Origin: Candidatus Bathyarchaeota archaeon
Lineage (GTDB): Archaea; Thermoproteota; Bathyarchaeia; Bathyarchaeales; Bathycorpusculaceae
Direction of reading: 5' to 3'
Length of the DNA: 64,000 bases
NCBI GenBank assembly: GCA_963827165.1
Contig: CAWGZR010000005.1
Location: 608,001-672,000, forward strand
Position 1 is the first letter of the stretch. Each line of letters starts with the position of its first letter. Under the pieces are notes generated by a model that did no database searches, had not been told where the DNA came from, and saw only the letters and a list, made by a program, of their open reading frames with translations. This document shows positions 1 to 64,000 of this stretch, in pieces. A program made the translations under genes and the position numbers.

Positions 1-48
1 GCTTCTTTGCATAATTGTAGGTGTTAAGTTATTCTTTCAGGTTATCTT

Positions 49-291
49 ATGCTTCCAGTTCCCTCTTACACGCAGCAATACGTTAGGTGCCCAAACTGCG
101 GTTCACAAATAACCGCGAATTCTAACTACTGCAACTTCTGCGGAATCGCGCTCCATCAACCCGTCCTGCTCAAAATATGCCCCGGATGCAGCACGAAAAT
201 TCCTGCCAAATCGAAATTCTGTCCCGAATGCGGCAAGAAACAGCCCGCGGAAGCAACCCTGCAGAAGCCTACAGGGGATACCCAGCGCTAG
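49..291 (+). CDS. double zinc ribbon protein
   Basis: Four CxxC pairs (CPNC, CNFC, CPGC, CPEC). Confidence 0.75.
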   Translation: MLPVPSYTQQYVRCPNCGSQITANSNYCNFCGIALHQPVLLKICPGCSTKIPAKSKFCPECGKKQPAEATLQKPTGDTQR

Positions 292-757
292 CTTTGGCGG
301 TCAAGCCTTCAAGCCAAATTTGATGCTGCTTCTTCATCTGCTGTGGTCGAAGAGCCTTTCCAAATCGGGCGAGCCATCCACGCTGCGTTTCCTCTGTTAT
401 CACAGTGCAGCCTGAAGGCGTTTTTTGGATAAGCCACGCATGGTAAGCATCAAACCCGTTGCGATGTGCATCCCAAGCCAGCCGCTCATCGGGTACGAAT
501 TCAAGCACGGAGGAAACTATAGTTATGCCAAAAGTTTTCCAGTGGAATTGTGTTCCTAAGGCGAGGTCAGGTGGTTGGCCTTTTAGAAACTGGATATCGG
601 ATGAGTTAGGATACCATGTCGGCCAAAGTTGTGCCCGTATTAGCCATGCCCACACAATTTCGGGACGCGCACTCATTGCAAGTTCGTTGTGGACGTGGAT
701 TGGACTTTTTTCCGGTTGAAAACCGTCCGGCCAAAAGATTTGGTTTGGATTCGCCAT
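269..757 (-). CDS. SRPBCC/START-fold (polyketide cyclase-like) protein
   Basis: 'ARPEIVWAWL..AQLWPTWYP' and 'VLEFVPDERLAW' patterns; 162 aa. Confidence 0.8.
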   Translation of the reverse strand: MANPNQIFWPDGFQPEKSPIHVHNELAMSARPEIVWAWLIRAQLWPTWYPNSSDIQFLKGQPPDLALGTQFHWKTFGITIVSSVLEFVPDERLAWDAHRNGFDAYHAWLIQKTPSGCTVITEETQRGWLARFGKALRPQQMKKQHQIWLEGLTAKASAGYPL

Positions 758-873
758 GTAAAAAGCCTCATTTTTACTTAGTTTGTTCTAAGCTAAAAAC
801 CTGACTATTCCACAAAAACAGGTTATGGGTTGCCTGCTAAAATCGGGTATTTGCTAAAGAAAGTTGCTCATTT

Positions 874-3339
874 TCATGACTGTTTTGTCTGTAGCGTTTT
901 TGAGGCTTCGTCTGACGCCACGGTTAAGTTTTCTCTGGTTGCAGGGTTTATGTCTTGGGCGACCGTTTTAGGCTGTTCGCTTGTTTGCAGTTGCTGGGGT
1001 TGGACCTGTTTCCAGGCAACCATCACTTTCTTCTTAAACGCTTCTTCAAACATGTCTTTTTTCTTAGCTGCAGCGAACTCCTCTAAAATAGGGCTCAAAC
1101 TCACAAGACCCACAACAGTTACGTACTCGAAAGCTACGTGAACTTCCAAGCTTTGAACTATTGATTGGTGAGAGAAGTCCAAACCGTCGGCTAAACGCAA
1201 AATGCCCGCTAAAATCTTGACTTTTTCTTTTAATTCGGCTGTAAGTGATGTGAAGCTGTAATCCTTGTTTTTTGGGCTGCTCTTGCGATGGTATCTGGCT
1301 ATGTTACCTATTAATTGTCTCTCGACCGATGTAAATGGGAGTTTGGTCTCGTTTAGGATGATTTTTAAAGTGTTTTTCTGGTGTCCCTTGGGTCCTCGTG
1401 CCAAGCCAATGTCATGAAGAATAGCGGCGCATTCTAGCCAGCATCGTTCTCTTTTGCCGAGCATATGTAAGTCCTGCAGGGAGTCGAAAAGTTCCAGAGA
1501 TAGCTTTCTCACTTGCTCCGGATGCATTAGTTCTGGCCAATAAGTTTGCAAAATGATTTGGCTGCTCCTAGTCACCTCGCCGCATTTTTCTTCCATATCC
1601 TTCTGTTTAGCTTCGTCTTCAGCGATTATCTTCTCCAAAGACAGTCCCCGAAGCAGCATTTGGGCGTAGCTTTCAGGAGCACCTCTCCTTCTTAGGGCGT
1701 CTGCAGACGCCGCCACGTCATAATCGACTCTGATTAACTCAACAGAAAATGGGTTGACTGTGATCATTGCGTAGGCAGCCTGAGGGTTTCCATCGCCAGG
1801 TCTCCCGGCGCTTCCTGGATTAATGAACAGGGCTCCATCCGCTTTTTTTGTAAACTGATCGTGCGAATGACCAAAAATGATGATGTCAGCGCCTGATGTT
1901 TTAGCTAATTCTTGAAATCTCTGCTCAGGTGTATCATGGTATAGGTGTTCGTCAATTGAGACAGGGGATCCGTGAACTACGAGAAATTTTTTGTGAGCGA
2001 TTTCAAGCTCGAGTTTGAGGGGCAAGGTGTGAAGGTAAGTTTCATGAGATTTTTCTAACACCTTTCTAGCGTATTCCACCGAGAATTTCTTTGCGCCTTT
2101 GACTTTCTTATTCCTATCCAAGATTTCTAGGTCAAGATTGCCAATAACACTAAGCGTATTGTTTGAGTACAGCATTTCGATGATTTCGTTTGGAAAAGCC
2201 CCAAACCCCATCATGTCACCTGCGTTTAAGAAAACCGTAATTCCACGTGTTTTCGCGTCCTCAAGCACCGCTTCAAGAGCATTTAGGTTCCCATGAACAT
2301 CAGAAATTACACCGATTTTGACGTAGGGATTTGACAGTTCCGCCTGCGTTCTGTATCCTGCGGCTGTAAACCCGGCACTGGCGTTTTTCCTTAATTCCTC
2401 AAAGGCGTTTTTGCTTTTGTTTTCATCCCAAAAACTTACGAAACTTCGATATTCGTTCGCTCGTGTTTCTTTAATGAAGTCAAGAAACTTTAGGAGACTC
2501 TGGTCGCTCTCAATTGCACTCTGCCCATTTTCTGGGATATTTGGCATCTCCCTTCCTATTTCTTCAATGAATTTTGGGATACTCTGAACCCATACATCGC
2601 AATCGTGCATTTCGCCGAGAGTATCTTGAAAATTCTTCATCATTTTTATTTCTTCAGAGAGCTCTCCCTTGTAAAGAGGCGCAAAGACTTCCAAGGTGTA
2701 CCTAAGCCATTTGGCTCGGATCCGCATTTCGTGATGTTTGAGGATTTCGTTTTCCTTATGGACGTATTCTTCCATAGCTAAGAAATCGTCTAGTTTGGAG
2801 GATATTTGCCAGAAGGCCTTTTCGCGAACAGCGAACAAGTTGAAAGGGGTGTTGGCTGCTTCTTTTATTATTTGTTCGCATTGACTTGCCGTTTGCTGGA
2901 TAACTTTTGACTTTTTAAGTTCTTCAAGCCCATCGATAATCCCCATTTGTAAGCCTGTTCTCTGGTTAATGTGCCGCTCAGCCAATGCTTCCATCCCTTT
3001 TTTGGGCTCTGCGGGTTGAAGATTTTCAATGTAGTTTTTTATGAATAAAACTTGAACGTCTAAGTCTCTGGCCGCGCCCAAGAACTGTGTTACTTTTTTT
3101 ATTTCTTTTAGCCATTTTTTGTACCCTTTCTTTGGGAAACATTCTTTGAAGAGGGGCATTGCTGCTCGTATTCTTCGGGAGCTTACGCGCATTTTGTGGA
3201 CGTATTCTATGTCTTCGTTCTTTTCAACGCCTTCTGTTTGCGCTTCGATGGTTGAAAGGAGTTTCGCAAGGGCTTCAGCTCCAAAACGGCAATAGCTAGA
3301 ATCTATTATGGTGCAGTTAGGGTCAAAGCAGGTGTTCAT
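874..3339 (-). CDS. CHAD-metallophosphoesterase (YfcE-like)-HD fusion protein, paralog 1
   Basis: CHAD motifs VHKMRVSSRRIR, HHEMRIRAKWLRY and FQDTLGEMHDCDV. Metallophosphoesterase motifs SDVHGN, GD, GN, HG, GHSH and NPGS. Ppx-type HD motifs LHDIG and ARYHRK. Confidence 0.9.
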   Translation of the reverse strand: MNTCFDPNCTIIDSSYCRFGAEALAKLLSTIEAQTEGVEKNEDIEYVHKMRVSSRRIRAAMPLFKECFPKKGYKKWLKEIKKVTQFLGAARDLDVQVLFIKNYIENLQPAEPKKGMEALAERHINQRTGLQMGIIDGLEELKKSKVIQQTASQCEQIIKEAANTPFNLFAVREKAFWQISSKLDDFLAMEEYVHKENEILKHHEMRIRAKWLRYTLEVFAPLYKGELSEEIKMMKNFQDTLGEMHDCDVWVQSIPKFIEEIGREMPNIPENGQSAIESDQSLLKFLDFIKETRANEYRSFVSFWDENKSKNAFEELRKNASAGFTAAGYRTQAELSNPYVKIGVISDVHGNLNALEAVLEDAKTRGITVFLNAGDMMGFGAFPNEIIEMLYSNNTLSVIGNLDLEILDRNKKVKGAKKFSVEYARKVLEKSHETYLHTLPLKLELEIAHKKFLVVHGSPVSIDEHLYHDTPEQRFQELAKTSGADIIIFGHSHDQFTKKADGALFINPGSAGRPGDGNPQAAYAMITVNPFSVELIRVDYDVAASADALRRRGAPESYAQMLLRGLSLEKIIAEDEAKQKDMEEKCGEVTRSSQIILQTYWPELMHPEQVRKLSLELFDSLQDLHMLGKRERCWLECAAILHDIGLARGPKGHQKNTLKIILNETKLPFTSVERQLIGNIARYHRKSSPKNKDYSFTSLTAELKEKVKILAGILRLADGLDFSHQSIVQSLEVHVAFEYVTVVGLVSLSPILEEFAAAKKKDMFEEAFKKKVMVAWKQVQPQQLQTSEQPKTVAQDINPATRENLTVASDEASKTLQTKQS

Positions 3340-3511
3340 GTTAAACGCCTTATTGGTTGGTGGCGAAGCTTGACAGGTTCTTCCTTCTTGTTTTCCATTG
3401 CTTTGGTTGGAAAAACAAGAATCAAGATAGTCAACTCCCAGTTCGTAGGTTCTGAATTGCTAGTTTCAAGGTGTAGAAATAGTTAAATCCTTCTAGGAGT
3501 CTTACTGAAAT

Positions 3512-4132
3512 ATGAATTCTAAAACTTTAATGGAAACAGGATCCTCCGAATGGTTACCATTGAAAACGATAACCCTCGCAAATTTGCCTTCGGACAAAGG
3601 CGCCGTTGTTATAATTGTTGACAAAGAACTCTCTGGAAAACAAGAATCTGACATTTTATACATTGGACGGACAAAAAAACCCAGCAAAAGGATATTGGGT
3701 GGGTATCTGGCAGGCTATGGTGGAAAAAACACAAAAAAGATTAATCAGTTGCTTTTCGACCAAGGCTATATAGAAAAAGCCGCAGTTGGCTGGATTCTAA
3801 CGGAAAAACCGCGAATTATGCAAGAAGAACTACTCGCCAAATTTAAAGAAGAACACGGTGAATATCCCGTCTGGAACGCTAAAAAGAAACTCAGCGTAAA
3901 ACAAAAACAAGCTCCTCCAAAGCGCAAAGAAGTCCCCGCTCTTAAAGTAAAAACTCCACCTACGAAAGCTTCAACCGTAGCAAAGGGCACTCCAAAATCG
4001 AAAGTTGCTTCCACAAGGAAATCCGCTGCAAATTTGGAGTCAACAGCCAAAGCTGAGATGTCAAAGAAAGAAGAAAGCGCTGCAGAAACAACAGAAAAAG
4101 CAAAAGCCTCAGACACCGGAATGGCAACCTAA
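3512..4132 (+). CDS. hypothetical protein with a GIY-YIG-like N-terminal domain and Lys/Ala-rich low-complexity tail
   Basis: 'ILYIGRT..RI' and 'EEELL..FKEEHGEYPVWN' resemble archaeal GIY-YIG-like proteins. Confidence 0.55.
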   Translation: MNSKTLMETGSSEWLPLKTITLANLPSDKGAVVIIVDKELSGKQESDILYIGRTKKPSKRILGGYLAGYGGKNTKKINQLLFDQGYIEKAAVGWILTEKPRIMQEELLAKFKEEHGEYPVWNAKKKLSVKQKQAPPKRKEVPALKVKTPPTKASTVAKGTPKSKVASTRKSAANLESTAKAEMSKKEESAAETTEKAKASDTGMAT

Positions 4133-4147
4133 AGAGAGATTCTAACT

Positions 4148-4173
4148 ACTCTTCTTTTTTCTTTTTGTTTTTT
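4148..4173 (+). terminator. oligo-T terminator
   Basis: T-rich tract just after the stop at 4132. Confidence 0.5.
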
Positions 4174-4338
4174 GAGCCTTATGTTTTTCAAGATAGACTT
4201 TTCCCTAATTTTTTCTGTTTAGCTATCATTTACGGTTGAATCTGCGTTATTTTTTTTTTGAGTTTGGTCATTTCAATTCCGGCCAATGGAGTAGCTATTA
4301 TTAGGCACCGTAACTTATTCTCATTGAGGCAGTTTTAG

Positions 4339-5241
4339 ATGTCAATGGGCTCTGAAGATTTCAAGGTGTCACCTGGTAAAAAGAATAATTTGAAGGATTT
4401 TGACCCTTCTTGGATTCCTAAATGGGCCAAGAAACAGGAAGATGAAGAAGGTAAAAAAGCAACAAAAGACCAGGCGTCAGCTATTCTTGAAGCGAATACG
4501 CAGAAACTGATTGAGCTGCAGGAGTTATTTTGGGCAAGCCATTCTTATTCCATCCTGATTATTCTGCAAGGAATGGACGCAGCAGGAAAAGACAGCGTTA
4601 TCAGGCATGTGTTATCAGGCGTAAACCCTCAGGGCTGTCAAGTCACGGCTTTCAAAACACCCTCTGAAGAGGAATTGGATCATGATTTTCTATGGCGCAA
4701 CGTGAAAGCTCTTCCGGAAAAAGGAAGTATAGGGATTTTTAATCGTTCATACTACGAAGACGTGTTAATTGTCAAGGTTCGCCCCGAGGTATTGGAAAAA
4801 GAGATGTTGCCTTCGGACGTGGAGGGAAAACAGTTCTGGAGTCAACGGTATGAAGACATAAACATGTTTGAGCGGCACTTGGTTCGAAGTGGCACTGTGG
4901 TTTTGAAGTTCTTTCTGCACGTTTCGAAAGAGGAGCAGAAACAGCGTTTTCTTAAACGCCTTGAAGACCCGAAAAAAAATTGGAAGTTTTCACCAAATGA
5001 TCTTTCAGAACGCTCAAAGTGGGCAGATTATATGGATGCATACGAAGAAATGGTAAATGAAACTAGCACTGAATGGGCACCATGGTATATTATTCCTGCG
5101 GATAAAAAATGGGTTACGCATGCGTCTGTTTCTGAGATTATAGTGTCACAAATTGAGAAACTTGGTCTAAAGTATCCCGCCTTAACTAAAGAGCAAAAGG
5201 GAGCTTTGGAAAAGGCGAAAGCTGAGCTAGAAAATGAATAA
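4339..5241 (+). CDS. ppk2: polyphosphate kinase 2 family protein
   Basis: QGMDAAGKD Walker A, FNRSYYEDV, KNWKFSPND, WYIIPADKKW. Confidence 0.95.
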   Translation: MSMGSEDFKVSPGKKNNLKDFDPSWIPKWAKKQEDEEGKKATKDQASAILEANTQKLIELQELFWASHSYSILIILQGMDAAGKDSVIRHVLSGVNPQGCQVTAFKTPSEEELDHDFLWRNVKALPEKGSIGIFNRSYYEDVLIVKVRPEVLEKEMLPSDVEGKQFWSQRYEDINMFERHLVRSGTVVLKFFLHVSKEEQKQRFLKRLEDPKKNWKFSPNDLSERSKWADYMDAYEEMVNETSTEWAPWYIIPADKKWVTHASVSEIIVSQIEKLGLKYPALTKEQKGALEKAKAELENE

Positions 5242-5255
5242 ACTGGTTGAATCAC

Positions 5256-6842
5256 TTACACGTTTGGCGTGACTACGCAATGAACGTCTAGCTGCTTCTT
5301 GAAAGCTTCGTAGAACGCTTGTCGATTCTGGATGATGCTCCATTCTTCAAAGCTGCAGTCCGAATCTGAGTAAAACGATAGTAGTACCTGATCCTTGTTG
5401 ATTTTGACGAATTCGGCTTTCTTTACAAGTGCGCTGTGGCTGCGGTCAAGCTTTTCAGCAAACCTAAGAAACGTTGAAAGAATGGCGATACATTCCTTAG
5501 TTCGTTCATCCAAACCTGAGGTTTTAAGCGCTTTTCTTGAAGGCAACTTTTTGCGGTGAAAACGTGCGATGTTGCCCATCATTTGGATTTCTTTTCGATC
5601 AAAACCAAGAAGTTCCGCGTTACAAATGATGTAGTGAGAATGAAGCTGGTGATCATTAAATGAGAGAAAGTCGCCTACGTCATGCAAAATAGATGCGTAC
5701 TTCAAAAGTTCTTTTTCGGCCTCTCCCAAGTTGTGAAGCCCAATTTGTTTCGCGCTGTCAAAAAGCTGAAGCGCCAAAGAAGTCACAGCATCAGAATGTT
5801 TCTCATCAAAGTTGCAGGACCTGCCCAAATGCAAAACGCTCCTGTTCCTCATAGGAGTCTTTTGAAGCTCTCGGAACCCCTCAAATTTTGAAAGGTAATC
5901 AACCAGAAGTCCATCTCGAAGTTCTCTGCGGCTAACGGATATTTCTTCCAAACCTAACTCTTCCATAATCGCTTCCATGACGGCCGCTCCGGCAATTATG
6001 ATGTCGGCTCGATCAGGATTGATGGCGGGCAAGTTTTTTCTTTCTTCAAGCGACAAAGAGCATAGAATCGGCGCAAGTTTCCTTAGATTCTTTCTAGATA
6101 ATGTTAGACCGTTCCCATTTCCGTTGCCGTTCTTTTTGAATAGTTTGTTTGCTATTTCCGCTAAGTTTATGACTGTGCCCGATGACCCCCATGCCAATCT
6201 GACACCGTACTCTTGTACCTTAGTTTTTGCCACTCGAACTTTACCGCACGCATACTGCTTCATCTGCTTGTAGGTGTTTATGGCAATAGGCCCAGTCCAC
6301 CCCTCGCCAATGAACTGGGTTGTCATCCTAATTGCTCCCAGCTTTAGACTGTTCACGTAGAAGCATTGATATTGGTCTCCGATGCAAATCTCGGTGCTTC
6401 CACCGCCTAAATCTATAAAAATAGCCTTTTCCTCGCCGATATTCACACCGCTCGAAACGCCAAGACAAATCAAGCGGGCTTCTTCTTCCCCTGAAATCAC
6501 TTTTACCTTGAGCCCGGTTGCAGCCCGAAGTTTTTGAAGAAAATCAAGCTGGTTTTCGGCTTCTCGAATTGCTGAAGTCCCAACCGCTATTATTTCTGCA
6601 GCGCCGTAAGTCTTGGCAAGTTCAACAAATTTTCCACAGACGAAAATTGCTCGCTCCATGGCTTCTGGCTTGAGAATATTGTCTTTGAATTCTTGCTCGC
6701 CTAGCCGAATGACTTCTTTTTCTTGGCTGATGATTGTGTAAGAGAAATTGGGGTTTATCCTCACCACTAAAAGACGTACTGCATTCGTTCCGATGTCCAC
6801 GAAACCAACTATCTGCTCGGCGTTTTTTCCTGTTTCTTCCAT
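5256..6842 (-). CDS. ppx: exopolyphosphatase Ppx/GppA
   Basis: DIGTNAVRL, TSAIREA, SGEEEARL, DLGGGSTE, LRDGLL, and a C-terminal HD domain. Confidence 0.95.
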   Translation of the reverse strand: MEETGKNAEQIVGFVDIGTNAVRLLVVRINPNFSYTIISQEKEVIRLGEQEFKDNILKPEAMERAIFVCGKFVELAKTYGAAEIIAVGTSAIREAENQLDFLQKLRAATGLKVKVISGEEEARLICLGVSSGVNIGEEKAIFIDLGGGSTEICIGDQYQCFYVNSLKLGAIRMTTQFIGEGWTGPIAINTYKQMKQYACGKVRVAKTKVQEYGVRLAWGSSGTVINLAEIANKLFKKNGNGNGNGLTLSRKNLRKLAPILCSLSLEERKNLPAINPDRADIIIAGAAVMEAIMEELGLEEISVSRRELRDGLLVDYLSKFEGFRELQKTPMRNRSVLHLGRSCNFDEKHSDAVTSLALQLFDSAKQIGLHNLGEAEKELLKYASILHDVGDFLSFNDHQLHSHYIICNAELLGFDRKEIQMMGNIARFHRKKLPSRKALKTSGLDERTKECIAILSTFLRFAEKLDRSHSALVKKAEFVKINKDQVLLSFYSDSDCSFEEWSIIQNRQAFYEAFKKQLDVHCVVTPNV

Positions 6843-9142
6843 GCTAGCACCAATTTCTTTGCTAGGACTCTTTCAAACAAATCTTTCTTCTTATTAAAAG
6901 CCTGTTGCTCTAAGATCGATTCAGTCTCACACATGCATTGGACTGCTATTTTTTTGGTGCCTATTTTGAAGTTTAGAGCTTTCACATTTGATTGATGTGT
7001 GTAATCTAAACTGTCGGCGACGCGGAGCAAACCTGCTAAAATCTTTATAGTTTTTACTGTGCGGCGGTCTAACGATTTGAGGTTGTAGTGTTTCTGTTTA
7101 GGCAACCCTTTTCTGTGATAACGTGCGATGCTTGCTACAATACGCCTTTCCGTTGATGTGAACGGCAAAAGGGTATCGTTGAGTATAATTTTTGCTGTTT
7201 CTTTATGGTGTCCTCCTCTGCCTTTAGACAAGCCGACGTCATGCAGGATTGCGGCGTATTCGAGCCAGTGTTTCTCTCGCTCGCCCAGCTTATGGACACT
7301 GATTGTCCCGTCAAAAAACTGCAAAGAAAGCATATTTACCTGAAGATAATGTTCAGAATCGCCCCAATGCGTCTTCGCAAATTCCTGGCAAGACCTGAGT
7401 GTTAATTTGTTGTTTTTCAACGCCATTTTTTCTCTTTTTGCATCTTCTTTATTTATTGATTCGAGAGGAACACCTTGAAGAAGCATCTGCGCGAAACTTT
7501 CCGGTAAAGATTTTTTCCTAAGAGCGTCAGCGACTTCTTTCACATCGTAATCTAGCCGAATCATCTCAACATTGAATGGATCAAACTCCATTATAGCGTA
7601 AGCTGCCTGTGGGTTTCCATCGCCTGGTCTTCCCACGCTTCCAGGATTGACAAATAAGGTTCCGTTCACCTTACGCCTAAGTTGTTCATGAGAATGCCCT
7701 ATGACTATTAAATCAGCCTTTGCAGTTTCAGCGAGGTTGCTTAACCGCTCAATTGGGGCGTCATTGTAAATGTGCTCATCAATAGATTCAGGGCTTCCAT
7801 GAGTTACCAGCATTTTTTTTCCTGCAATTTCAAACCTGAGTTGACGTGGAAGCGAGCGAAGATACTCTTCATGGGAGCTGGTTAACTCTTTTCTCGCAAA
7901 TTTCAAAGCGAGGTTCTTTTCGCCTTTTTCTTTAGCTTTGCCCTCAATAACTTCAAGGTCAAAGTTTCCCAAAATGCTTGACACACTTTGTTCGCAAAGA
8001 AGCTCGATCACTTCGTTTGGGTAAGGTCCAAACCCAATCGAGTCACCTGCGTTGACAAAGACATCTATGCCTCTTTCTTTGGCATCTTGCAACACTTTTT
8101 CTAAAGCTTGCAGATTCGCATGAACATCGGATATTAAAGCAACTTTAACCTTGCGGTTTGTAAGTCCCAAATCAATTTTTGCCTCTATTTTCTTTAATTC
8201 AATTGTATTTTTAAAGTGTTCAAAAAAAGCCTCTTTCTGACTTTTATCCCATAACTGAACGAATTGACTATACTTTTCTTTTCTTTTTTGTTTTATGTAA
8301 TTTGTGAAAGTTGAAAGCTCCAATTCAACTTTTTTTCGCTCCACTTTTTTGTTTTTCTCAGGCTGCGTTGTAGATGTTACTTCTTCTATGAATTTGGGGA
8401 GGAGGTAGTCGATCCAGACGTCACACTCGTGCATTTCGCCAAGCACGTCTTGAAAAGCTTTCAATCTTTCTATTTCCGTAGTTAACTTGTTAGTGTAGAG
8501 CGGAGTGAAATGCTCCATTGTATAGCGAAGTTTCTTAGCACATATCCTCATTTCATGGTGCTTTAGGACCTCATTTTCCCGGTACACGTATTTTTCCATC
8601 GCCAGGAAATCGTCTATTCTGGAGGATATGAGCCAATGCGCTTTTTCCAGCACTATGTCTGGGTCAAAATTTTCACCAGTTTGCTCGCTGACTTGGTTGC
8701 AAAAACTGCGAATATCGCGAAGGACGCAGGTTCCCGTTAGCCTTTCCAAACCATCAACAACTGTCGATTGAAGGGCTTTTCTTTGCTCTTTGTGATGTTT
8801 AATAAGTAAGTCAAGACCCACCTTCTTAGTCGCAGGCTTTAGGCTTCCTAAGTACTGCTCTATTGACGCGATTTGAACATCAAGGTCTCTGGCGCTGGAA
8901 AGGAGGCGAGTTACTTTTTTTATTTCACGTCGCCATTTTCTGAATTCTTTTTTTGGAAAGCATGGCTTGAAAAGAGGAAGCGCTGCCCTGATTCTGCGGG
9001 AGGCAACACGCATCTTATGGACATATTCTATATCCCTGTTTTCTAGTACACCATCAATTTGGCTCTCAAAAGCATCGAGTTGCTTAAGCATTGTTTCGCA
9101 GCCGAATTTGCAGTAACTTGAGTCATCATTCTTCGTCAGCAT
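6809..9142 (-). CDS. CHAD-metallophosphoesterase-HD fusion protein, paralog 2
   Basis: Same tri-domain motif set as 874..3339; lies between ppk1 and ppx in one operon. Confidence 0.9.
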   Translation of the reverse strand: MLTKNDDSSYCKFGCETMLKQLDAFESQIDGVLENRDIEYVHKMRVASRRIRAALPLFKPCFPKKEFRKWRREIKKVTRLLSSARDLDVQIASIEQYLGSLKPATKKVGLDLLIKHHKEQRKALQSTVVDGLERLTGTCVLRDIRSFCNQVSEQTGENFDPDIVLEKAHWLISSRIDDFLAMEKYVYRENEVLKHHEMRICAKKLRYTMEHFTPLYTNKLTTEIERLKAFQDVLGEMHECDVWIDYLLPKFIEEVTSTTQPEKNKKVERKKVELELSTFTNYIKQKRKEKYSQFVQLWDKSQKEAFFEHFKNTIELKKIEAKIDLGLTNRKVKVALISDVHANLQALEKVLQDAKERGIDVFVNAGDSIGFGPYPNEVIELLCEQSVSSILGNFDLEVIEGKAKEKGEKNLALKFARKELTSSHEEYLRSLPRQLRFEIAGKKMLVTHGSPESIDEHIYNDAPIERLSNLAETAKADLIVIGHSHEQLRRKVNGTLFVNPGSVGRPGDGNPQAAYAIMEFDPFNVEMIRLDYDVKEVADALRKKSLPESFAQMLLQGVPLESINKEDAKREKMALKNNKLTLRSCQEFAKTHWGDSEHYLQVNMLSLQFFDGTISVHKLGEREKHWLEYAAILHDVGLSKGRGGHHKETAKIILNDTLLPFTSTERRIVASIARYHRKGLPKQKHYNLKSLDRRTVKTIKILAGLLRVADSLDYTHQSNVKALNFKIGTKKIAVQCMCETESILEQQAFNKKKDLFERVLAKKLVLAWKKQEKTPSR

Positions 9143-9143
9143 G

Positions 9144-11273
9144 TCAACCGGGCCGTTTATTCCAGATGCCTCTGTTCTTAATGAGCCAGGCTTGAGAGTC
9201 GATGACTTCTTCTCCCTGTTTGGGCATCACTCTTTGGTAAGTTCCATCGGTTAGCAGTCTTCGTGCTTTGACGTTGTCGCAGAGGGAGATTTTGAGCATG
9301 TTTTCAAAGACAGCACACCGAATATTTGAGTCTGGAACTGGTAGTAGGACTTCGATTCTCTCGTTTAGGTTTCTGAACATCATATCTGAACTGCCGATTA
9401 AAACATCATCTTCGGCTTCCCCGCGGAAGTAATAGATACGTGCATGTTCGAGGAAGCGTCCAACAATGGATATCACCGAAATGTTCTCGCTTACTCCTTG
9501 AATTCCTGGCCTCAAGCAGCAAAGACCCCGCACGTTTAAGTCAACTTTAATTCCAGCTATCGACGCCCTGTACAGAGCTTGAATAATTTCTGTCTCTTCT
9601 AGATTGTTCAGTTTAAAAGCTAGGTATCCTTTTCCGGTTTTTTGGTGGAAACTGATTTCTTTTTCTATCCGCTTCAAAATTTCTTTCTTGAGAGTTTTTG
9701 GTGCTACAAGCAGATGTTGGAAATCTATTTCCTGGAGACCGTTTACGATAATGTTGAAAAGGTCGTTGAGTTCAGCGCCTATTTCTGGATTCGACGTTAA
9801 GTAACCGATGTCTGCATAGATTCTTGCGGTCACAGAGTTATAGTTGCCTGATCCAATGTGAGAGTACCTGACAATTTTGCCGTTTTCATTTTTGACGATC
9901 ATGCATAGTTTTGCATGGACTTTAAAATTGGGAAAATTATAAACTGTGTTTATTCCGCCTTGCCGCAGTTTTGAAACAAGGCGTATATTGTTTTCTTCGT
10001 CAAATTTAGCTTTGAGCTCTATTATCGCCGTCACTTTTTTGCCTTTTTCTGCCGCTTCTATCAAAGCGTCAACAATTGGTGAGTTGTGGTCCATTCTGTA
10101 CATTGTCATGCAGATTTCCAAAACAGTGCTATCGCCAGATGCTTCCTTTAGCAAATTAACAATTACGTCAAAGCTATCATACGGATGATACAAAACAAAG
10201 TCTTGTTTGTCTAGGCTTGCGAACGTATCCTTGTCGGGGCTTAAGAGGGGCGAGATGCTTGGAATGAAAGTTTTGTCTTTGAGGTCGGGGCGATTAATCT
10301 TTAGCATTTGCCAAAGATCCACAAGTCCAAGTGGCCCATCGAACTCATACGTTAGATAATCTGGCAAGCCCAAAGATGTTGCAATCCTTTCTTTAATGGT
10401 GGCAGGGACTTTCCTTTCAAATTCGAGCCTGCTTGGGAACCCCACTTTTCTTGTCGTTAGGCTCTTCTTAACGGAATAGAGGAAGTCTGCTGATTCATCC
10501 ATCAAGATTGCTATTTCGCCATTCCTCGTTAATCTAAACTGGTACGCGGCGACGTCTTTCTCGTTTGGGAAAATCAGGTCTAAATTATTTGCAATCAAAT
10601 CTTCAACAAAGACGTAGTTGTACTCGACTTCTTGGCTAATCACGCTTTTTGGGATTCTTATTAGCCTTCCGAACTCTTCAGTCGGGATATCGACTAAGCG
10701 CTCCGAATCTTTTTTGGCAAAACCCGATACATAAAGCGTTACATGAAGGTTTTCAATCGATGCATTATCGATGCCTTCCCTTGTTTTCACTAACGGAAGA
10801 ATAGAATTTTTAAAGAAATTTCGTAAATTTTCCTTATCTCTCAAATCTAATTCATTGAATTTCCAAATGAATATCTTCTGTTTTGCTAACCCCGGTAGAA
10901 TGTCATCTCTCCAGCAAACACCATGCTGCTCGATCAAAGGCAAAATTTCTTTTCTTGTCGCTTCAATCTGCTCGGCAGCTGTCATTCCATCCATCGATCT
11001 TTCTTCAGATCCAGCCTTGATCTTTTTCATGAGACGCGGGATCCGAGTCATGAAGAACTCGTCAAGGTTGCTTCCACAAATAGCCATGAATTTGACCCTT
11101 TCCAGCAAGGGGTGCCTTAGGTCTTGTGCTTCCTCAAGAACGCGCACATTAAACCTCACCCAACTGAGTTCTCTGTTAATAAAGTAGGCTGGGTTATCCA
11201 GAAGTTTTTTCTGGGTTGGAGCTGTTTTCGGGTCTGGATCAGCGTTTGAAGTTGATAAGGATTCTTTTGACAT
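9144..11273 (-). CDS. ppk1: polyphosphate kinase 1
   Basis: NRELSW, SNLDEFFM, HPYDSF, KAKFDEENNI, KVHAK, GRFLEHAR. Confidence 0.97.
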   Translation of the reverse strand: MSKESLSTSNADPDPKTAPTQKKLLDNPAYFINRELSWVRFNVRVLEEAQDLRHPLLERVKFMAICGSNLDEFFMTRIPRLMKKIKAGSEERSMDGMTAAEQIEATRKEILPLIEQHGVCWRDDILPGLAKQKIFIWKFNELDLRDKENLRNFFKNSILPLVKTREGIDNASIENLHVTLYVSGFAKKDSERLVDIPTEEFGRLIRIPKSVISQEVEYNYVFVEDLIANNLDLIFPNEKDVAAYQFRLTRNGEIAILMDESADFLYSVKKSLTTRKVGFPSRLEFERKVPATIKERIATSLGLPDYLTYEFDGPLGLVDLWQMLKINRPDLKDKTFIPSISPLLSPDKDTFASLDKQDFVLYHPYDSFDVIVNLLKEASGDSTVLEICMTMYRMDHNSPIVDALIEAAEKGKKVTAIIELKAKFDEENNIRLVSKLRQGGINTVYNFPNFKVHAKLCMIVKNENGKIVRYSHIGSGNYNSVTARIYADIGYLTSNPEIGAELNDLFNIIVNGLQEIDFQHLLVAPKTLKKEILKRIEKEISFHQKTGKGYLAFKLNNLEETEIIQALYRASIAGIKVDLNVRGLCCLRPGIQGVSENISVISIVGRFLEHARIYYFRGEAEDDVLIGSSDMMFRNLNERIEVLLPVPDSNIRCAVFENMLKISLCDNVKARRLLTDGTYQRVMPKQGEEVIDSQAWLIKNRGIWNKRPG

Positions 11274-11607
11274 GTTTCAACAGTTGCTTTTTCAATTATT
11301 TACTAGAACTATTGGAATTTGCACCTTATCAACTAATCTGAACAGGTTGTTTTTCTCCGGCGTTACAGTTTCCGTGTTCAGCGATCCAGCTTCCTATGCA
11401 GATCCTTAATTTCTGCGCATTTTGCTCGGCGAACTCTAAATGTTTCAAATTCGAAAAGAGGAATCTCTTTGTGCACCTGAACACTCTCCGTGCTCCTAAT
11501 AAAAGTGAAAAGTTGCGATTAAGGACTCCGAAAATAGACTATATATGAATATATAAAATATATAATGAGGGTTAAAATTTAATCCGCGTCGAATCTCTAA
11601 ATCTTTC

Positions 11608-12159
11608 CTAATTTTCGATCTTGCCTTGGTTTCTTGAATAGTGCTTAATTAATTCCGTGGTGGACCATGGCAGGCAGTCCTCTTCTCTAAACCCTAAAAT
11701 GGCCGCATACTTGTGGATTAGACCGACGTTTTCAGCTTCTATCTCCATAAACTCGGGGATATATGCATAGCTGCCGAAGTAGCGGTCGATGTCAAAACGT
11801 ACTTTATCAAGCCTGTAGCTGACTCGGTGCTTCTCCATGCATTCAAAAATTGATAAACCCAGATTTTCCAGAATTTTCCTCATAGTCTCCAGCTCTGAAA
11901 CTTCAACCGAGTACTCATCAGCCGTCTTAGCCGTTTGAGTAAAGCGAACTTTCTTGTACGTCAATTCAATCTTATCCTGTTCTTTTCTTAGGCGCAAGAC
12001 GTCTTTTGCTTTAATTATTGTGCCGTCTTTGAAGTCAAAAAACAATGTTTGAATGTTGCCATCAAAAATCTTGCTCGCGCCAAGTTCGATAATTTTGTGC
12101 TCGATTTTTTTTCGGTCGATTTCCAGAATTTTGGCTTCTATTTCTTTCATAAAACCCAA
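11608..12159 (-). CDS. CYTH / class IV adenylate cyclase-like triphosphate tunnel metalloenzyme
   Basis: EIEAK (ExExK), LRLR, LTYK, EKHR, FMEIE. Confidence 0.9.
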   Translation of the reverse strand: MGFMKEIEAKILEIDRKKIEHKIIELGASKIFDGNIQTLFFDFKDGTIIKAKDVLRLRKEQDKIELTYKKVRFTQTAKTADEYSVEVSELETMRKILENLGLSIFECMEKHRVSYRLDKVRFDIDRYFGSYAYIPEFMEIEAENVGLIHKYAAILGFREEDCLPWSTTELIKHYSRNQGKIEN

Positions 12160-12242
12160 ATGAGTTTAGGTGAGCTATAAACATGCTTGCCGCTTGAATG
12201 GACCGGTTTTTCGAACAAAACAGTTTAAGAAAAGGGTGTGGT

Positions 12243-12632
12243 TTAGGCGAATTGAATTGTTTTCACAATGACGTGGCTTGTTTTTTTTATGACTTGATGG
12301 TCCAGTCCGCAAATCGGGCAGAAGACTACTTCAAAGTTTGAAAAGTTCTCAGGATGAAGATCAAATTTGTTGTCGCAGCCTACACATTTCACTTTCAAGT
12401 TTTTCACCTCAATTCCTTCTCCACATGACGAAACGATTTCATCATGGAGATCCGAATTTCCCGGGTCAAGATCAAAAGGCTCAAGCAGCAACATCTGATT
12501 TTTCCGAACAGTCATCAATGAGATTCCGCAGATTGGGCAGGGCACGTACTGAAACTCGCCAACAAGGTCAAACTGGAATGTTTGCTTGCATTTGGGGCAC
12601 GTAAAAGTTACTGAACTATCGAGGCTTTGCAT
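12243..12632 (-). CDS. tandem zinc-ribbon protein
   Basis: Two CxxC...CPIC units. Confidence 0.65.
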   Translation of the reverse strand: MQSLDSSVTFTCPKCKQTFQFDLVGEFQYVPCPICGISLMTVRKNQMLLLEPFDLDPGNSDLHDEIVSSCGEGIEVKNLKVKCVGCDNKFDLHPENFSNFEVVFCPICGLDHQVIKKTSHVIVKTIQFA

Positions 12633-13271
12633 CTTTGGTTCCCAACCATTACTTGAGCCTTCGCCAAACTTAAGAAATATCTTAGTAGATTCCAGTAACT
12701 ATATAGAAGAAGACGCTTTAACCTCAAAATAAACAACGTGATTGCGACAGCTAATATAATTTCTGCAAATTGGAAATTAGTTTAGGCGCTTACTATTCTT
12801 TGGCTTTTATCGTGTCTTGCCGCATTTAAGGCATCTGTTTGTGCCATCCGGCTCAGCCTTAAACCATCTGCCACCGCATTCGCAAGGAGCTTCACGCATC
12901 GTACAGGTACTCATATTTCTCTTCTGATTTAGATTCAATTAAATAAAGTCTTATTGCATAGACTAACAACAAGATTATTGTCTATATAGGATTCTTTCCT
13001 GTAGCGGTTCTGTGAGAATGTAAATGTGAAAGCCCCTTTCAATTTGGTATTCTTCAATTATGATTAATAAAGGGGGGCACCCGTGTTAACGATGGGTTAA
13101 ACAGGCCTGGCGTTCAATTTTATGGTTGATGCTGAAGATTAATTTTGGATTGTTGAACGGAACATCTCTTGCTGTAGTTGGAGTAGTCACTTGAAGTCTT
13201 TAGAGTTTAGGAAACCATGACTCCATCCTGCCGGCAAAACTGGAAGTTTAACTAATAAATTACGCCGCTCG

Positions 13272-13548
13272 CACTAAATGGATTCAAAAAAACTAATTAT
13301 CCACTGTTTTCTATAGTGGCAACTATCAAATACCTCCGTCGACTCATTTGAGCCTAGGAGAAAATGGAGAAGGCTGATGAGGGGAGGTTCCATTACATTA
13401 ACTTTATTTTTGCTCACGGTAATGGCGCTTTTCCTTCATCGCAAAATCTGAATATTTTCTTGTATTTTTTGATATGACAAAAATATAATGTTGACTTCAA
13501 CGGAAGGACTAAAGTGGCAAAACAAAGACCTTGCTGATTTCTGGCTTC
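13272..13548 (+). repeat. diverged copy of the 28927-29205 promoter/leader/gene-start segment
   Basis: Shares 'ttttcta..gtggcaa.tatcaaata', 'ggagaa...ggagaag..gatgagggg' and 'aaacaaagaccttgctgatttctggcttc' with the start of the FN3 gene; no ORF continues here. Confidence 0.8.
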
Positions 13549-13802
13549 TAATCCCTTGAAGAATAATTTTCTTACTGGCATAAAGAAAGCATTGCAGCTT
13601 CCGATGATTTTCTTGTTTCTATTGTTTCAATATAGTTGGGTATATTCTACGTAGATAATACAATTTAACCTAAACGTGAAAGTTCTCGGTATCTTGTGAG
13701 TGAGTGTGCGATGAAGGAGAAATCATCATTGGTACATAAACTTCTAGGCATGCGCGTTTTTACGGCGGTTTTGAAAATAATTCTCATGGCGATATTCCTA
13801 CA

Positions 13803-15066
13803 ATGAGTAAGCGCAAATTTTTTTGTTTGTTTACGTTGTCGTTTTAGTTTGCTCGCCTTTTTTGGGCTTGTTTTTTCAAACTGTCAAAGCCGATAACACC
13901 AATTTAATGTCCGTAACTGATGGTAACTGGTATGACGATATGCATTGGGCCAATGCTCCGTGTCCACAATATGGCGAGGTAATTAGCTCAACTAATACTT
14001 ATGATGGTTATGACAGTTGGCAATGCACACTTTCCCCTAAGCGGCGGGGGTGTTGATTGGTATGGCGGAAAAGCTGCAACTATTGCACCAGGAGACACAA
14101 TTTACTATAGTTTCTGGATAAAGACTTCAGCGCCTACGATTACCGCAGACATTGATAATCCTCAAGCCGGCGGAAGAATTGGAATAGATATCTATGGTTC
14201 AGGTGGAGATATTTGTGATTTCCACTCCAGACGGAGTTGTTACATGTAGCAACTATTTCGTCGACAAGACTATGTCAGGTTTGGAACAAATACTTGGACA
14301 CAAGTTGTTATGTCATTTACTGTGCCTTCAACTTACCCTATGAAAATCACAGGTCTCTCAACAAGCTGATCAAATGGGCAACAAGCTACACCGACTTTCT
14401 GTATCCCATGGGTTCAAGTATACAGTTGCACACAAGGCACAAAGAGAAGGGGTAGCCTGGTTTGCAGACCCAGTGTTTATGATTAATTCTTCTGGCTCAT
14501 CCGTTTCTGTTTCCCAGCCTGCAACTTCTCCAACCTCAAATATTATAGCTTCAAACATTGCCCTAGAGCCCTCATACACTGCGAATGGGCGGTCTTTTGT
14601 GGAATCAGGTTTTGCTTTGCCTATCAACGTAACCGTACAGAACAAAGAGGGCTTTTCTGAAGTTGCCATCGTTGAGTTGTTTGCGAATTCGACTTCAATA
14701 TATAGGGGCGCATTTAGCTTGAACAGTTTAGCATCTGGGATTTTAGAATGTTCAGTTGATACTTCAAGCTTGCCTATTGGGAACTATGCGATTACTGCGT
14801 CGGTTATTCCTTCCAATGACCCAAGCGCGGCCCCGAGCACTGTAACAGCCGGAAATGTTGGGATAACATATGCTGGCGACTTGAACGGCGGTTTCCAAAT
14901 TAACTTCATGGACCTCATAACCTTCGCTGCCGATTATACGGCTTGTTGCGCGCATGGTACCTATAATCCAGCAATTGACTTCAACCACGATGGAACAATA
15001 AACTTCTATGACATAACGCTGTTTACAAGTTGCTACACTTACTATTATTCGCAACCTCAAGAATAG
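13803..15066 (+). pseudogene. secreted CBM-like + CARDB-like + dockerin-like protein, frameshifted (or assembly errors)
   Basis: ATG at 13803 and a T7 run shift into the signal peptide. Fragments 13823, 14001 and 14374 join. C-terminal GDLNGGFQINFMD...NPAIDFNHDGTINFYD. Confidence 0.75.
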
Positions 15067-15200
15067 CGTTGAGTAGCTCGACATCCGAAGCTTTCTTTTC
15101 CGTTTTCATTAATTAAAAACTTCAACAGCAGATGCGGGGAAAGTCCCATGACATGAATTCTGTTTCTTGTGATATTACTCGTGATTTTTCCTTATCTTTC

Positions 15201-15263
15201 ATCTAAATAGTTAGCGTTAACACCTTGTAGTGGACTGTTTTCTATGTCGAAAGATGTTTTATA
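15201..15263 (+). promoter_or_regulatory. bipartite palindromic element plus TATA
   Basis: atCTAAATAGtt at 15201, TTTCTATGTCGAAA at 15239, TTTTATA at 15257. Confidence 0.75.
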
Positions 15264-15302
15264 GTTCCTTTGCAGACGTGCGCATTAGGAGAAAGGCAAA
15301 AA

Positions 15303-16460
15303 ATGGAAAAAACAGGAAAGGTAATGGGAATTATAGTGGTAATGTTAATCGCGTTTTTTAGTGCGTCAGTCATTAATCTAGTCCATGCAGACACACAAAA
15401 CGTCGTAATCAACAACAGCATAATCGTAAACGACGGTTCAGGCGCAAATCTTCCGATGAACTTTGAAGTCGACGGAGTACAAACTGACGTTACATCGTTT
15501 AATTGGGTGGTTGGAAACACTTACATCATAACTCAGCTTGTAACAACATTTAATGATCAGTTCCAATTAGTCCCGAATGGCTTTAATTATGGAGAATATG
15601 GAGCTGACTTCTCAGCCGGCGACACTCTTTCATACACAGTTACCTCGGACCAATATCAGTCAATTTCGTTTACTCCAGACGTCATGGTAGGTGTCTATGT
15701 AGTTACTAACGGCGTAGGTTCAGTCAGTCCTTCTGGTTTTCAATGGGTGGACTTAGGTGCAAACGCTGACAATGGCAATCAAGTGCAAATTACTGCAACT
15801 CCAACAAGTCAAAATCAAGTCTTTGAAGGGTGGACAATAACGGATGTTAATGGAGCTGGAAACACTTTAGACGACTCGAGCGCGATCAGCACAGTTGCGA
15901 ACATATGGGATTACGCCACAATTACAGCCCAATTCAGTGAACAGATAATTCAATCGACTCCAGTGCAAATATCGAACGTACAGGTTCCAACTGTTGCCAC
16001 TCAAACGGACTTCACAATACCCGTAAGCGTAACAGTCACAAATCCAGACGCCGCGCCTGAAACAGCAAATATCCAAGTATCGATGGGTTCCACGTCAGTA
16101 TTTAGCACCACTGTTACCCTAAATGCTCAGCAAACAGAAACCGTGCCCTGCGACTTCAGCACAAACGGGTTAGCCATCGGGAGCTACACTTATACGGTTA
16201 CAGTAACCACTACGAGCATGACAGGAGCACCAACATCAACAACCACTGGACAAACCGGAATTACATACTTAGGCGACCTCACTGGGGCATTCACCGTAAA
16301 CTTCAACGATATCATTACCTTTGCCAGCGAATACATTGCCTTTAACACCAATGGAGTCTGTAACCCAGCGATTGACTACAACCACGACGGAACAATCAAC
16401 TTTTACGATATTGTCCAATTCGTAGCTATCTATCAAAACTACGCACAACTGAATACTTAA
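15303..16460 (+). CDS. secreted protein: beta-rich domains, InlB-B-like repeat, CARDB-like module, dockerin-like C-terminus
   Basis: Signal peptide from MEKTGK; YLGDLTGAFTVNFND...NPAIDYNHDGTINFYD. Confidence 0.85.
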   Translation: MEKTGKVMGIIVVMLIAFFSASVINLVHADTQNVVINNSIIVNDGSGANLPMNFEVDGVQTDVTSFNWVVGNTYIITQLVTTFNDQFQLVPNGFNYGEYGADFSAGDTLSYTVTSDQYQSISFTPDVMVGVYVVTNGVGSVSPSGFQWVDLGANADNGNQVQITATPTSQNQVFEGWTITDVNGAGNTLDDSSAISTVANIWDYATITAQFSEQIIQSTPVQISNVQVPTVATQTDFTIPVSVTVTNPDAAPETANIQVSMGSTSVFSTTVTLNAQQTETVPCDFSTNGLAIGSYTYTVTVTTTSMTGAPTSTTTGQTGITYLGDLTGAFTVNFNDIITFASEYIAFNTNGVCNPAIDYNHDGTINFYDIVQFVAIYQNYAQLNT

Positions 16461-16477
16461 TAGCTCAAATCTTGAGC

Positions 16478-16496
16478 TCTTTTTTCTTTTTTTTTC
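16478..16496 (+). terminator. oligo-T terminator
   Basis: Long T tract after 16460. Confidence 0.55.
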
Positions 16497-16833
16497 ACTC
16501 CAAAAAAGTTAAAACTTTGTAAGATCCAAAAATAAAATTGAAACCGAACTGTGAAATGAAGTTGGTTGAGCTCTCGATATTACGCATAAAGAAAGCAAGG
16601 GTTAAGCTCAAGGCAAAGTTTTAGTAGAGTTCAAATAAACAGAAGAGGGGCAACTTCTTAAAGTATGCAAAGAGTTGGAAAAATTTTCCGATATTATGAA
16701 TACTTAGAGAGATAAGAGAAAAATCATAATCTATAGAGACTATTTTTAAAAGGAAAAACCACACGATAGCTATGCACCATAGAAAAGAAGAAATGCTTGG
16801 AGAAAACACGAAACGAAAGACATCACTAAATCA

Positions 16834-18096
16834 ATGCTAACAGCAATGTCATCTCGGATAATTGTAATAATAGTTTTAGTATCATGCGCCATATTTTTTG
16901 CGCGCGTAAACAACTTGGACATGTTTGGTGTTTTAGATACACCAATAACTAAAGGAAAAGATGTATTTTCGGTATTCACTAGCTTATTTGTCAGGTGGGA
17001 TTCAGTATGGTACTTAAACATAGCTCAATCTGGTTATCCTCTTGGAATTGCAAAGCCTTTCGGTGGATTATTCCAATATTATACGCCAATAGCAGATCCT
17101 CAATGGGCGTTCTTTCCGTTATATCCAGCGGCAATGAGAGCTCTAGCAACATTAATAGTAGGGTTCAACAGCGTGAATACGCCATCCCTGATAGTTTCAG
17201 GTATAATAGTTAGTAACACCGCTTTTTTTGTAAGTATTTACTTTTTTTATAAATTGACCAACAAGCTTTTCAACTCCACCAAAACAGCTCTAATATCCAT
17301 AGCTTTTTACTCATTCTCGATAGCTACAGTTTTCTATTCAGCAGTCTACTCAGAAGCACTGTTTATGGCTTTAGCATTGGGTTCGTTCTATTACCTCGAA
17401 GAAAAAAGGTATTGTCCGGCAATAGTTTTAGGAGTGTTAGCGGCGTTCACAAGAAGTGACGGTTTTCTAGTGGCAGTACCCTTCTTTATCTATGGTCTGC
17501 AAATTAAAATACCTAAGATCTATGAGAAATGCAAATGTGGATGTGGAAAACTGTTTGAAATTCAACAAAGCTTCATCAAATTTCATCTGACAAACGTTAA
17601 ACTTTTGTTAGTGTCAGCAGTTGTAGCATCGCCATACTTAGTCTGGAATCTTGTAGGTTACTTTGTGGCAGGTGGAATATTTCCAATACAAGAGATTGCT
17701 AGGCGTGCCAATTGGGGCGCTTATCCGCCATTTATTAGTCAATTCTCGCTGTATCAAACATCCACATCATTCGACGAATTTCTTATAACGGCGTTAATTT
17801 TGATAGTTGCAATACCTACAATTTATTTCATGGTTAAAATAAGAAAAGTGTTCACTGCAGAATCAAACACTTTGAAATATTGGGCGCTTTATGCATCAAT
17901 AGCTTACATATTATTCACACAATCATTTGTTTTCAGTATAATACGCTATGCAATACCAATGTTGCCTATCTACTGGGTATCAGCTAAAATCTACACTAAA
18001 AATCGTGCAATTGGTTTGATACTTTTAGGACTAATGGTCTCTCTGTCTATAATAGGCACATATCTATTCGAAATTCAAAGTATTTACTTACTTTAG
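16834..18096 (+). CDS. GT-C mannosyltransferase, PIG-V/Mannosyl_trans2-like
   Basis: RWDSVWYLNIAQSGY, AFFPLYP, YSEALF, TRSDG; multiple TM helices. Confidence 0.85.
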   Translation: MLTAMSSRIIVIIVLVSCAIFFARVNNLDMFGVLDTPITKGKDVFSVFTSLFVRWDSVWYLNIAQSGYPLGIAKPFGGLFQYYTPIADPQWAFFPLYPAAMRALATLIVGFNSVNTPSLIVSGIIVSNTAFFVSIYFFYKLTNKLFNSTKTALISIAFYSFSIATVFYSAVYSEALFMALALGSFYYLEEKRYCPAIVLGVLAAFTRSDGFLVAVPFFIYGLQIKIPKIYEKCKCGCGKLFEIQQSFIKFHLTNVKLLLVSAVVASPYLVWNLVGYFVAGGIFPIQEIARRANWGAYPPFISQFSLYQTSTSFDEFLITALILIVAIPTIYFMVKIRKVFTAESNTLKYWALYASIAYILFTQSFVFSIIRYAIPMLPIYWVSAKIYTKNRAIGLILLGLMVSLSIIGTYLFEIQSIYLL

Positions 18097-18143
18097 CCAA
18101 AATGATAGGAGAACTATAAGAAACGAAAGACCTCAACAAATCA

Positions 18144-19427
18144 ATGCTAATTGCTTTAACATCAAGAGTATTAGTAATTTTAATCATGGTTTTCTGTGTA
18201 TCACATTTCACCATCGGTATGAACGAGTATGGTTTTGTTGGTACTTTTTATCGAGATGACGCATATTCTTACGTGTTGTTAGCTAAGAGTGGTTATCCAG
18301 TAGGGCAAAATATATCGACTGTGTCTCTTCAGTGGGCTTTCTTTCCATTGTTCCCAAAAGCAATAGAGGCTTTTGCTATACCGTTGTTGCCATTTTTTCC
18401 GTCGCCCAATACATCATTGACCGTATTATTGTGGGCAGGATTTTTTGTAGTGAACATATCATTTTTGGCAAGCGCTTATTTTCTCTTTAAACTTACAAAC
18501 AAAATTTTTAACTCATCAAAAATGGCGCTATTAACTGTCATGTTTTACTCGTTTTACGGTGCATCATCGTTTTTCTCATTAATAGAATCAGAAGCATTAT
18601 TCATGGCATTAACATTAGCAGCATTTTATTATCTTGAAGAAAACAAGCTTCTGCAAGCATCGGTTTTAGGTTTCTTAGCCTCACTTACACGAAGCGATGG
18701 ATTTTTAATCGCCATACCCTTCTTTATCTACGCATTCCAGACAAAAACAGTGCAGATAGTTAAACCTCAAAATTTCATTAGAAAACATTTTGAAAATTTC
18801 AAAGTATTTTTGGTTTCAGGTATAGTTGCATCCCCATATCTGTTATGGAATATTCTTGGTTATTTTATGTCTGATCACTTATTTCCAATAACGGCTATTG
18901 CATTGAATGATTGGGACAGACCAGCGGGATTGGTTTCTCAGTTAAAACATGTTTATTTCTGGTTTCCCGGTATCCATTTTAAAATATCTGATATCTCGTA
19001 CGTATGGTCAGCTCTTTGGTTTGAACCAAGTATCCATTTCGGGCTGTTTGATATAGTGTATATCGGAATAATGCTTTCTCCAATAATTTATTTTATCGTA
19101 ATAACAATTAGAACAGCACTGACAATAAGCTTCTTTAACACTGGAAATAAAACAATGAAGACGCTAGTTTCTGCCAACGTTAAACATGAATTTTTGAGCA
19201 CTGCGAAATATTGGGGTTACTATGCATCAATGCTTTACATAATATTTTATCAATCAGACCTTTGGAGTATATTTCGATACTCAATTCCTCTTCTTCCAAT
19301 CTACTGGCTTTCAGCTAAAATCTATGTTAAGAACCGTTACTTAGGTGGAATGATATTTATCCTCATGCTGTTGCTACTAGTTATCGGTTCGTATTTGTCA
19401 GCAACCAATGCTCTCGGCTATGATTAA
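18144..19427 (+). CDS. GT-C mannosyltransferase paralog, PIG-V-like
   Basis: RDDAYSY..A.SGYP, WAFFPLFP, SEALF, TRSDG; tandem paralog. Confidence 0.8.
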   Translation: MLIALTSRVLVILIMVFCVSHFTIGMNEYGFVGTFYRDDAYSYVLLAKSGYPVGQNISTVSLQWAFFPLFPKAIEAFAIPLLPFFPSPNTSLTVLLWAGFFVVNISFLASAYFLFKLTNKIFNSSKMALLTVMFYSFYGASSFFSLIESEALFMALTLAAFYYLEENKLLQASVLGFLASLTRSDGFLIAIPFFIYAFQTKTVQIVKPQNFIRKHFENFKVFLVSGIVASPYLLWNILGYFMSDHLFPITAIALNDWDRPAGLVSQLKHVYFWFPGIHFKISDISYVWSALWFEPSIHFGLFDIVYIGIMLSPIIYFIVITIRTALTISFFNTGNKTMKTLVSANVKHEFLSTAKYWGYYASMLYIIFYQSDLWSIFRYSIPLLPIYWLSAKIYVKNRYLGGMIFILMLLLLVIGSYLSATNALGYD

Positions 19428-19447
19428 ACAAATTAAAACAGAAGTTC

Positions 19448-19846
19448 TTATTGCTCCTTTTGCGATAAAGGCATAATTGTAACTTGTGTTGGTCTGTATT
19501 TTTGGCACTGACAATTTTGAAATTGGTGCCCTTTTTCGCAGCTTAGGTAAGTTTTGTCATGATAGCTTCTGGGATGCCCACATTTGCATTCTTGCGAATC
19601 AGTGAGCACAAGCATAGAGGGGTCGAATATTGTGTCGCAATTTTGGCATTTATCTCCCTTTTCGCCTGTTTTGGCGTCTATAACCATGTCGGTGATTATT
19701 GACCAGTATCCGCATAATGGGCAATAACCATTGGATTCTTTGCCAAGCTTGATTGCACGCATTAGATCATGAGATTCAGTTGGGTATTTGGTTTTTTCAA
19801 AGAAAACATCAACCGTCATCCCTTTTGTAATCAAATTCCACCGCAT
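19448..19846 (-). CDS. Cys/His-rich zinc-finger hypothetical protein
   Basis: CPLC, CQNC, CKCGH..H, CQC. Confidence 0.55.
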   Translation of the reverse strand: MRWNLITKGMTVDVFFEKTKYPTESHDLMRAIKLGKESNGYCPLCGYWSIITDMVIDAKTGEKGDKCQNCDTIFDPSMLVLTDSQECKCGHPRSYHDKTYLSCEKGHQFQNCQCQKYRPTQVTIMPLSQKEQ

Positions 19847-20334
19847 AGGTGTTAGCGATTGTTTCTATTAATTCTTTTCATGAGTAGCAAAATAATGCTG
19901 CAATGTGGAAGCGCGTCGATTCAACCAAAAATTTTCTCTTTTTCTTTATTCATACTTGGCTAAGAAACAAAAAGAGACCAAACATGGAACAAAAATCGTT
20001 AACTGTTCTCCTTCTCGAAGCGAAACGATAAAATCCCGTTCAGGAGCTGATTCGTATCGCCCGCTTGCGAATTCTATTGTATAACTCCCAGCAGCATTCG
20101 TCATCCACGCCGCTTTGCTGCGTTGTTTTCGTTGTTGCTGGCCGAAACAAGTAGAGTAACAATGTTGGTTAATTGTGTCTGCTTCTTAAACCCTGATGCT
20201 AGAGTGGACCAGCGTCTTCAGCTTGGCAAAAAATAAGTAGAACCTAGCCCCGCCTCTCTTGCGCCCCAAAGGGGTTTACAAATAAAAAGGGATTTTTTGG
20301 GATTGAACATGTTTTCTATGCCAATTGACTGCTA

Positions 20335-21735
20335 CTAAAACTTCCACCATTTCCAAAACCGGTTCCAATACCAAAATGGCTGCTTCGGATTAGGATGTCC
20401 CGGAACCTGAGTTGGTGCCGGTGGATGTTTGTAAGTTGAAGTTGGCGTTGATGTTGAAGTGGAAGTCGGCGTTGGGGTGTGTGTTGGAGTAGGTGTCGGA
20501 CTGTGTGATGGAGTTGGCGATGCAGTCGGTTTAGGCGTTGTGGTAGGTGTTGGACTTGGGGTAACTGTTGGGGTGGGAGTTCGGGTTGGTGTTGGGGTTG
20601 CTGTAGGTGTTGGAGTTGCACTTGGCGTCGGTGTGGCAGATCCCTCTTCATACGTTGCGGTCATTGTTGTTGAACTAGAAATGAATAATTGATATCCTGA
20701 TTGTCCAGCTCCAGTACTCCAAGACTCGAAAACATACGGCAATCCGTTTATTGCACATGGAGAAATAGCCTTAAGATAATACAACGAATTTAACTGTATT
20801 TCAAAAGTGTGCGGTGTAGTGACTGTACTCCCATTAAAATCTATCTGTGCCCCTTCAGGAGACGACTCAAAAGTGACGGCATCAACACCAGAAGAAGGCG
20901 TCGGTGTTGGAGTAGATGTAGGAGTTGGCGTTGGGGTAGCAGTTGGAGTGGGAGTTGGAGTCGGTGTTGGAATGGATGAGGGGCTTGGAGTTGGGGTAGC
21001 TGTCGGAGTTGGGGAAGGAGTAGAGATTGGGGTAGAAGTGGGATAAGGACTGGGTAAGGGACTTGGAGTCGGAGACGCGCTAGGAGTGGGTGATGGAGTC
21101 GGAGATGATGTGGGAGTAGGTGAAGCGATTGCTCCATACTGTGCGCCTACAACAATTGTTCCAGGTACCGGATTCCCTGATGTGAGTGAACCGACAGTCT
21201 CGGGCGCATCAAGATAAGCAACTCCTGTACCGCTTGGTTGAAATGAAATTGCTGTGGAGCCGGAGGTGAGCACCTGGAAGGTTATAGTGGCAGTCACTGA
21301 CCCGGAAGAGCTGTCAGCGGTTGCAAACTGGTTGCCTGTGTTGAAAGCAGTCTGACCGATTGTCAATTGTCCGCTTGTGACCTTGTTTGACAAATCACCA
21401 AAGTTTTGCTGATCAGGCAGCCAACTGCCATCTGTGTAGCTTACGTATTCAAGCACTATTGGATCCCAAGTTACTGTATAGCTACATTCGCTTAGGCCGT
21501 TTTGGGTGCCGCCTATATTCACGCTCGCGTAGTCGTCTACTCGAACATCCACAGAAAAAGTTGTGCCAGTCGCCTGAGTTGAAAGCATAGTGATGCTGGT
21601 AGCCCCCGGATCGCCTGTTGGAACGATACTTAAAATTGGATCAGTTGCCGCATTGATAAAGTGCGTCATTACTGAAAAAACAGAAATTGCAAAGATACAG
21701 ACCAGGACCAAACAAATAATTTTCTTATGTTTCAT
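20335..21735 (-). CDS. secreted cohesin-like protein with Pro/Thr linkers and a Trp-rich basic C-terminus
   Basis: Signal peptide; FSVDVRVD..SYTVTWDP.VL..TIGQ..ATITFQV; two PT repeats; ends FWYWNRFWKWWKF. Confidence 0.85.
   Translation of the reverse strand: MKHKKIICLVLVCIFAISVFSVMTHFINAATDPILSIVPTGDPGATSITMLSTQATGTTFSVDVRVDDYASVNIGGTQNGLSECSYTVTWDPIVLEYVSYTDGSWLPDQQNFGDLSNKVTSGQLTIGQTAFNTGNQFATADSSSGSVTATITFQVLTSGSTAISFQPSGTGVAYLDAPETVGSLTSGNPVPGTIVVGAQYGAIASPTPTSSPTPSPTPSASPTPSPLPSPYPTSTPISTPSPTPTATPTPSPSSIPTPTPTPTPTATPTPTPTSTPTPTPSSGVDAVTFESSPEGAQIDFNGSTVTTPHTFEIQLNSLYYLKAISPCAINGLPYVFESWSTGAGQSGYQLFISSSTTMTATYEEGSATPTPSATPTPTATPTPTRTPTPTVTPSPTPTTTPKPTASPTPSHSPTPTPTHTPTPTSTSTSTPTSTYKHPPAPTQVPGHPNPKQPFWYWNRFWKWWKF
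21578..21735 (-). repeat. 158-bp near-identical inverted repeat, copy 1 (partner 50159-50316)
   Basis: Manual alignment gives 5 mismatches in 158 bp. Confidence 0.9.
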
Positions 21736-22248
21736 TTTATTCCGCCTTCAAAAAAGTTAGCGCTTTTCGCAGTCAAATGGTGGGAAACAGTCCTAACAGG
21801 CTGTTTGTGTAACAAGATTAGCATTCTCCTTTTGGTTAACTGCTGATGGGTTGTTAATTATTCTACCTTCGCCAAATAGATTATAGAGTAAATATAGTTT
21901 TTTTTAAAATATATAAAAATGGTTGTTGCACATTGTTTCGATTTGGATCGAAAATTTTGCCTGGAGATTTTTGTAAGCGCCCACTCGATCAAGCCTATTC
22001 TTTGCGCGAGACAACATTTCTGCTCCGTTGGATCTGGTTTCAATGATTCTCTGGAGTTTTTCCCGCCCCGTGTACGTGGTATCAGACACACGCAAGGTCT
22101 TCTAAAGTTTTACCCTTACGGAAAGAAAAAACTTGTTCGGTTTTGTCTTATCCTCAAAACCTAAAGAAAACATAAATAATTTCTTGTTTGACTTATCCTA
22201 TGGCCCAATCTTCGGAAGGTTCTTCTCGAGAAGAATTGTTTGGGCTGC

Positions 22249-22311
22249 TTCTAAACAGTGGGCGATGAAATCTTATAGTGGGCCGTTTTCTATGTCGAAA
22301 GATATTTTATA
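22249..22311 (+). promoter_or_regulatory. bipartite palindromic element plus TATA
   Basis: ttCTAAACAGtg at 22249, TTTCTATGTCGAAA at 22287, TTTTATA at 22305; closely similar to 15201-15263. Confidence 0.75.
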
Positions 22312-22351
22312 CTTTATTGATGAAGTTCTAACTTGTCAGAGAAGATAGTAA

Positions 22352-24544
22352 ATGAAGAAGAAATTAGTTTCTAGTTTGTTTTTGGCGATCCTCTTAGTCA
22401 GCTTGGCATGTTCTGTTCTCGATGGAACTTTCAATGCAGCCCTGGGGGACAATTCGAGCGGCAACGCAAGTGGCGAATCGAACTCTTGGCCTATGTTCCA
22501 TAATGATGCTACGCATTCAGGCTACTCCACTTCAACAGGTCCATTGACAAACCAGACCCTCTGGAGTCGCCAAGAAGACCCCTTCCCAGTAGACTCCTCT
22601 CCCGCTGTTGCCAGTGGTGTAGTATACGTGGGCTCTCAAGACGGTAACGTCTATGCCTTTAACGCTTCTGCAGGCGGCACATTATGGAGTAACGAACTAG
22701 GATCGGCCGTCGAATCATCTCCTGCGGTGGTTGGTGGCGTGCTATATGTTGGTTCTTCAGGTGGCAGTGTTTTTGCGTTAAATGCTTTCAATGGAGCCAT
22801 ATTGTGGAGCTACCAAACCGGAGGCGAAGTTATTTCGTCGCCCACTGTTGTAGGCGGTTTAGTCTACATAGGATCGGCAGACGGCAACGTTTATGCCTTA
22901 AACATTACAAACGGCGCCAAAATATGGAGTTCCCCCATTAGTGCCCCTCTTGGCAGCGGTGACCTAATAAATGCTGCCTACTATGGATCTTCGCCTGCGG
23001 TTGCCAACGGAGCAGTTTACATAGGCTCAAATGATGGTACCGTTTATTCTTTAAACGCAACCACCGGCGCAAAAATCTGGAACTACAACACTAACATGGA
23101 AGTAGGAAATCAACTCACCACATACTCTGTTGAATCATCTCCCACTGATGTCAACGGTGTGGTTTACGTAGGCTCTGATAATGGCAATGTTTACGCTTTG
23201 AACGCTACCAATGGCGGGAAGCTCTGGAGCTACACCGCAGACAGCGGTTTTACGTCGTGTCCTGCTATTGCCAACGGAGTCGTTTACATAGGCTCTGATG
23301 ACCATGACGTTTATGCTTTGAATGCAACCAATGGCGTCTCACTTTGGTGCTCCTATACAGGAGGTATTAGTTCGTCGCCTGCTGTCGCCAATGGCATAGT
23401 CTACGTTGGCTCGATGGACTTCAATGTTTATGCTTTAAACGCAACCAACGGCTGCCAGCTTTGGAGTTACACTTCTAACCGTCCCATTGATTCATCCCCT
23501 GCGGTCGTCAACGGCGCAGTCTACATTGGATCGGATGGAGGGACAGTATACGCTTTTGGTTCGTTGGGTGGTTCTTCTCCTCCATCTCCGGTTGTTTCAA
23601 ATATAGCTATTTCGCCGTCGGATGCTACTGTATCGTCCGGGGGCGTTGTTAACTATGCTGCTACCGTCTTTTACTCAAACGGAGACAGTACTATAGCCCC
23701 TCCTTCAGCAACATGGTCAATTGACAGTGGCGCCGGCGGTTTTTGGTCGGAAGAAGGTTTTGGAGAATCTTATACCTCTGCTAACGCTGGAGCGTGGACG
23801 GTTACTATTTCATTTGGCGGGGTGTACGCATCGACAGAACTTACAGTAAGCAAATCCACCGTAAAACCAACATTAAGTGTTGTTCTGTCAGGTACTCAAG
23901 ATCGAAACATTATTGTTGACAACGGGACTCTGTTCAGTGCGGATATCAGGGTAGATAATGCAACCGACCTTTCTGGTTGGAGCTCTGGTTTAAAGTGGAA
24001 TCCTTCTTTGCTTCAATTAGTCAGCATCAATGAAGGACCTTTTTTAAAAGATGTTTATCCCACTCTTTTCTTGGCTCCCAACAATAACCCATTTAATGAT
24101 GAAAAGGGTATCCTCCCACAAATTAATGATATCGTGCTTGGTTACAGCGACGTGTCTGGCTCTGGGGTTCTGGCAACACTTGTTTTCCGAGCAATTGGTA
24201 TTGGCAACGGCACAATAGGCTTAGCAAACATTGAGGGTGATCAAGAACTAACAGGGTCGCCCCCTACTAATCCCGAGATGAGTTATCCATTGATTCCATT
24301 TGCAATATCTAACTGCTCCATTTCTGTCCAATCGCAGTATCCAAACATTGACTTTTATCATACAGGTACAGTCAATTTCAATGATATTTTGTATTTTGTC
24401 AGTGCTTACATTCAGTACAACGAGGACGGCATTCTTAACCCGGCATGCGACTTTTGTCATAACGGGGTACTAAACTTTAACGACATCGTTCTTTTCGCAG
24501 CTGCCTACCAGTACTATGGAAGCCAAACAGCTTCTAGCGCATAG
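22352..24544 (+). CDS. secreted PQQ-like beta-propeller + Ig repeat + cohesin-like + dockerin-like protein
   Basis: WPMFHND, repeated SSPAVANGVVYVGSxDGNVYALNA, LKWNPSLLQLVSINEGPFL, DFYHTGTVNFND...NPACDF. Confidence 0.9.
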   Translation: MKKKLVSSLFLAILLVSLACSVLDGTFNAALGDNSSGNASGESNSWPMFHNDATHSGYSTSTGPLTNQTLWSRQEDPFPVDSSPAVASGVVYVGSQDGNVYAFNASAGGTLWSNELGSAVESSPAVVGGVLYVGSSGGSVFALNAFNGAILWSYQTGGEVISSPTVVGGLVYIGSADGNVYALNITNGAKIWSSPISAPLGSGDLINAAYYGSSPAVANGAVYIGSNDGTVYSLNATTGAKIWNYNTNMEVGNQLTTYSVESSPTDVNGVVYVGSDNGNVYALNATNGGKLWSYTADSGFTSCPAIANGVVYIGSDDHDVYALNATNGVSLWCSYTGGISSSPAVANGIVYVGSMDFNVYALNATNGCQLWSYTSNRPIDSSPAVVNGAVYIGSDGGTVYAFGSLGGSSPPSPVVSNIAISPSDATVSSGGVVNYAATVFYSNGDSTIAPPSATWSIDSGAGGFWSEEGFGESYTSANAGAWTVTISFGGVYASTELTVSKSTVKPTLSVVLSGTQDRNIIVDNGTLFSADIRVDNATDLSGWSSGLKWNPSLLQLVSINEGPFLKDVYPTLFLAPNNNPFNDEKGILPQINDIVLGYSDVSGSGVLATLVFRAIGIGNGTIGLANIEGDQELTGSPPTNPEMSYPLIPFAISNCSISVQSQYPNIDFYHTGTVNFNDILYFVSAYIQYNEDGILNPACDFCHNGVLNFNDIVLFAAAYQYYGSQTASSA

Positions 24545-24629
24545 CCTTTCCGTTATATCTTATGGCAGCGATCTGTGGAAGGCCTTTGTCCCTTCAATGC
24601 GTATCTTACTCTAAGAACATGCAAAACAA

Positions 24630-24691
24630 GTCTAAATAGAGCGTGTAGTTTTGTTTGTTTCAATGTTTTCTATAACGATAGACGTTAAATA
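24630..24691 (+). promoter_or_regulatory. bipartite palindromic element plus TATA
   Basis: gtCTAAATAGag at 24630, TTTCTATAACGATA at 24667, TTAAATA at 24685. Confidence 0.7.
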
Positions 24692-24733
24692 GAACTTCCC
24701 ATTCCCATTTTTTATTCTTTTAGGAAGGAAAAA

Positions 24734-26944
24734 ATGAATAGCCTGATAAAGAAAGGCATAAGCCTCATAGCAGTGGTGTTAATTTCGTTTTTGGGTTTAT
24801 CATTCATTGAAACAGCACATCCTTCAAACCTTTCAGATAATTCTTCACTGATAGGGAATCTAGAAACAGTCGTTAACTCAGTTAATTACGCCAGCGACAT
24901 AAATGCTGTATATCAAGGAATGATTGTTGAGAAAACATCAATGCAACAATTGATAAACGCATACAATGCATTAATGAACCCTATAACTATTCTTCAGTGG
25001 ACTCCTATTCTTTCAAAACTTGGTTATGCTAACCAAACAACCATAAAATGGGCGCTAGACGCCCAGCAAATGATGAGCGATGGATTGCCAAATACAGGCG
25101 CAGATAGTTTGAGTGGTTCTTCAAAGGCATTCCTTGTTTATGATAGATTTTTGATAATTGCTTATGGTTATGCTATCCAATACAACTATGACTTAGCCAA
25201 GTGGAATTTAACACAAGCCTACAACAGCTTTAAAGCGTCAGTAAATTCAGCTACTTATCCAGCGCTTCTTTGGGTAGACCAAGACGGCATTGCACAGTCT
25301 ATATCCTATGGACCAAGATATTATGATGAATGTGGAGAGACCATAGACTGTTTCTTAGACTTCTATAGTTTGGGGATAACTACTGCACTTAAGGATGCTT
25401 TAACTACTTGGCTTTGGACAAACAACAACCTTTGGACTGGAACAAATTACAACTACGCCCTGAACTGGGCAGGTTACGAATGCGAAGCAGGAGGTTTCTT
25501 GCAAATCGGGTTGAAACTGTGGCATGATGACAGTTCATTGCCCGACACAAAAAACTTACTGATTGATCTTGAAAACAGGTTTCTTGTTGAACAATTTTTC
25601 AGTCCGCAATGGTTGAATGGCGTAGTTTGCCATATGGCTGTTTATAATCCTGAACTCAGGCTGGAAAACACGGTTATGGCTTGGGCATCGATACTTGGAA
25701 GCTACGGAGAGTTAAACAGCACATACCAAACTGACGTACAAGACATGCTAACAGGAGCGGGAGAAACAACAACTCCGGCATGGTCACAGCTTCTGCAAAG
25801 CGGTCTTTGCGGCTCCAATTTCCCAGGTTTCCAAGAGAATTCGGATTCCGAACCAAGCAACGACGCTACGGCCACAGGAGCAGACTTACTATTTATGCTT
25901 GGAATCGTTCCCCAAACCGCAGCGCTTGCTGTTCCTATAGAAGAAAATTCGTATGAGTACATTTATAATATACTTGACCCAAACTTGTTTAACATAAACC
26001 TGACAACAAATGTCGTCACGATATCTTTAGCTACGGCAGGAACTTTGAACTTTCAATTCAATCAGACAGTAACAGGCAGTTTCAGTGAGTCTGGAATTTA
26101 TGCAGTGAAATTCTCACCTAATTGGAATGCAATTCTGAACATTAATTTCGTATCTAATTTGCCCTCAAATAGGCAGTACACTTGCACAGCGCCTCCTTCA
26201 TATTATATAACTTCTTCTGCCGATTCAAATTCAGTCATTTCTCCTTTAGGCGATGTCATGGTGGATTCAAATTCAACCGAGGCTTTCACGTATTCAGCGG
26301 ATAGTGGTTGCACATTAGCCACTGTTATTGTGGATGGTTCTTCTGTTCCAATAATAGGCAGCTACACTTTCAGCAATATTCAAGCAAACCATACTATCTC
26401 AGTGACAAGTACAGTTAATAGCGCTGTGGATCCACTTCAAATCATTAACGTTCAACTACCATCAAAAGCAATTCAAAAAAGCTTCATGGTCCCAATTAAT
26501 ATAACAATAACTAATCCAGACTCAACATTAGAAACAGCGAATATCCAGGTGTCGACAAACTCGACAATGGTCTTTAGTACCACTGTCACTTTAAGTGCCT
26601 TGCAAACAGAAGTTGTCGCATGCTACTTTAACAGCAGCGTTTTGGCCATCGGAAACTATGCGAGCACAGTTACATTGACCACAACCAGCCTGCCCGCGCC
26701 GAACACAGAAACTTCAACCGGGCAGTTCGGGGTAACTTATTTGGGCGACGTGAACGGAGACTTTACTGTTAATTTCAATGACATAGTCACTTTTGTTGCT
26801 GACTACATTTCCTACAGCACTAACGGTATCTATTATCCAGCGATTGACTATTGCCATACCGGCACAATTAACTTCAATGACTTAGTGCTATTCGTTGCAT
26901 ACTACCAAGCTTACTACATGTTTGGCGGGGAAGGAGACAGCTAA
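24734..26944 (+). CDS. secreted helical (alpha/alpha)6 glycosidase-like domain (GH76-like?) + InlB-B-like + CARDB-like + dockerin-like protein
   Basis: RYYDE..IDCFLDFY..ALKDALTTW.W...LW resembles the GH76 YYDD helix; YLGDVNGDFTVNFND dockerin. Confidence 0.7.
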   Translation: MNSLIKKGISLIAVVLISFLGLSFIETAHPSNLSDNSSLIGNLETVVNSVNYASDINAVYQGMIVEKTSMQQLINAYNALMNPITILQWTPILSKLGYANQTTIKWALDAQQMMSDGLPNTGADSLSGSSKAFLVYDRFLIIAYGYAIQYNYDLAKWNLTQAYNSFKASVNSATYPALLWVDQDGIAQSISYGPRYYDECGETIDCFLDFYSLGITTALKDALTTWLWTNNNLWTGTNYNYALNWAGYECEAGGFLQIGLKLWHDDSSLPDTKNLLIDLENRFLVEQFFSPQWLNGVVCHMAVYNPELRLENTVMAWASILGSYGELNSTYQTDVQDMLTGAGETTTPAWSQLLQSGLCGSNFPGFQENSDSEPSNDATATGADLLFMLGIVPQTAALAVPIEENSYEYIYNILDPNLFNINLTTNVVTISLATAGTLNFQFNQTVTGSFSESGIYAVKFSPNWNAILNINFVSNLPSNRQYTCTAPPSYYITSSADSNSVISPLGDVMVDSNSTEAFTYSADSGCTLATVIVDGSSVPIIGSYTFSNIQANHTISVTSTVNSAVDPLQIINVQLPSKAIQKSFMVPINITITNPDSTLETANIQVSTNSTMVFSTTVTLSALQTEVVACYFNSSVLAIGNYASTVTLTTTSLPAPNTETSTGQFGVTYLGDVNGDFTVNFNDIVTFVADYISYSTNGIYYPAIDYCHTGTINFNDLVLFVAYYQAYYMFGGEGDS

Positions 26945-27042
26945 AACACTTAGACGCTCTTTATTCGCGCTTATTTTCAAATCAAATATAATCTCCTCTT
27001 AGATAGCTCAGTGGTAATTTTGGATGCCCCCTAAACTGACAG

Positions 27043-27105
27043 CGCTAAATAGAGCCAATAGAGACCGATTGTTTTACCGATTTCTATGGTGAAAAGTATC
27101 CAATA
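27043..27105 (+). promoter_or_regulatory. bipartite palindromic element plus weak TATA
   Basis: cgCTAAATAGag at 27043, TTTCTATGGTGAAA at 27081. Confidence 0.7.
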
Positions 27106-27144
27106 CTACAGAATGTTAGACCCGAGCAAAGGAAAGGAGAAAAA

Positions 27145-28891
27145 ATGCGAAATATTGGCAAAGTGTTAACTATAATAGTTTTAATGATGATAGCGTGTCT
27201 TGGAACAACCCGCGTAGCCAGGGCACATGCTAATGTAACGTTCAATTTAACTTTTCAAGCTACAAATGGAGGAACAATATCAGCAACCTACGTAACAGAT
27301 TGAGTTCAATACAGCTTATCTACAGTGACGTCAGCAACAGTGCAAGCCGATAATGGCAGTCCAATATATGTCACAGCAAATCCCACTCCTGGCTATCATT
27401 TTGCAAGCATGAACGATACTGAGCCTTATGACGCAATGTGGGGCGTTAACTCAGTAGAAGTTGACCAATCATAACACTTTAGCGTTACAACTACAAATCC
27501 AAACGAGGTGGATGCCAATACAAACATGTACATATACGTCAACTTTGCCCCGAATCCAAAATTCACGGAAAGATTCATAGCAGTTCCATCAAACGGTGGG
27601 ACCATAACTCCAATCGGGACAGGTCGATATCTTGAAAACAGTTGGCAGGCACTAACAGCTACTCCAGGAGTTGGCTATCGCTTTGTACACTGGATTAATA
27701 ATGATGAAGACGACTCGCCCTTCTCAACACCAGCAACAGAACTTGATAACAGCACAGCCGACTACGACATAACATCCTTAGCCGACACCACAATGTTGAT
27801 CGGATCGCCCATGACCATATGGGCAATCTTTGCACCCAGCCAAACGTCAACCACTACAACAGTAACTTGCTTGCCCAATCCCGTATCGACCAATTCACCG
27901 ATCACTTTCACAGCCACCGTTGCAGGATCAGGATCCAATCCAACTGGAACAATAACTTGGAGTTCAAGCAGCAGCACGGGACATTTTAGTTCCATTCAAA
28001 CATCTTCGACAAACGGTGTTGCAACAGTAACCTATACTGATTCAAGCGCTGGCTCCCCAACCATTATTGCATCCTACGGTGGAGATTCATTTAACACTGC
28101 CAGCAGTGGACAAGCGACGATAATGATAAACCCGTCTTCAACCACAACATCAATTACATCATCCCAATCTGCCAATGCAGGGCAAATAGTCACTTTTACC
28201 GTTAACATAGCAGGCAACAACCCTACAGGAACCATAACTTGGAGTTCAACAAGCTCCACTGGAGTTTTCACGTCAACCCAAACCACTCTTATAAATGGAG
28301 CCGCATCTGTAACGTACTCTGTACACAAAACAGGGCACTGACCCCATTAAGGCAACCTAGCGGAGACTCAAACAACAACCCAAGCAGCCAAACCACAACC
28401 GTAACAATAACTCATGCAGCAATCGCAAGCATTGCAGTATCTCCGCAAACCATATCCATCACAAACGGATGCTCCGTTGCCTACACCGCAACAGCTTTTG
28501 ACTCCTATGGTAATAGCTGGGGCGTCTCTTCGGTAGCAAACTGGGGCATTACTGCAGCAGCCGGAGGCTTATGGACAAACAACCCAGTATACATCAGCTT
28601 ACATGGGAAACTGGGTAGTCACCCCTTCAAGCCAAGGCGTACAAGATTCAGCACAATTACAAGTATATTACACAATCGACTTTTACCATACAGGCACAGT
28701 TGGCTTCAGCGACCTTGTCTACTTTCGTCAATGCTTACATCAACTACTATCAATCTGGCGTGCTTAACCCAGCCTGCGACTTGAACCATGATGGAGCTAT
28801 TAACTTCAGCGACATAGTTCTGTTTGTAGCCCTCTACCAATCAGCTCTTCAAACAACTAAAACCAGGGGCAAACACGAACAAATAGGTTAA
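27145..28891 (+). pseudogene. secreted InlB-B/Big-repeat + dockerin-like protein, disrupted
   Basis: ATG 27145 signal peptide is in frame with ORF 27508. In-frame TGA at 27301 and TAA at 27472, plus frameshifts near 28330 and 28600-28700. NPACDLNHDGAINFSD. Confidence 0.75.
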
Positions 28892-28926
28892 AGCAAAAGT
28901 AGAAAACTTTTTTTCCTATTATTATA

Positions 28927-28989
28927 AACTAAATAATTGTCTGCAAGAACTATTTAGTTAACCTTTTCTAAGGTGGCAAATATCAAATA
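28927..28989 (+). promoter_or_regulatory. palindromic element with three sites plus weak TATA
   Basis: aaCTAAATAAtt at 28927, AACTATTTAGTT at 28948, TTTCTAAGGTGGCA at 28965. Confidence 0.6.
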
Positions 28990-29169
28990 TTGCCCTTTCT
29001 AAGTTACGCCTTGGAGAAAGCGGAGAAGCAGATGAGGGACAAGTTTAGTCATGTTATCTTATTATGATTGCAATAACAGAATTTTTCCTTAATTGTACAA
29101 CCTGCACGTAAATTCTTATATCTATTGACACAATAAAAATGTAATATTAACTTTAGCGAGAGAGATAAA

Positions 29170-29982
29170 ATGGCAAAAACAAAGACCTTGCTGATTTCTG
29201 GCTTCATACTACTTCTCTTTGTCAGTCTATTACCTTTGATGCACATAGCAAACGCTGCGTTTACACCTGCTTTATCGTCAACAGCTCAAACCGAGACAAC
29301 CGTAACACTTTCGTGGACAAAATCTAACGATGCGGTTTTTTATTCTTATTATGTAGCCTATTCAACCTCAATAAATGGGCCGTTCAACGATGCAGCAATC
29401 ATAGCCAATTCAAGCCTAACGACCTTCGCTGTCCCATTTCTCACGCAAAACACAACTTACTATTTCGTAGTTAAAGACCAGGGTTCAGACGGAGAGAACG
29501 CTTCCACATCGTTATCTAACATATGTCAAGCCAACACAAAAAACGCCCCAACTCTTTTCCTCATCGGATCCACATCGACCATGATAAGTTTAGGATGGAC
29601 TGACTATAACACTTACACATCAGAAATGCCCTTTTACGGCTTCGCTATTAATATGAGTACAGGCGGCGGACAATTTCAAACTTTAACTGTCTCAAACAAC
29701 GCTACGCAAAATACCTACACAGTTAAAAATCTGGTTCCAGGAACATCGTATCAGTTTCTAGCGTACGACGAAGTAGGGCCTTATGGACGGTATCAAACCG
29801 CGACAAATAACCTGACAGCAAGCACGACACCTGCCTCATCCACCCCTGAATCGACACCTACCCCAACCATCCCCGAATTTCCAACGCCAGTTGTTTTGAT
29901 ATCGCTAATAATGGTAATTTCGATTGCTGCATCGGGTTTAACTGTGAAAAAACAAAATAGCCGCAAACTCCGAAAACTCTAA
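29170..29982 (+). CDS. two fibronectin type III domains + PEF-CTERM-like membrane anchor
   Basis: VTLSWT, LTQNTTYYFVV, LVPGTSYQF; IPEFP-TM-basic tail. Confidence 0.85.
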   Translation: MAKTKTLLISGFILLLFVSLLPLMHIANAAFTPALSSTAQTETTVTLSWTKSNDAVFYSYYVAYSTSINGPFNDAAIIANSSLTTFAVPFLTQNTTYYFVVKDQGSDGENASTSLSNICQANTKNAPTLFLIGSTSTMISLGWTDYNTYTSEMPFYGFAINMSTGGGQFQTLTVSNNATQNTYTVKNLVPGTSYQFLAYDEVGPYGRYQTATNNLTASTTPASSTPESTPTPTIPEFPTPVVLISLIMVISIAASGLTVKKQNSRKLRKL

Positions 29983-30047
29983 AAATGCTCTTTTCAACTT
30001 CCCTTGGATCTTAGCATCATGTCCGCAATAAAAGGGAAAAAACTTGA

Positions 30048-30832
30048 TTACCTAGGCTTCCTTCTTTTCCTTACCATCAGTATCAAAAGTGCCGATATTA
30101 CTACAACAGAAACACCAGCAATAACTTCCTCCGGAAAATAACTTGGCGCCACAAATGCATGTTCTTTCGCCCCTGCATTGTCGAACAAGGTTGCGGCATT
30201 CTGCAAATCTGCTGCCGCAGCTTGCCATTGATTCTGCTTAGCTAGTGAGGTCGCCTGATTATACGCATCCGTGGCGTTTTCAACCAGTGTTTTTGCCTCG
30301 GAGCTTTGATAATTTACTTTTTGGGCTTGAACCATTTGGTTCATGACTTGAGGTTGCAGCTGGTTGTAGGCTGCTTCTGCCGTGTAAACCTGAATTGTGA
30401 ACGTTGGTGAATTCCATGTGATGTTCTGGGGTGATTGTCCTTCTTGTGTTCCTTCAAAATGCACATTGTAAGTGTGAGAACTGGCGTTTACTTGAGGAGT
30501 AATGTAAAAAGCAGTCATAGGAAACGTGTAACTGCCTCTACTTCGAAGGTTTATTGAGATATTGAAGTCCTGGTAGAAGTAGGAATTTGCTTTGTTCCAG
30601 TCGAAATGAATCCCTATCATGTCAATTTGAATGTTTTGAGAACAATTGCTTACGAGAGTTATATTGGCTTGTCCGTAGTCTCCCGGGAAAAGGCTGTAGA
30701 GGGCCAGATGGTTGATGCTGAAACTTCATTTTGGTTAAAGGCGGTGGTTGGGGAGGCAAAAACGACGAATGCGCTTACCAATAATATAAATATTGAAAAG
30801 AGAATTGTTATCTCTATCTTTTTATTTCTCAA
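30048..30832 (-). CDS. membrane-anchored surface protein, one frameshift near 30690
   Basis: TTG at 30832 gives a signal peptide (RNKKIEITILFSIFILL); ORF 30048..30620 ends in a TM helix plus RKRRK. Confidence 0.65.
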
Positions 30833-31000
30833 ATTTCCCCTCTCATCGAAGTTTAGGTTCAGCCTACTATTCCTCTTTCTCTTAAATAAATGCGTTTGTT
30901 CCGGTAAAGAGAACAGTTAGCCGTTAATTTTTTCCAAAATGCAACAATTCTGGGTGCTATTTTGATTAGAACAAAATTTGAAACGTGCTTACAAAAAAAA

Positions 31001-32862
31001 CCATATGTCCATAAGCAGACTAGCTTCGACAGAAATCCGCCTAAAGAAACTCAAATTCCACTAAAAACAAGCTTTCACAAAAAAAAAAACTCGATTTATA
31101 CGCCATTAAAAATAAACATCAAACCAACAACAAAATCATCTTTATATAACAAGAAAACTCATCGAACAGCACCCCTAAATAACCCGATCCTAAAGCATTT
31201 TATACGGCGACTAAACAGATATTTTAGCCCACTCTTTCTCCAAAGCACACAAAAAACCATTGAAGTCTTCAGACAAACATCTCTTAAAACTAAGCCTACG
31301 TCTAAAGCTCCTGATCTCCCCAAAACATCGACGAAAATCCATATACTCAACAAATCGTAGCTTAACAAGCATTTGAACCTCAGAAACAGAATCATCAAGC
31401 AACGCAACATAAGCGCCATAACGAACAATATAGCCTTGGCAACTAGCTCTTCCAGTAGTTTTCCGATGAGCAATCTTTAGCTTACGATTAAAACGCTCCA
31501 AATCATTATTGGTTCGGGGAATCTCCCGATGGTCATAGTGATGAAACAGCCCCTCCCAATAACTAGCAGCAAACCTGAGAATATTACAAATAGCCATCCT
31601 TTCCTCTCGCCTCTTAAAATGCAGCTTCGTTAACTTCTCAAAGAACAGCAACATATCCGCTTCCACTTTCTCTGAATTGGCATCTTGTTTAAGTATGGCG
31701 TTAGCCTCAAAAATCAGCGTATACAACCGCTTAATTCGCCCATATTGCAGCTTGAGCGCATCAACAATCGAGAGTTTTCTTAGAAGCTTTTCAAGATCTG
31801 GGTTTGGATGAACTTTGTTGTCAAGTTCTAGTGAATGCTGAATCCTCTTAAGCCTGCGATAAAGCTTCAAACCGCCAGGTTCAAGCGGGTAGCATCCGTC
31901 ATCCTGCAACGCAAACCTGATGGCTCTGCAGTATTGAAAAATTAGCTGGTTTGTGTTGTCACTTTGGCAAGCTGCCTGTTTCTCAATTGATTTTATGCCT
32001 CTGACTTTCTTTTTAAGATCAACCTTTAACGCTCGATCCATCTCTGAGATGGGTCTAGCAATGTTGCGTAAGAAGTGGAAGTGGCAGAGTTGATGCGGTA
32101 CGCCTGGAAATTCTTGTGCAACTGCTAAGCGGATGCTTCTTTGGCCATCACTAATGACGCCTTTTACTGGAATTTCTAAGGCTTTGATTTCCCTTAGCAA
32201 AGTAGCGATGCTGTCCCTGTCGGCTGACTTTAGGTTTCTGGCTAGAAGTGTTTCTCCTGTCAGGGTATCTTTTAGTATCCAGAGGGTTTCGTTGCCTTTC
32301 TCTGGTTGAACACCGTCAAGTGCGAGTGTTATGCCGCCGTTGGTTCGGATCTTGTCTAGGTAGGTTGTGTCTTGTTGCCTGTTTGCTGTTGTCAATGCTA
32401 GATATGCTTGGCAGAGTAGGTTGATTTCTGAGCGGCAAATGTGAAGTTTCTTTAGGGTTTGTCTAATTTCGTCGATTGTCTGGTGCTGTTTAAAATGTAG
32501 GAATCCCACTTTGACTATAACGTCTATGCTGAACTGGTAGAATTTGAGACTTAGCATTTCTGCTTCTGTTGAGCGGTAGATTTCTTGTGGTTTTGGGCAT
32601 GTTTTGTTTGTGCAGTGGTAGGCATAGCTGGTTGCTTTGAGTGTGCCTTTGAGTGTGAAGATGTATTTTTGCCATGAGATGTGGCTTCTTTTAAGTGGTT
32701 GGTGGCAGTTTGGGCACAGCTTTATCTCTGGGCTAAAATATACTGTTTTTGCCCTGCTGTAGTCTTTTGCTGTCTTCACAATAGCTTAAGGCTGCAGTCG
32801 GGCATAAAAAACTAAAGAAGCTTTCTTGCTCAGCAATCTGTATGTTGGTTATGGACTCATGG
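31001..32862. mobile_element. insertion sequence, 1862 bp, with imperfect TIRs and an 8-bp A8 target duplication
   Basis: Left end CCATATGTCCATAAGCA (31001); right end reverse complement CCATGAGTCCATAACCA (to 32862); A8 at 30993-31000 and 32863-32870. Confidence 0.85.
31211..32779 (-). CDS. DDE transposase (IS256/MULE-like motifs; exact family uncertain)
   Basis: LALDG, VISDG, HQLCHFHFLRN, PRTNNDLERFNR. Confidence 0.9.
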   Translation of the reverse strand: MKTAKDYSRAKTVYFSPEIKLCPNCHQPLKRSHISWQKYIFTLKGTLKATSYAYHCTNKTCPKPQEIYRSTEAEMLSLKFYQFSIDVIVKVGFLHFKQHQTIDEIRQTLKKLHICRSEINLLCQAYLALTTANRQQDTTYLDKIRTNGGITLALDGVQPEKGNETLWILKDTLTGETLLARNLKSADRDSIATLLREIKALEIPVKGVISDGQRSIRLAVAQEFPGVPHQLCHFHFLRNIARPISEMDRALKVDLKKKVRGIKSIEKQAACQSDNTNQLIFQYCRAIRFALQDDGCYPLEPGGLKLYRRLKRIQHSLELDNKVHPNPDLEKLLRKLSIVDALKLQYGRIKRLYTLIFEANAILKQDANSEKVEADMLLFFEKLTKLHFKRREERMAICNILRFAASYWEGLFHHYDHREIPRTNNDLERFNRKLKIAHRKTTGRASCQGYIVRYGAYVALLDDSVSEVQMLVKLRFVEYMDFRRCFGEIRSFRRRLSFKRCLSEDFNGFLCALEKEWAKISV

Positions 32863-32902
32863 AAAAAAAAAGAAGGTGGGAAGTTGCATAACTCTTGGTA
32901 TC

Positions 32903-33511
32903 TTATGTCCCTTGGTAAGTTTCGTATAACGCCACGAATTCAACAATGTCATTGAAATTTATGGTGCCTTGGTTAAGAAGGTCGCAGGCAGCGTTAAGGG
33001 TGGGAACGGTGGCATGGTCTGCAATGTAGGCCTGAGCGAAGTAGATTACGTCATTGAAGTTGACATGGCCGTCACCGGTGAAATCTAAATTGTATACTGT
33101 TAATGTGACAGTGTTGCTGGTGGCCGCGTTGTTGTTGCCGTCTGCAGTGTAAGTTGCCGTTATTGACACAGTGGTTGTACTGGTATCAGTATCGGTGTAG
33201 GTTACTGTTGAGGTGGCTGTGGTGGAGGTTGAGGTCGTCGTGGGGGTGCCAAGGACACTGCTTGTGCTGGTTGTATGCCACACGATTGATGTTGCCACTG
33301 GGCTTGAGCCGCCACTTAACGTCGCGGTCAAAGTAATTGGGCTATTGGCACAAAGGGTAGTAAGTGACGCGGTGACGGTTATCGTTGGACTTGCAATCGC
33401 TTTGACAGTAATGGCCGTTCCAAGAGTCGCCGCCAGACTAAGTATTAGGGCAGAGACGAGTATGACTGAAACAATTTTTTGATTCACTGAAATCTCCATC
33501 TTCACCTTCAC
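32903..33511 (-). CDS. small secreted Ig-like + dockerin-like protein
   Basis: Signal peptide, one Big-like domain, LDFTGDGHVNFND...ACDLLNQGTINFND. Confidence 0.85.
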   Translation of the reverse strand: MKVKMEISVNQKIVSVILVSALILSLAATLGTAITVKAIASPTITVTASLTTLCANSPITLTATLSGGSSPVATSIVWHTTSTSSVLGTPTTTSTSTTATSTVTYTDTDTSTTTVSITATYTADGNNNAATSNTVTLTVYNLDFTGDGHVNFNDVIYFAQAYIADHATVPTLNAACDLLNQGTINFNDIVEFVALYETYQGT

Positions 33512-33520
33512 GCTCTGTAT

Positions 33521-33583
33521 TATATAACGCTAATCCATATAGAACATGTGAAGAACGTTAGCATTTAGTTCAGCTATTTAGAA
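33521..33583 (-). promoter_or_regulatory. bipartite palindromic element plus TATA (minus strand)
   Basis: Reverse complement reads ttCTAAATAGct (from 33583), GTTCTATATGGATT (from 33545), TTATATA (33527-33521). Confidence 0.7.
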
Positions 33584-33898
33584 ACAGCCTAAACTCTATG
33601 CCCTATGAGTTGACCAAAATTCGCAGGGTTATTAGTTAAATTTCGGGATATCCGGTTAGGGCGTTCTGGTTGGAAAACTTGGGTCTATTTCTGGCGAGGC
33701 ATACTTAGACAAATTTGACGGTGAGCTTTGCCTTGAATCTGTAAATTTTGTGCCCTGTCCGATGGTTATTTTTTTTATTTTCAATTGAATTCTACATATA
33801 TTTCCAAGTTAGCCTTAGGTAAGTATGGTGACTTTAGAGTCGTATATAGTATATGAAGAAATGAGTTTTATGCTAACTTTTATATCATACTAAGAACT

Positions 33899-35575
33899 AT
33901 GGCTAAATTGCTCTCCAAAGCGATCACAGCACTGATCATAATCCCACTCTTACTGTCCATATGCACGCTGGATACACAACAATTCCCAACCGCCCACGCA
34001 TCCACACCCACATTATACATCACTAACATCCGAACTGTCAATAGCGATAATCAAAACTGCTTCTATTTCTGCAGAGGGGCAAACATTGCTGTATTCGACG
34101 TCTCCGTCCAAAACAACATAACATCGGTCGCTTCCGGACAACTGATTATAACTATGACTGATGTGGGTCGTGTACCCGTAGAATCCTTTGAGTCCAACGT
34201 CTTTTCAGTAAATGCGGGACAAAACGAAACTATCCAGGTCGCTAGCAGTATTATCCCAACCTATGCTTTTGTGGGAATAGCGAGTGCCCAAGTGATACTT
34301 GAAAACCCATCAACAGGACCCATAGGTTTCGGAAACATAAATTACTATATTGGATACACAATTCCCCCCAGCTATGAGTTTTCCGGCATTACCCTTAGCC
34401 CTTCTTACGCCTCCGTTATAGCTGGAAACTCTGTAAACTTTACCGCAATTGCCCATGACAATCTTGGCAACTATTTAGACATCAGTCTTGGATCAAATTG
34501 GAATATTAACTCTCGAGCCGAGGGTTCCTGGTTAGAAAACACCTATTCCGCGGCAAGAGCCGGTATTTGGAACGTCACGGCTTCATTGGGAAGTTATTCT
34601 GCCGCCGCGATGATTAGCGTCGCCCATGGCGCAACCGCTGCAATAGTTTTGTCTCCGCAAAAAACATCAGTCACTGCTGGGCAGAGTCAAACTTTCAGTG
34701 CCACCGCAAACGACGCATACGGAAATAGTTGGGACGTCACGGCTTCAGCAGTTTTCAGCATCAATTCTTTAGCTTCCGGCTCATGGGCGGGCAATGTCTA
34801 CACATCTGCGAAAGCTGGAACTTGGACAGTAACGGGCGGGCTTGGGAGCTTGATTGGCCAAGCATCTTTCACAGTTGTGCACGGTCCTATCAATAGCTTG
34901 GCTATTTCCCCGCAATCAGCAAATTTAACAGCTGGGTCATCGTTAGTCTTCATCGGTACCGCCTTTGATTCCTACGAAAACAGCTGGGACGTTACCGCCT
35001 CCACAGTTTTTAGCACAAGCAGTGACGCCGGAGGTTCCTGGTCGGGCAACACTTATACGGCTGCAACAGCTGGAGTTTGGGTTGTTTCGGGTTCTTTTTC
35101 AGGTTTTACCAAGACTGCTTCTTTAACGGTTAGCCATGGTTCGCCAATAACGATCTCCGTAGCTATGCCATCTGATGTTAACAGTGGTTGTTCATTTACT
35201 TTTTCGTCAACCGCCTATGATGCTTACAATAACGGTTGGAACGTCACTTCTTTGACAAGTTGGAGCATAAGCAGCGGCGCTGGCGGTTCATGGTCAGGAA
35301 ATACTTACACTTCAGCTAACCTTGGAAACTGGGTGATCACAGCGAATTACCTGAACATAAAAGACAATGCTGACTTAGGGGTGTACTACCCCATCGACTT
35401 CTACTTCGCTGGCACCGTTAATTTTTTGGATATAATTTACTTTATTGGTGCGTACACTAATTTTTATGAAAACGGCATCTTTAACCCTGCATGCGATTTA
35501 AACCACGACGGCTCCCTAAACTACATGGATCTGAATTTGCTTGTAGCATATTACACCGCCTACTCCCAGGGATGA
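33899..35575 (+). CDS. secreted protein: IPxWA-type domain + 4 Ig-like repeats + dockerin-like
   Basis: IIPTYAFVGIA; four ~85-aa 'TATAxDxYGNxWDV..GGSWSGNxYT' repeats; DFYFAGTVNFLD...NPACDLNHDG. Confidence 0.88.
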   Translation: MAKLLSKAITALIIIPLLLSICTLDTQQFPTAHASTPTLYITNIRTVNSDNQNCFYFCRGANIAVFDVSVQNNITSVASGQLIITMTDVGRVPVESFESNVFSVNAGQNETIQVASSIIPTYAFVGIASAQVILENPSTGPIGFGNINYYIGYTIPPSYEFSGITLSPSYASVIAGNSVNFTAIAHDNLGNYLDISLGSNWNINSRAEGSWLENTYSAARAGIWNVTASLGSYSAAAMISVAHGATAAIVLSPQKTSVTAGQSQTFSATANDAYGNSWDVTASAVFSINSLASGSWAGNVYTSAKAGTWTVTGGLGSLIGQASFTVVHGPINSLAISPQSANLTAGSSLVFIGTAFDSYENSWDVTASTVFSTSSDAGGSWSGNTYTAATAGVWVVSGSFSGFTKTASLTVSHGSPITISVAMPSDVNSGCSFTFSSTAYDAYNNGWNVTSLTSWSISSGAGGSWSGNTYTSANLGNWVITANYLNIKDNADLGVYYPIDFYFAGTVNFLDIIYFIGAYTNFYENGIFNPACDLNHDGSLNYMDLNLLVAYYTAYSQG

Positions 35576-35698
35576 TGCCGGAATTCCACGAATAAATAGT
35601 TGAGTTAAAGAAGAAAGTGCAGGATCAATGGATTTCTTGCTATTTATGTAGCTTATCTGTCATCGACGGGAATTATCTGATGAAAGTGTCTTGTGACA

Positions 35699-35760
35699 TG
35701 CTAAATAGTTCTTGTGAAAACTATATTTCTCCCATGTTCTATGTTGAAAAACATCATATA
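35699..35760 (+). promoter_or_regulatory. bipartite palindromic element plus TATA
   Basis: tgCTAAATAGtt at 35699, GTTCTATGTTGAAA at 35736, TCATATA at 35754. Confidence 0.7.
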
Positions 35761-35781
35761 CCTCTTTTAGCATGATTTAAA

Positions 35782-36873
35782 TTGGGGAAAGGCTTGACCA
35801 GAAAAATAGTCGTTATTCTCCTTTCAATATTACTTTTAATAAGTATATTTTCTCTGATATTAATTGGGAATTTTAACGTGGCTAAAGCCGATAATCAAGG
35901 CACCCTTTCAACCGAGGGTACTGCTGCTGGATCTGTCCCTGGCGTAGCAATTGTTAACGTTGCGTCAGCGCAGACCTTCGTTGAAGAAGGATTTTCGGCT
36001 GACATAACTGCGACTGTCGACAACACGGGATCTTCAGCATCTATTTTTTATGTTACGTTTCTCGGCAACGGAGTTCCTCTTGATACTCAGCCTGTCGCAC
36101 TCGGTGGCGAAAGTTCAACTGCGCTTTCTTATGTGTGGAACACCACGGGTTTTGCCCTTGGGAACTTCACTTTAAGCGCTTACGCTTGGTCTAATCCAGC
36201 GGAAACCAGCTTAGTTAGCGCCAACAGTGTCAACGCCAACATTTTGGTGACTTGCCCTGATGATTTGACTGGTCAATCCACGGTGAATTTTTTGGACATA
36301 ACTGCCTTCGTCGCAGCTTATATTAACTATTATCAAACTGGGCAATGCAATCCCGCTACTGATTTTAATCATGATGGACGCGTAGATTTCAGCGACCTTG
36401 TCCTTTTCGTCGCCAATTACCAAGCCTACTTTGTGGGTCCAACTCCGTTTGTGACTAACGGTGGTTTGACGCTTACTTTGGCAATTAAGCAGACTACTTA
36501 CAGTTTGGGGGAGCCGGTTAATTTTACGCTCAGCATTAACAACGTGAGCAAAAGCACAATAACGTTTACGCGCACCGCATCCACCTTTGACTACATGGTA
36601 TACAACAGCACAGGCATCGTGTACCGATATTCGATCGGGATTGCATTTCCTATGTGGGCACAGATTTATACTCTGGCGCCTGGAGAAAGTTTAACGGAAA
36701 ATTTTAGTTGGGATCAAGTATGCAATCTATTTTTCAGTCCAGCCGCCGGCAGCCTAGGGCCTTCTAATCCAGTGGCCTTCCCTCCAGTTTTTCCAGCATC
36801 ACCCGGAACCTACTACATACTTGGGGAAGCACTTGGAATGCAAACGATTCCACAGCAAATAACCATAACTTGA
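35782..36873 (+). CDS. secreted CARDB-like + internal dockerin-like + BsuPI-like domain protein
   Basis: WNTTGFALGNFTL; DFNHDGRVDFSD; YSLGEPVNFTLSINN..FDYMV..TLAPGES..WDQ. Confidence 0.8.
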   Translation: MGKGLTRKIVVILLSILLLISIFSLILIGNFNVAKADNQGTLSTEGTAAGSVPGVAIVNVASAQTFVEEGFSADITATVDNTGSSASIFYVTFLGNGVPLDTQPVALGGESSTALSYVWNTTGFALGNFTLSAYAWSNPAETSLVSANSVNANILVTCPDDLTGQSTVNFLDITAFVAAYINYYQTGQCNPATDFNHDGRVDFSDLVLFVANYQAYFVGPTPFVTNGGLTLTLAIKQTTYSLGEPVNFTLSINNVSKSTITFTRTASTFDYMVYNSTGIVYRYSIGIAFPMWAQIYTLAPGESLTENFSWDQVCNLFFSPAAGSLGPSNPVAFPPVFPASPGTYYILGEALGMQTIPQQITIT

Positions 36874-37067
36874 AAGTTTTTTGCTGCCTTTTTTTATAAA
36901 GCTTAAAGTTTGCGAGTTAAGTTTTACCTGTTTCCGTTTCTTCGCGTTTTTTCCATCTTTCTACCTTAGCAGCCGATGCGTTGCGAGTTTGAGACCGAAG
37001 CGTTAAAAAAAGGGCGGATTTGCGTCGGGATTAACTAATGGTTAAAATTTTGAAAGAAAAATATGAT

Positions 37068-37655
37068 TTAACTTAATAGTTGGCTTACGAACTCCGAGGC
37101 TTGCGTCTTGATATTTTGGCTTGTGTTTATTTCGAGCGTTTCTTTGATTACTAAGCTGCTGCCGGTTGGCAGTGGCGCTATTTGATCGTTTGGCGTATTA
37201 GAGTTACCGACTCCGAAAACTCCTAGTTGTGTTAATGTTAAGTTATATTGGTTTAAGCTTACTAAGTATGATTGCACTGATTTTGAGGCTTGCCCGCTTT
37301 CTATGGGGCCTCCGACAACTACAACTTGATATTGAGCGGCGTTTCCCATTGCGGTTTTGCTATCGATGCCGGCTAAGAAAACAAAGTATCCTTTTGCTTG
37401 AAGGTCGCTGGCTATTTGTTTAGCGGCGTTCTCCACTGCTCCCGTTGAACCTGGGTCGAAAACTAATAGTGCGTTGCCCGGTGCTACACCAACAGGATAG
37501 CTGGTGGGAGTAAACGTTTTAGTGCTTGTAGCTGCGGAAGCTTTTGAATCGAGGAATAAAAAGCTCACAATTGCTATGGAAATAATAACTATTAATAGCG
37601 CAGCGATAATTATTTTGGATGACTTTTTCAGTTTCCTTTTTGCCTTCTGCACCAA
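37068..37655 (-). CDS. membrane-tethered flavodoxin-like protein
   Basis: N-terminal TM helix; LLVFDPGSTGAVENAAKQIASDL and VVVVGGPI. Confidence 0.7.
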   Translation of the reverse strand: MVQKAKRKLKKSSKIIIAALLIVIISIAIVSFLFLDSKASAATSTKTFTPTSYPVGVAPGNALLVFDPGSTGAVENAAKQIASDLQAKGYFVFLAGIDSKTAMGNAAQYQVVVVGGPIESGQASKSVQSYLVSLNQYNLTLTQLGVFGVGNSNTPNDQIAPLPTGSSLVIKETLEINTSQNIKTQASEFVSQLLS

Positions 37656-37698
37656 TGTAAAGCCTCGTATTTTTCCTTTCAGTTTTGCTTATTACTTT

Positions 37699-37730
37699 TT
37701 CCTGCATAGATGATTTGTTCTATATAGAAA
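37699..37730. promoter_or_regulatory. palindrome TTCTATATAGAA plus a degenerate neighbour
   Basis: GTTCTATATAGAAA at 37717-37730, upstream of the flavodoxin-like gene. Confidence 0.6.
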
Positions 37731-37775
37731 CTCTTCTTCCTCATTTTTGGGCATTATTTGTTGACTTATAATCCT

Positions 37776-39441
37776 TTAATCTTCTTTGGTGTGCTCAGCT
37801 ATTCTTATGTCTTCTTCCTGCGTGCGTTCTTGTGTTCGAATTTTGAATTGCTGTTCTTTGACACTTTTATCTCCTATGTTTTGTTGTTTTGATTGAATAT
37901 TTTGTGTGTCATTAGCGGGTAAGGGTTGGGTGCTTATTGTTGCGTTCAGTGTTGTGTTGCCGTTGTTTGCATCTATTGGTCGAGAGTCGCTTACTCCTTT
38001 AACCTCTGCAGTTTGGGTGTTCATCGCGGCTAAAGCTTGTCTTATTGAGTCAAAATAGTTTCTGACTGCTCGTTCTTGTTCCTCAAGTATTTGGTTAAGA
38101 CCCAATATCTGTTGGTTGAGTTGTTCCCTTTCAGCTTTAAGTGATGTTTCTAAAGCTTGGACTTTCTTTCCAGTCTCAGAGATTCTGCTAAGGTAAGTAG
38201 GTATATCCTGACTTGATTCGGGAAGCATGGAAGGTTTTGAGACCTGTTTGTTTTGTGTGTCTGTGTCGGAAGGGTCTTGGCTTGACCAAGTTTCGAATAT
38301 GGCTGGCATTTGCGTTGTCGTAGTTGCTTGAACCATATTCGGGGCTCCGCCGATTTTTGCCGCTATTTGTTGTGGCTCTTGAGTTGTGGGTTTTGGCTGT
38401 ATTGGATCAGACGGTGGCGTTGCGGTGGGATAAGGGTTTATTGTTGGCATGTTTGGCATTTGAGGTCCGAGAGGTCCCATTTGTGTTGGTTTTCTTCTTA
38501 GGAACATGTAAAGCATTGTGAAGGTGAAAAGGCCTGTCGCGACCAGGAGCCATGAGAAGAGGCTGACACTATTTTGAAGGACTGTAGGCGGCGGGGTTGG
38601 TGTAGGTGATGTTGGTGCAGGTGTAGGCGTTGTCGTGCCGTTGTTGATTACGGTAAAGTAGGCTGTTTGGTTTTCGCCAGCTGGTATGTCTGTTCCGTTG
38701 TAGGCTCCATTGTATAGCGCTAAGTTGATTGCTGCTTGGCCTGCAGGTGCGTTTTCAGGTATTTGAAGGGTGGCTTGTATCTGAGTTTGATTTAGGCTTG
38801 GGATTTGGCTGTTTAGAATCTCTGTTTGATTAATAATTTGGTCTGAATCCTGAATGTTGAGCGTGACGTTTGCCATTTGGGATTGCCCAAGATTATTGAT
38901 TGTTGCATCAACCGCCACATTGTCGCCCGGAGAAAAGATGGTTTGGTTTTGGCCTTGGGAATTCAACAAGTTTATGGATGTTGCTTTCTAGACCCCATTG
39001 TGTTATGAAGCTTGAGGTTTGTGTTTTTGCCCCGTTTACGGTTGCGGTCACGTTCCACGTTCCGATTAATGAATCTTCGTTGTTGGCCTGGATTGGCAGG
39101 CGGAAGGAAAATGTAGCTTCGCCGTTTGCTTTTGTCGTTTCTGTTCTTGCAATGTTTATTGGGTTACTTGATGGACCAACTATTTCAAAAGAAACCAGTA
39201 CGTCGGGTTGTGACGCGTTATTATAAGTGACTTTTGCGAGGAGTTGTACTTGGTCAAAAGGCTGAAAAACACCGGCTGTTGTGTTTTGATCGTTTAGTAC
39301 TTGTAACTTTAGTGCCCATGGAGTACTAGTCGTTTGAGCCTTTATCATTTGGGCTGTTAGTGGGAAGGATAGGGCTAAAAGTAAAATAGGCATTACGTAA
39401 ATCAGCAATTTTAACGTTTTTTTGGTTTTTTGATGTGCCAT
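37776..39441 (-). CDS. single-pass membrane protein: extracellular di-domain, TM helix, Pro/Gln-rich linker and cytoplasmic coiled coil (one frameshift near 38970)
   Basis: ORFs 38908..39441 and 37776..38969 join; SFRLP..GTWNV, LQIPENAPAGQA, TM LFSWLLVATGLFTF, heptad-like segment. Confidence 0.75.
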
Positions 39442-39460
39442 TTGTTTTCCCCTCTTGGTT

Positions 39461-40837
39461 TTAGCTTCCTTTCATTCTCTTATTAAGGTAGTTTCTTAGC
39501 AGCAGCGCTCCGATACATAACACAAGGTACATTGTAATGAGAACTAATGCCACTGCAAAAGCAAAACACCATGAATAGAAATTGGCGTCTGTGAGGTTGC
39601 CCTTGCCAAGGTTGCCTATTATGGTTAAAGCTCCCGGTGATTCGTCAATTAAAACGGTTAACGACGGAAGTGGCTGATGGAGACTAAATATGTGCCACCA
39701 TGGGGTGGGAAAACCGAAAACGCCTGAACCTGTGTAGGTCCACAGCAAAATTAAAGTTTCTCCAAGCGCAACTCCGATTCCGAGCAAGATTCCGGTTATA
39801 ATGCCGGGCATTGCAGCGTAGAGTGTCACTAGTCGAGCCGTCTGCCACTGTGAAGCGCCAAGGGCAAATGATGCTTCTCTGTAAGATCTAGGCACAGACT
39901 TCATCGCTTCTTCTGCTACTCGAATGTTCCATGGGAGAGCCATAAAGGACAACGAGATTGCCGCACCCCATAGGCTGTAACCCCATTTTAACGTTACCGT
40001 GAAAATCGTAAATCCGATAATTGCAACGACCACGGAGGGTGACCCTGCCAGGGTTTCTATGAAGAAGCGAATAGTGCTTACAATTCTATTTTGAGTTGAG
40101 TATTCTGCAAGATAAATCGCTGCTCCAATGCCGATTGGCACAGCCACGAATTCACAGAAAGTCACAAGCAATAACGACCCGAGAGCGTAACCTAGCACTC
40201 CTCCAGTCGAACCGATCGGCGGATGTAGCCCCCCGGTTATTTCGTTGATCCCGTGATAATTAAGATTCATCGAAGTGAAAAGTTGCACTGATAAGAAAGG
40301 CGAAGCCATCAATATCACGAAAATTACCATAGCTATGACGACCCCTATGCTAAAAATTACTGAAAGTCTCAAACCCAGTTTCACCGCGTTTTCCATCACT
40401 ACCGGTGAATCTTTAGTCTGATGCTCCATTCTTCGTCTTTTTAAAATTTCCAGTGTTGCAGCTACGCCGCTTAAAAATGCGATTGAAAGCGCGATGTACA
40501 TAGTCGCTGAATCTGCAAAGGCTATCAATAATGCAATGCCACAAGTTGAAATCGATAATTTCCAGCCTAATGAATGTCCTTCCCAAAGTAGATATGCTGC
40601 GGAAAACAGAATAAGGGATGGGAGTATAATGAGCAGTGACATCAAGCCAAAAGACCAGTACTCATTGATCGTGAGTATGGAAAAGGCTAAACTATCCATG
40701 CCATCCACAAAATTGTTAACGCCCAAAATCAGAATAATAACTCCAGAAAATAGAAGAAGGCTTCCTGTTAACAGGTTTTCTTTTTTCTTTTTCTTGAAAA
40801 AGTTGAACGTTTTCGTTAACACCAGGCTGAAATTCAT
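39461..40837 (-). CDS. pstA: phosphate ABC transporter permease PstA with an extra N-terminal TM region
   Basis: GIGAAIYLAEY, IETLAGSPSVV, EEAMKSVP..REASFALGA, ALGET. Confidence 0.9.
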   Translation of the reverse strand: MNFSLVLTKTFNFFKKKKKENLLTGSLLLFSGVIILILGVNNFVDGMDSLAFSILTINEYWSFGLMSLLIILPSLILFSAAYLLWEGHSLGWKLSISTCGIALLIAFADSATMYIALSIAFLSGVAATLEILKRRRMEHQTKDSPVVMENAVKLGLRLSVIFSIGVVIAMVIFVILMASPFLSVQLFTSMNLNYHGINEITGGLHPPIGSTGGVLGYALGSLLLVTFCEFVAVPIGIGAAIYLAEYSTQNRIVSTIRFFIETLAGSPSVVVAIIGFTIFTVTLKWGYSLWGAAISLSFMALPWNIRVAEEAMKSVPRSYREASFALGASQWQTARLVTLYAAMPGIITGILLGIGVALGETLILLWTYTGSGVFGFPTPWWHIFSLHQPLPSLTVLIDESPGALTIIGNLGKGNLTDANFYSWCFAFAVALVLITMYLVLCIGALLLRNYLNKRMKGS

Positions 40838-40844
40838 TCCCTTT

Positions 40845-41775
40845 TTACGCCCCCAGTGTTTTACTCCGCCTAGCTAAGACTGTTCTTGCCGCAATGTTAA
40901 CTAAGCCTATAAGCACAAATAAGAAAAAGCCAACGGCATAAACCCCAGCTCCAGGACTGCTGGTAGAATCTTGCGCGCCGACGTAAACATTTTGCATGAG
41001 GATAGACAAAGTTTGACTTTGAATAAACGGGTTGAAAATCGTTAAGGGGCTGTTAAACAATGCGGAAGAAACTGTTCCTCCAAGTACCCACTGGATGGCT
41101 ACCATTTCGCCCATGGCTGCGGCAAGAGCCAATAAAAACGATGTCAGAATCCTCGGCATGGCACTTGGAACCAAAACTTCCTTAACAGTTTGCCATTTGG
41201 TTGCGCCAATTCCAAGTGATGCTTCTCTTAAATCGTTGGGAACTGCTCTTAAGGCATCTTCTGAAATCGTGGCTATTACAGGAAAGGACATTATGAGAAG
41301 AATTAACCAGGCATAAAAATCACAGCCAAGTCCTTGCAATTTTAGTTGAGTGTGCAAGAAACTGCTGAATGAGTATCTGGCATCGGGCGTGGCCAGAAGT
41401 TGCCAACCTATTAGCCCGATAACTATTGAAGGAAATCCATCTAAGACTTCGAGGGAGGTTTTTGTAAAGTTTCTTAGTCTCATATCCGCAAATTCCGCCA
41501 TGTAAATTGCGCATGGAAAGCCCACAAGAACCGCCAATGCTGCAGCACTGCCAGCGATATACAATGTTCCTTCTGCGGCACCAGAAAGTACAGCTGCCCG
41601 CTACCAACAAAGGGGTCATAAAAGCGTAAACACCATGTAATAATAAGTTGATTATCTCAGGGTATCCCATAAATAGCAAGTAGCCGATGATGGACAAAAC
41701 TACAATTATTGAAAAAGCCGCGCAAAGGAACAGGATTGTCTTGATTAGCCCTTCCTTAAACGATTTATTGGCCAT
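40845..41775 (-). CDS. pstC: phosphate ABC transporter permease PstC (frameshift near 41570-41610)
   Basis: MANKSF at 41775; AIYMAEF, LEVLDGFPSIV, SEDALRAVP..LREASLGIGATKWQ, AMGE. Confidence 0.88.
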
Positions 41776-41838
41776 CTGTTCCCCCCTTTTGCTTCTATGA
41801 ATTATGTGGAAAAGGCTGGAAGCAGGCAAGATAACGCT

Positions 41839-41950
41839 TTTCTATTTATAATGTATAGTCTAATTAGAAATCGCGTGTAACAAGTAATCGCTTCGTTCTT
41901 CACTATAGCCTAAATTGTCTCCCATAAACTACGTCGGTAAGCTAGATATC
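41839..41950. promoter_or_regulatory. divergent pstC/pstS promoter with TCTA-N2-TAGA-like sites
   Basis: Perfect TCTAATTAGA at 41859-41868; degenerate copies at 41839, 41907 and 41926. Confidence 0.55.
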
Positions 41951-42012
41951 TGCTAGCCCCGAACTTATGCTCAGAACGAGAAATCGTTCATTAGAGAAAG
42001 GAGAAATATAAA

Positions 42013-43737
42013 TTGAATAAAATACAAAAAATAATAGTATCTATGTTAGTTATAGCAATGAATGACTTTTTCAGCAGGCGCAGCACTACGTACATGACAT
42101 CTTACGGTCGCTTCCCTGGAGCTACCAACACGTTGGTAACCCCAGGCCAATTGACAGTCGCAGGCTCAAGCACAGTCGGTCCAATCGCTACCGAAGAGAT
42201 TAACCAGCGACTGCAGGGGGCAATTTCGTCAGCATACTGGAACAACTTAGTTAGCACTGGCGTCAGTTACTTCATCAGACATCAGTCAAGTTAACTTGGC
42301 AACCTTAGGCAGCGGAACTGCAGTTCCAGCATTAGCGACAACAACCGGCAACTGCTGACATCGGAGAAATGTCAAGACCACCAAGACGGCCGAATTTTCA
42401 ACCACAGGCATAGTAGACATGCAGCAATATGCAGTCGGCGTTGACAGTGTCGCAATCGTTGTAAGCCCTGACATGACATGGCTCCCAACAAGCCTCAACC
42501 ACAAGGTCAGAAGATTGCAGGTTGCACTATTCGCAGACACCACTCCAACAAACGACGGCAACCAAGGCCTCACAGGCGTTACAGGCTCCACAGCATTGTG
42601 CAAAACTTGGGATGACTTCTTCATAGCTCACATTCGGCATTTCAACCACAGGCGTTCCATCCGCAGCCTTATCTGCAGAACATTCTTCGCGCAGTCAGAG
42701 ATCCAACATCAGGAACATTCGACTGCTTCGACAACTATTTCATAGCTCCAAACGGCTACCAATTTGAAAACAAAGCAACTACATCGACAAGCCCCGGCCA
42801 GAACCACCGTTGACGGCTCACAACGCAAATGGCGCCATTCACATACTGCCAAGAAAACATAACATTTACAACACCGTAAGTGCAGGCAAACTAACCTCAT
42901 CCAGCGATTACATTGGCTTCATCTCACTAGGATACTTAAACAGCTACGGCGGACCACAGAATTGGGTAACAGGAACAGTAGCTAACCCAATCCCAGCCGG
43001 AATCACTTCAGCCACAACTATGATCGGCATCCCCATCTCATACAACCTGGCAGCAACACCATCAAGCGCCCCAGCAGGTTCTCCAACACCAATCCTCAAA
43101 TATTATGGCAGCTCAGGCACATACTCCTTCATAGGAAGCACCGTAAACGCACCAACTTGGGGAACAGCAGTCGCACCAACAGACGCTAACGTCATCTACT
43201 CTTACTCCGGAATCGCAGGCGCACAAGCAACAGGCATGTACAATGCATGGAGATGGCTATGGGAAGTTACCAGGTACAAACCATCTTCAGGCCCAACCTT
43301 AGTAGCAGGTGTTTGGATTGCTTACATGATGGCAGACGGCACAACTAACGCAGGCGAGACTCCAGTATCGAACTCCACGGCATCGGCTCAGGAACCAGCG
43401 ACTTTGTCGCAAGACCAAAACTACATTCTCACTCGAACGCGACGACATGGCAGGCGGACCAGTACTCGACTCTAACCTTGACAGCATACACCACACTGAA
43501 GCCTACGGCAACTCAGACTCAACATTCCCAACAGGTGTAGTCAACTTCAACGACATCACATACTTTGTTGCTGCATACATCGACTACAACGTAAACCACG
43601 TCTACAACCCATACGCAGACCAAAACGCAGACGGCGCCATCAACTTCAACGACATCAGCCTCTTCGTCGGAAACTACATAGCATACTACACAACTACGAA
43701 ACCCAACCATAAATCTCCCCCATCCTTTTTTATTTAA
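42013..43737 (+). CDS. pstS: phosphate-binding protein PstS fused to a C-terminal dockerin-like module (multiple frameshifts)
   Basis: Across frames: LTVAGSSTVGPI, GSGTAV, DIGEMSR, VGVDSVAIVV, RDPTSGT, IGFISLGY; then GVVNFNDITYF..YADQNADGAINFND. Confidence 0.85.
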
Positions 43738-43764
43738 ACAGATAATTGAAAGGAGAAACAAAAC

Positions 43765-46182
43765 ATGAACATTAAAACCTAAAACAAAACACATAGTAGC
43801 CTTGGCATTGACCCTTTTTATGGTCATGCTCGATGCTATTCGCGTGCGCGCATGCGGCGTATACCAGCGACCGGAACACCACCCTATCTTGATATTGTGC
43901 GCAACCGGCGGCGCTGCATCAACAAGCACCACCAATATTCCACTGAGCAGTTGGCACTCAATTCTCAGTAGATGTCCGAGTTGACAACTATGCAGACGTA
44001 AACCTTGGCCAGGCGCAAAAAACGGTATCAGCGGAGTCAGTTATGAGTCACATTGGAACCCAGCAGTGCTTACATACGTATCCATACTCAGAAGTCAATT
44101 GGCTACCATCACAATCAAACGCAGGTGACCTACAAAACCAGGTTGCATCAGGAAAAATAACCTTCGGACAGATTGCATTCTCAACGAGTAACCCATTCGC
44201 AGTAGCCTCAAGCGCAACTGGATCGGTATCCGCAACTATCACATTCCAAGTGGTCAGCCGCAGGCACAAGCGCTCTTACTCTTACACCTCAAGGCGCAGG
44301 CGTTCCATACATCGTCGCTCCACAAACAGTCGGAACACTCACATCAGGCCACGCAGTTACAGGATCACTCACATACAATGCACTATACAACCCACAAACA
44401 ACAGTCAGCCTATACGCAAATCCAGCAGACAGCGCAAACACCTTCCAGTTCGCAGCAGGCACAGACCCAATCGGCCAAACATTCCAAGTTGACATGTACA
44501 TCAACAACCCCAATGCAGTTCAAGTTTGGGGATGGAACTTAGGCGTAACATGGAATGCAGCAGCAATCCAACTGACAGGCATCACTGAAGGAACATACCT
44601 ATCAACAAGTAACCTAAACAATGCAAACGGCGCATCAACAATCTTCGTCCCAGGCTACGTAGACAACAACGCAGGAAACATCCCACAAGGAATCAGCGAC
44701 GTATACCTATCAGACTCCACAACAACCAACCCACAAGGTGTCCTTTGCACATTAACCTTCACCGTCATAAGCTTCACCAGCAGCAACATCAACCTAGTCC
44801 AAGGTATCCCATCACTTGAAACACTCGTAGGAACAACCCCCACGGCAGTTACACCAGCACCAGTGCTCCAAAACTTCCAATACATAACAAACTCCCCAGC
44901 AGCACCAACAAGCCCAGTTGCAAAAATCACCAACGGCGCCACAACCTACACCAACGGACAAGCCCTCTCACCAGCATTCAATTCAGGTGCATCATTCGGC
45001 TTGACCGCAGCGAACTCAGTTCCAGGAATGGACGTTATCCCGAACTCTGCAGATCTATCTTACCCGAGTTATCCAGTTACAGGATACTCATGGTCTTTCA
45101 CAGCAACTGCAGGCGCACCAACATTGTTCACAAGCCCAACGACAACTGAGACACTAAGCTTCCTCACACCAACAGTTAACTCACTTACCACATACACCGT
45201 ATCGCTAACAGTGACAACAGCATCAAATCCAAATGATGCGAGCTACATCCCAACAAGCATCGCAACAACATTCTCATTCCAAGTCCAGCCAGCATCAACC
45301 GCACCAACAACCGCAGGCGCACTATTAGACATCTACGTTACAAACCCGGGAACTCCAGTCTACAACCCATCAGTAGCCTCAACGACCAATCCAATGTACG
45401 TCCCTGACGGAAACAACGGCAACCCACTCGCAGCAGGAACAAGCGCATATACACCAAACTCCTACAGCGACGCATTCGGCCCACAAGCAGCCATGATCTT
45501 AACCGGCGTCGTAACATTCAACGGCGCACCAGTCGCAAACAAAGAAGTAACCTTCAATGTCGTAAACAATCAAGGCGTAGTAATTGGAACATACACCGCA
45601 ATGACCGACGAGAACGGAATCGCAACAGTTAGCTACAGACTTCCATGGTTTGACGGCACTTATGCAACTGGCCCAGCAAGCGAATTCGGTATCTGGAGCG
45701 TAAAGGGAGCAGTTGAAGTTCAACAAACAATCGTAACTGACAACATGCCATTCGACTTCGGAGACATAATAAGCATAGTCAGCGGCAGCGTAACACCAGC
45801 CTCATCCTCAGTGCCAAGAAGCACACTAACGATATCTACAAGCCAATCATTCACAGTCGGCCTCTCAGGCATCTCCGACCAGTCGCAAGCCTACTGGATG
45901 TCCTACACCGTGATTGATGCAGGAAACGTACCAGTCGCAACCGGCGTAGTATCATCATCAATGCCAGCAGCAGCGTACTCATCAACAGGCGGATTGACTG
46001 TAACTCCAAGCACAAGCAGCACAGGCGCATCATTCGTAATCCCGTCATATGCATTCGTCGGAACCGCAACAATCGTCGTTAACCTCTACAATGCAAACCC
46101 AGTCACTTCACTAAACACGGCCGTAACCTACTGCCCACAAGCATCAGCAACCTTCACAATAGCTATACCCTTCGGCGAATAA
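43765..46182 (+). CDS. major scaffoldin-like protein: 2 cohesin-like + PKD-like + C-terminal di-domain (5' part frameshifted)
   Basis: ATG 43765 with GGAG RBS; first cohesin WLPSQSNAGDL..ITFGQIAF..SATITFQV; second cohesin VWGWNLGVTWN..ITEGTYL; FVIPSYAFVGTA. Confidence 0.8.
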
Positions 46183-46216
46183 GTTAAAGATGGTAAATAA
46201 TCAAAAACCATCCCTA

Positions 46217-46234
46217 TCTTTTCTTTTTTCTTTT
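46217..46234 (+). terminator. oligo-T terminator
   Basis: T tracts after 46182. Confidence 0.5.
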
Positions 46235-46315
46235 CAAACTAAAATTTTAATATAGCTTGTTCGGAATTTGATTTGCTTTCTGTTAGTCTAATTAAGAATT
46301 AATATTCCAACCGCT

Positions 46316-46386
46316 TTTCTACGTTGATTTTTTCTATATAGAAACTGCTATTCTCAATATTATATTTTGGATAGACTAAATACTTT
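46316..46386 (+). promoter_or_regulatory. perfect 14-bp palindrome TTTCTATATAGAAA and promoter shared with 48896-48960
   Basis: Palindrome at 46331-46344; 24-bp identity between 46351-46374 and 48916-48939. Confidence 0.7.
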
Positions 46387-46424
46387 CAGTCAAGAATTAA
46401 TTCGTAAGAAAGGGAGAGAATTAT

Positions 46425-47480
46425 ATGAATAAGAAATTCCTATTAGCAGTTTTTCTCATTGGGATCGTCTTGGCAACCGTAGTTGTGGAAGTCAGAGCCA
46501 TCAACGCTTCAACGGTGACTTTAACACTTGGCAATAACGCGAACAATCCCTCTACACAATACCCAGCCGACGCGTACTCGCTATTCACGTTAAATCAAAC
46601 CATGATATACAACGACATCGTACAAACACAGTACCCGACCGATGGGCTCGTAGGAGTACAAATCCAGGATCCAAACGGCGCCACAATGGTAATCAGGACG
46701 CTGCAAACAGGCACCACAATTCCAGACTCAATACCCATCACCATAAGCGAAGCATTCCTGTGCAACAGTGGCGAACAGAATATTACCAGCATAACGATCC
46801 CATCCGGCACCAACTTGTTTGTTCCGCAGATTTATTTCACTGTCTACAACAATCAGGCTACAGCGCAATCACTAATAGTTACCCTCAACGTATATGACAG
46901 CAACGGCATACCGTTCCCTGCAGTATCCCAAGTTATGCCTAATGTTCCGGCTTACACCTCAAAAGAATCCACTCTAAATTTCTATATCCCGTCGTGGGCT
47001 CACTACGGCACAGCTACAGCGTATGTCGACGTTTACACCGCCATGCCCAATAATAACGGCTATCCACTGGGAAAAGAATACAACTTCCCATTCACAATAA
47101 CAGGCGGGACAGCATACCAAGGTCTCCAGCCAATGACACAGAGTAAAAATGGTTCCCCAACTAACTTCTTCAGCATGTCTTTTAGACTGCCGCAGTACTC
47201 TGACGTCACACTTGGCGCCTTCACGGTCACATCCACAGCAAACTACCTGGGCGTCATGGGTTCAGAAACAACACCTTTCAGCGTCCAAGAGTTTGCAGAC
47301 GTTAATGGAGATAGCGCCGTAAACTTCAATGACATAACAAACTTTGTTGCGCTATACATAAACTACTTCGCGAACCATGTATACAGCCCACAAATAGACT
47401 TCATACATGACGGAAGTGTAATTAACTTCAATGATGTAGCTCTCTTCGTAGCGTACTACATTCAGGCTTGGAGCTCATAA
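46425..47480 (+). CDS. secreted di-domain + dockerin-like protein
   Basis: FYIPSWAHYGTA, SFRLP; FADVNGDSAVNFND..IDFIHDGSVINFND. Confidence 0.85.
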   Translation: MNKKFLLAVFLIGIVLATVVVEVRAINASTVTLTLGNNANNPSTQYPADAYSLFTLNQTMIYNDIVQTQYPTDGLVGVQIQDPNGATMVIRTLQTGTTIPDSIPITISEAFLCNSGEQNITSITIPSGTNLFVPQIYFTVYNNQATAQSLIVTLNVYDSNGIPFPAVSQVMPNVPAYTSKESTLNFYIPSWAHYGTATAYVDVYTAMPNNNGYPLGKEYNFPFTITGGTAYQGLQPMTQSKNGSPTNFFSMSFRLPQYSDVTLGAFTVTSTANYLGVMGSETTPFSVQEFADVNGDSAVNFNDITNFVALYINYFANHVYSPQIDFIHDGSVINFNDVALFVAYYIQAWSS

Positions 47481-47485
47481 GAAGC

Positions 47486-48835
47486 ATGAGAAAAAAAACA
47501 ATCGCTCTGCTGATCCTCACTATCTTAGCTTTCTCTATTTTTCCTTTTGTTCCAAATACGAAGGCTCAAGGTACATCGCCAACCGTTTCACTTACGCCTT
47601 CAACAACTCAAGTGACACAGGTCAATCAATACATCTTCCTAAACGTTACAATAACTGATGTTCAAAACCTCTGGGCATGGACCGCTACTGTCACTTGGGA
47701 TCCAACAGCACTAACCCTGATTGGTTCTCCAACAGAAGGAAGCTTCCTTCAACAAGCGGGCACCACAGAATTTATCCCCACTCCTGCGAAAAACCAACCG
47801 GGCGCAGAGGTCATTAATGACGCAGTTCTGGGCTATGCCGGAGCAAGCGGAAACGGAGACTTAGCGACGATCGAGTTCCAAGTAATAGGACAAACTTCAA
47901 CAACCGTTCAGCTGGGCAATATAACTATAGAAGGTCCACCTCCAAGCGGATCGTTGTACGGCACCTCAATAACACTTGCAGCGACTTCTTCATCAGCAAC
48001 AATCACCTTTGTTTCAGGCGGAGTCCCAGCAGCCGACGCTGGACCGGACCAAACGGTTACGCAGGGCACAACAGTAACCTTCGACGGCTCAAAATCTCTA
48101 CCATCATCCATCACATCATACTCATGGAACTTTGTGTATAATGGCGCTAACGAATCGCTTACCGGCGTAAATCCCACTTTCGCATTTAACCTCCCGGGTA
48201 TATACGTTGTTACACTAATAGCTACAGACGCAAACGGCCCCAGTACACCGACAACAGTAACAATAACAGTCAATAGCAGCAGCAAACCAATCGCCGTAAT
48301 CGCGGGCGTCAGCCAAGGGCAATCAGTCCCGACAGGACAACCTATAACCCTTAGCGGCACAGGAAGTTCCGAGCCTAACAACGGAACTATAGCCAAATAC
48401 CTGTGGGGCGTTAACCTTATCTCACAAACAAGCACTGCCGGCAAAACCAGCCAAGAGACAGGAGGCGCTTTAGCGATAGGATCAAACGCCACCGTAACAT
48501 ACACTTTTTCGTCCTTTGCGTCAGATCTGAAATCAGAAACCTACAACATTACGCTAACAGTTTTCGACGCAACCAACCAAAACAACACCGCCACCACACA
48601 AATTACTGTTGTCCGCGGCACAGGCGCAACCTCAACCCCTACAGCAACCAGCTCAACTACGACATCAACCCCTGGATCCACTTCCACTTCGGGTGCAACT
48701 TCAAGCCCAACTCCCGCCTCCACATCGGACGACGGGCCACAGGCAGGTCTGCCACCCGAGGTAATAGCAATCACAGTAATCATCACTATACTGGCACTCT
48801 GCGGATCAACCATCTGGCTAAGAAAAAGAACCTAA
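47486..48835 (+). CDS. anchoring scaffoldin-like protein: cohesin + 2 PKD + S/T linker + C-terminal TM
   Basis: VQNLWAWTATVTWDP..EGSFL; ADAGPDQTV..FDGSKS; LPPE-TM-RKRT. Confidence 0.85.
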   Translation: MRKKTIALLILTILAFSIFPFVPNTKAQGTSPTVSLTPSTTQVTQVNQYIFLNVTITDVQNLWAWTATVTWDPTALTLIGSPTEGSFLQQAGTTEFIPTPAKNQPGAEVINDAVLGYAGASGNGDLATIEFQVIGQTSTTVQLGNITIEGPPPSGSLYGTSITLAATSSSATITFVSGGVPAADAGPDQTVTQGTTVTFDGSKSLPSSITSYSWNFVYNGANESLTGVNPTFAFNLPGIYVVTLIATDANGPSTPTTVTITVNSSSKPIAVIAGVSQGQSVPTGQPITLSGTGSSEPNNGTIAKYLWGVNLISQTSTAGKTSQETGGALAIGSNATVTYTFSSFASDLKSETYNITLTVFDATNQNNTATTQITVVRGTGATSTPTATSSTTTSTPGSTSTSGATSSPTPASTSDDGPQAGLPPEVIAITVIITILALCGSTIWLRKRT

Positions 48836-48895
48836 TGAAAACGTCAAAAAGCAATTTATCTCCTCTTCCTTACGAAATTGTGCCTGTTTGAGTTT

Positions 48896-48960
48896 TATCT
48901 ATATAGATAATACAGTTCTCAATATTATATTTTGGATAGGGCTAAATAATTTAGTCTAAA
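48896..48960 (+). promoter_or_regulatory. palindrome TATCTATATAGATA and duplicated promoter
   Basis: Palindrome at 48896-48909; homologous to 46331 onward. Confidence 0.7.
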
Positions 48961-48990
48961 GATATCGCTGTAAAGGGAGAGATATATTAT

Positions 48991-49788
48991 ATGAAGAAAT
49001 TCGTGTTAGCAGTTTTTCTCGCAGTCCTCGCTTTGGTAAGCGTCATAGCAATTTACCCTTCACACGCAAGCACGGCAACAACGATGAGTATCGACTCATC
49101 TACCCAACAATTTCCCTCAGCCACGGTTGGATCCACCATACAAATAAACATTGAAGTAAGCAATGTGCAGGGTCTTTGGGCATGGGACGTAGCTGGGTTG
49201 ACGTTTAATCCTGCATACTTGAATTTAACAGGTGCTAGCGAAGGTCCGTTCCTTCAAAAAGCTGGACAGACTCTATTCATCTGGACTTCAACTTCCCAAG
49301 TTTCCTTCGCCAAAGGCGTCATTCCAGACATATCTGACGCGCTGCTTTCCTATTCCACTGAAAGCGGAAGCGGCGTCCTTGTTACCTTAACGTTCCAAGT
49401 TCTTTCCTTGGGTACTTCACAAGTAGCTTTTAACCAAACGACCCTCGATACCCCAATAAACGAAGCGACAGGAGGACACACGGACTTTGAGCAAATCCCC
49501 TGCACGAACATTAACGCAAACATAGTTTTAGGGCCAAATACAGCTACGCCTTCACCAACATTTACATCGAATCCTTCCTCAACCCCCGTCAGTTCGACCT
49601 CTCCAAAATCATCAACCACACCCACAGCATCTTCAACCGCCAAAGCATCCTCATCTCCTAACTTGACATCCACCCCGACACAAAACGCCCCGGAATATCC
49701 AATCGTCTCAATCTTAATAGTGCTTTTCGCTGTCATCACACTCTCAACTTTAGTGCTCGCCACGAAGGCTAAAGTCAACAAAAAATAG
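48991..49788 (+). CDS. anchoring scaffoldin-like protein: cohesin + S/T/P linker + PEF-CTERM-like anchor
   Basis: VQGLWAW..FNP..EGPFL..SGSGVLVTLTFQV; APEYP-TM-basic tail. Confidence 0.85.
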   Translation: MKKFVLAVFLAVLALVSVIAIYPSHASTATTMSIDSSTQQFPSATVGSTIQINIEVSNVQGLWAWDVAGLTFNPAYLNLTGASEGPFLQKAGQTLFIWTSTSQVSFAKGVIPDISDALLSYSTESGSGVLVTLTFQVLSLGTSQVAFNQTTLDTPINEATGGHTDFEQIPCTNINANIVLGPNTATPSPTFTSNPSSTPVSSTSPKSSTTPTASSTAKASSSPNLTSTPTQNAPEYPIVSILIVLFAVITLSTLVLATKAKVNKK

Positions 49789-50158
49789 CCTTTCCTCCAT
49801 TTTTCAAAAAAAAAGTAGATATTCGCAAAAACGAAACAATTCTTTTTGATTCCAATAAACTCACTCAATTTTTGCTGTTCTTGATCTACATCGGTCACAA
49901 AATTTGCAAAATTGACCGAAATAACCAATAAAGATTGAATGCACGTGGCAGTTTTCGATAGAAAACTGAACAAATTTCGTTTTCTATATTTTGAAAATTA
50001 TCTATATTGACTATATGATCTATTTGGCTAAGGTAAAATAGTTAACGTCACAATAGTTCTTTTCAGAGGGAGCGCTTCGATGTTTCATAAAAAAGGAGTT
50101 ATGACTATCTTACAGCGGCTTACGGACGATAGCGCTCACGCTTTTGGAGGCCAGCTGA

Positions 50159-50316
50159 ACGAAACATAAGAAAATTATTTGTTTGGTCCTGGTCTGTATC
50201 TTTGCAATTTCTGTTTTTTCAGTAATGACGCACTTTATCAATGCTCAAACTGGTCCAATTTTAAGTATCGTTCCAACAGGCGATCCGGGGGCTACCAGCA
50301 TCACTATGCTTTCAAC
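50159..50316 (+). repeat. 158-bp near-identical inverted repeat, copy 2
   Basis: Partner of 21578-21735. Confidence 0.9.
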
Positions 50317-51871
50317 CCAAACCGTCGGCACAACCTTTTCCGTCGATGTCCGGATTGACGACTACTCAACCGTAAATATTGGCGGAACTAACAATGGTAT
50401 TAACGGAGCCAGTTATGTGGTGACCTGGGATCCAACAGTTCTGGCGTATCAATCTTATACTGATGGAGCTTGGCTTCCATCCCAATCAAACACTGGCGAT
50501 TTGTCAAACAAGGTCGCGAACGGACAATTAACCATAGGTCAAATCGCTTTCGGAAGCAGCAGTTTTATAACCGCTGATAGCGCTTCTGGGTCAGTTTCAG
50601 CAACCATTATATTCCAAGTTCTCAGTAACAGTGTCGGTACCACCATTGGACTTGAGCAGCAAGGAGCAAACGTTCCTTACCTTATTGCGCCGGAAACCGT
50701 AGGCGGACTCACCTCAGGCCATGCGGTTTCTGATGTTACCGCTGTGAATGCGCAATACGGAACAGTGGCTTCACCTACTCCCTCGCCCACTGGGACACCT
50801 ATACCTACTTCTTCCCCAACTCCGACACCTACCCCCACACCAACATCTTCCCCTACCCCAACGCCGACTTCTTCTCCTACACCCTCAGGACAAACCCAGG
50901 GACCAATAGCCATTATCACTAATCAAAATGGAACAACATACCAAACTGGTGAACCAATACTTCTTGATGGCGGTACCTCAACTGCAGGATACGATGCAAA
51001 TAGTGCAGAAACGTGCCCAATAACAAATTACGCTTGGCTAGTTCAGTACGAGAACGACTCTGTATTCGGTGTCTATAGCGGTGGGGGCGTAACAATTAAC
51101 GTAAACAGTGCAACGTCGCTTCATGTCACTTTGATAGTAACTGCCCCAGACGTTGATACTTCACCAAATTCTCAATACACAAACACTTCGACGACAAGCG
51201 TTTGGATTAATGTCCAAACAGCTCAGTCACTAACAAAAATGGATTTCTTCTCCAGCCAAAGCGTCTATGGACCGCAACAACTGGTGCAACTATATGTATA
51301 CGTCACGTATAATGGGGCGCCTGAACCCAATGAAAACGTGGCATTTACTGTAATAAATCCGAGTGGCACAATTGTCTCTGTGCGTACGGCCTTCACTAAT
51401 GAAACAGGCTACGCCTACACGGATTATATAACACCCAACATTGCATCGTCGATTGGGACATGGACTGCCATATCATCGGTAGAGGTCAACCAAGTAATAA
51501 TCACTAACAAGATTACCTATGAATATAACTACCTGGTCACCGTCACAACCAACGGCATTACAGTCCCCTCAACTGTTGCAAGAGGCGGCACAATAACCGT
51601 CACAGTGGCCATCCAAAACACCGGTGACATAACACTCAGCTCAGTTGTAACCATCACGATTTACGACCAGGACAACGTACCCATAGCCACCGACCTGCTT
51701 CCTGTAACCAACGCTGCTAGCGGGGCAACGGTTTCAGGAACATTTACTATTCCAACCTGGGCTGCCGTTGGAGAAGCAACGGTTTACGTTAACATCTTAT
51801 CGGCTGACCCTACAGCAGGTGGAGTCCCGTTGTGCCCTGAACAGACAGCAAATTTCCAAATAACCGCATGA
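50159..51871 (+). CDS. cohesin + PT linker + PKD-like + di-domain protein; start position reads ACG
   Basis: ACG-AAA-CAT-AAG matches ATG-AAA-CAT-AAG of the 21735 paralog; GGAGG at 50146-50150; FTIPTWAAVGEA. Confidence 0.85.
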   Translation, partial: TKHKKIICLVLVCIFAISVFSVMTHFINAQTGPILSIVPTGDPGATSITMLSTQTVGTTFSVDVRIDDYSTVNIGGTNNGINGASYVVTWDPTVLAYQSYTDGAWLPSQSNTGDLSNKVANGQLTIGQIAFGSSSFITADSASGSVSATIIFQVLSNSVGTTIGLEQQGANVPYLIAPETVGGLTSGHAVSDVTAVNAQYGTVASPTPSPTGTPIPTSSPTPTPTPTPTSSPTPTPTSSPTPSGQTQGPIAIITNQNGTTYQTGEPILLDGGTSTAGYDANSAETCPITNYAWLVQYENDSVFGVYSGGGVTINVNSATSLHVTLIVTAPDVDTSPNSQYTNTSTTSVWINVQTAQSLTKMDFFSSQSVYGPQQLVQLYVYVTYNGAPEPNENVAFTVINPSGTIVSVRTAFTNETGYAYTDYITPNIASSIGTWTAISSVEVNQVIITNKITYEYNYLVTVTTNGITVPSTVARGGTITVTVAIQNTGDITLSSVVTITIYDQDNVPIATDLLPVTNAASGATVSGTFTIPTWAAVGEATVYVNILSADPTAGGVPLCPEQTANFQITA

Positions 51872-51881
51872 GTAGAGAAAA

Positions 51882-53537
51882 ATGATAGTGCCCAAGCTTA
51901 AGACGATAAAACGTAAATCTGTAATTTGCCTACTGTTGACTTTTCTCATTATCTTTTCTGTTTTCTCTTCGGCAACGCGTTTGATTAATGCTGCAAGCGC
52001 CCCCGTTTTAAGTATTGTTCCAACTGGCATCGGCGGCGCCACCTCAGGTACCACAACTATGATTCAATCAGAAGCGGTTGGCTCCAATTTCTCAGTAGAT
52101 ATCAGAGTTGACAACTACGCGAGTGTCAATATTGGCGGCAAAAACAACGGTGTCAGTGGAGCAAGCTACTTTGTCACTTGGAACCCTGCAGTGCTTGGGC
52201 TTGTATCTTACACTGATGAAAAATGGCTTCCCTCCCAGTCGAGCACAGGTGATTTTTCAGGTAACGTAACACTTGGGCAACTTCTCATAGGTCAAATCGC
52301 TTTCGACCTGAGCAGCCCTTTTCTGACTGCTAATAGCACTTCTGGGTCAGTATCCGTTACGATAAAGTTTGAAGTGCTGTCGACCGGTTCAACCCTTATT
52401 TCACTTTCGCCCCAGAAGGGCGTTGCATACCTTTTGGCTCCTCAGACGGCGGGGGATGGAATCACGGCAGGTTACGCAGTGTCGGGAACTTTAACAGCGA
52501 ACGCACAATATGGCCCATCATCGGGATTAAGCAGTCCGTCACTTTACGGCCCCACTGCCGTTTTCACTCCCATGGACGGGTCAGCCTTCAAATTAGGCAC
52601 ACCCATAACGTTAAATGCAACGTTATCCACACCCGGCAATGACACCCAAATCTGCGACATAACAAACTACGCATGGAGCGTTGAATATCTCAATGGAACA
52701 ACACTCACCTCGCTCACAGGAGACGCCACAACATTCACCCCCGATGCTCTCGGATCGTTCCGCGTAATTCTCATCGTTACAGCCCCAGACGTTAGCCCAT
52801 CTCCTAACCCTGACTATTCAAGTACAGATAGCACTAGCGCAATAATCAACGTAATTTCCAGCGCGCTTAGCATCGACGTATTTACTGATAAAGAAGGCAT
52901 CGGCCAAGGAGCAAGCGAAGGCGCATACGGGCCTCTTCAATTGGTGCCAACATACGCGTTAGTCACAACTAGCGATACTCCGTTGGCAGACCAAAGTGTT
53001 TTTTTCACTATACTTGACGCGAACGGAACCTCTTATTACAGGCAAGGAGTCACAAACGAAACCGGCATTGCTACAATTCAACCCAGCTTCAGACTTCCAG
53101 CTCCTGACTTTGGTTCTCCTCAAACAGGCTTCGGAACATGGTCAATAACCGCGACAACCAGCGTCCTAAATGTCATAGCAAACGATACCACAACCTTCAC
53201 CTTCAACTACTTGAGCGGGATAGAAAACATAACACTCCCCACCAGTATCCACGCAACCGAAACATTGCCCATACAGCTAACCATAAACAACATAGCCCTT
53301 TCTGAACAATGGACACAGTTAAGCATCACAATATTTGACCAGGCAGGTATACCCATAGGTTCCTCCACTCTGACGGCAACTCAACAAACCCAAGACCTAA
53401 CCGTCGTAGACGCAGCAATCACCATTCCTTCATGGGCATTCACTGGGCAAGCAACCGTTTATCTTTGCCTAATTTCTAACTCAACAAACATCCCATTGGC
53501 CCCGGAAAGCATTGCCAACTTCAATATTCTGTCATGA
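51882..53537 (+). CDS. cohesin + PKD-like + di-domain protein (paralog of the previous gene)
   Basis: FSVDIRVDNY..SYFVTWNP..WLPSQS; CDITNYAW; ITIPSWAFTGQA. Confidence 0.87.
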   Translation: MIVPKLKTIKRKSVICLLLTFLIIFSVFSSATRLINAASAPVLSIVPTGIGGATSGTTTMIQSEAVGSNFSVDIRVDNYASVNIGGKNNGVSGASYFVTWNPAVLGLVSYTDEKWLPSQSSTGDFSGNVTLGQLLIGQIAFDLSSPFLTANSTSGSVSVTIKFEVLSTGSTLISLSPQKGVAYLLAPQTAGDGITAGYAVSGTLTANAQYGPSSGLSSPSLYGPTAVFTPMDGSAFKLGTPITLNATLSTPGNDTQICDITNYAWSVEYLNGTTLTSLTGDATTFTPDALGSFRVILIVTAPDVSPSPNPDYSSTDSTSAIINVISSALSIDVFTDKEGIGQGASEGAYGPLQLVPTYALVTTSDTPLADQSVFFTILDANGTSYYRQGVTNETGIATIQPSFRLPAPDFGSPQTGFGTWSITATTSVLNVIANDTTTFTFNYLSGIENITLPTSIHATETLPIQLTINNIALSEQWTQLSITIFDQAGIPIGSSTLTATQQTQDLTVVDAAITIPSWAFTGQATVYLCLISNSTNIPLAPESIANFNILS

Positions 53538-53584
53538 CCTACAAGAAAACAATCACGCGATTTCATTGGCATGTTCTCTTAATT

Positions 53585-53668
53585 TTTCTATATAGCACGT
53601 ATCAAGTACAAGTAGTTCTATGAGTTCGCCTTCGTTAAACCTGTTTCTATGTCGAAAGATGATTTATA
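53585..53668 (+). promoter_or_regulatory. palindromic elements plus TATA
   Basis: TTTCTATATAG at 53585; TTTCTATGTCGAAA at 53644; ATTTATA at 53662. Confidence 0.7.
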
Positions 53669-53725
53669 GCGCGTGCTATCAATCAATAAAATAATTTAGT
53701 GGAAACAGTGAAGGGAGATTTGGCC

Positions 53726-55343
53726 ATGAGACGAAATGTGATAGCTAGTGTGTTGCTCATTACCCTAATGTTAGCGAGTTTTGGTGCAATGGTTTACGCC
53801 CAAGTATACCGTCCAAATAGGGTACCCAAGTTCACCAACCGACTTAGGCATCACTACATCTCAAGGCTATTGGATCGGACAATTCCCAATTACAATAAAT
53901 GGAAACACAGGTGAAGCCTACTGCTTAACTCCCAGCGGCACCGTCTATGAAGGTTCTTCTTATTCAGCCGACGAAGTCTTAGTACCAACGAACGACGCGA
54001 CATGGCAAGCTATCAGCTACTTATTGAGTTGGTATGCTCCAACAGACGCAACTAGTGCCGCAGTTGATCAAGTTGCAATCTGGGATCTTTTAGGCGAGGC
54101 TCCACCTTATTCTGACTTCGTTCTGGACTCCTCAATTACGAGTCCAGCGGCTACATTAGCGGCTGATGCTAGCGGCAAGAATACCGCCATGCCTATCGAC
54201 ACATTAACGTGGACTTCGCCCGGTGCAGGCACCACATCAGCTGATCCAGGTACGACGGTAAGTTTTCTGGTTCAACTTGGTTCCGCACGTCCAAACGTAC
54301 AAATCGACTTTACTGCGAGTCTTACATCAGCTGGTGGTTTGCCCACAACTTTGCCGTCGGCAGATGTTAGCCCAAGTGTGGCTTTTACAGACGGTGACGG
54401 TATGGCCCAAGTTAGTGTTACAGTGCCTTCGGACGCCCCGGTGGGTTCGACAATCGCAGTTACAGCTTCTACACAAAGCGTATGGCCAACGCAATACTTA
54501 GACCTGCTAAACTACAATAGTGGAGCTCAAAACCTACTCGGATTAGGCCCGGCTCTAGACCTAACAACAAGCGCGAGCACTTCAGTCTCTCAATCCTTAA
54601 CAATCAACGCGCCTGTGACCGTAACATCAAACAACGCTACTATGGGATCTGTAAGCCCATCGTCAGGAAGCTACGGACAGAACCCCACCACAATAACTGC
54701 AACAGCGAATCCTGGATACCAATTTGTCGACTGGGTAGCGACAGGCGGAGTATCCTTGACGTCTAACTTGGATAGCACTACAACTTTCACGACGTCTGGA
54801 ACTGGCTCAATAGAAGCGTTCTTCGCACCTCTAACACCTATACAAACCACCAGTGTACTAGTTCCAGCGGTCGCAACTCAAACAGGCTTCACAATGCCGT
54901 CAAGTGTAACTTTAACCAACCCAAATTCGGTGTCAGAAACCGCAAGCATTCAAATTTCCACAGGCTCAAGTGTATTGTACATCGGAACAGTGACATTGAA
55001 CTCTCAGCAAACGCAGGCTTTACCCTGTTCCATCAATACCGGCTCATTGCCAATAGGAAACTGCGCTTTCACCGTCACAGTAACAACTACGAGCCTGTCG
55101 AGTTCAAAACCTCAAATGCTAACTGTGCAGTCTGGAATAACCTGTTTAGGCGATCTAAACGGTGACGGAAAAGTAAACTTCAGTGATTTATGTATCTTTG
55201 TGACGGAATACGTTAGCTATCTCCAAACGGGGACATACTGTGCAAACATTGATTTCAACCATGTCGGAAGCTTAAGCTTTTCCGACGAAACTGCATTTGT
55301 TTATTCCTACGCCCAATACGGACAGTGGGCATGCGGTGCTTAA
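53726..55343 (+). CDS. putative thioester-domain (TED/TQXA-like) adhesin + InlB-B-like + CARDB-like + dockerin-like (one frameshift near 53800)
   Basis: Signal peptide from ATG 53726; AYCL, VDQVAIW, GAQNLL; GDLNGDGKVNFSD. Confidence 0.75.
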
Positions 55344-55559
55344 AACCACAAATCAATTTCTTTTTTCTTCTTAAGTTTGTCCAACATGGAAAGTCTTTGT
55401 CAACGAGGAGGCACTATTCCAGATTCAATGATTGGGTGACGGTCGGAGTTTCTGTCGCTGATTCTAACGCTGACGGCACTATAATAATGCTTAATCCAGA
55501 AACATCAGGTACTTTGCAAACTAATTTCGAAAATAGCAACGCGAGTAATTCTCAAGACT

Positions 55560-55790
55560 CTGGACTTTTTACAAACGTAAAAATAATGCTAATCCTCGCG
55601 CGCGCTCAGTCACCGCTGGCTCAACCATCGTCTTTACAGGCACTGCTTCGAACGCAAATGAAAGCCAATGAGATGTAACTGGCTCCACCACTTGGAGTAT
55701 CAATATAGATGCCCAAGGAACTTGGATTGGCGACTCTTTCACCGCGTATCGAACGGACAAACAAATCGGAGCGGTAGCTAAAACTGTATC
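55560..55790 (+). pseudogene. decayed remnant of one Ig-like repeat
   Basis: Frame from 55609 reads VTAGSTIVFTGTASNANESQ*DVTGSTTWSINIDAQGTWIGDSFTA, with the conserved Trp read as TGA. Confidence 0.65.
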
Positions 55791-56063
55791 TTACTAAATG
55801 ATGTTTCACACTTGGCAATTTTTGAAACTTCATTTAAAACCCAGTCTAAATATCGTTTCTTTTTTTTCGCAATTATAGACCCAAACGTATTTGGAAAAAT
55901 GAACTTCTTTCGCCCAAAGATTCTGTTCGTGTAACATGTTTAGCATGCGATTCGATTTGGCAACTCAAAAGCTATATTTCTAACTCACAATGCGAGATAG
56001 AAATAGTTCAATATAATTTTTTGTAAAACCGATATGACTACGGAGTTCTCGTTGGAACTATTG

Positions 56064-56088
56064 AATCTATGTGGATAAGTGTAAAGTA
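56064..56088 (+). promoter_or_regulatory. proximal palindromic box plus weak TATA
   Basis: AATCTATGTGGATA, followed by the same spacer as at 60428. Confidence 0.5.
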
Positions 56089-56126
56089 CTTTTGGTGCTT
56101 TCATTAGCGTCAGGAGAAAGGTAGCG

Positions 56127-59100
56127 ATGGGAAGGCTAGTTAGAAATTCGGTTATATCCGTTGTACTAATTTTCATTATGCTTTTCCCGTGTCTGCATGT
56201 TGGATTAACTGTTGCTCAGCCTCCTTCAAATTATTTTACCATAACTGGCGCTCCATCCACAGCAACTGCGGGCCAAAGTATTAACGGGATAACGGTGACG
56301 GCGTATAATTCTAATGGTCAGGTATTGACAAGTTATACGGGGCAAGTTTATTTTACTTCAACCGATTCAAGAGCGACCCTTCCATATACTTCTCAGAGTA
56401 CTTACACTTTCACTACTGGCGTCTCAGGGGATAATGGAGTTCATGTTTTTTCAGGAATTAACTTAGTGACAGCTGGCTCCCAAACCATAACCGTCACTGA
56501 CGGAACTATGTCGGGAACTTCCCCTACAATAATAGTCAGTCCAGCTGCCCTTTACCAGATCCAAGTCTCACCAAAGACCGCAACAATAGTTACGGGGTCC
56601 CAAATAACCTACACTGCTACTGCTTCTGACTACTACGGTAACACGTGGGACGTTTCTGCTTCAACTTTCTTTTACATCGATTCTGGCGCCCACGGCTCAT
56701 GGTCAAATAACGTTTACACCTCCGCATCGACCGGCGTCTGGGGTGTAGGCGCCTTCTATAACGGGAAGACCGATTCGGCCTCTCTGACAGTTATTCAAGG
56801 AAACGCGGTGAGCATCACCATAAGCCCCAAAACCCCCTCTATCACAGCAGGCAACTCGCAATCTTTCACTGCAACAGCCCACGATTCCATGAGCAACGAA
56901 TGGGATGTCACTAGCCTCACAACTTGGAGCATAGATTCTGGCGCTGGCGGCTCCTGGAGCGCCAACACTTACACATCCCACATTGCTGGAACATGGCTGG
57001 TAACAGGGACTTACGGCAGCTTTCATGATACCGCTTCCTTAACTGTAACACATTCAACCCCATCTTACCTTAGTATTTCCCCAGTTAACCCAACCTCCGC
57101 GGCAGGCACTTCCGTAACTTTTACAGCTACAGCTTTCGACTTTTACGGAAATAGTTGGGATGTCACAAGTTTGGCAAGCTTTAGCATAACTTCTGGGGCT
57201 GGTGGTTCGTGGAGCGGAAACGTTTACACATCTGCAAAAGCAGGAATTTGGACAGTGTCAGCTAGTTATTTAGGCATACCTGCAACTACAACATTAACCA
57301 TCAGCTTCGCCAATGTTAACAGCATCACAATTACTCCTCAGACTTCCACCTTGGTGGCTGGTTCCTCAGAAGCCTTTACGGCTACTGCTTTAGACATTTA
57401 CGGCAACACCTTGGACGTTTCGAGTTCCACAAGTTGGAGCATTAATGTTGCCGCAGAAGGCTCATGGACCGGTAACACATACACTTCAGCGATAGCTGGC
57501 ATTTGGACGGTAACTGGTCTGTATGAAGGCATATCTGAGACCGCAACTTTAACGGTTACTCCAGGTTCTGCCGTCAGTTTAGTTGTAGGCTCAGCAGTAT
57601 CTTCAACTGCCGCCGGAACAAGTGTAACTTTTACTGCCACAGCCTTCGATAGTTTTGGTAACTCTTGGGCTGTTTCAGCTTCGACTTCCTGGGTTATTGA
57701 CTCAGGCGCGCAAGGGCATTGGTCTGGCAACGTTTACACTTCAGCGAAAGCTGGGTTTTGGACGGTAACCGGTGTTTATGGCGTATTAAGGGATAGTGCC
57801 ACACTAACTGTAACTCCTGGTCAACCAATCAGCTTAACAATATCTCCTCCAACAGCCGACCTAACGGCGGGTCTTACTCAAACCTATACTGCAACCGCCC
57901 AAGATAGTTTTTCAAATACTTGGGACGTATCCTCATTAGCCCGCTGGACTATCAATAGTCAGGTAGGTGGCCTTTGGTCAGGCAATGTCTACTCATCCGC
58001 CATAGCAGGATCATGGACCGTAACTGCCACTTATCAAGGCTTGTCCAACACCGCATCTTTAACTGTCACACACACCTACGCTGTGCAAATTCAGGTAAAC
58101 CCTGAAACATCAACCATTGTTGCTGGTAATACTCAAACTTATACGACTACAGCAACTGATCACTTTGGAAATAGTTGGGACACAACTAGTTCTTCAACTT
58201 TCACAGTAGACGAAGAAGCTGGTGGCTCCTTAAACGGGAACATCTACACTTCAGCTAATGCTGGAACATGGACCGTTACAGCCACAAGCCTCGGATTAAC
58301 TAACACCGCTATGTTAACAATCACCCATGCGTCAGCGGTCTCAATCTCTATCAGCCCAAATACTGCTACAATTACTGCGGGAAGCACCCAGACTTACACG
58401 GCATTGGCATCTGACACGTACAACAATATCTGGGACGTAACAAGCTTGACAACTTGGACTGTCAGCACAGGGGCGGGAGGCAGTTGGTCCGGCAATGTTT
58501 ATACTTCTGCAGCTTCGGGAAACTGGGTGATCAAGGGAACTTATTCAAGCTTTTCCGACACCGCTTACTTAACTGTGAATCATGCTAACGCCATAAGCGT
58601 CAGCATAATGCCTAAGACAGCTACCATAACAACGGGATCCAACGAAGCGTTTACTGCCACTGCAATCGATGCGCACGGCAACATTTGGGACGTCACTAGC
58701 GCTTCAACTTGGATAATTGATTCTGGTGCCGGCGGCTCATGGACAGGAAATGTCTATTACTCCGTCGATGCAGGCACCTGGAGAGTAACCGTTACTTACG
58801 GCAGTTTAACTGACACTGCATCTTTAACAGTAAATCATGGAACCGCTCAAAGCATAACGGTGACTCCAACAACGGCAACCTTGACCGCGGGCTCTCCTCA
58901 AACATTTACAGCAACAGCATACGATTCTAACGGTAACAGATGGGATGTCACCAGCTCCACGACCTGGACTATTGATTCTGGCGCAGGTGGCCTTTGGAGT
59001 GGCAGCACTTACACTTCAAACACAGCTGGCGTCTGGATCGTCGTGGGAACTTACTCAGGATTAACCAGCACATCCACAGTAACCGTAAATCACGCGCCTG

Positions 59101-60305
59101 CAGCCAGCATAACCGTGGGATCATCCTCAAACTCGATCACCGCCGGAGCCACAGTAACTTTTACTGCCACAGCCTCAGATGTTTATGGTAATTTATGGAG
59201 TGTCACAAGCTCTACTGTCTGGACTATTGATTCTGGTGCGGGCGGCTCCTTATCGGGAAACAGTTACACTTCCGAATTATCCGGTGTCTGGACTGTTAAA
59301 GGCGCCTACGGAAGCTTATCTGATATACTATCCTTAACCGTAACTCATGCTTCCATGGTCAGCATCAATGTTACTCCCACTGATGCCACCGTTGCTGCAG
59401 GTTCCAACGAAGCCTACTCAGTCACAGCCTACGACAGCTTCGGCAACAGTTGGGACATAACAAGCTCGGCGCAATTGAGCATATCCTCTCAAGCAGGCGG
59501 CATCTGGACCAACAATGTTTATACTCCCGCTAAGGCAGGCACATGGACAATCACTGCCGCAGTTCCAGGCTTTTCAATAACAACACCCATCATAGTGGTT
59601 CATGGTTCCATAGCCAGCGTAACAATTTCGCCCCACAATCCAACAATTAACGCGGGATCAAGTCAGACCTTCACGGCGACCGCCTATGACCAGTACGGAA
59701 ATTTCTGGGACGTAAGCAACCTTGCAATCTGGATTATCGACTCTGGCGCTCAAGGTTCATGGGCAAACAGTGTCTACACTTCAGATAAAGCAGGAACGTG
59801 GGAAGTCACAGGAGTCTATGACAACTTACTGGACAATACCTTCATGACTGTTAACCACGGCACAATCACGAGCCTCACAATAACTCCAGCCACGGCAACG
59901 ATTAATCAAGGAAGCACTCAGACCTACACTTCAACCACTTCGGATGCTTACAGCAATACCTGGGACGCCACAAGCTCAACCAACTGGCAAATAACTGCGG
60001 GCGCTGGCGGCTCATGGACAGGAAACGTCTACACATCTGCTAATACGGGCACTTGGACCGTTACCGGCACCTCTTCCAGTGTATCTGGAAATGCACAGCT
60101 GACAGTAAATGGATATTCACCAGTTGATTTCCTTCACACAGGCCAAGTAAACAGTCTAGACATATTCTACTTCATTTACTGGTACGTTTATTACGGTCAG
60201 TATGGATACGTCAATCCAGCTTGCGATTTTAACCATGACGGAAAGCTGAACTTCCAAGACGTAGTGCTATTTACGACTTACTATATCGCTGCCACGACAC
60301 CATGA
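56127..60305 (+). CDS. large secreted protein: N-terminal Ig-like domain + 14 tandem ~85-aa Ig-like repeats + dockerin-like
   Basis: 14 repeats counted by eye; DFLHTGQVNSLD..NPACDFNHDGKLNFQD. Confidence 0.92.
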   Translation: MGRLVRNSVISVVLIFIMLFPCLHVGLTVAQPPSNYFTITGAPSTATAGQSINGITVTAYNSNGQVLTSYTGQVYFTSTDSRATLPYTSQSTYTFTTGVSGDNGVHVFSGINLVTAGSQTITVTDGTMSGTSPTIIVSPAALYQIQVSPKTATIVTGSQITYTATASDYYGNTWDVSASTFFYIDSGAHGSWSNNVYTSASTGVWGVGAFYNGKTDSASLTVIQGNAVSITISPKTPSITAGNSQSFTATAHDSMSNEWDVTSLTTWSIDSGAGGSWSANTYTSHIAGTWLVTGTYGSFHDTASLTVTHSTPSYLSISPVNPTSAAGTSVTFTATAFDFYGNSWDVTSLASFSITSGAGGSWSGNVYTSAKAGIWTVSASYLGIPATTTLTISFANVNSITITPQTSTLVAGSSEAFTATALDIYGNTLDVSSSTSWSINVAAEGSWTGNTYTSAIAGIWTVTGLYEGISETATLTVTPGSAVSLVVGSAVSSTAAGTSVTFTATAFDSFGNSWAVSASTSWVIDSGAQGHWSGNVYTSAKAGFWTVTGVYGVLRDSATLTVTPGQPISLTISPPTADLTAGLTQTYTATAQDSFSNTWDVSSLARWTINSQVGGLWSGNVYSSAIAGSWTVTATYQGLSNTASLTVTHTYAVQIQVNPETSTIVAGNTQTYTTTATDHFGNSWDTTSSSTFTVDEEAGGSLNGNIYTSANAGTWTVTATSLGLTNTAMLTITHASAVSISISPNTATITAGSTQTYTALASDTYNNIWDVTSLTTWTVSTGAGGSWSGNVYTSAASGNWVIKGTYSSFSDTAYLTVNHANAISVSIMPKTATITTGSNEAFTATAIDAHGNIWDVTSASTWIIDSGAGGSWTGNVYYSVDAGTWRVTVTYGSLTDTASLTVNHGTAQSITVTPTTATLTAGSPQTFTATAYDSNGNRWDVTSSTTWTIDSGAGGLWSGSTYTSNTAGVWIVVGTYSGLTSTSTVTVNHAPAASITVGSSSNSITAGATVTFTATASDVYGNLWSVTSSTVWTIDSGAGGSLSGNSYTSELSGVWTVKGAYGSLSDILSLTVTHASMVSINVTPTDATVAAGSNEAYSVTAYDSFGNSWDITSSAQLSISSQAGGIWTNNVYTPAKAGTWTITAAVPGFSITTPIIVVHGSIASVTISPHNPTINAGSSQTFTATAYDQYGNFWDVSNLAIWIIDSGAQGSWANSVYTSDKAGTWEVTGVYDNLLDNTFMTVNHGTITSLTITPATATINQGSTQTYTSTTSDAYSNTWDATSSTNWQITAGAGGSWTGNVYTSANTGTWTVTGTSSSVSGNAQLTVNGYSPVDFLHTGQVNSLDIFYFIYWYVYYGQYGYVNPACDFNHDGKLNFQDVVLFTTYYIAATTP

Positions 60306-60389
60306 TGAAACTAATAACAGAAAAACTTCTCTGCAAAGGCCGATTCAAAAATCGGCACCCGAGAGGGCAAAATGTGCAATCAAAACGTT

Positions 60390-60452
60390 TTCTAAATAGA
60401 CTATTTTCTCTTGCTCAGTCTCAATGTTGACTATGGCGATAAGTGTCATATG
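60390..60452 (+). promoter_or_regulatory. bipartite palindromic element plus weak TATA
   Basis: ttCTAAATAGac at 60390, TGACTATGGCGATA at 60428. Confidence 0.65.
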
Positions 60453-60490
60453 GATAAACCATCCATACAGCTCTCTTGGTTGAGAGGCTT

Positions 60491-62801
60491 ATGAAGAGAG
60501 TGTTAGCGGTATTCGTAGTCTTGGTCATCTGTATGTCCATGTTTGGAATGTTATCACCAAAAACAATGGCTCAAAGTCCACAACCAACAAGCGTCACGGT
60601 TTCCTGCTCACCAAACCCTGCTGAAGCAGATTCCCCTGTTACTATAACAGCTGTCGTCACCGGGCAAAACCCGACTGGAAGCATTACTTGGAGTTCAGAG
60701 ACTACAAGTATTTCGAATCAAGAGGGTGTTGAAGGCAGCTTCACTTCCAACGTAAGCTTGGTGTCGGCTAATGGTATTTCCACAACTACTTTCTACGATT
60801 CAATCTACGGTTCGGACCTTATAACTGCAACCTACAGCGGGGATTCATTTAATTCTCCAAGTGTCGGCACGAGCACTCTGACGTTGGTTCCTGAACCGAT
60901 GCCTCAGCTTAGCGTGGTTCTCTCAGGAACTCAGAGTACTTCGGCAATTCCCACCCAGCCGATTGGCTCCACCTTCAGTGTAGATGTACGAGCGGAAAAT
61001 CTAACGGGCATTAAGCCTGGAGTATGCGCCATCGGGTATGAATTAATCTGGAATCCTTCGGTTTTAAGTTTTACAAGTTACAGCGACAATAATTGGTTGC
61101 CTGATCAAATGAACCTCGACATCATAAGTTCGCAGTGGATTTCAATTGGCACCGCAATTATTAGTCAAATAGCTTTTGACACTAACAGCGCGTGGGCTTG
61201 CACTACGGTTAACGGTAGTGTAAGTGCTACGTTTAGGTTTCGTGTGATTTCTGGTGGCTCAAGCTCTATTGATCTTCGAGAAGAAGGCACAACGGGTTAC
61301 ATAGACTATCCAGCGCTAACGCTGACCGGTGTAGTGACGGGTATTAACATTGCTGCGAATACATCAAACGCGATTTATGGTACGTCTCAGGCGCTGTCCA
61401 ATAAATCGTCAGCTTATGTTTATTGTTCAGCAAACCCCGACTTGGCTGGGAGTCCGGTTACATGCAACGCCATTATTTATGGTGGAAACTCAGTTCCCGC
61501 AGGAACAATTACCTGGAGCACAAATAGCAGCACTGCTAGTTTCGGCTCAGTTCAAACTTCTTTGATTAACGGAATGTCAAAGACAAGTTTTGTCGATGCC
61601 AATATAGGTAACGATGAAATTACTGCTATCTATAGCGGAGACTCCAATAATTCAGCTTGTTCGGGAAACACTACTTTGTCCCTTTTCGTTGAATCCTTTT
61701 CTTCGATACCTCGGGTTAGCGTTGTGCTTTCTGGTACCCAAAACGTCTCCGACATTCCGCCATCGCCCATCGGTTCCTCTTTCAACGTAGATGTCAGAGT
61801 GGATAACCTTACTGGCATCAGCCCGGCGTAAATGGTATTTCATACGAATTGACGTGGGATCCTTCAGTGCTGAGCTTTGTAAGTTGTTTTGACAACAACT
61901 GGCTGCCTAGTCAATTTAACATCGACTTTACGAATCCGCAGTACGTATCAAAGGGAACTGCAACTATTGGCCAAGAAGCTTTTGTCCCTACTAATCCGTG
62001 GGCTTGCACCACATTTAGCGGTAGTGTCACTGCTACGTTTACGTTCCGCGTGATTTCTGGTGGCTCAAGCTCTATTAATCTTCAAACCCAAGAAGGGTTA
62101 ACTGGTTTCGTAGCATACCCAACGGTCGTTGAGACGGGTATTGTGGAATCCGTTTTAAAGGGGCCAACCTCCATTTCAAATGCTGTGTATGGGAAACCAG
62201 TTGCTGCCTGTGACAATGCCCTTGTCAAAGGTGGCTCTGCGTCGGTTATTGATTCTTCAGCGGGTATTACGGTAGATTTGAGCGGCAGTTCTGCTCCTGA
62301 CAACACAAATTTGGCCATCACTTCGACTAACTATGGAGTTGATCTTCCGGAGGGTATCAGCAAATTCGCAGTAGGCGATGGAATAGGATATTATGATGTG
62401 AAGGCGAGTTCAGATGTTTCTTTTGGCTCAGATGCTTCAGCTATATTTCTTTTTCCAATCCTGCCTTCACATCTAGCTGCTTTATCTCGTACTGGGACGG
62501 AAGTCAATGGGTCGAGTTAGCTACAACTTACACTGCGCCAAACACGGTTTCATGCAGTATTCCAGCAGCCGACCTATCTGGGACACCTTTTGCAGTAAGT
62601 GCATTTTCGCTTGTGGACTTTTATCGTACTGGCACCGTCGACTTTAACGATGTCCTCTACTTCGCTGCCGCATATATTCAATACCAACAAACTGGAGTTC
62701 TCAATCCTGCGTGCGACCTCAATCATGATAGCAAATTAGACTTCAACGACATACTGCTATTCGTCAGCGATTACCAAGCAGCAGCCCAAAGCAAAGGATA
62801 A
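60491..62801 (+). CDS. adaptor scaffoldin-like protein: Big-cohesin-Big-cohesin-beta domain-dockerin (frameshifts near 61822 and 62450)
   Basis: Three ORFs join by single indels (SPGVNGISYELTWD; SYWDGSQW..VDFYRTGTVDFND). Confidence 0.8.
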
Positions 62802-63233
62802 GTTAGTTGAGTGCAAGATATGATCATGCGGGTTTTGCGCCGCGCCCGAAAAAGCCAAGATTACAGACTGTATAGGGTAGGGCACTTCCAAGAACTACAT
62901 TTTTCGTAAACCAATGTTCCTCGTTCGTGCGGTATCCCAGTTCATTTATTAAACAGCTCACTTCCTCAAGACATGTGTGCGGTTTTGCCTTTTTCGTTCA
63001 CCTTGTAGGCATTGTTATTCAAATCCGGTTCGCGAATCAACACTCAGCAAGAGCTACTACCAAATATCCCCGAGACTGGCTTCTCAATCTTGCCCACCAC
63101 GTTGAATGTTAGATTCTCCGAACGACTAATTTTAGTAATTTACTTGAGATGAACTTGGCCGTGCATATCGAGACTTAAATTTGAGATGCCTTTTTAAACA
63201 TCAAAAAAGGCCGAATTATTCGTTATGCGCAAA

Positions 63234-63791
63234 TTAATTAGGCGCAACGTAAATTGGCAAATCTTTTTTCAGAACAATTTGCGCGTCAAACCTCGAGAAG
63301 AGAAAAAAAACCAAGATTACATCCACGCACAAATCGAAAACAGATGCTGGTGCTCCTAAAGATCCGAGAAAGAGGAACTGTACGAATTGAAAAAGGGCAG
63401 CCAAGGCGAATATTGCTAACGCTGTGACGCGAGCAAGCTTATGTCTAACCCAAAGCCCTAAACCAACGAGCAGAAGGTCTAAGCCAATAAGCCACGATAC
63501 TAAACCTGCGCTTGAAGCACTCACATTTGCGATGTCACCGATATAAAATGGGATTCCAGGAACCCAGCTGACAGCAGAAACCATTGATTGAGCCGCTTGG
63601 TTTGAGGTGCCCGCGCCGGTTAGCATCAGGTAAAGCCCACCTACGATCAAAACCATGCCAAACGTTATAACTAATTTGCTAACTAAATCCGTGATAAGTA
63701 TGCGGTCTGACAAATATTTTTTAAGTTTATTTATTTGATCAGTCAAAGGTGAAAAAAAGTTCTTTGCTTCTCCCAACATATGATCACACAA
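63234..63791 (-). CDS. 4-TM hypothetical membrane protein
   Basis: Hydrophobic helices; overlaps the stop of the upstream PhoU-domain gene; the true start may be 63779. Confidence 0.7.
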   Translation of the reverse strand: MCDHMLGEAKNFFSPLTDQINKLKKYLSDRILITDLVSKLVITFGMVLIVGGLYLMLTGAGTSNQAAQSMVSAVSWVPGIPFYIGDIANVSASSAGLVSWLIGLDLLLVGLGLWVRHKLARVTALAIFALAALFQFVQFLFLGSLGAPASVFDLCVDVILVFFLFSRFDAQIVLKKDLPIYVAPN

Positions 63792-63999
63792 GTATCGAAT
63801 CCACTGTCAAGTTTAGAACTATTTCGGCAATGTCGCAGGAATACTCAGCTGTCCTCCTTATGCTTTCGATTATTAGTCTTAAACTTGCAATATCTTCGAG
63901 GTCAATCTTGGCTGATGCAACCGCCTCCCTCTCCAATATGCCGACCTCCTTAATGCTCTCTATAATTGTCTCAGCTGAGTTGTAGTCTTGCCTGAAAAG
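63784..63999 (-). CDS. phoU: PhoU-domain phosphate regulator, C-terminal part (truncated by the window edge; absent from the ORF track)
   Basis: Manual translation gives LFRQDYNSAETIIES...LRLIIESIRRTAEYSCDIAEIVLNLTVDSILV*. Confidence 0.8.
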   Translation of the reverse strand, partial: LFRQDYNSAETIIESIKEVGILEREAVASAKIDLEDIASLRLIIESIRRTAEYSCDIAEIVLNLTVDSILV

Positions 64000-64000
64000 T

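Follow-up and report, generated by a model that had tools for sequence, protein, structure and literature searches.

A PstS-like binding protein with a C-terminal dockerin in a conserved permease-cohesin cluster of Bathyarchaeia

We found that a member of the Bathyarchaeia encodes a PstS-like substrate-binding protein fused to a C-terminal dockerin, with divergent pstC and pstA permease genes on one side and cohesin genes on the other. Most likely, the dockerin clips this phosphate-binding protein non-covalently onto neighbouring cell-surface cohesin proteins near PstCA. To the whole explanation, in which an intact and secreted PstS-dockerin would be tethered at the surface by a cohesin and would feed PstCA, we assign a probability of roughly 0.7. 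The window analysed here is a stretch of 64,000 nucleotides (C5:608001-672000); positions are those of the window unless the contig name is given, and the features are collected in Table 1.

Reading frame of the pstS-dockerin gene

According to the ORF listing, no single ORF spans positions 42013-43737 in the assembly. The region is instead divided into pieces in different frames: 42013-42294 (93 aa), 42419-42745 (108 aa), 42810-43475 (221 aa) and 43447-43737 (96 aa). When intact congeneric homologs were used as tblastn queries, the PstS-like matches shifted through three frames into a dockerin-like end. A frameshift-aware protein-to-DNA alignment against an intact 552-aa relative (P0049) covered residues 1-552 with 547 matched codons, 483 of them identical, and the read-through contained 24 frame changes between 42061 and 43523 and 0 in-frame stops. 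The sequence-only reading, which saw PstS motifs running through several frames into a dockerin-like terminus and took them for a single gene, is thus borne out: the gene reads through from end to end, with no in-frame stop. At its N-terminus the encoded protein resembles a signal peptide; a type II phosphate-binding domain and the C-terminal dockerin follow. Its start is a TTG codon at 42013, in agreement with the N-termini of the orthologs. Indels also separate the window from a short-read contig near 43695-43744, at the 3' end of the gene, and the real stop may therefore come a little ahead of 43737.

Because the PstS domain is cut into frames, Pfam gave no match at E<=0.01 on the four separate ORF pieces. 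A six-frame family search of the organism's own genome also missed the locus. When the genome's two canonical PstS paralogs, which belong to another PstS branch (TIGR00975), served as tblastn queries, only noise was returned.

Table 1. Features of the window and its phosphate locus.
Feature	Position	Strand	Remarks
Polyphosphate gene block	877..12165		Pfam
Cohesin-dockerin island (48 kb)	14872..62792		Profile searches of own genome
Conserved membrane protein downstream of pstA	37776..39441	-	Split at about 38985; single 488-aa ORF in L037
pstA permease gene	39461..40837	-	Intact, 458 aa; TIGR00974 174.4 bits (cut-off 193.45)
pstC permease gene	40845..41829	-	Pfam BPD_transp_1; frame changes about 41578 and 41619
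Divergent intergenic region pstC / pstS-dockerin	41842..42012		ORF map
pstS-dockerin gene	42013..43737	+	About 552-575 codons; broken by about 24 indels in the assembly
Dockerin module	43417..43710	+	Profile A3, own-genome search (C5:651417-651710, E 6.7e-37)
Scaffoldin	43766..46182	+	Signal peptide, two cohesin modules, Ig-like domains; aligned to 780-aa L037 ortholog
Secreted Ig-like protein with C-terminal dockerin (351 aa)	46425..47480	+	CARDB-like as a lead only
Cohesin + PKD protein	47468..48835	+	Pfam PKD; Cohesin match C5:655597-655914, 32.4 bits
Single-cohesin protein	48991..49788	+	Pfam Cohesin 21.2 bits (C5:657117-657449)
PhoU-domain gene	63790..64000	-	3' end, cut by the right window end; start beyond the window

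Neighbouring genes and the cohesin-dockerin island

The genes for PstC, PstA and PstB are all present in the locus. The C-terminal piece of pstC matched TIGR02138 best among NCBIfam models (157.2 bits, below the cut-off of 196.45); both permeases score slightly below their cut-offs. PstB exceeded its own cut-off (395.1 bits against 343.2; C5:673087-673827), and its gene is found about 1.1 kb beyond the end of the window, about 29 kb downstream and not adjacent to pstCA. The conserved protein downstream of pstA comprises an Ig-like ectodomain, a membrane helix and a cytoplasmic tail.

The scaffoldin contains 7 frame changes between 43774 and 44259, and its C-terminus has no membrane helix and no recognisable anchor. 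Pfam Cohesin was found in 9 of its 13 orthologs (two stretches in L029), and the Cohesin match of the window's own copy lies at C5:652464-652805. The two cohesin proteins further downstream each have a Ser/Thr/Pro-rich linker and a C-terminal membrane helix, followed in the PKD-containing one by a basic tail. In the ESM Atlas, the cluster nearest to the 351-aa dockerin protein consists of Bathyarchaeota CARDB/dockerin proteins (score 0.88), a lead only.

These genes form part of a 48-kb island that holds 13 of the 15 dockerin-like matches and 6 of the 8 Cohesin matches of the genome. Counting both modules of the scaffoldin, the island has seven cohesin modules, the others being those of 20338-21747, 47468-48835, 48991-49788, 50159-51868 and 51876-53534. 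The island is wedged between polyphosphate genes and phoU/pstB, with pstCA and pstS-dockerin at its centre. The polyphosphate block on its left contains two CHAD-metallophosphoesterase-Ppx domain III proteins, PPK2, Ppx/GppA, PPK1 and CYTH, and the PhoU-domain gene stands at the right window end, as the earlier reading had placed them. No glycoside hydrolase or carbohydrate-binding module family was detected on the window ORFs scanned with Pfam, dockerin proteins included.

Conservation in Bathyarchaeia

Intact single-ORF PstS-dockerin fusions constitute a family in Bathyarchaeia (105 database proteins). Of 119 further species of the genus, 21 gave matches; 16 of these 21 genomes carry both halves in one open frame, and the dockerin motif is present in 90 of the 105 database relatives, which confirms the fusion first proposed from the broken copy. 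Seventeen of the 21 loci share the order pstA-pstC, then divergently pstS-dockerin, then cohesin genes directly downstream; the arrangement noticed in the window, with the gene divergent from pstCA and adjoining a two-cohesin scaffoldin, is also real.

The absence of a lipobox and of a C-terminal membrane helix, also noted beforehand, holds across the family: none of the 105 relatives has a C-terminal hydrophobic run and only one has a Cys within its first 40 residues. The two canonical PstS paralogs of the genome both have an N-terminal membrane helix, followed in one of them by a Pro/Thr-rich linker. We also found forms in which PstS, dockerin and cohesin are fused in one protein (L010, 837 aa; P0108, 1121 aa).

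The binding domain and its ligand

Intact orthologs exceeded the gathering score of PBP_like_2 (PF12849; cut-off 27 bits), with 39.6 bits for the L007 protein and 54.1 bits for P0100. The family profile matched nine PDB sequences at E<=0.01, eight of them named phosphate-binding proteins and the ninth 1twy, the phosphate receptor of Vibrio cholerae. An AF2 model of an ortholog, not of the window's own sequence, reached a pLDDT of 92.5; when it was searched with Foldseek, ranks 1-49 among the matches listed were all phosphate-binding proteins (best 4jwo, E 4e-15). The motifs GSST, GSGT, SR and R-x3-SGT were invariant or nearly so in 93 sequences and are present in the read-through of the window. 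Invariant positions were G48, S49, D106, S206 and G207, while S50, T51, G92-S93-G94, R112, R202, D203 and T208 were at least 90% conserved; presumably, these motifs are the equivalents of Thr10, Ser38, Asp56, Arg135 and Ser139-Thr141 of E. coli PstS. A regular-expression search found all four anion-binding motifs in 74 of the 105 relatives.

Scores against the NCBIfam PstS model TIGR02136 (37.2 bits for P0049 and 60.8 bits for P0002) stayed below its cut-off of 206.6, so the domain is a divergent branch of the PstS superfamily outside the curated subfamily. These low scores could also mean that the protein binds something other than orthophosphate (phosphite, phosphonate, arsenate or another oxyanion), in which case the scaffold would not be about phosphate scavenging as such. 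The large insertions (466-552 aa, against about 250-320 aa in solved PstS proteins), TM-scores of 0.36-0.47 (normalised to the query) against solved PstS proteins and the presence of two canonical PstS proteins in the same genome would fit such a ligand. We nevertheless consider it quite improbable: every significant match in sequence or fold is a phosphate-binding protein, the anion-binding motifs have been kept, PstA and PstC models give the partner permeases their best scores, and the locus also encodes PstB, PhoU, PPK1, PPK2 and Ppx.

The dockerin module

The C-terminal module comprises two loop-helix repeats (alignment A3), with helices at 39-55 and 72-89 in the AF2 model. The second loop has the full D-x-N-x-D-G-x-I-N-x-x-D calcium-loop pattern. 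The first repeat of the window's copy is degenerate and its loop lacks the first acidic positions, so that the module would probably have a single calcium site.

Whether this module is a dockerin or a generic EF-hand-like tail that binds calcium or stabilises the protein, or a binder of S-layer or glycan with the cohesin neighbourhood only circumstantial, bears directly on the proposed tether. Pfam gave no match at E<=1 on the window's own dockerin piece, and neither the window nor most family members reached the cut-off of Dockerin_1 (PF00404; 22.9 bits), the L007 ortholog scoring 19.9 bits; P0100 (27.4 bits) passes the cut-offs of both PBP_like_2 and Dockerin_1. Among 33 module-sharing proteins examined, Dockerin_1 was found at E<=0.001 in 18 and above the cut-off in 14. 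Against the PDB, the module profile matched solved dockerins (2y3n_B, CelD, 4fl4, 1ohz_B and others) with EF-hand proteins interspersed, which, together with the degenerate first repeat, would suit a generic tail, but in the best match (2y3n_B, E 3.2e-5) both repeats align with those of a solved dockerin. Modelled in isolation, the module gave a moderate AF2 structure (pLDDT 68), for which Foldseek found no match at E<=0.001 (best E 5). VIA-align comparison of the model with 48161 representative chains nonetheless placed dockerins, and no EF-hand protein, at all of ranks 1-9, with Z-scores of 6.5-4.3 that fall in the range the program calls common; 2vn5_B superposed with an rmsd of 2.2 over 56 of 56 residues. 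Moreover, the module ends 13 proteins of the very island that holds most of the genome's cohesins, and a cohesin gene follows pstS-dockerin in the 17 loci of conserved order. With this evidence, we consider a generic tail or an S-layer or glycan binder quite improbable, and we treat the module as a dockerin.

Origin of the frame changes

The frame changes are almost certainly indel errors of the assembly, and the gene is almost certainly intact in the real organism. They fall in a sharp, probably poorly polished patch of this long-read-type assembly at about 41578-44259 (2.7 kb) that also affects pstC and the scaffoldin and includes the intergenic region, with 24 changes in pstS-dockerin, 7 in the scaffoldin and 2 in pstC; owing to this patch, the public gene calls of the three genes are fragments. 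As controls, three intact orthologous genes aligned in the same way gave 0, 1 and 1 frame changes, and the intact flanking pstA, 351-aa dockerin and cohesin-PKD genes of the window gave 0 each. Near-identical short-read contigs (0-3 substitutions against the window, with otherwise only gaps) lack the extra bases. One base was absent at each of 44053, 44084 and 44254 in 4 of the 4 short-read runs compared; contig record 11 of X2 showed 4 gaps against a prediction of two 2-nt skips, and record 12 showed 1 gap against a prediction of one 1-nt skip. These runs may share their sample with the assembly, which makes the agreement a technical check rather than a biological replicate. The frame changes do not lie within long homopolymers, as judged from the sequence context at the indels.

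A true pseudogene, with the frame changes real in the DNA of the strain and the Pst system of the locus decaying, could account for the number of changes in the three genes. It would also fit the second, canonical pst operon on contig C12, which could make the locus dispensable, and the broken copies in two other genomes of the genus (G028 and G108). Decay with 24 indels should, however, have brought many substitutions and stops too, and the read-through is free of stops and 88% identical to an ortholog of another species. The clean flanking genes and the short-read contigs argue in the same direction, and so do the isolated stops of the kind typical of residual long-read errors in 2 of 43 ABC ATPase matches of the genome. 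We therefore regard decay as very improbable. We rejected both programmed frameshifting and an alternative genetic code, as the 24 changes go in both directions and show neither a shared motif nor a stop-codon pattern.

Proposed tethering and role

We propose that PstS-dockerin is exported via a cleavable signal peptide and, being without a lipid or membrane-helix anchor of its own, would be held at the cell surface by calcium-dependent binding of its dockerin to a cohesin of the same conserved cluster. The tethered protein would capture phosphate and hand it over to the divergently encoded PstC/PstA permease, which would be energised by the distant PstB. Candidate partners are the two-cohesin scaffoldin encoded by the next gene and the two single-cohesin proteins that each have a long, flexible linker and a membrane helix (47468-48835 and 48991-49788); it is plausible that the latter, being membrane-anchored, are at least as likely partners as the anchorless scaffoldin. 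The fused PstS-dockerin-cohesin forms suggest that the dockerin may not bind the scaffoldin's own cohesins. Complex prediction for the cognate pair of G020, with scaffoldin residues 34-355 (both cohesins) and dockerin residues 375-466, gave a score of 0.02 and a mark of 0.32, which we counted neither way.

On a wider and tentative reading, the whole 48-kb island would be a dedicated phosphate-acquisition surface machine, with a cellulosome-like logic applied to a mineral nutrient. Scaffoldins and membrane-anchored cohesins would gather PstS together with twelve other dockerin proteins (PQQ-like propellers and Ig-like proteins), and these might bind phosphate or release it from soil organic matter or minerals, for capture at once. 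We hold this to be unlikely.

To our knowledge, the role of cohesin and dockerin outside cellulose degradation, especially in archaea, has been open since these modules were first seen. Here, a dockerin is found on a protein of well-understood function, with a cognate permease and a small set of candidate cohesins. The cluster would thus allow a clean test of which cohesin is bound and of whether the tether replaces a lipid or helix anchor. If the proposal is true, part of the nutrient uptake of the uncultured soil Bathyarchaeia is arranged on a modular scaffold at the cell surface.

Comparison with known systems

In known systems, canonical PstS is periplasmic or is anchored by a lipid or a helix. 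As references we take E. coli PstS and the lipoprotein PstS-1 of Mycobacterium, and the solved proteins 1a54, 1pc3, 1twy and 4omb. The system described here resembles canonical PstSCAB in its type II binding-protein fold, its conserved anion-binding motifs and its association with PstC, PstA, PstB and PhoU. It differs in having a dockerin in place of a lipobox or membrane helix, in the stretch of surface-protein genes between pstB and pstCA, and in scores that, PstB excepted, lie under the curated equivalog and subfamily cut-offs.

With the clostridial cellulosome it shares a dockerin of two loop-helix repeats, a two-cohesin scaffoldin, single-cohesin anchoring proteins and proteins that have both cohesin and dockerin. 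Unlike in the cellulosome, the Pfam scan brought up no glycoside hydrolase or carbohydrate-binding module with the dockerins of the window. The cargo includes PQQ-like propellers and Ig-like proteins as well as a transport binding protein, and C-terminal membrane helices provide the anchors in place of SLH domains or sortase. Some distant module-bearing relatives do have glycoside hydrolase or lyase domains (P0142 and P0222).

Archaeal cohesin and dockerin modules were reportedly treated by Bayer in 1999, Haimovitz in 2008 and Peer in 2009. According to the parts of PMC9012536 covered here, archaea such as Archaeoglobus fulgidus have non-cellulosomal cohesin and dockerin modules without a link to cellulose, binding of archaeal pairs was verified, and those archaea had no multi-cohesin scaffoldins; the genus studied here differs from the archaea so described in its two-cohesin scaffoldins.

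Transport proteins with a dockerin tag have already been recorded from other archaea, and the novelty of the fusion is lower than first assumed. The same parts of that paper describe dockerin-bearing ABC binding proteins of the NikA/OppA and TroA types in ANME archaea (Chadwick et al. 2022, PMC9012536). Supplement S4 lists one ANME-2a protein with TIGR02136 PstS (252.9 bits), PF12849 and a type I dockerin repeat at 284-339; there it is a table row only, and it is absent from the text discussion in those parts. A PstS-dockerin is thus not a new kind of thing. As far as these parts go, the ANME proteins, too, are archaeal ABC substrate-binding proteins that end in a dockerin (type I in ANME), and their genomes also encode cohesin proteins. 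They differ from ours in phylum (Halobacteriota against Bathyarchaeia), and the PstS domain described here is far more divergent and larger. What is new is the conserved cluster (pstAC, divergent pstS-dockerin, scaffoldin, dockerin protein and two membrane-anchored cohesins) and the cohesin-dockerin island inside a phosphate locus. Section 32 and supplement S4 of PMC9012536 report no such cluster for ANME, and the other literature surveyed, in listings and abstract openings, held no text describing a PstS-dockerin or a cohesin-dockerin system of Bathyarchaeia. As a side observation from the ESM Atlas, the two clusters nearest to P0049 were hypothetical proteins of Planctomycetota (762 and 876 aa, scores 0.95 and 0.94), with Dockerin_1 on 50% and 44% of their members.

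A reading frame broken by probable assembly errors

The gene encoding a PstS-type phosphate-binding protein with a C-terminal dockerin (hereafter pstS-dockerin) lacks a single ORF: its coding sequence is divided over different frames into four main ORF pieces (93, 108, 221 and 96 aa). None of the four separate pieces matched a Pfam family at E<=0.01, and a six-frame PF12849 search of the whole genome recovered four other loci and missed this one. The public gene calls in the patch are also fragments (e.g. P0150, 221 aa long, which has 99.5% identity to 42810-43475).

The sequence-only reading had traced PstS homology through several frames into a dockerin, and our searches agreed: tblastn of four congeneric proteins (L007, L009, L010 and L011) and of P0049, an intact 552-aa ortholog, gave one continuous homology that switched among all three frames. 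In a protein-to-DNA alignment tolerant of frameshifts, written for this analysis, residues 1-552 of P0049 were alignable to the window (547 matched codons, 483 identical), and the frame changed 24 times from 42061 to 43523. A stop and a separate start between PstS and the dockerin in the corrected sequence had been proposed as refutation; the read-through contained no in-frame stop. As controls, three intact orthologous genes aligned in the same way showed 0, 1 and 1 frame changes, and the window's intact pstA, 351-aa dockerin gene and cohesin-PKD gene showed none. The neighbouring genes, the scaffoldin on the 3' side (7 frame changes, 43774-44259) and pstC on the 5' side (2 frame changes, 41578 and 41619), were also affected; thus, the bad patch extends over about 41578-44259, with 33 inferred frame changes in three genes and clean flanks. 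The frame changes were not located in long homopolymers.

We compared 41300-44600 with contigs from four soil-metagenome runs of two studies, which serve as a technical check because the runs may include the source sample. Several contig pieces had no or few substitutions relative to the window, gaps being the sole difference, and one base each at 44053, 44084 and 44254 was absent in all four runs. Among the aligned pieces, X3 records 20-22 had no other letters and 3, 1 and 0 gaps, respectively; X2 record 11 (42569-42660) had 1 other letter and 4 gaps, where two 2-nt skips had been predicted beforehand, and X2 record 12 (42631-42749) had 1 gap, where one 1-nt skip had been predicted. In X1 record 4 (42434-43596), 42 gaps accompanied 44 other letters. 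If the gene were a genuine pseudogene carrying so many indels, it would not retain 88% identity to an ortholog from a different species with zero stops, and the frame changes are very probably an assembly artefact. Isolated residual indel errors were also seen about 38985 and within 27475-28864 and 61807-62798, and in the rest of the genome 2 out of 43 ABC ATPase matches contained a stop.

The PstS domain and the dockerin module

With the largest piece as query against 60 related genomes, we recovered homologs of full length from the same genus, encoded as single ORFs of 466, 455 and 463 aa (L007, L009 and L011, respectively). The intact ortholog P0002, from G020, retrieved 105 relatives from a 90%-clustered collection (E<=0.001), most covering 98-100% of the query; the named ones were 'ABC-type phosphate transport system substrate-binding protein' or 'hypothetical protein', and one was labelled Candidatus Bathyarchaeia. 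P0002 matched PBP_like_2 with 39.6 bits (cut-off 27). A profile of 93 family members matched nine PDB sequences at E<=0.01: eight named phosphate-binding proteins and 1twy, a Vibrio cholerae phosphate receptor. With the AlphaFold model of the ortholog (pLDDT 92.5, pTM 0.90), all the listed Foldseek matches (ranks 1-49) were phosphate-binding proteins. The motif positions that we take to be equivalents of the phosphate ligands in E. coli PstS were invariant or at least 90% conserved in the family, and were also present in the window read-through. Scores for NCBIfam TIGR02136 were far under the cut-off (37-61 bits vs 206.6), so this branch of PstS is divergent by profile score.

Residues about 405-462 of P0002, used as a query, recovered the same module in many otherwise unrelated proteins; out of 33 such proteins scanned with Dockerin_1, 18 matched at E<=0.001 and 14 were over the cut-off, and one family member (P0100) passed both PBP_like_2 and Dockerin_1. 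An alignment of 36 modules showed two loop-helix repeats, the second with a complete Ca-loop pattern; the first repeat of the window dockerin lacks the leading acidic residues. The module profile matched solved dockerins in the PDB (2y3n_B at E 3.2e-5, both repeats aligned; also CelD, 4fl4, 1ohz_B and others); EF-hand proteins were scattered among these hits. The window's own C-terminal piece had no Pfam match, and its isolated module was predicted as two helices with moderate confidence (pLDDT 68). Foldseek found no match for this model; an exhaustive VIA-align comparison with 48161 chains placed dockerins at all of ranks 1-9 (Z 6.5 to 4.3), with an rmsd of 2.2 over 56/56 residues to 2vn5_B. 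The inter-repeat motif lay within the last 90 residues in 90 of the 105 relatives.

At E<=1e-10, 21 out of 119 other species of the genus had a match, and in 16 of those 21 both halves lay within one open frame; with a 235-aa fragment as query, the 24 genomes searched from the order's other families gave no match. The PstS-dockerin fusion proposed in the sequence-only reading is real, and it is conserved.

For P0049, the nearest ESM Atlas feature-space clusters, a lead only, were made up of Planctomycetota proteins of 762 and 876 aa; about half of the cluster members carry Dockerin_1. The PstS domain likewise had its best fold match in a Planctomycete protein (4jwo). A bacterial counterpart of the fusion may exist.

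A conserved cluster within a phosphate locus

Features of the phosphate locus
Feature	Position	Strand	Remarks
Polyphosphate block	877-12165		Two CHAD-metallophosphoesterase proteins, PPK2, Ppx/GppA, PPK1, CYTH (Pfam)
PQQ-like beta-propeller protein	22352-24541		Dockerin carrier
Transposase-like ORF	31214-32785	-	Weak Mutator/ISL3 family matches; lies within the cohesin-dockerin island
BsuPI/CARDB protein	35776-36870		Dockerin carrier
Conserved membrane protein	37776-39441	-	Beyond pstA, always its neighbour in syntenic loci
pstC, pstA	upstream of pstS-dockerin		Divergent (Pfam/NCBIfam)
pstS-dockerin	42013-43737	+
Scaffoldin	43766-46182		Two cohesins; C-terminal motif at 46100-46182
Secreted Ig-like protein	46425-47480		Dockerin
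Single-cohesin protein	47468-48835		Ser/Thr/Pro-rich linker, C-terminal membrane helix
Single-cohesin protein	48991-49788		Ser/Thr/Pro-rich linker, C-terminal membrane helix
Helix-less cohesin proteins, C-terminal motif	51780-51868; 53450-53534
PhoU-domain gene	cut by the window's right end
PstB (true)	1.1 kb past the window's right end		395 bits (cut-off 343)

The arrangement read from the window, with pstCA divergent and the two-cohesin scaffoldin directly 3', recurs: in 17 out of 21 loci from a species-representative genome collection, the pstS-dockerin gene had divergent pstA-pstC upstream and a cohesin gene as its immediate downstream neighbour. The remaining four were second copies, on contigs that also carry the full cluster. 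One locus, L029, is identical in DNA to L007, and L007 lies in G020, a member of the window's genus; the taxon assignment is based on this. By record title, 19 of the 21 loci belonged to Candidatus Bathyarchaeota or Bathyarchaeia and two were bacterial. The bacterially titled records with the archaeal-type cluster are L033 and L042 (Limnocylindrales, Acidoferrum); since L033 is syntenic with the window over nine genes (43-73% protein identity), comparison of the clusters favours mis-binning of archaeal contigs over gene transfer.

The island is indeed bounded by polyphosphate genes on the left and phoU on the right, and from its gene content the wider locus is assigned as a phosphate locus. 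Within 14872-62792 lay 13 of the 15 dockerin-like matches and 6 of the 8 Cohesin matches of the 3.13-Mb genome. Further dockerin carriers of the island (751, 572, 522 and 1406 aa) had no Pfam domains or only Ig-like ones. Two paralogous proteins of the polyphosphate block (861 and 805 aa) combine CHAD, calcineurin-like metallophosphoesterase and Ppx-GppA domain III/HD.

Section 32 of Chadwick et al. (2022, PMC9012536) describes ABC-transporter binding proteins of ANME archaea that bear dockerins, and names NikA/OppA and TroA types. The architecture itself is not without precedent, because supplement S4 of that paper includes an ANME-2a protein that combines TIGR02136 PstS (252.9 bits) and PF12849 with a type I dockerin repeat (residues 284-339); the text of the paper does not discuss it. 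Our full-text literature search found no paper with an account, in its text, of a PstS-dockerin or of a cohesin-dockerin system in Bathyarchaeia. What is new is the lineage bearing the fusion, the conserved cluster joining it to pstCA and defined cohesin proteins, and the clustering, in one phosphate locus, of almost all the cohesins and dockerins that the genome has.

Proposed anchoring of PstS-dockerin

The absence of a lipobox and of a C-terminal TM, noted in the sequence-only reading, extends to the family: none of the 105 relatives had a C-terminal hydrophobic run of at least 17, and only one had a Cys within the first 40 residues. By eye, the N-terminus resembles a Sec-type signal peptide that includes an Ala-x-Ala-like site. 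In the same genome, the two canonical PstS paralogs passed TIGR00975 (356 and 247 bits) and start with a membrane helix, followed in one of them by a long Pro/Thr-rich linker.

PstS-dockerin would be exported without an anchor of its own and held through its dockerin by one of the cluster's cohesins. Flexibly linked and anchored in the membrane, the single-cohesin proteins would reproduce the geometry that helix and linker give the canonical paralog; instead or additionally, the adjacent scaffoldin could carry two PstS-dockerin copies. Captured phosphate would then be handed to PstCA and PstB. That the dockerin binds a cohesin, which one it binds, what the protein captures and where it delivers it are our inferences; tethering by a cohesin is the best, still unproven, mechanism (probability about 0.7).

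Fused PstS-dockerin-cohesin proteins (L010; P0108, with two Cohesin stretches) tie the pstS-dockerin and cohesin genes together, and their existence hints that the dockerin target may differ from the scaffoldin's own cohesins. In these longer ORFs (837 aa in L010 of G004; 1121 aa in P0108) the cohesins follow PstS-dockerin, while L032 and P0009 (569 and 844 aa) have N-terminal extensions of about 110-380 residues. Some long variants may be assembly artefacts, since G004 also has a broken copy.

The conserved membrane protein beyond pstA is one 488-aa ORF in L037, with an Ig-like ectodomain that resembles part of the scaffoldin C-terminal region: in six loci, the 177-aa piece gave tblastn hits inside scaffoldin ORFs. 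The protein might contribute to the anchoring. Finally, the scaffoldin and two other cohesin proteins, all helix-less, share a short conserved C-terminal motif, a Pro-Glu pair, usually preceded by Cys, with Phe-x-Ile about 5 residues after. It was nearly invariant in 13 scaffoldin orthologs (alignment A2) and could be a sorting or attachment signal.
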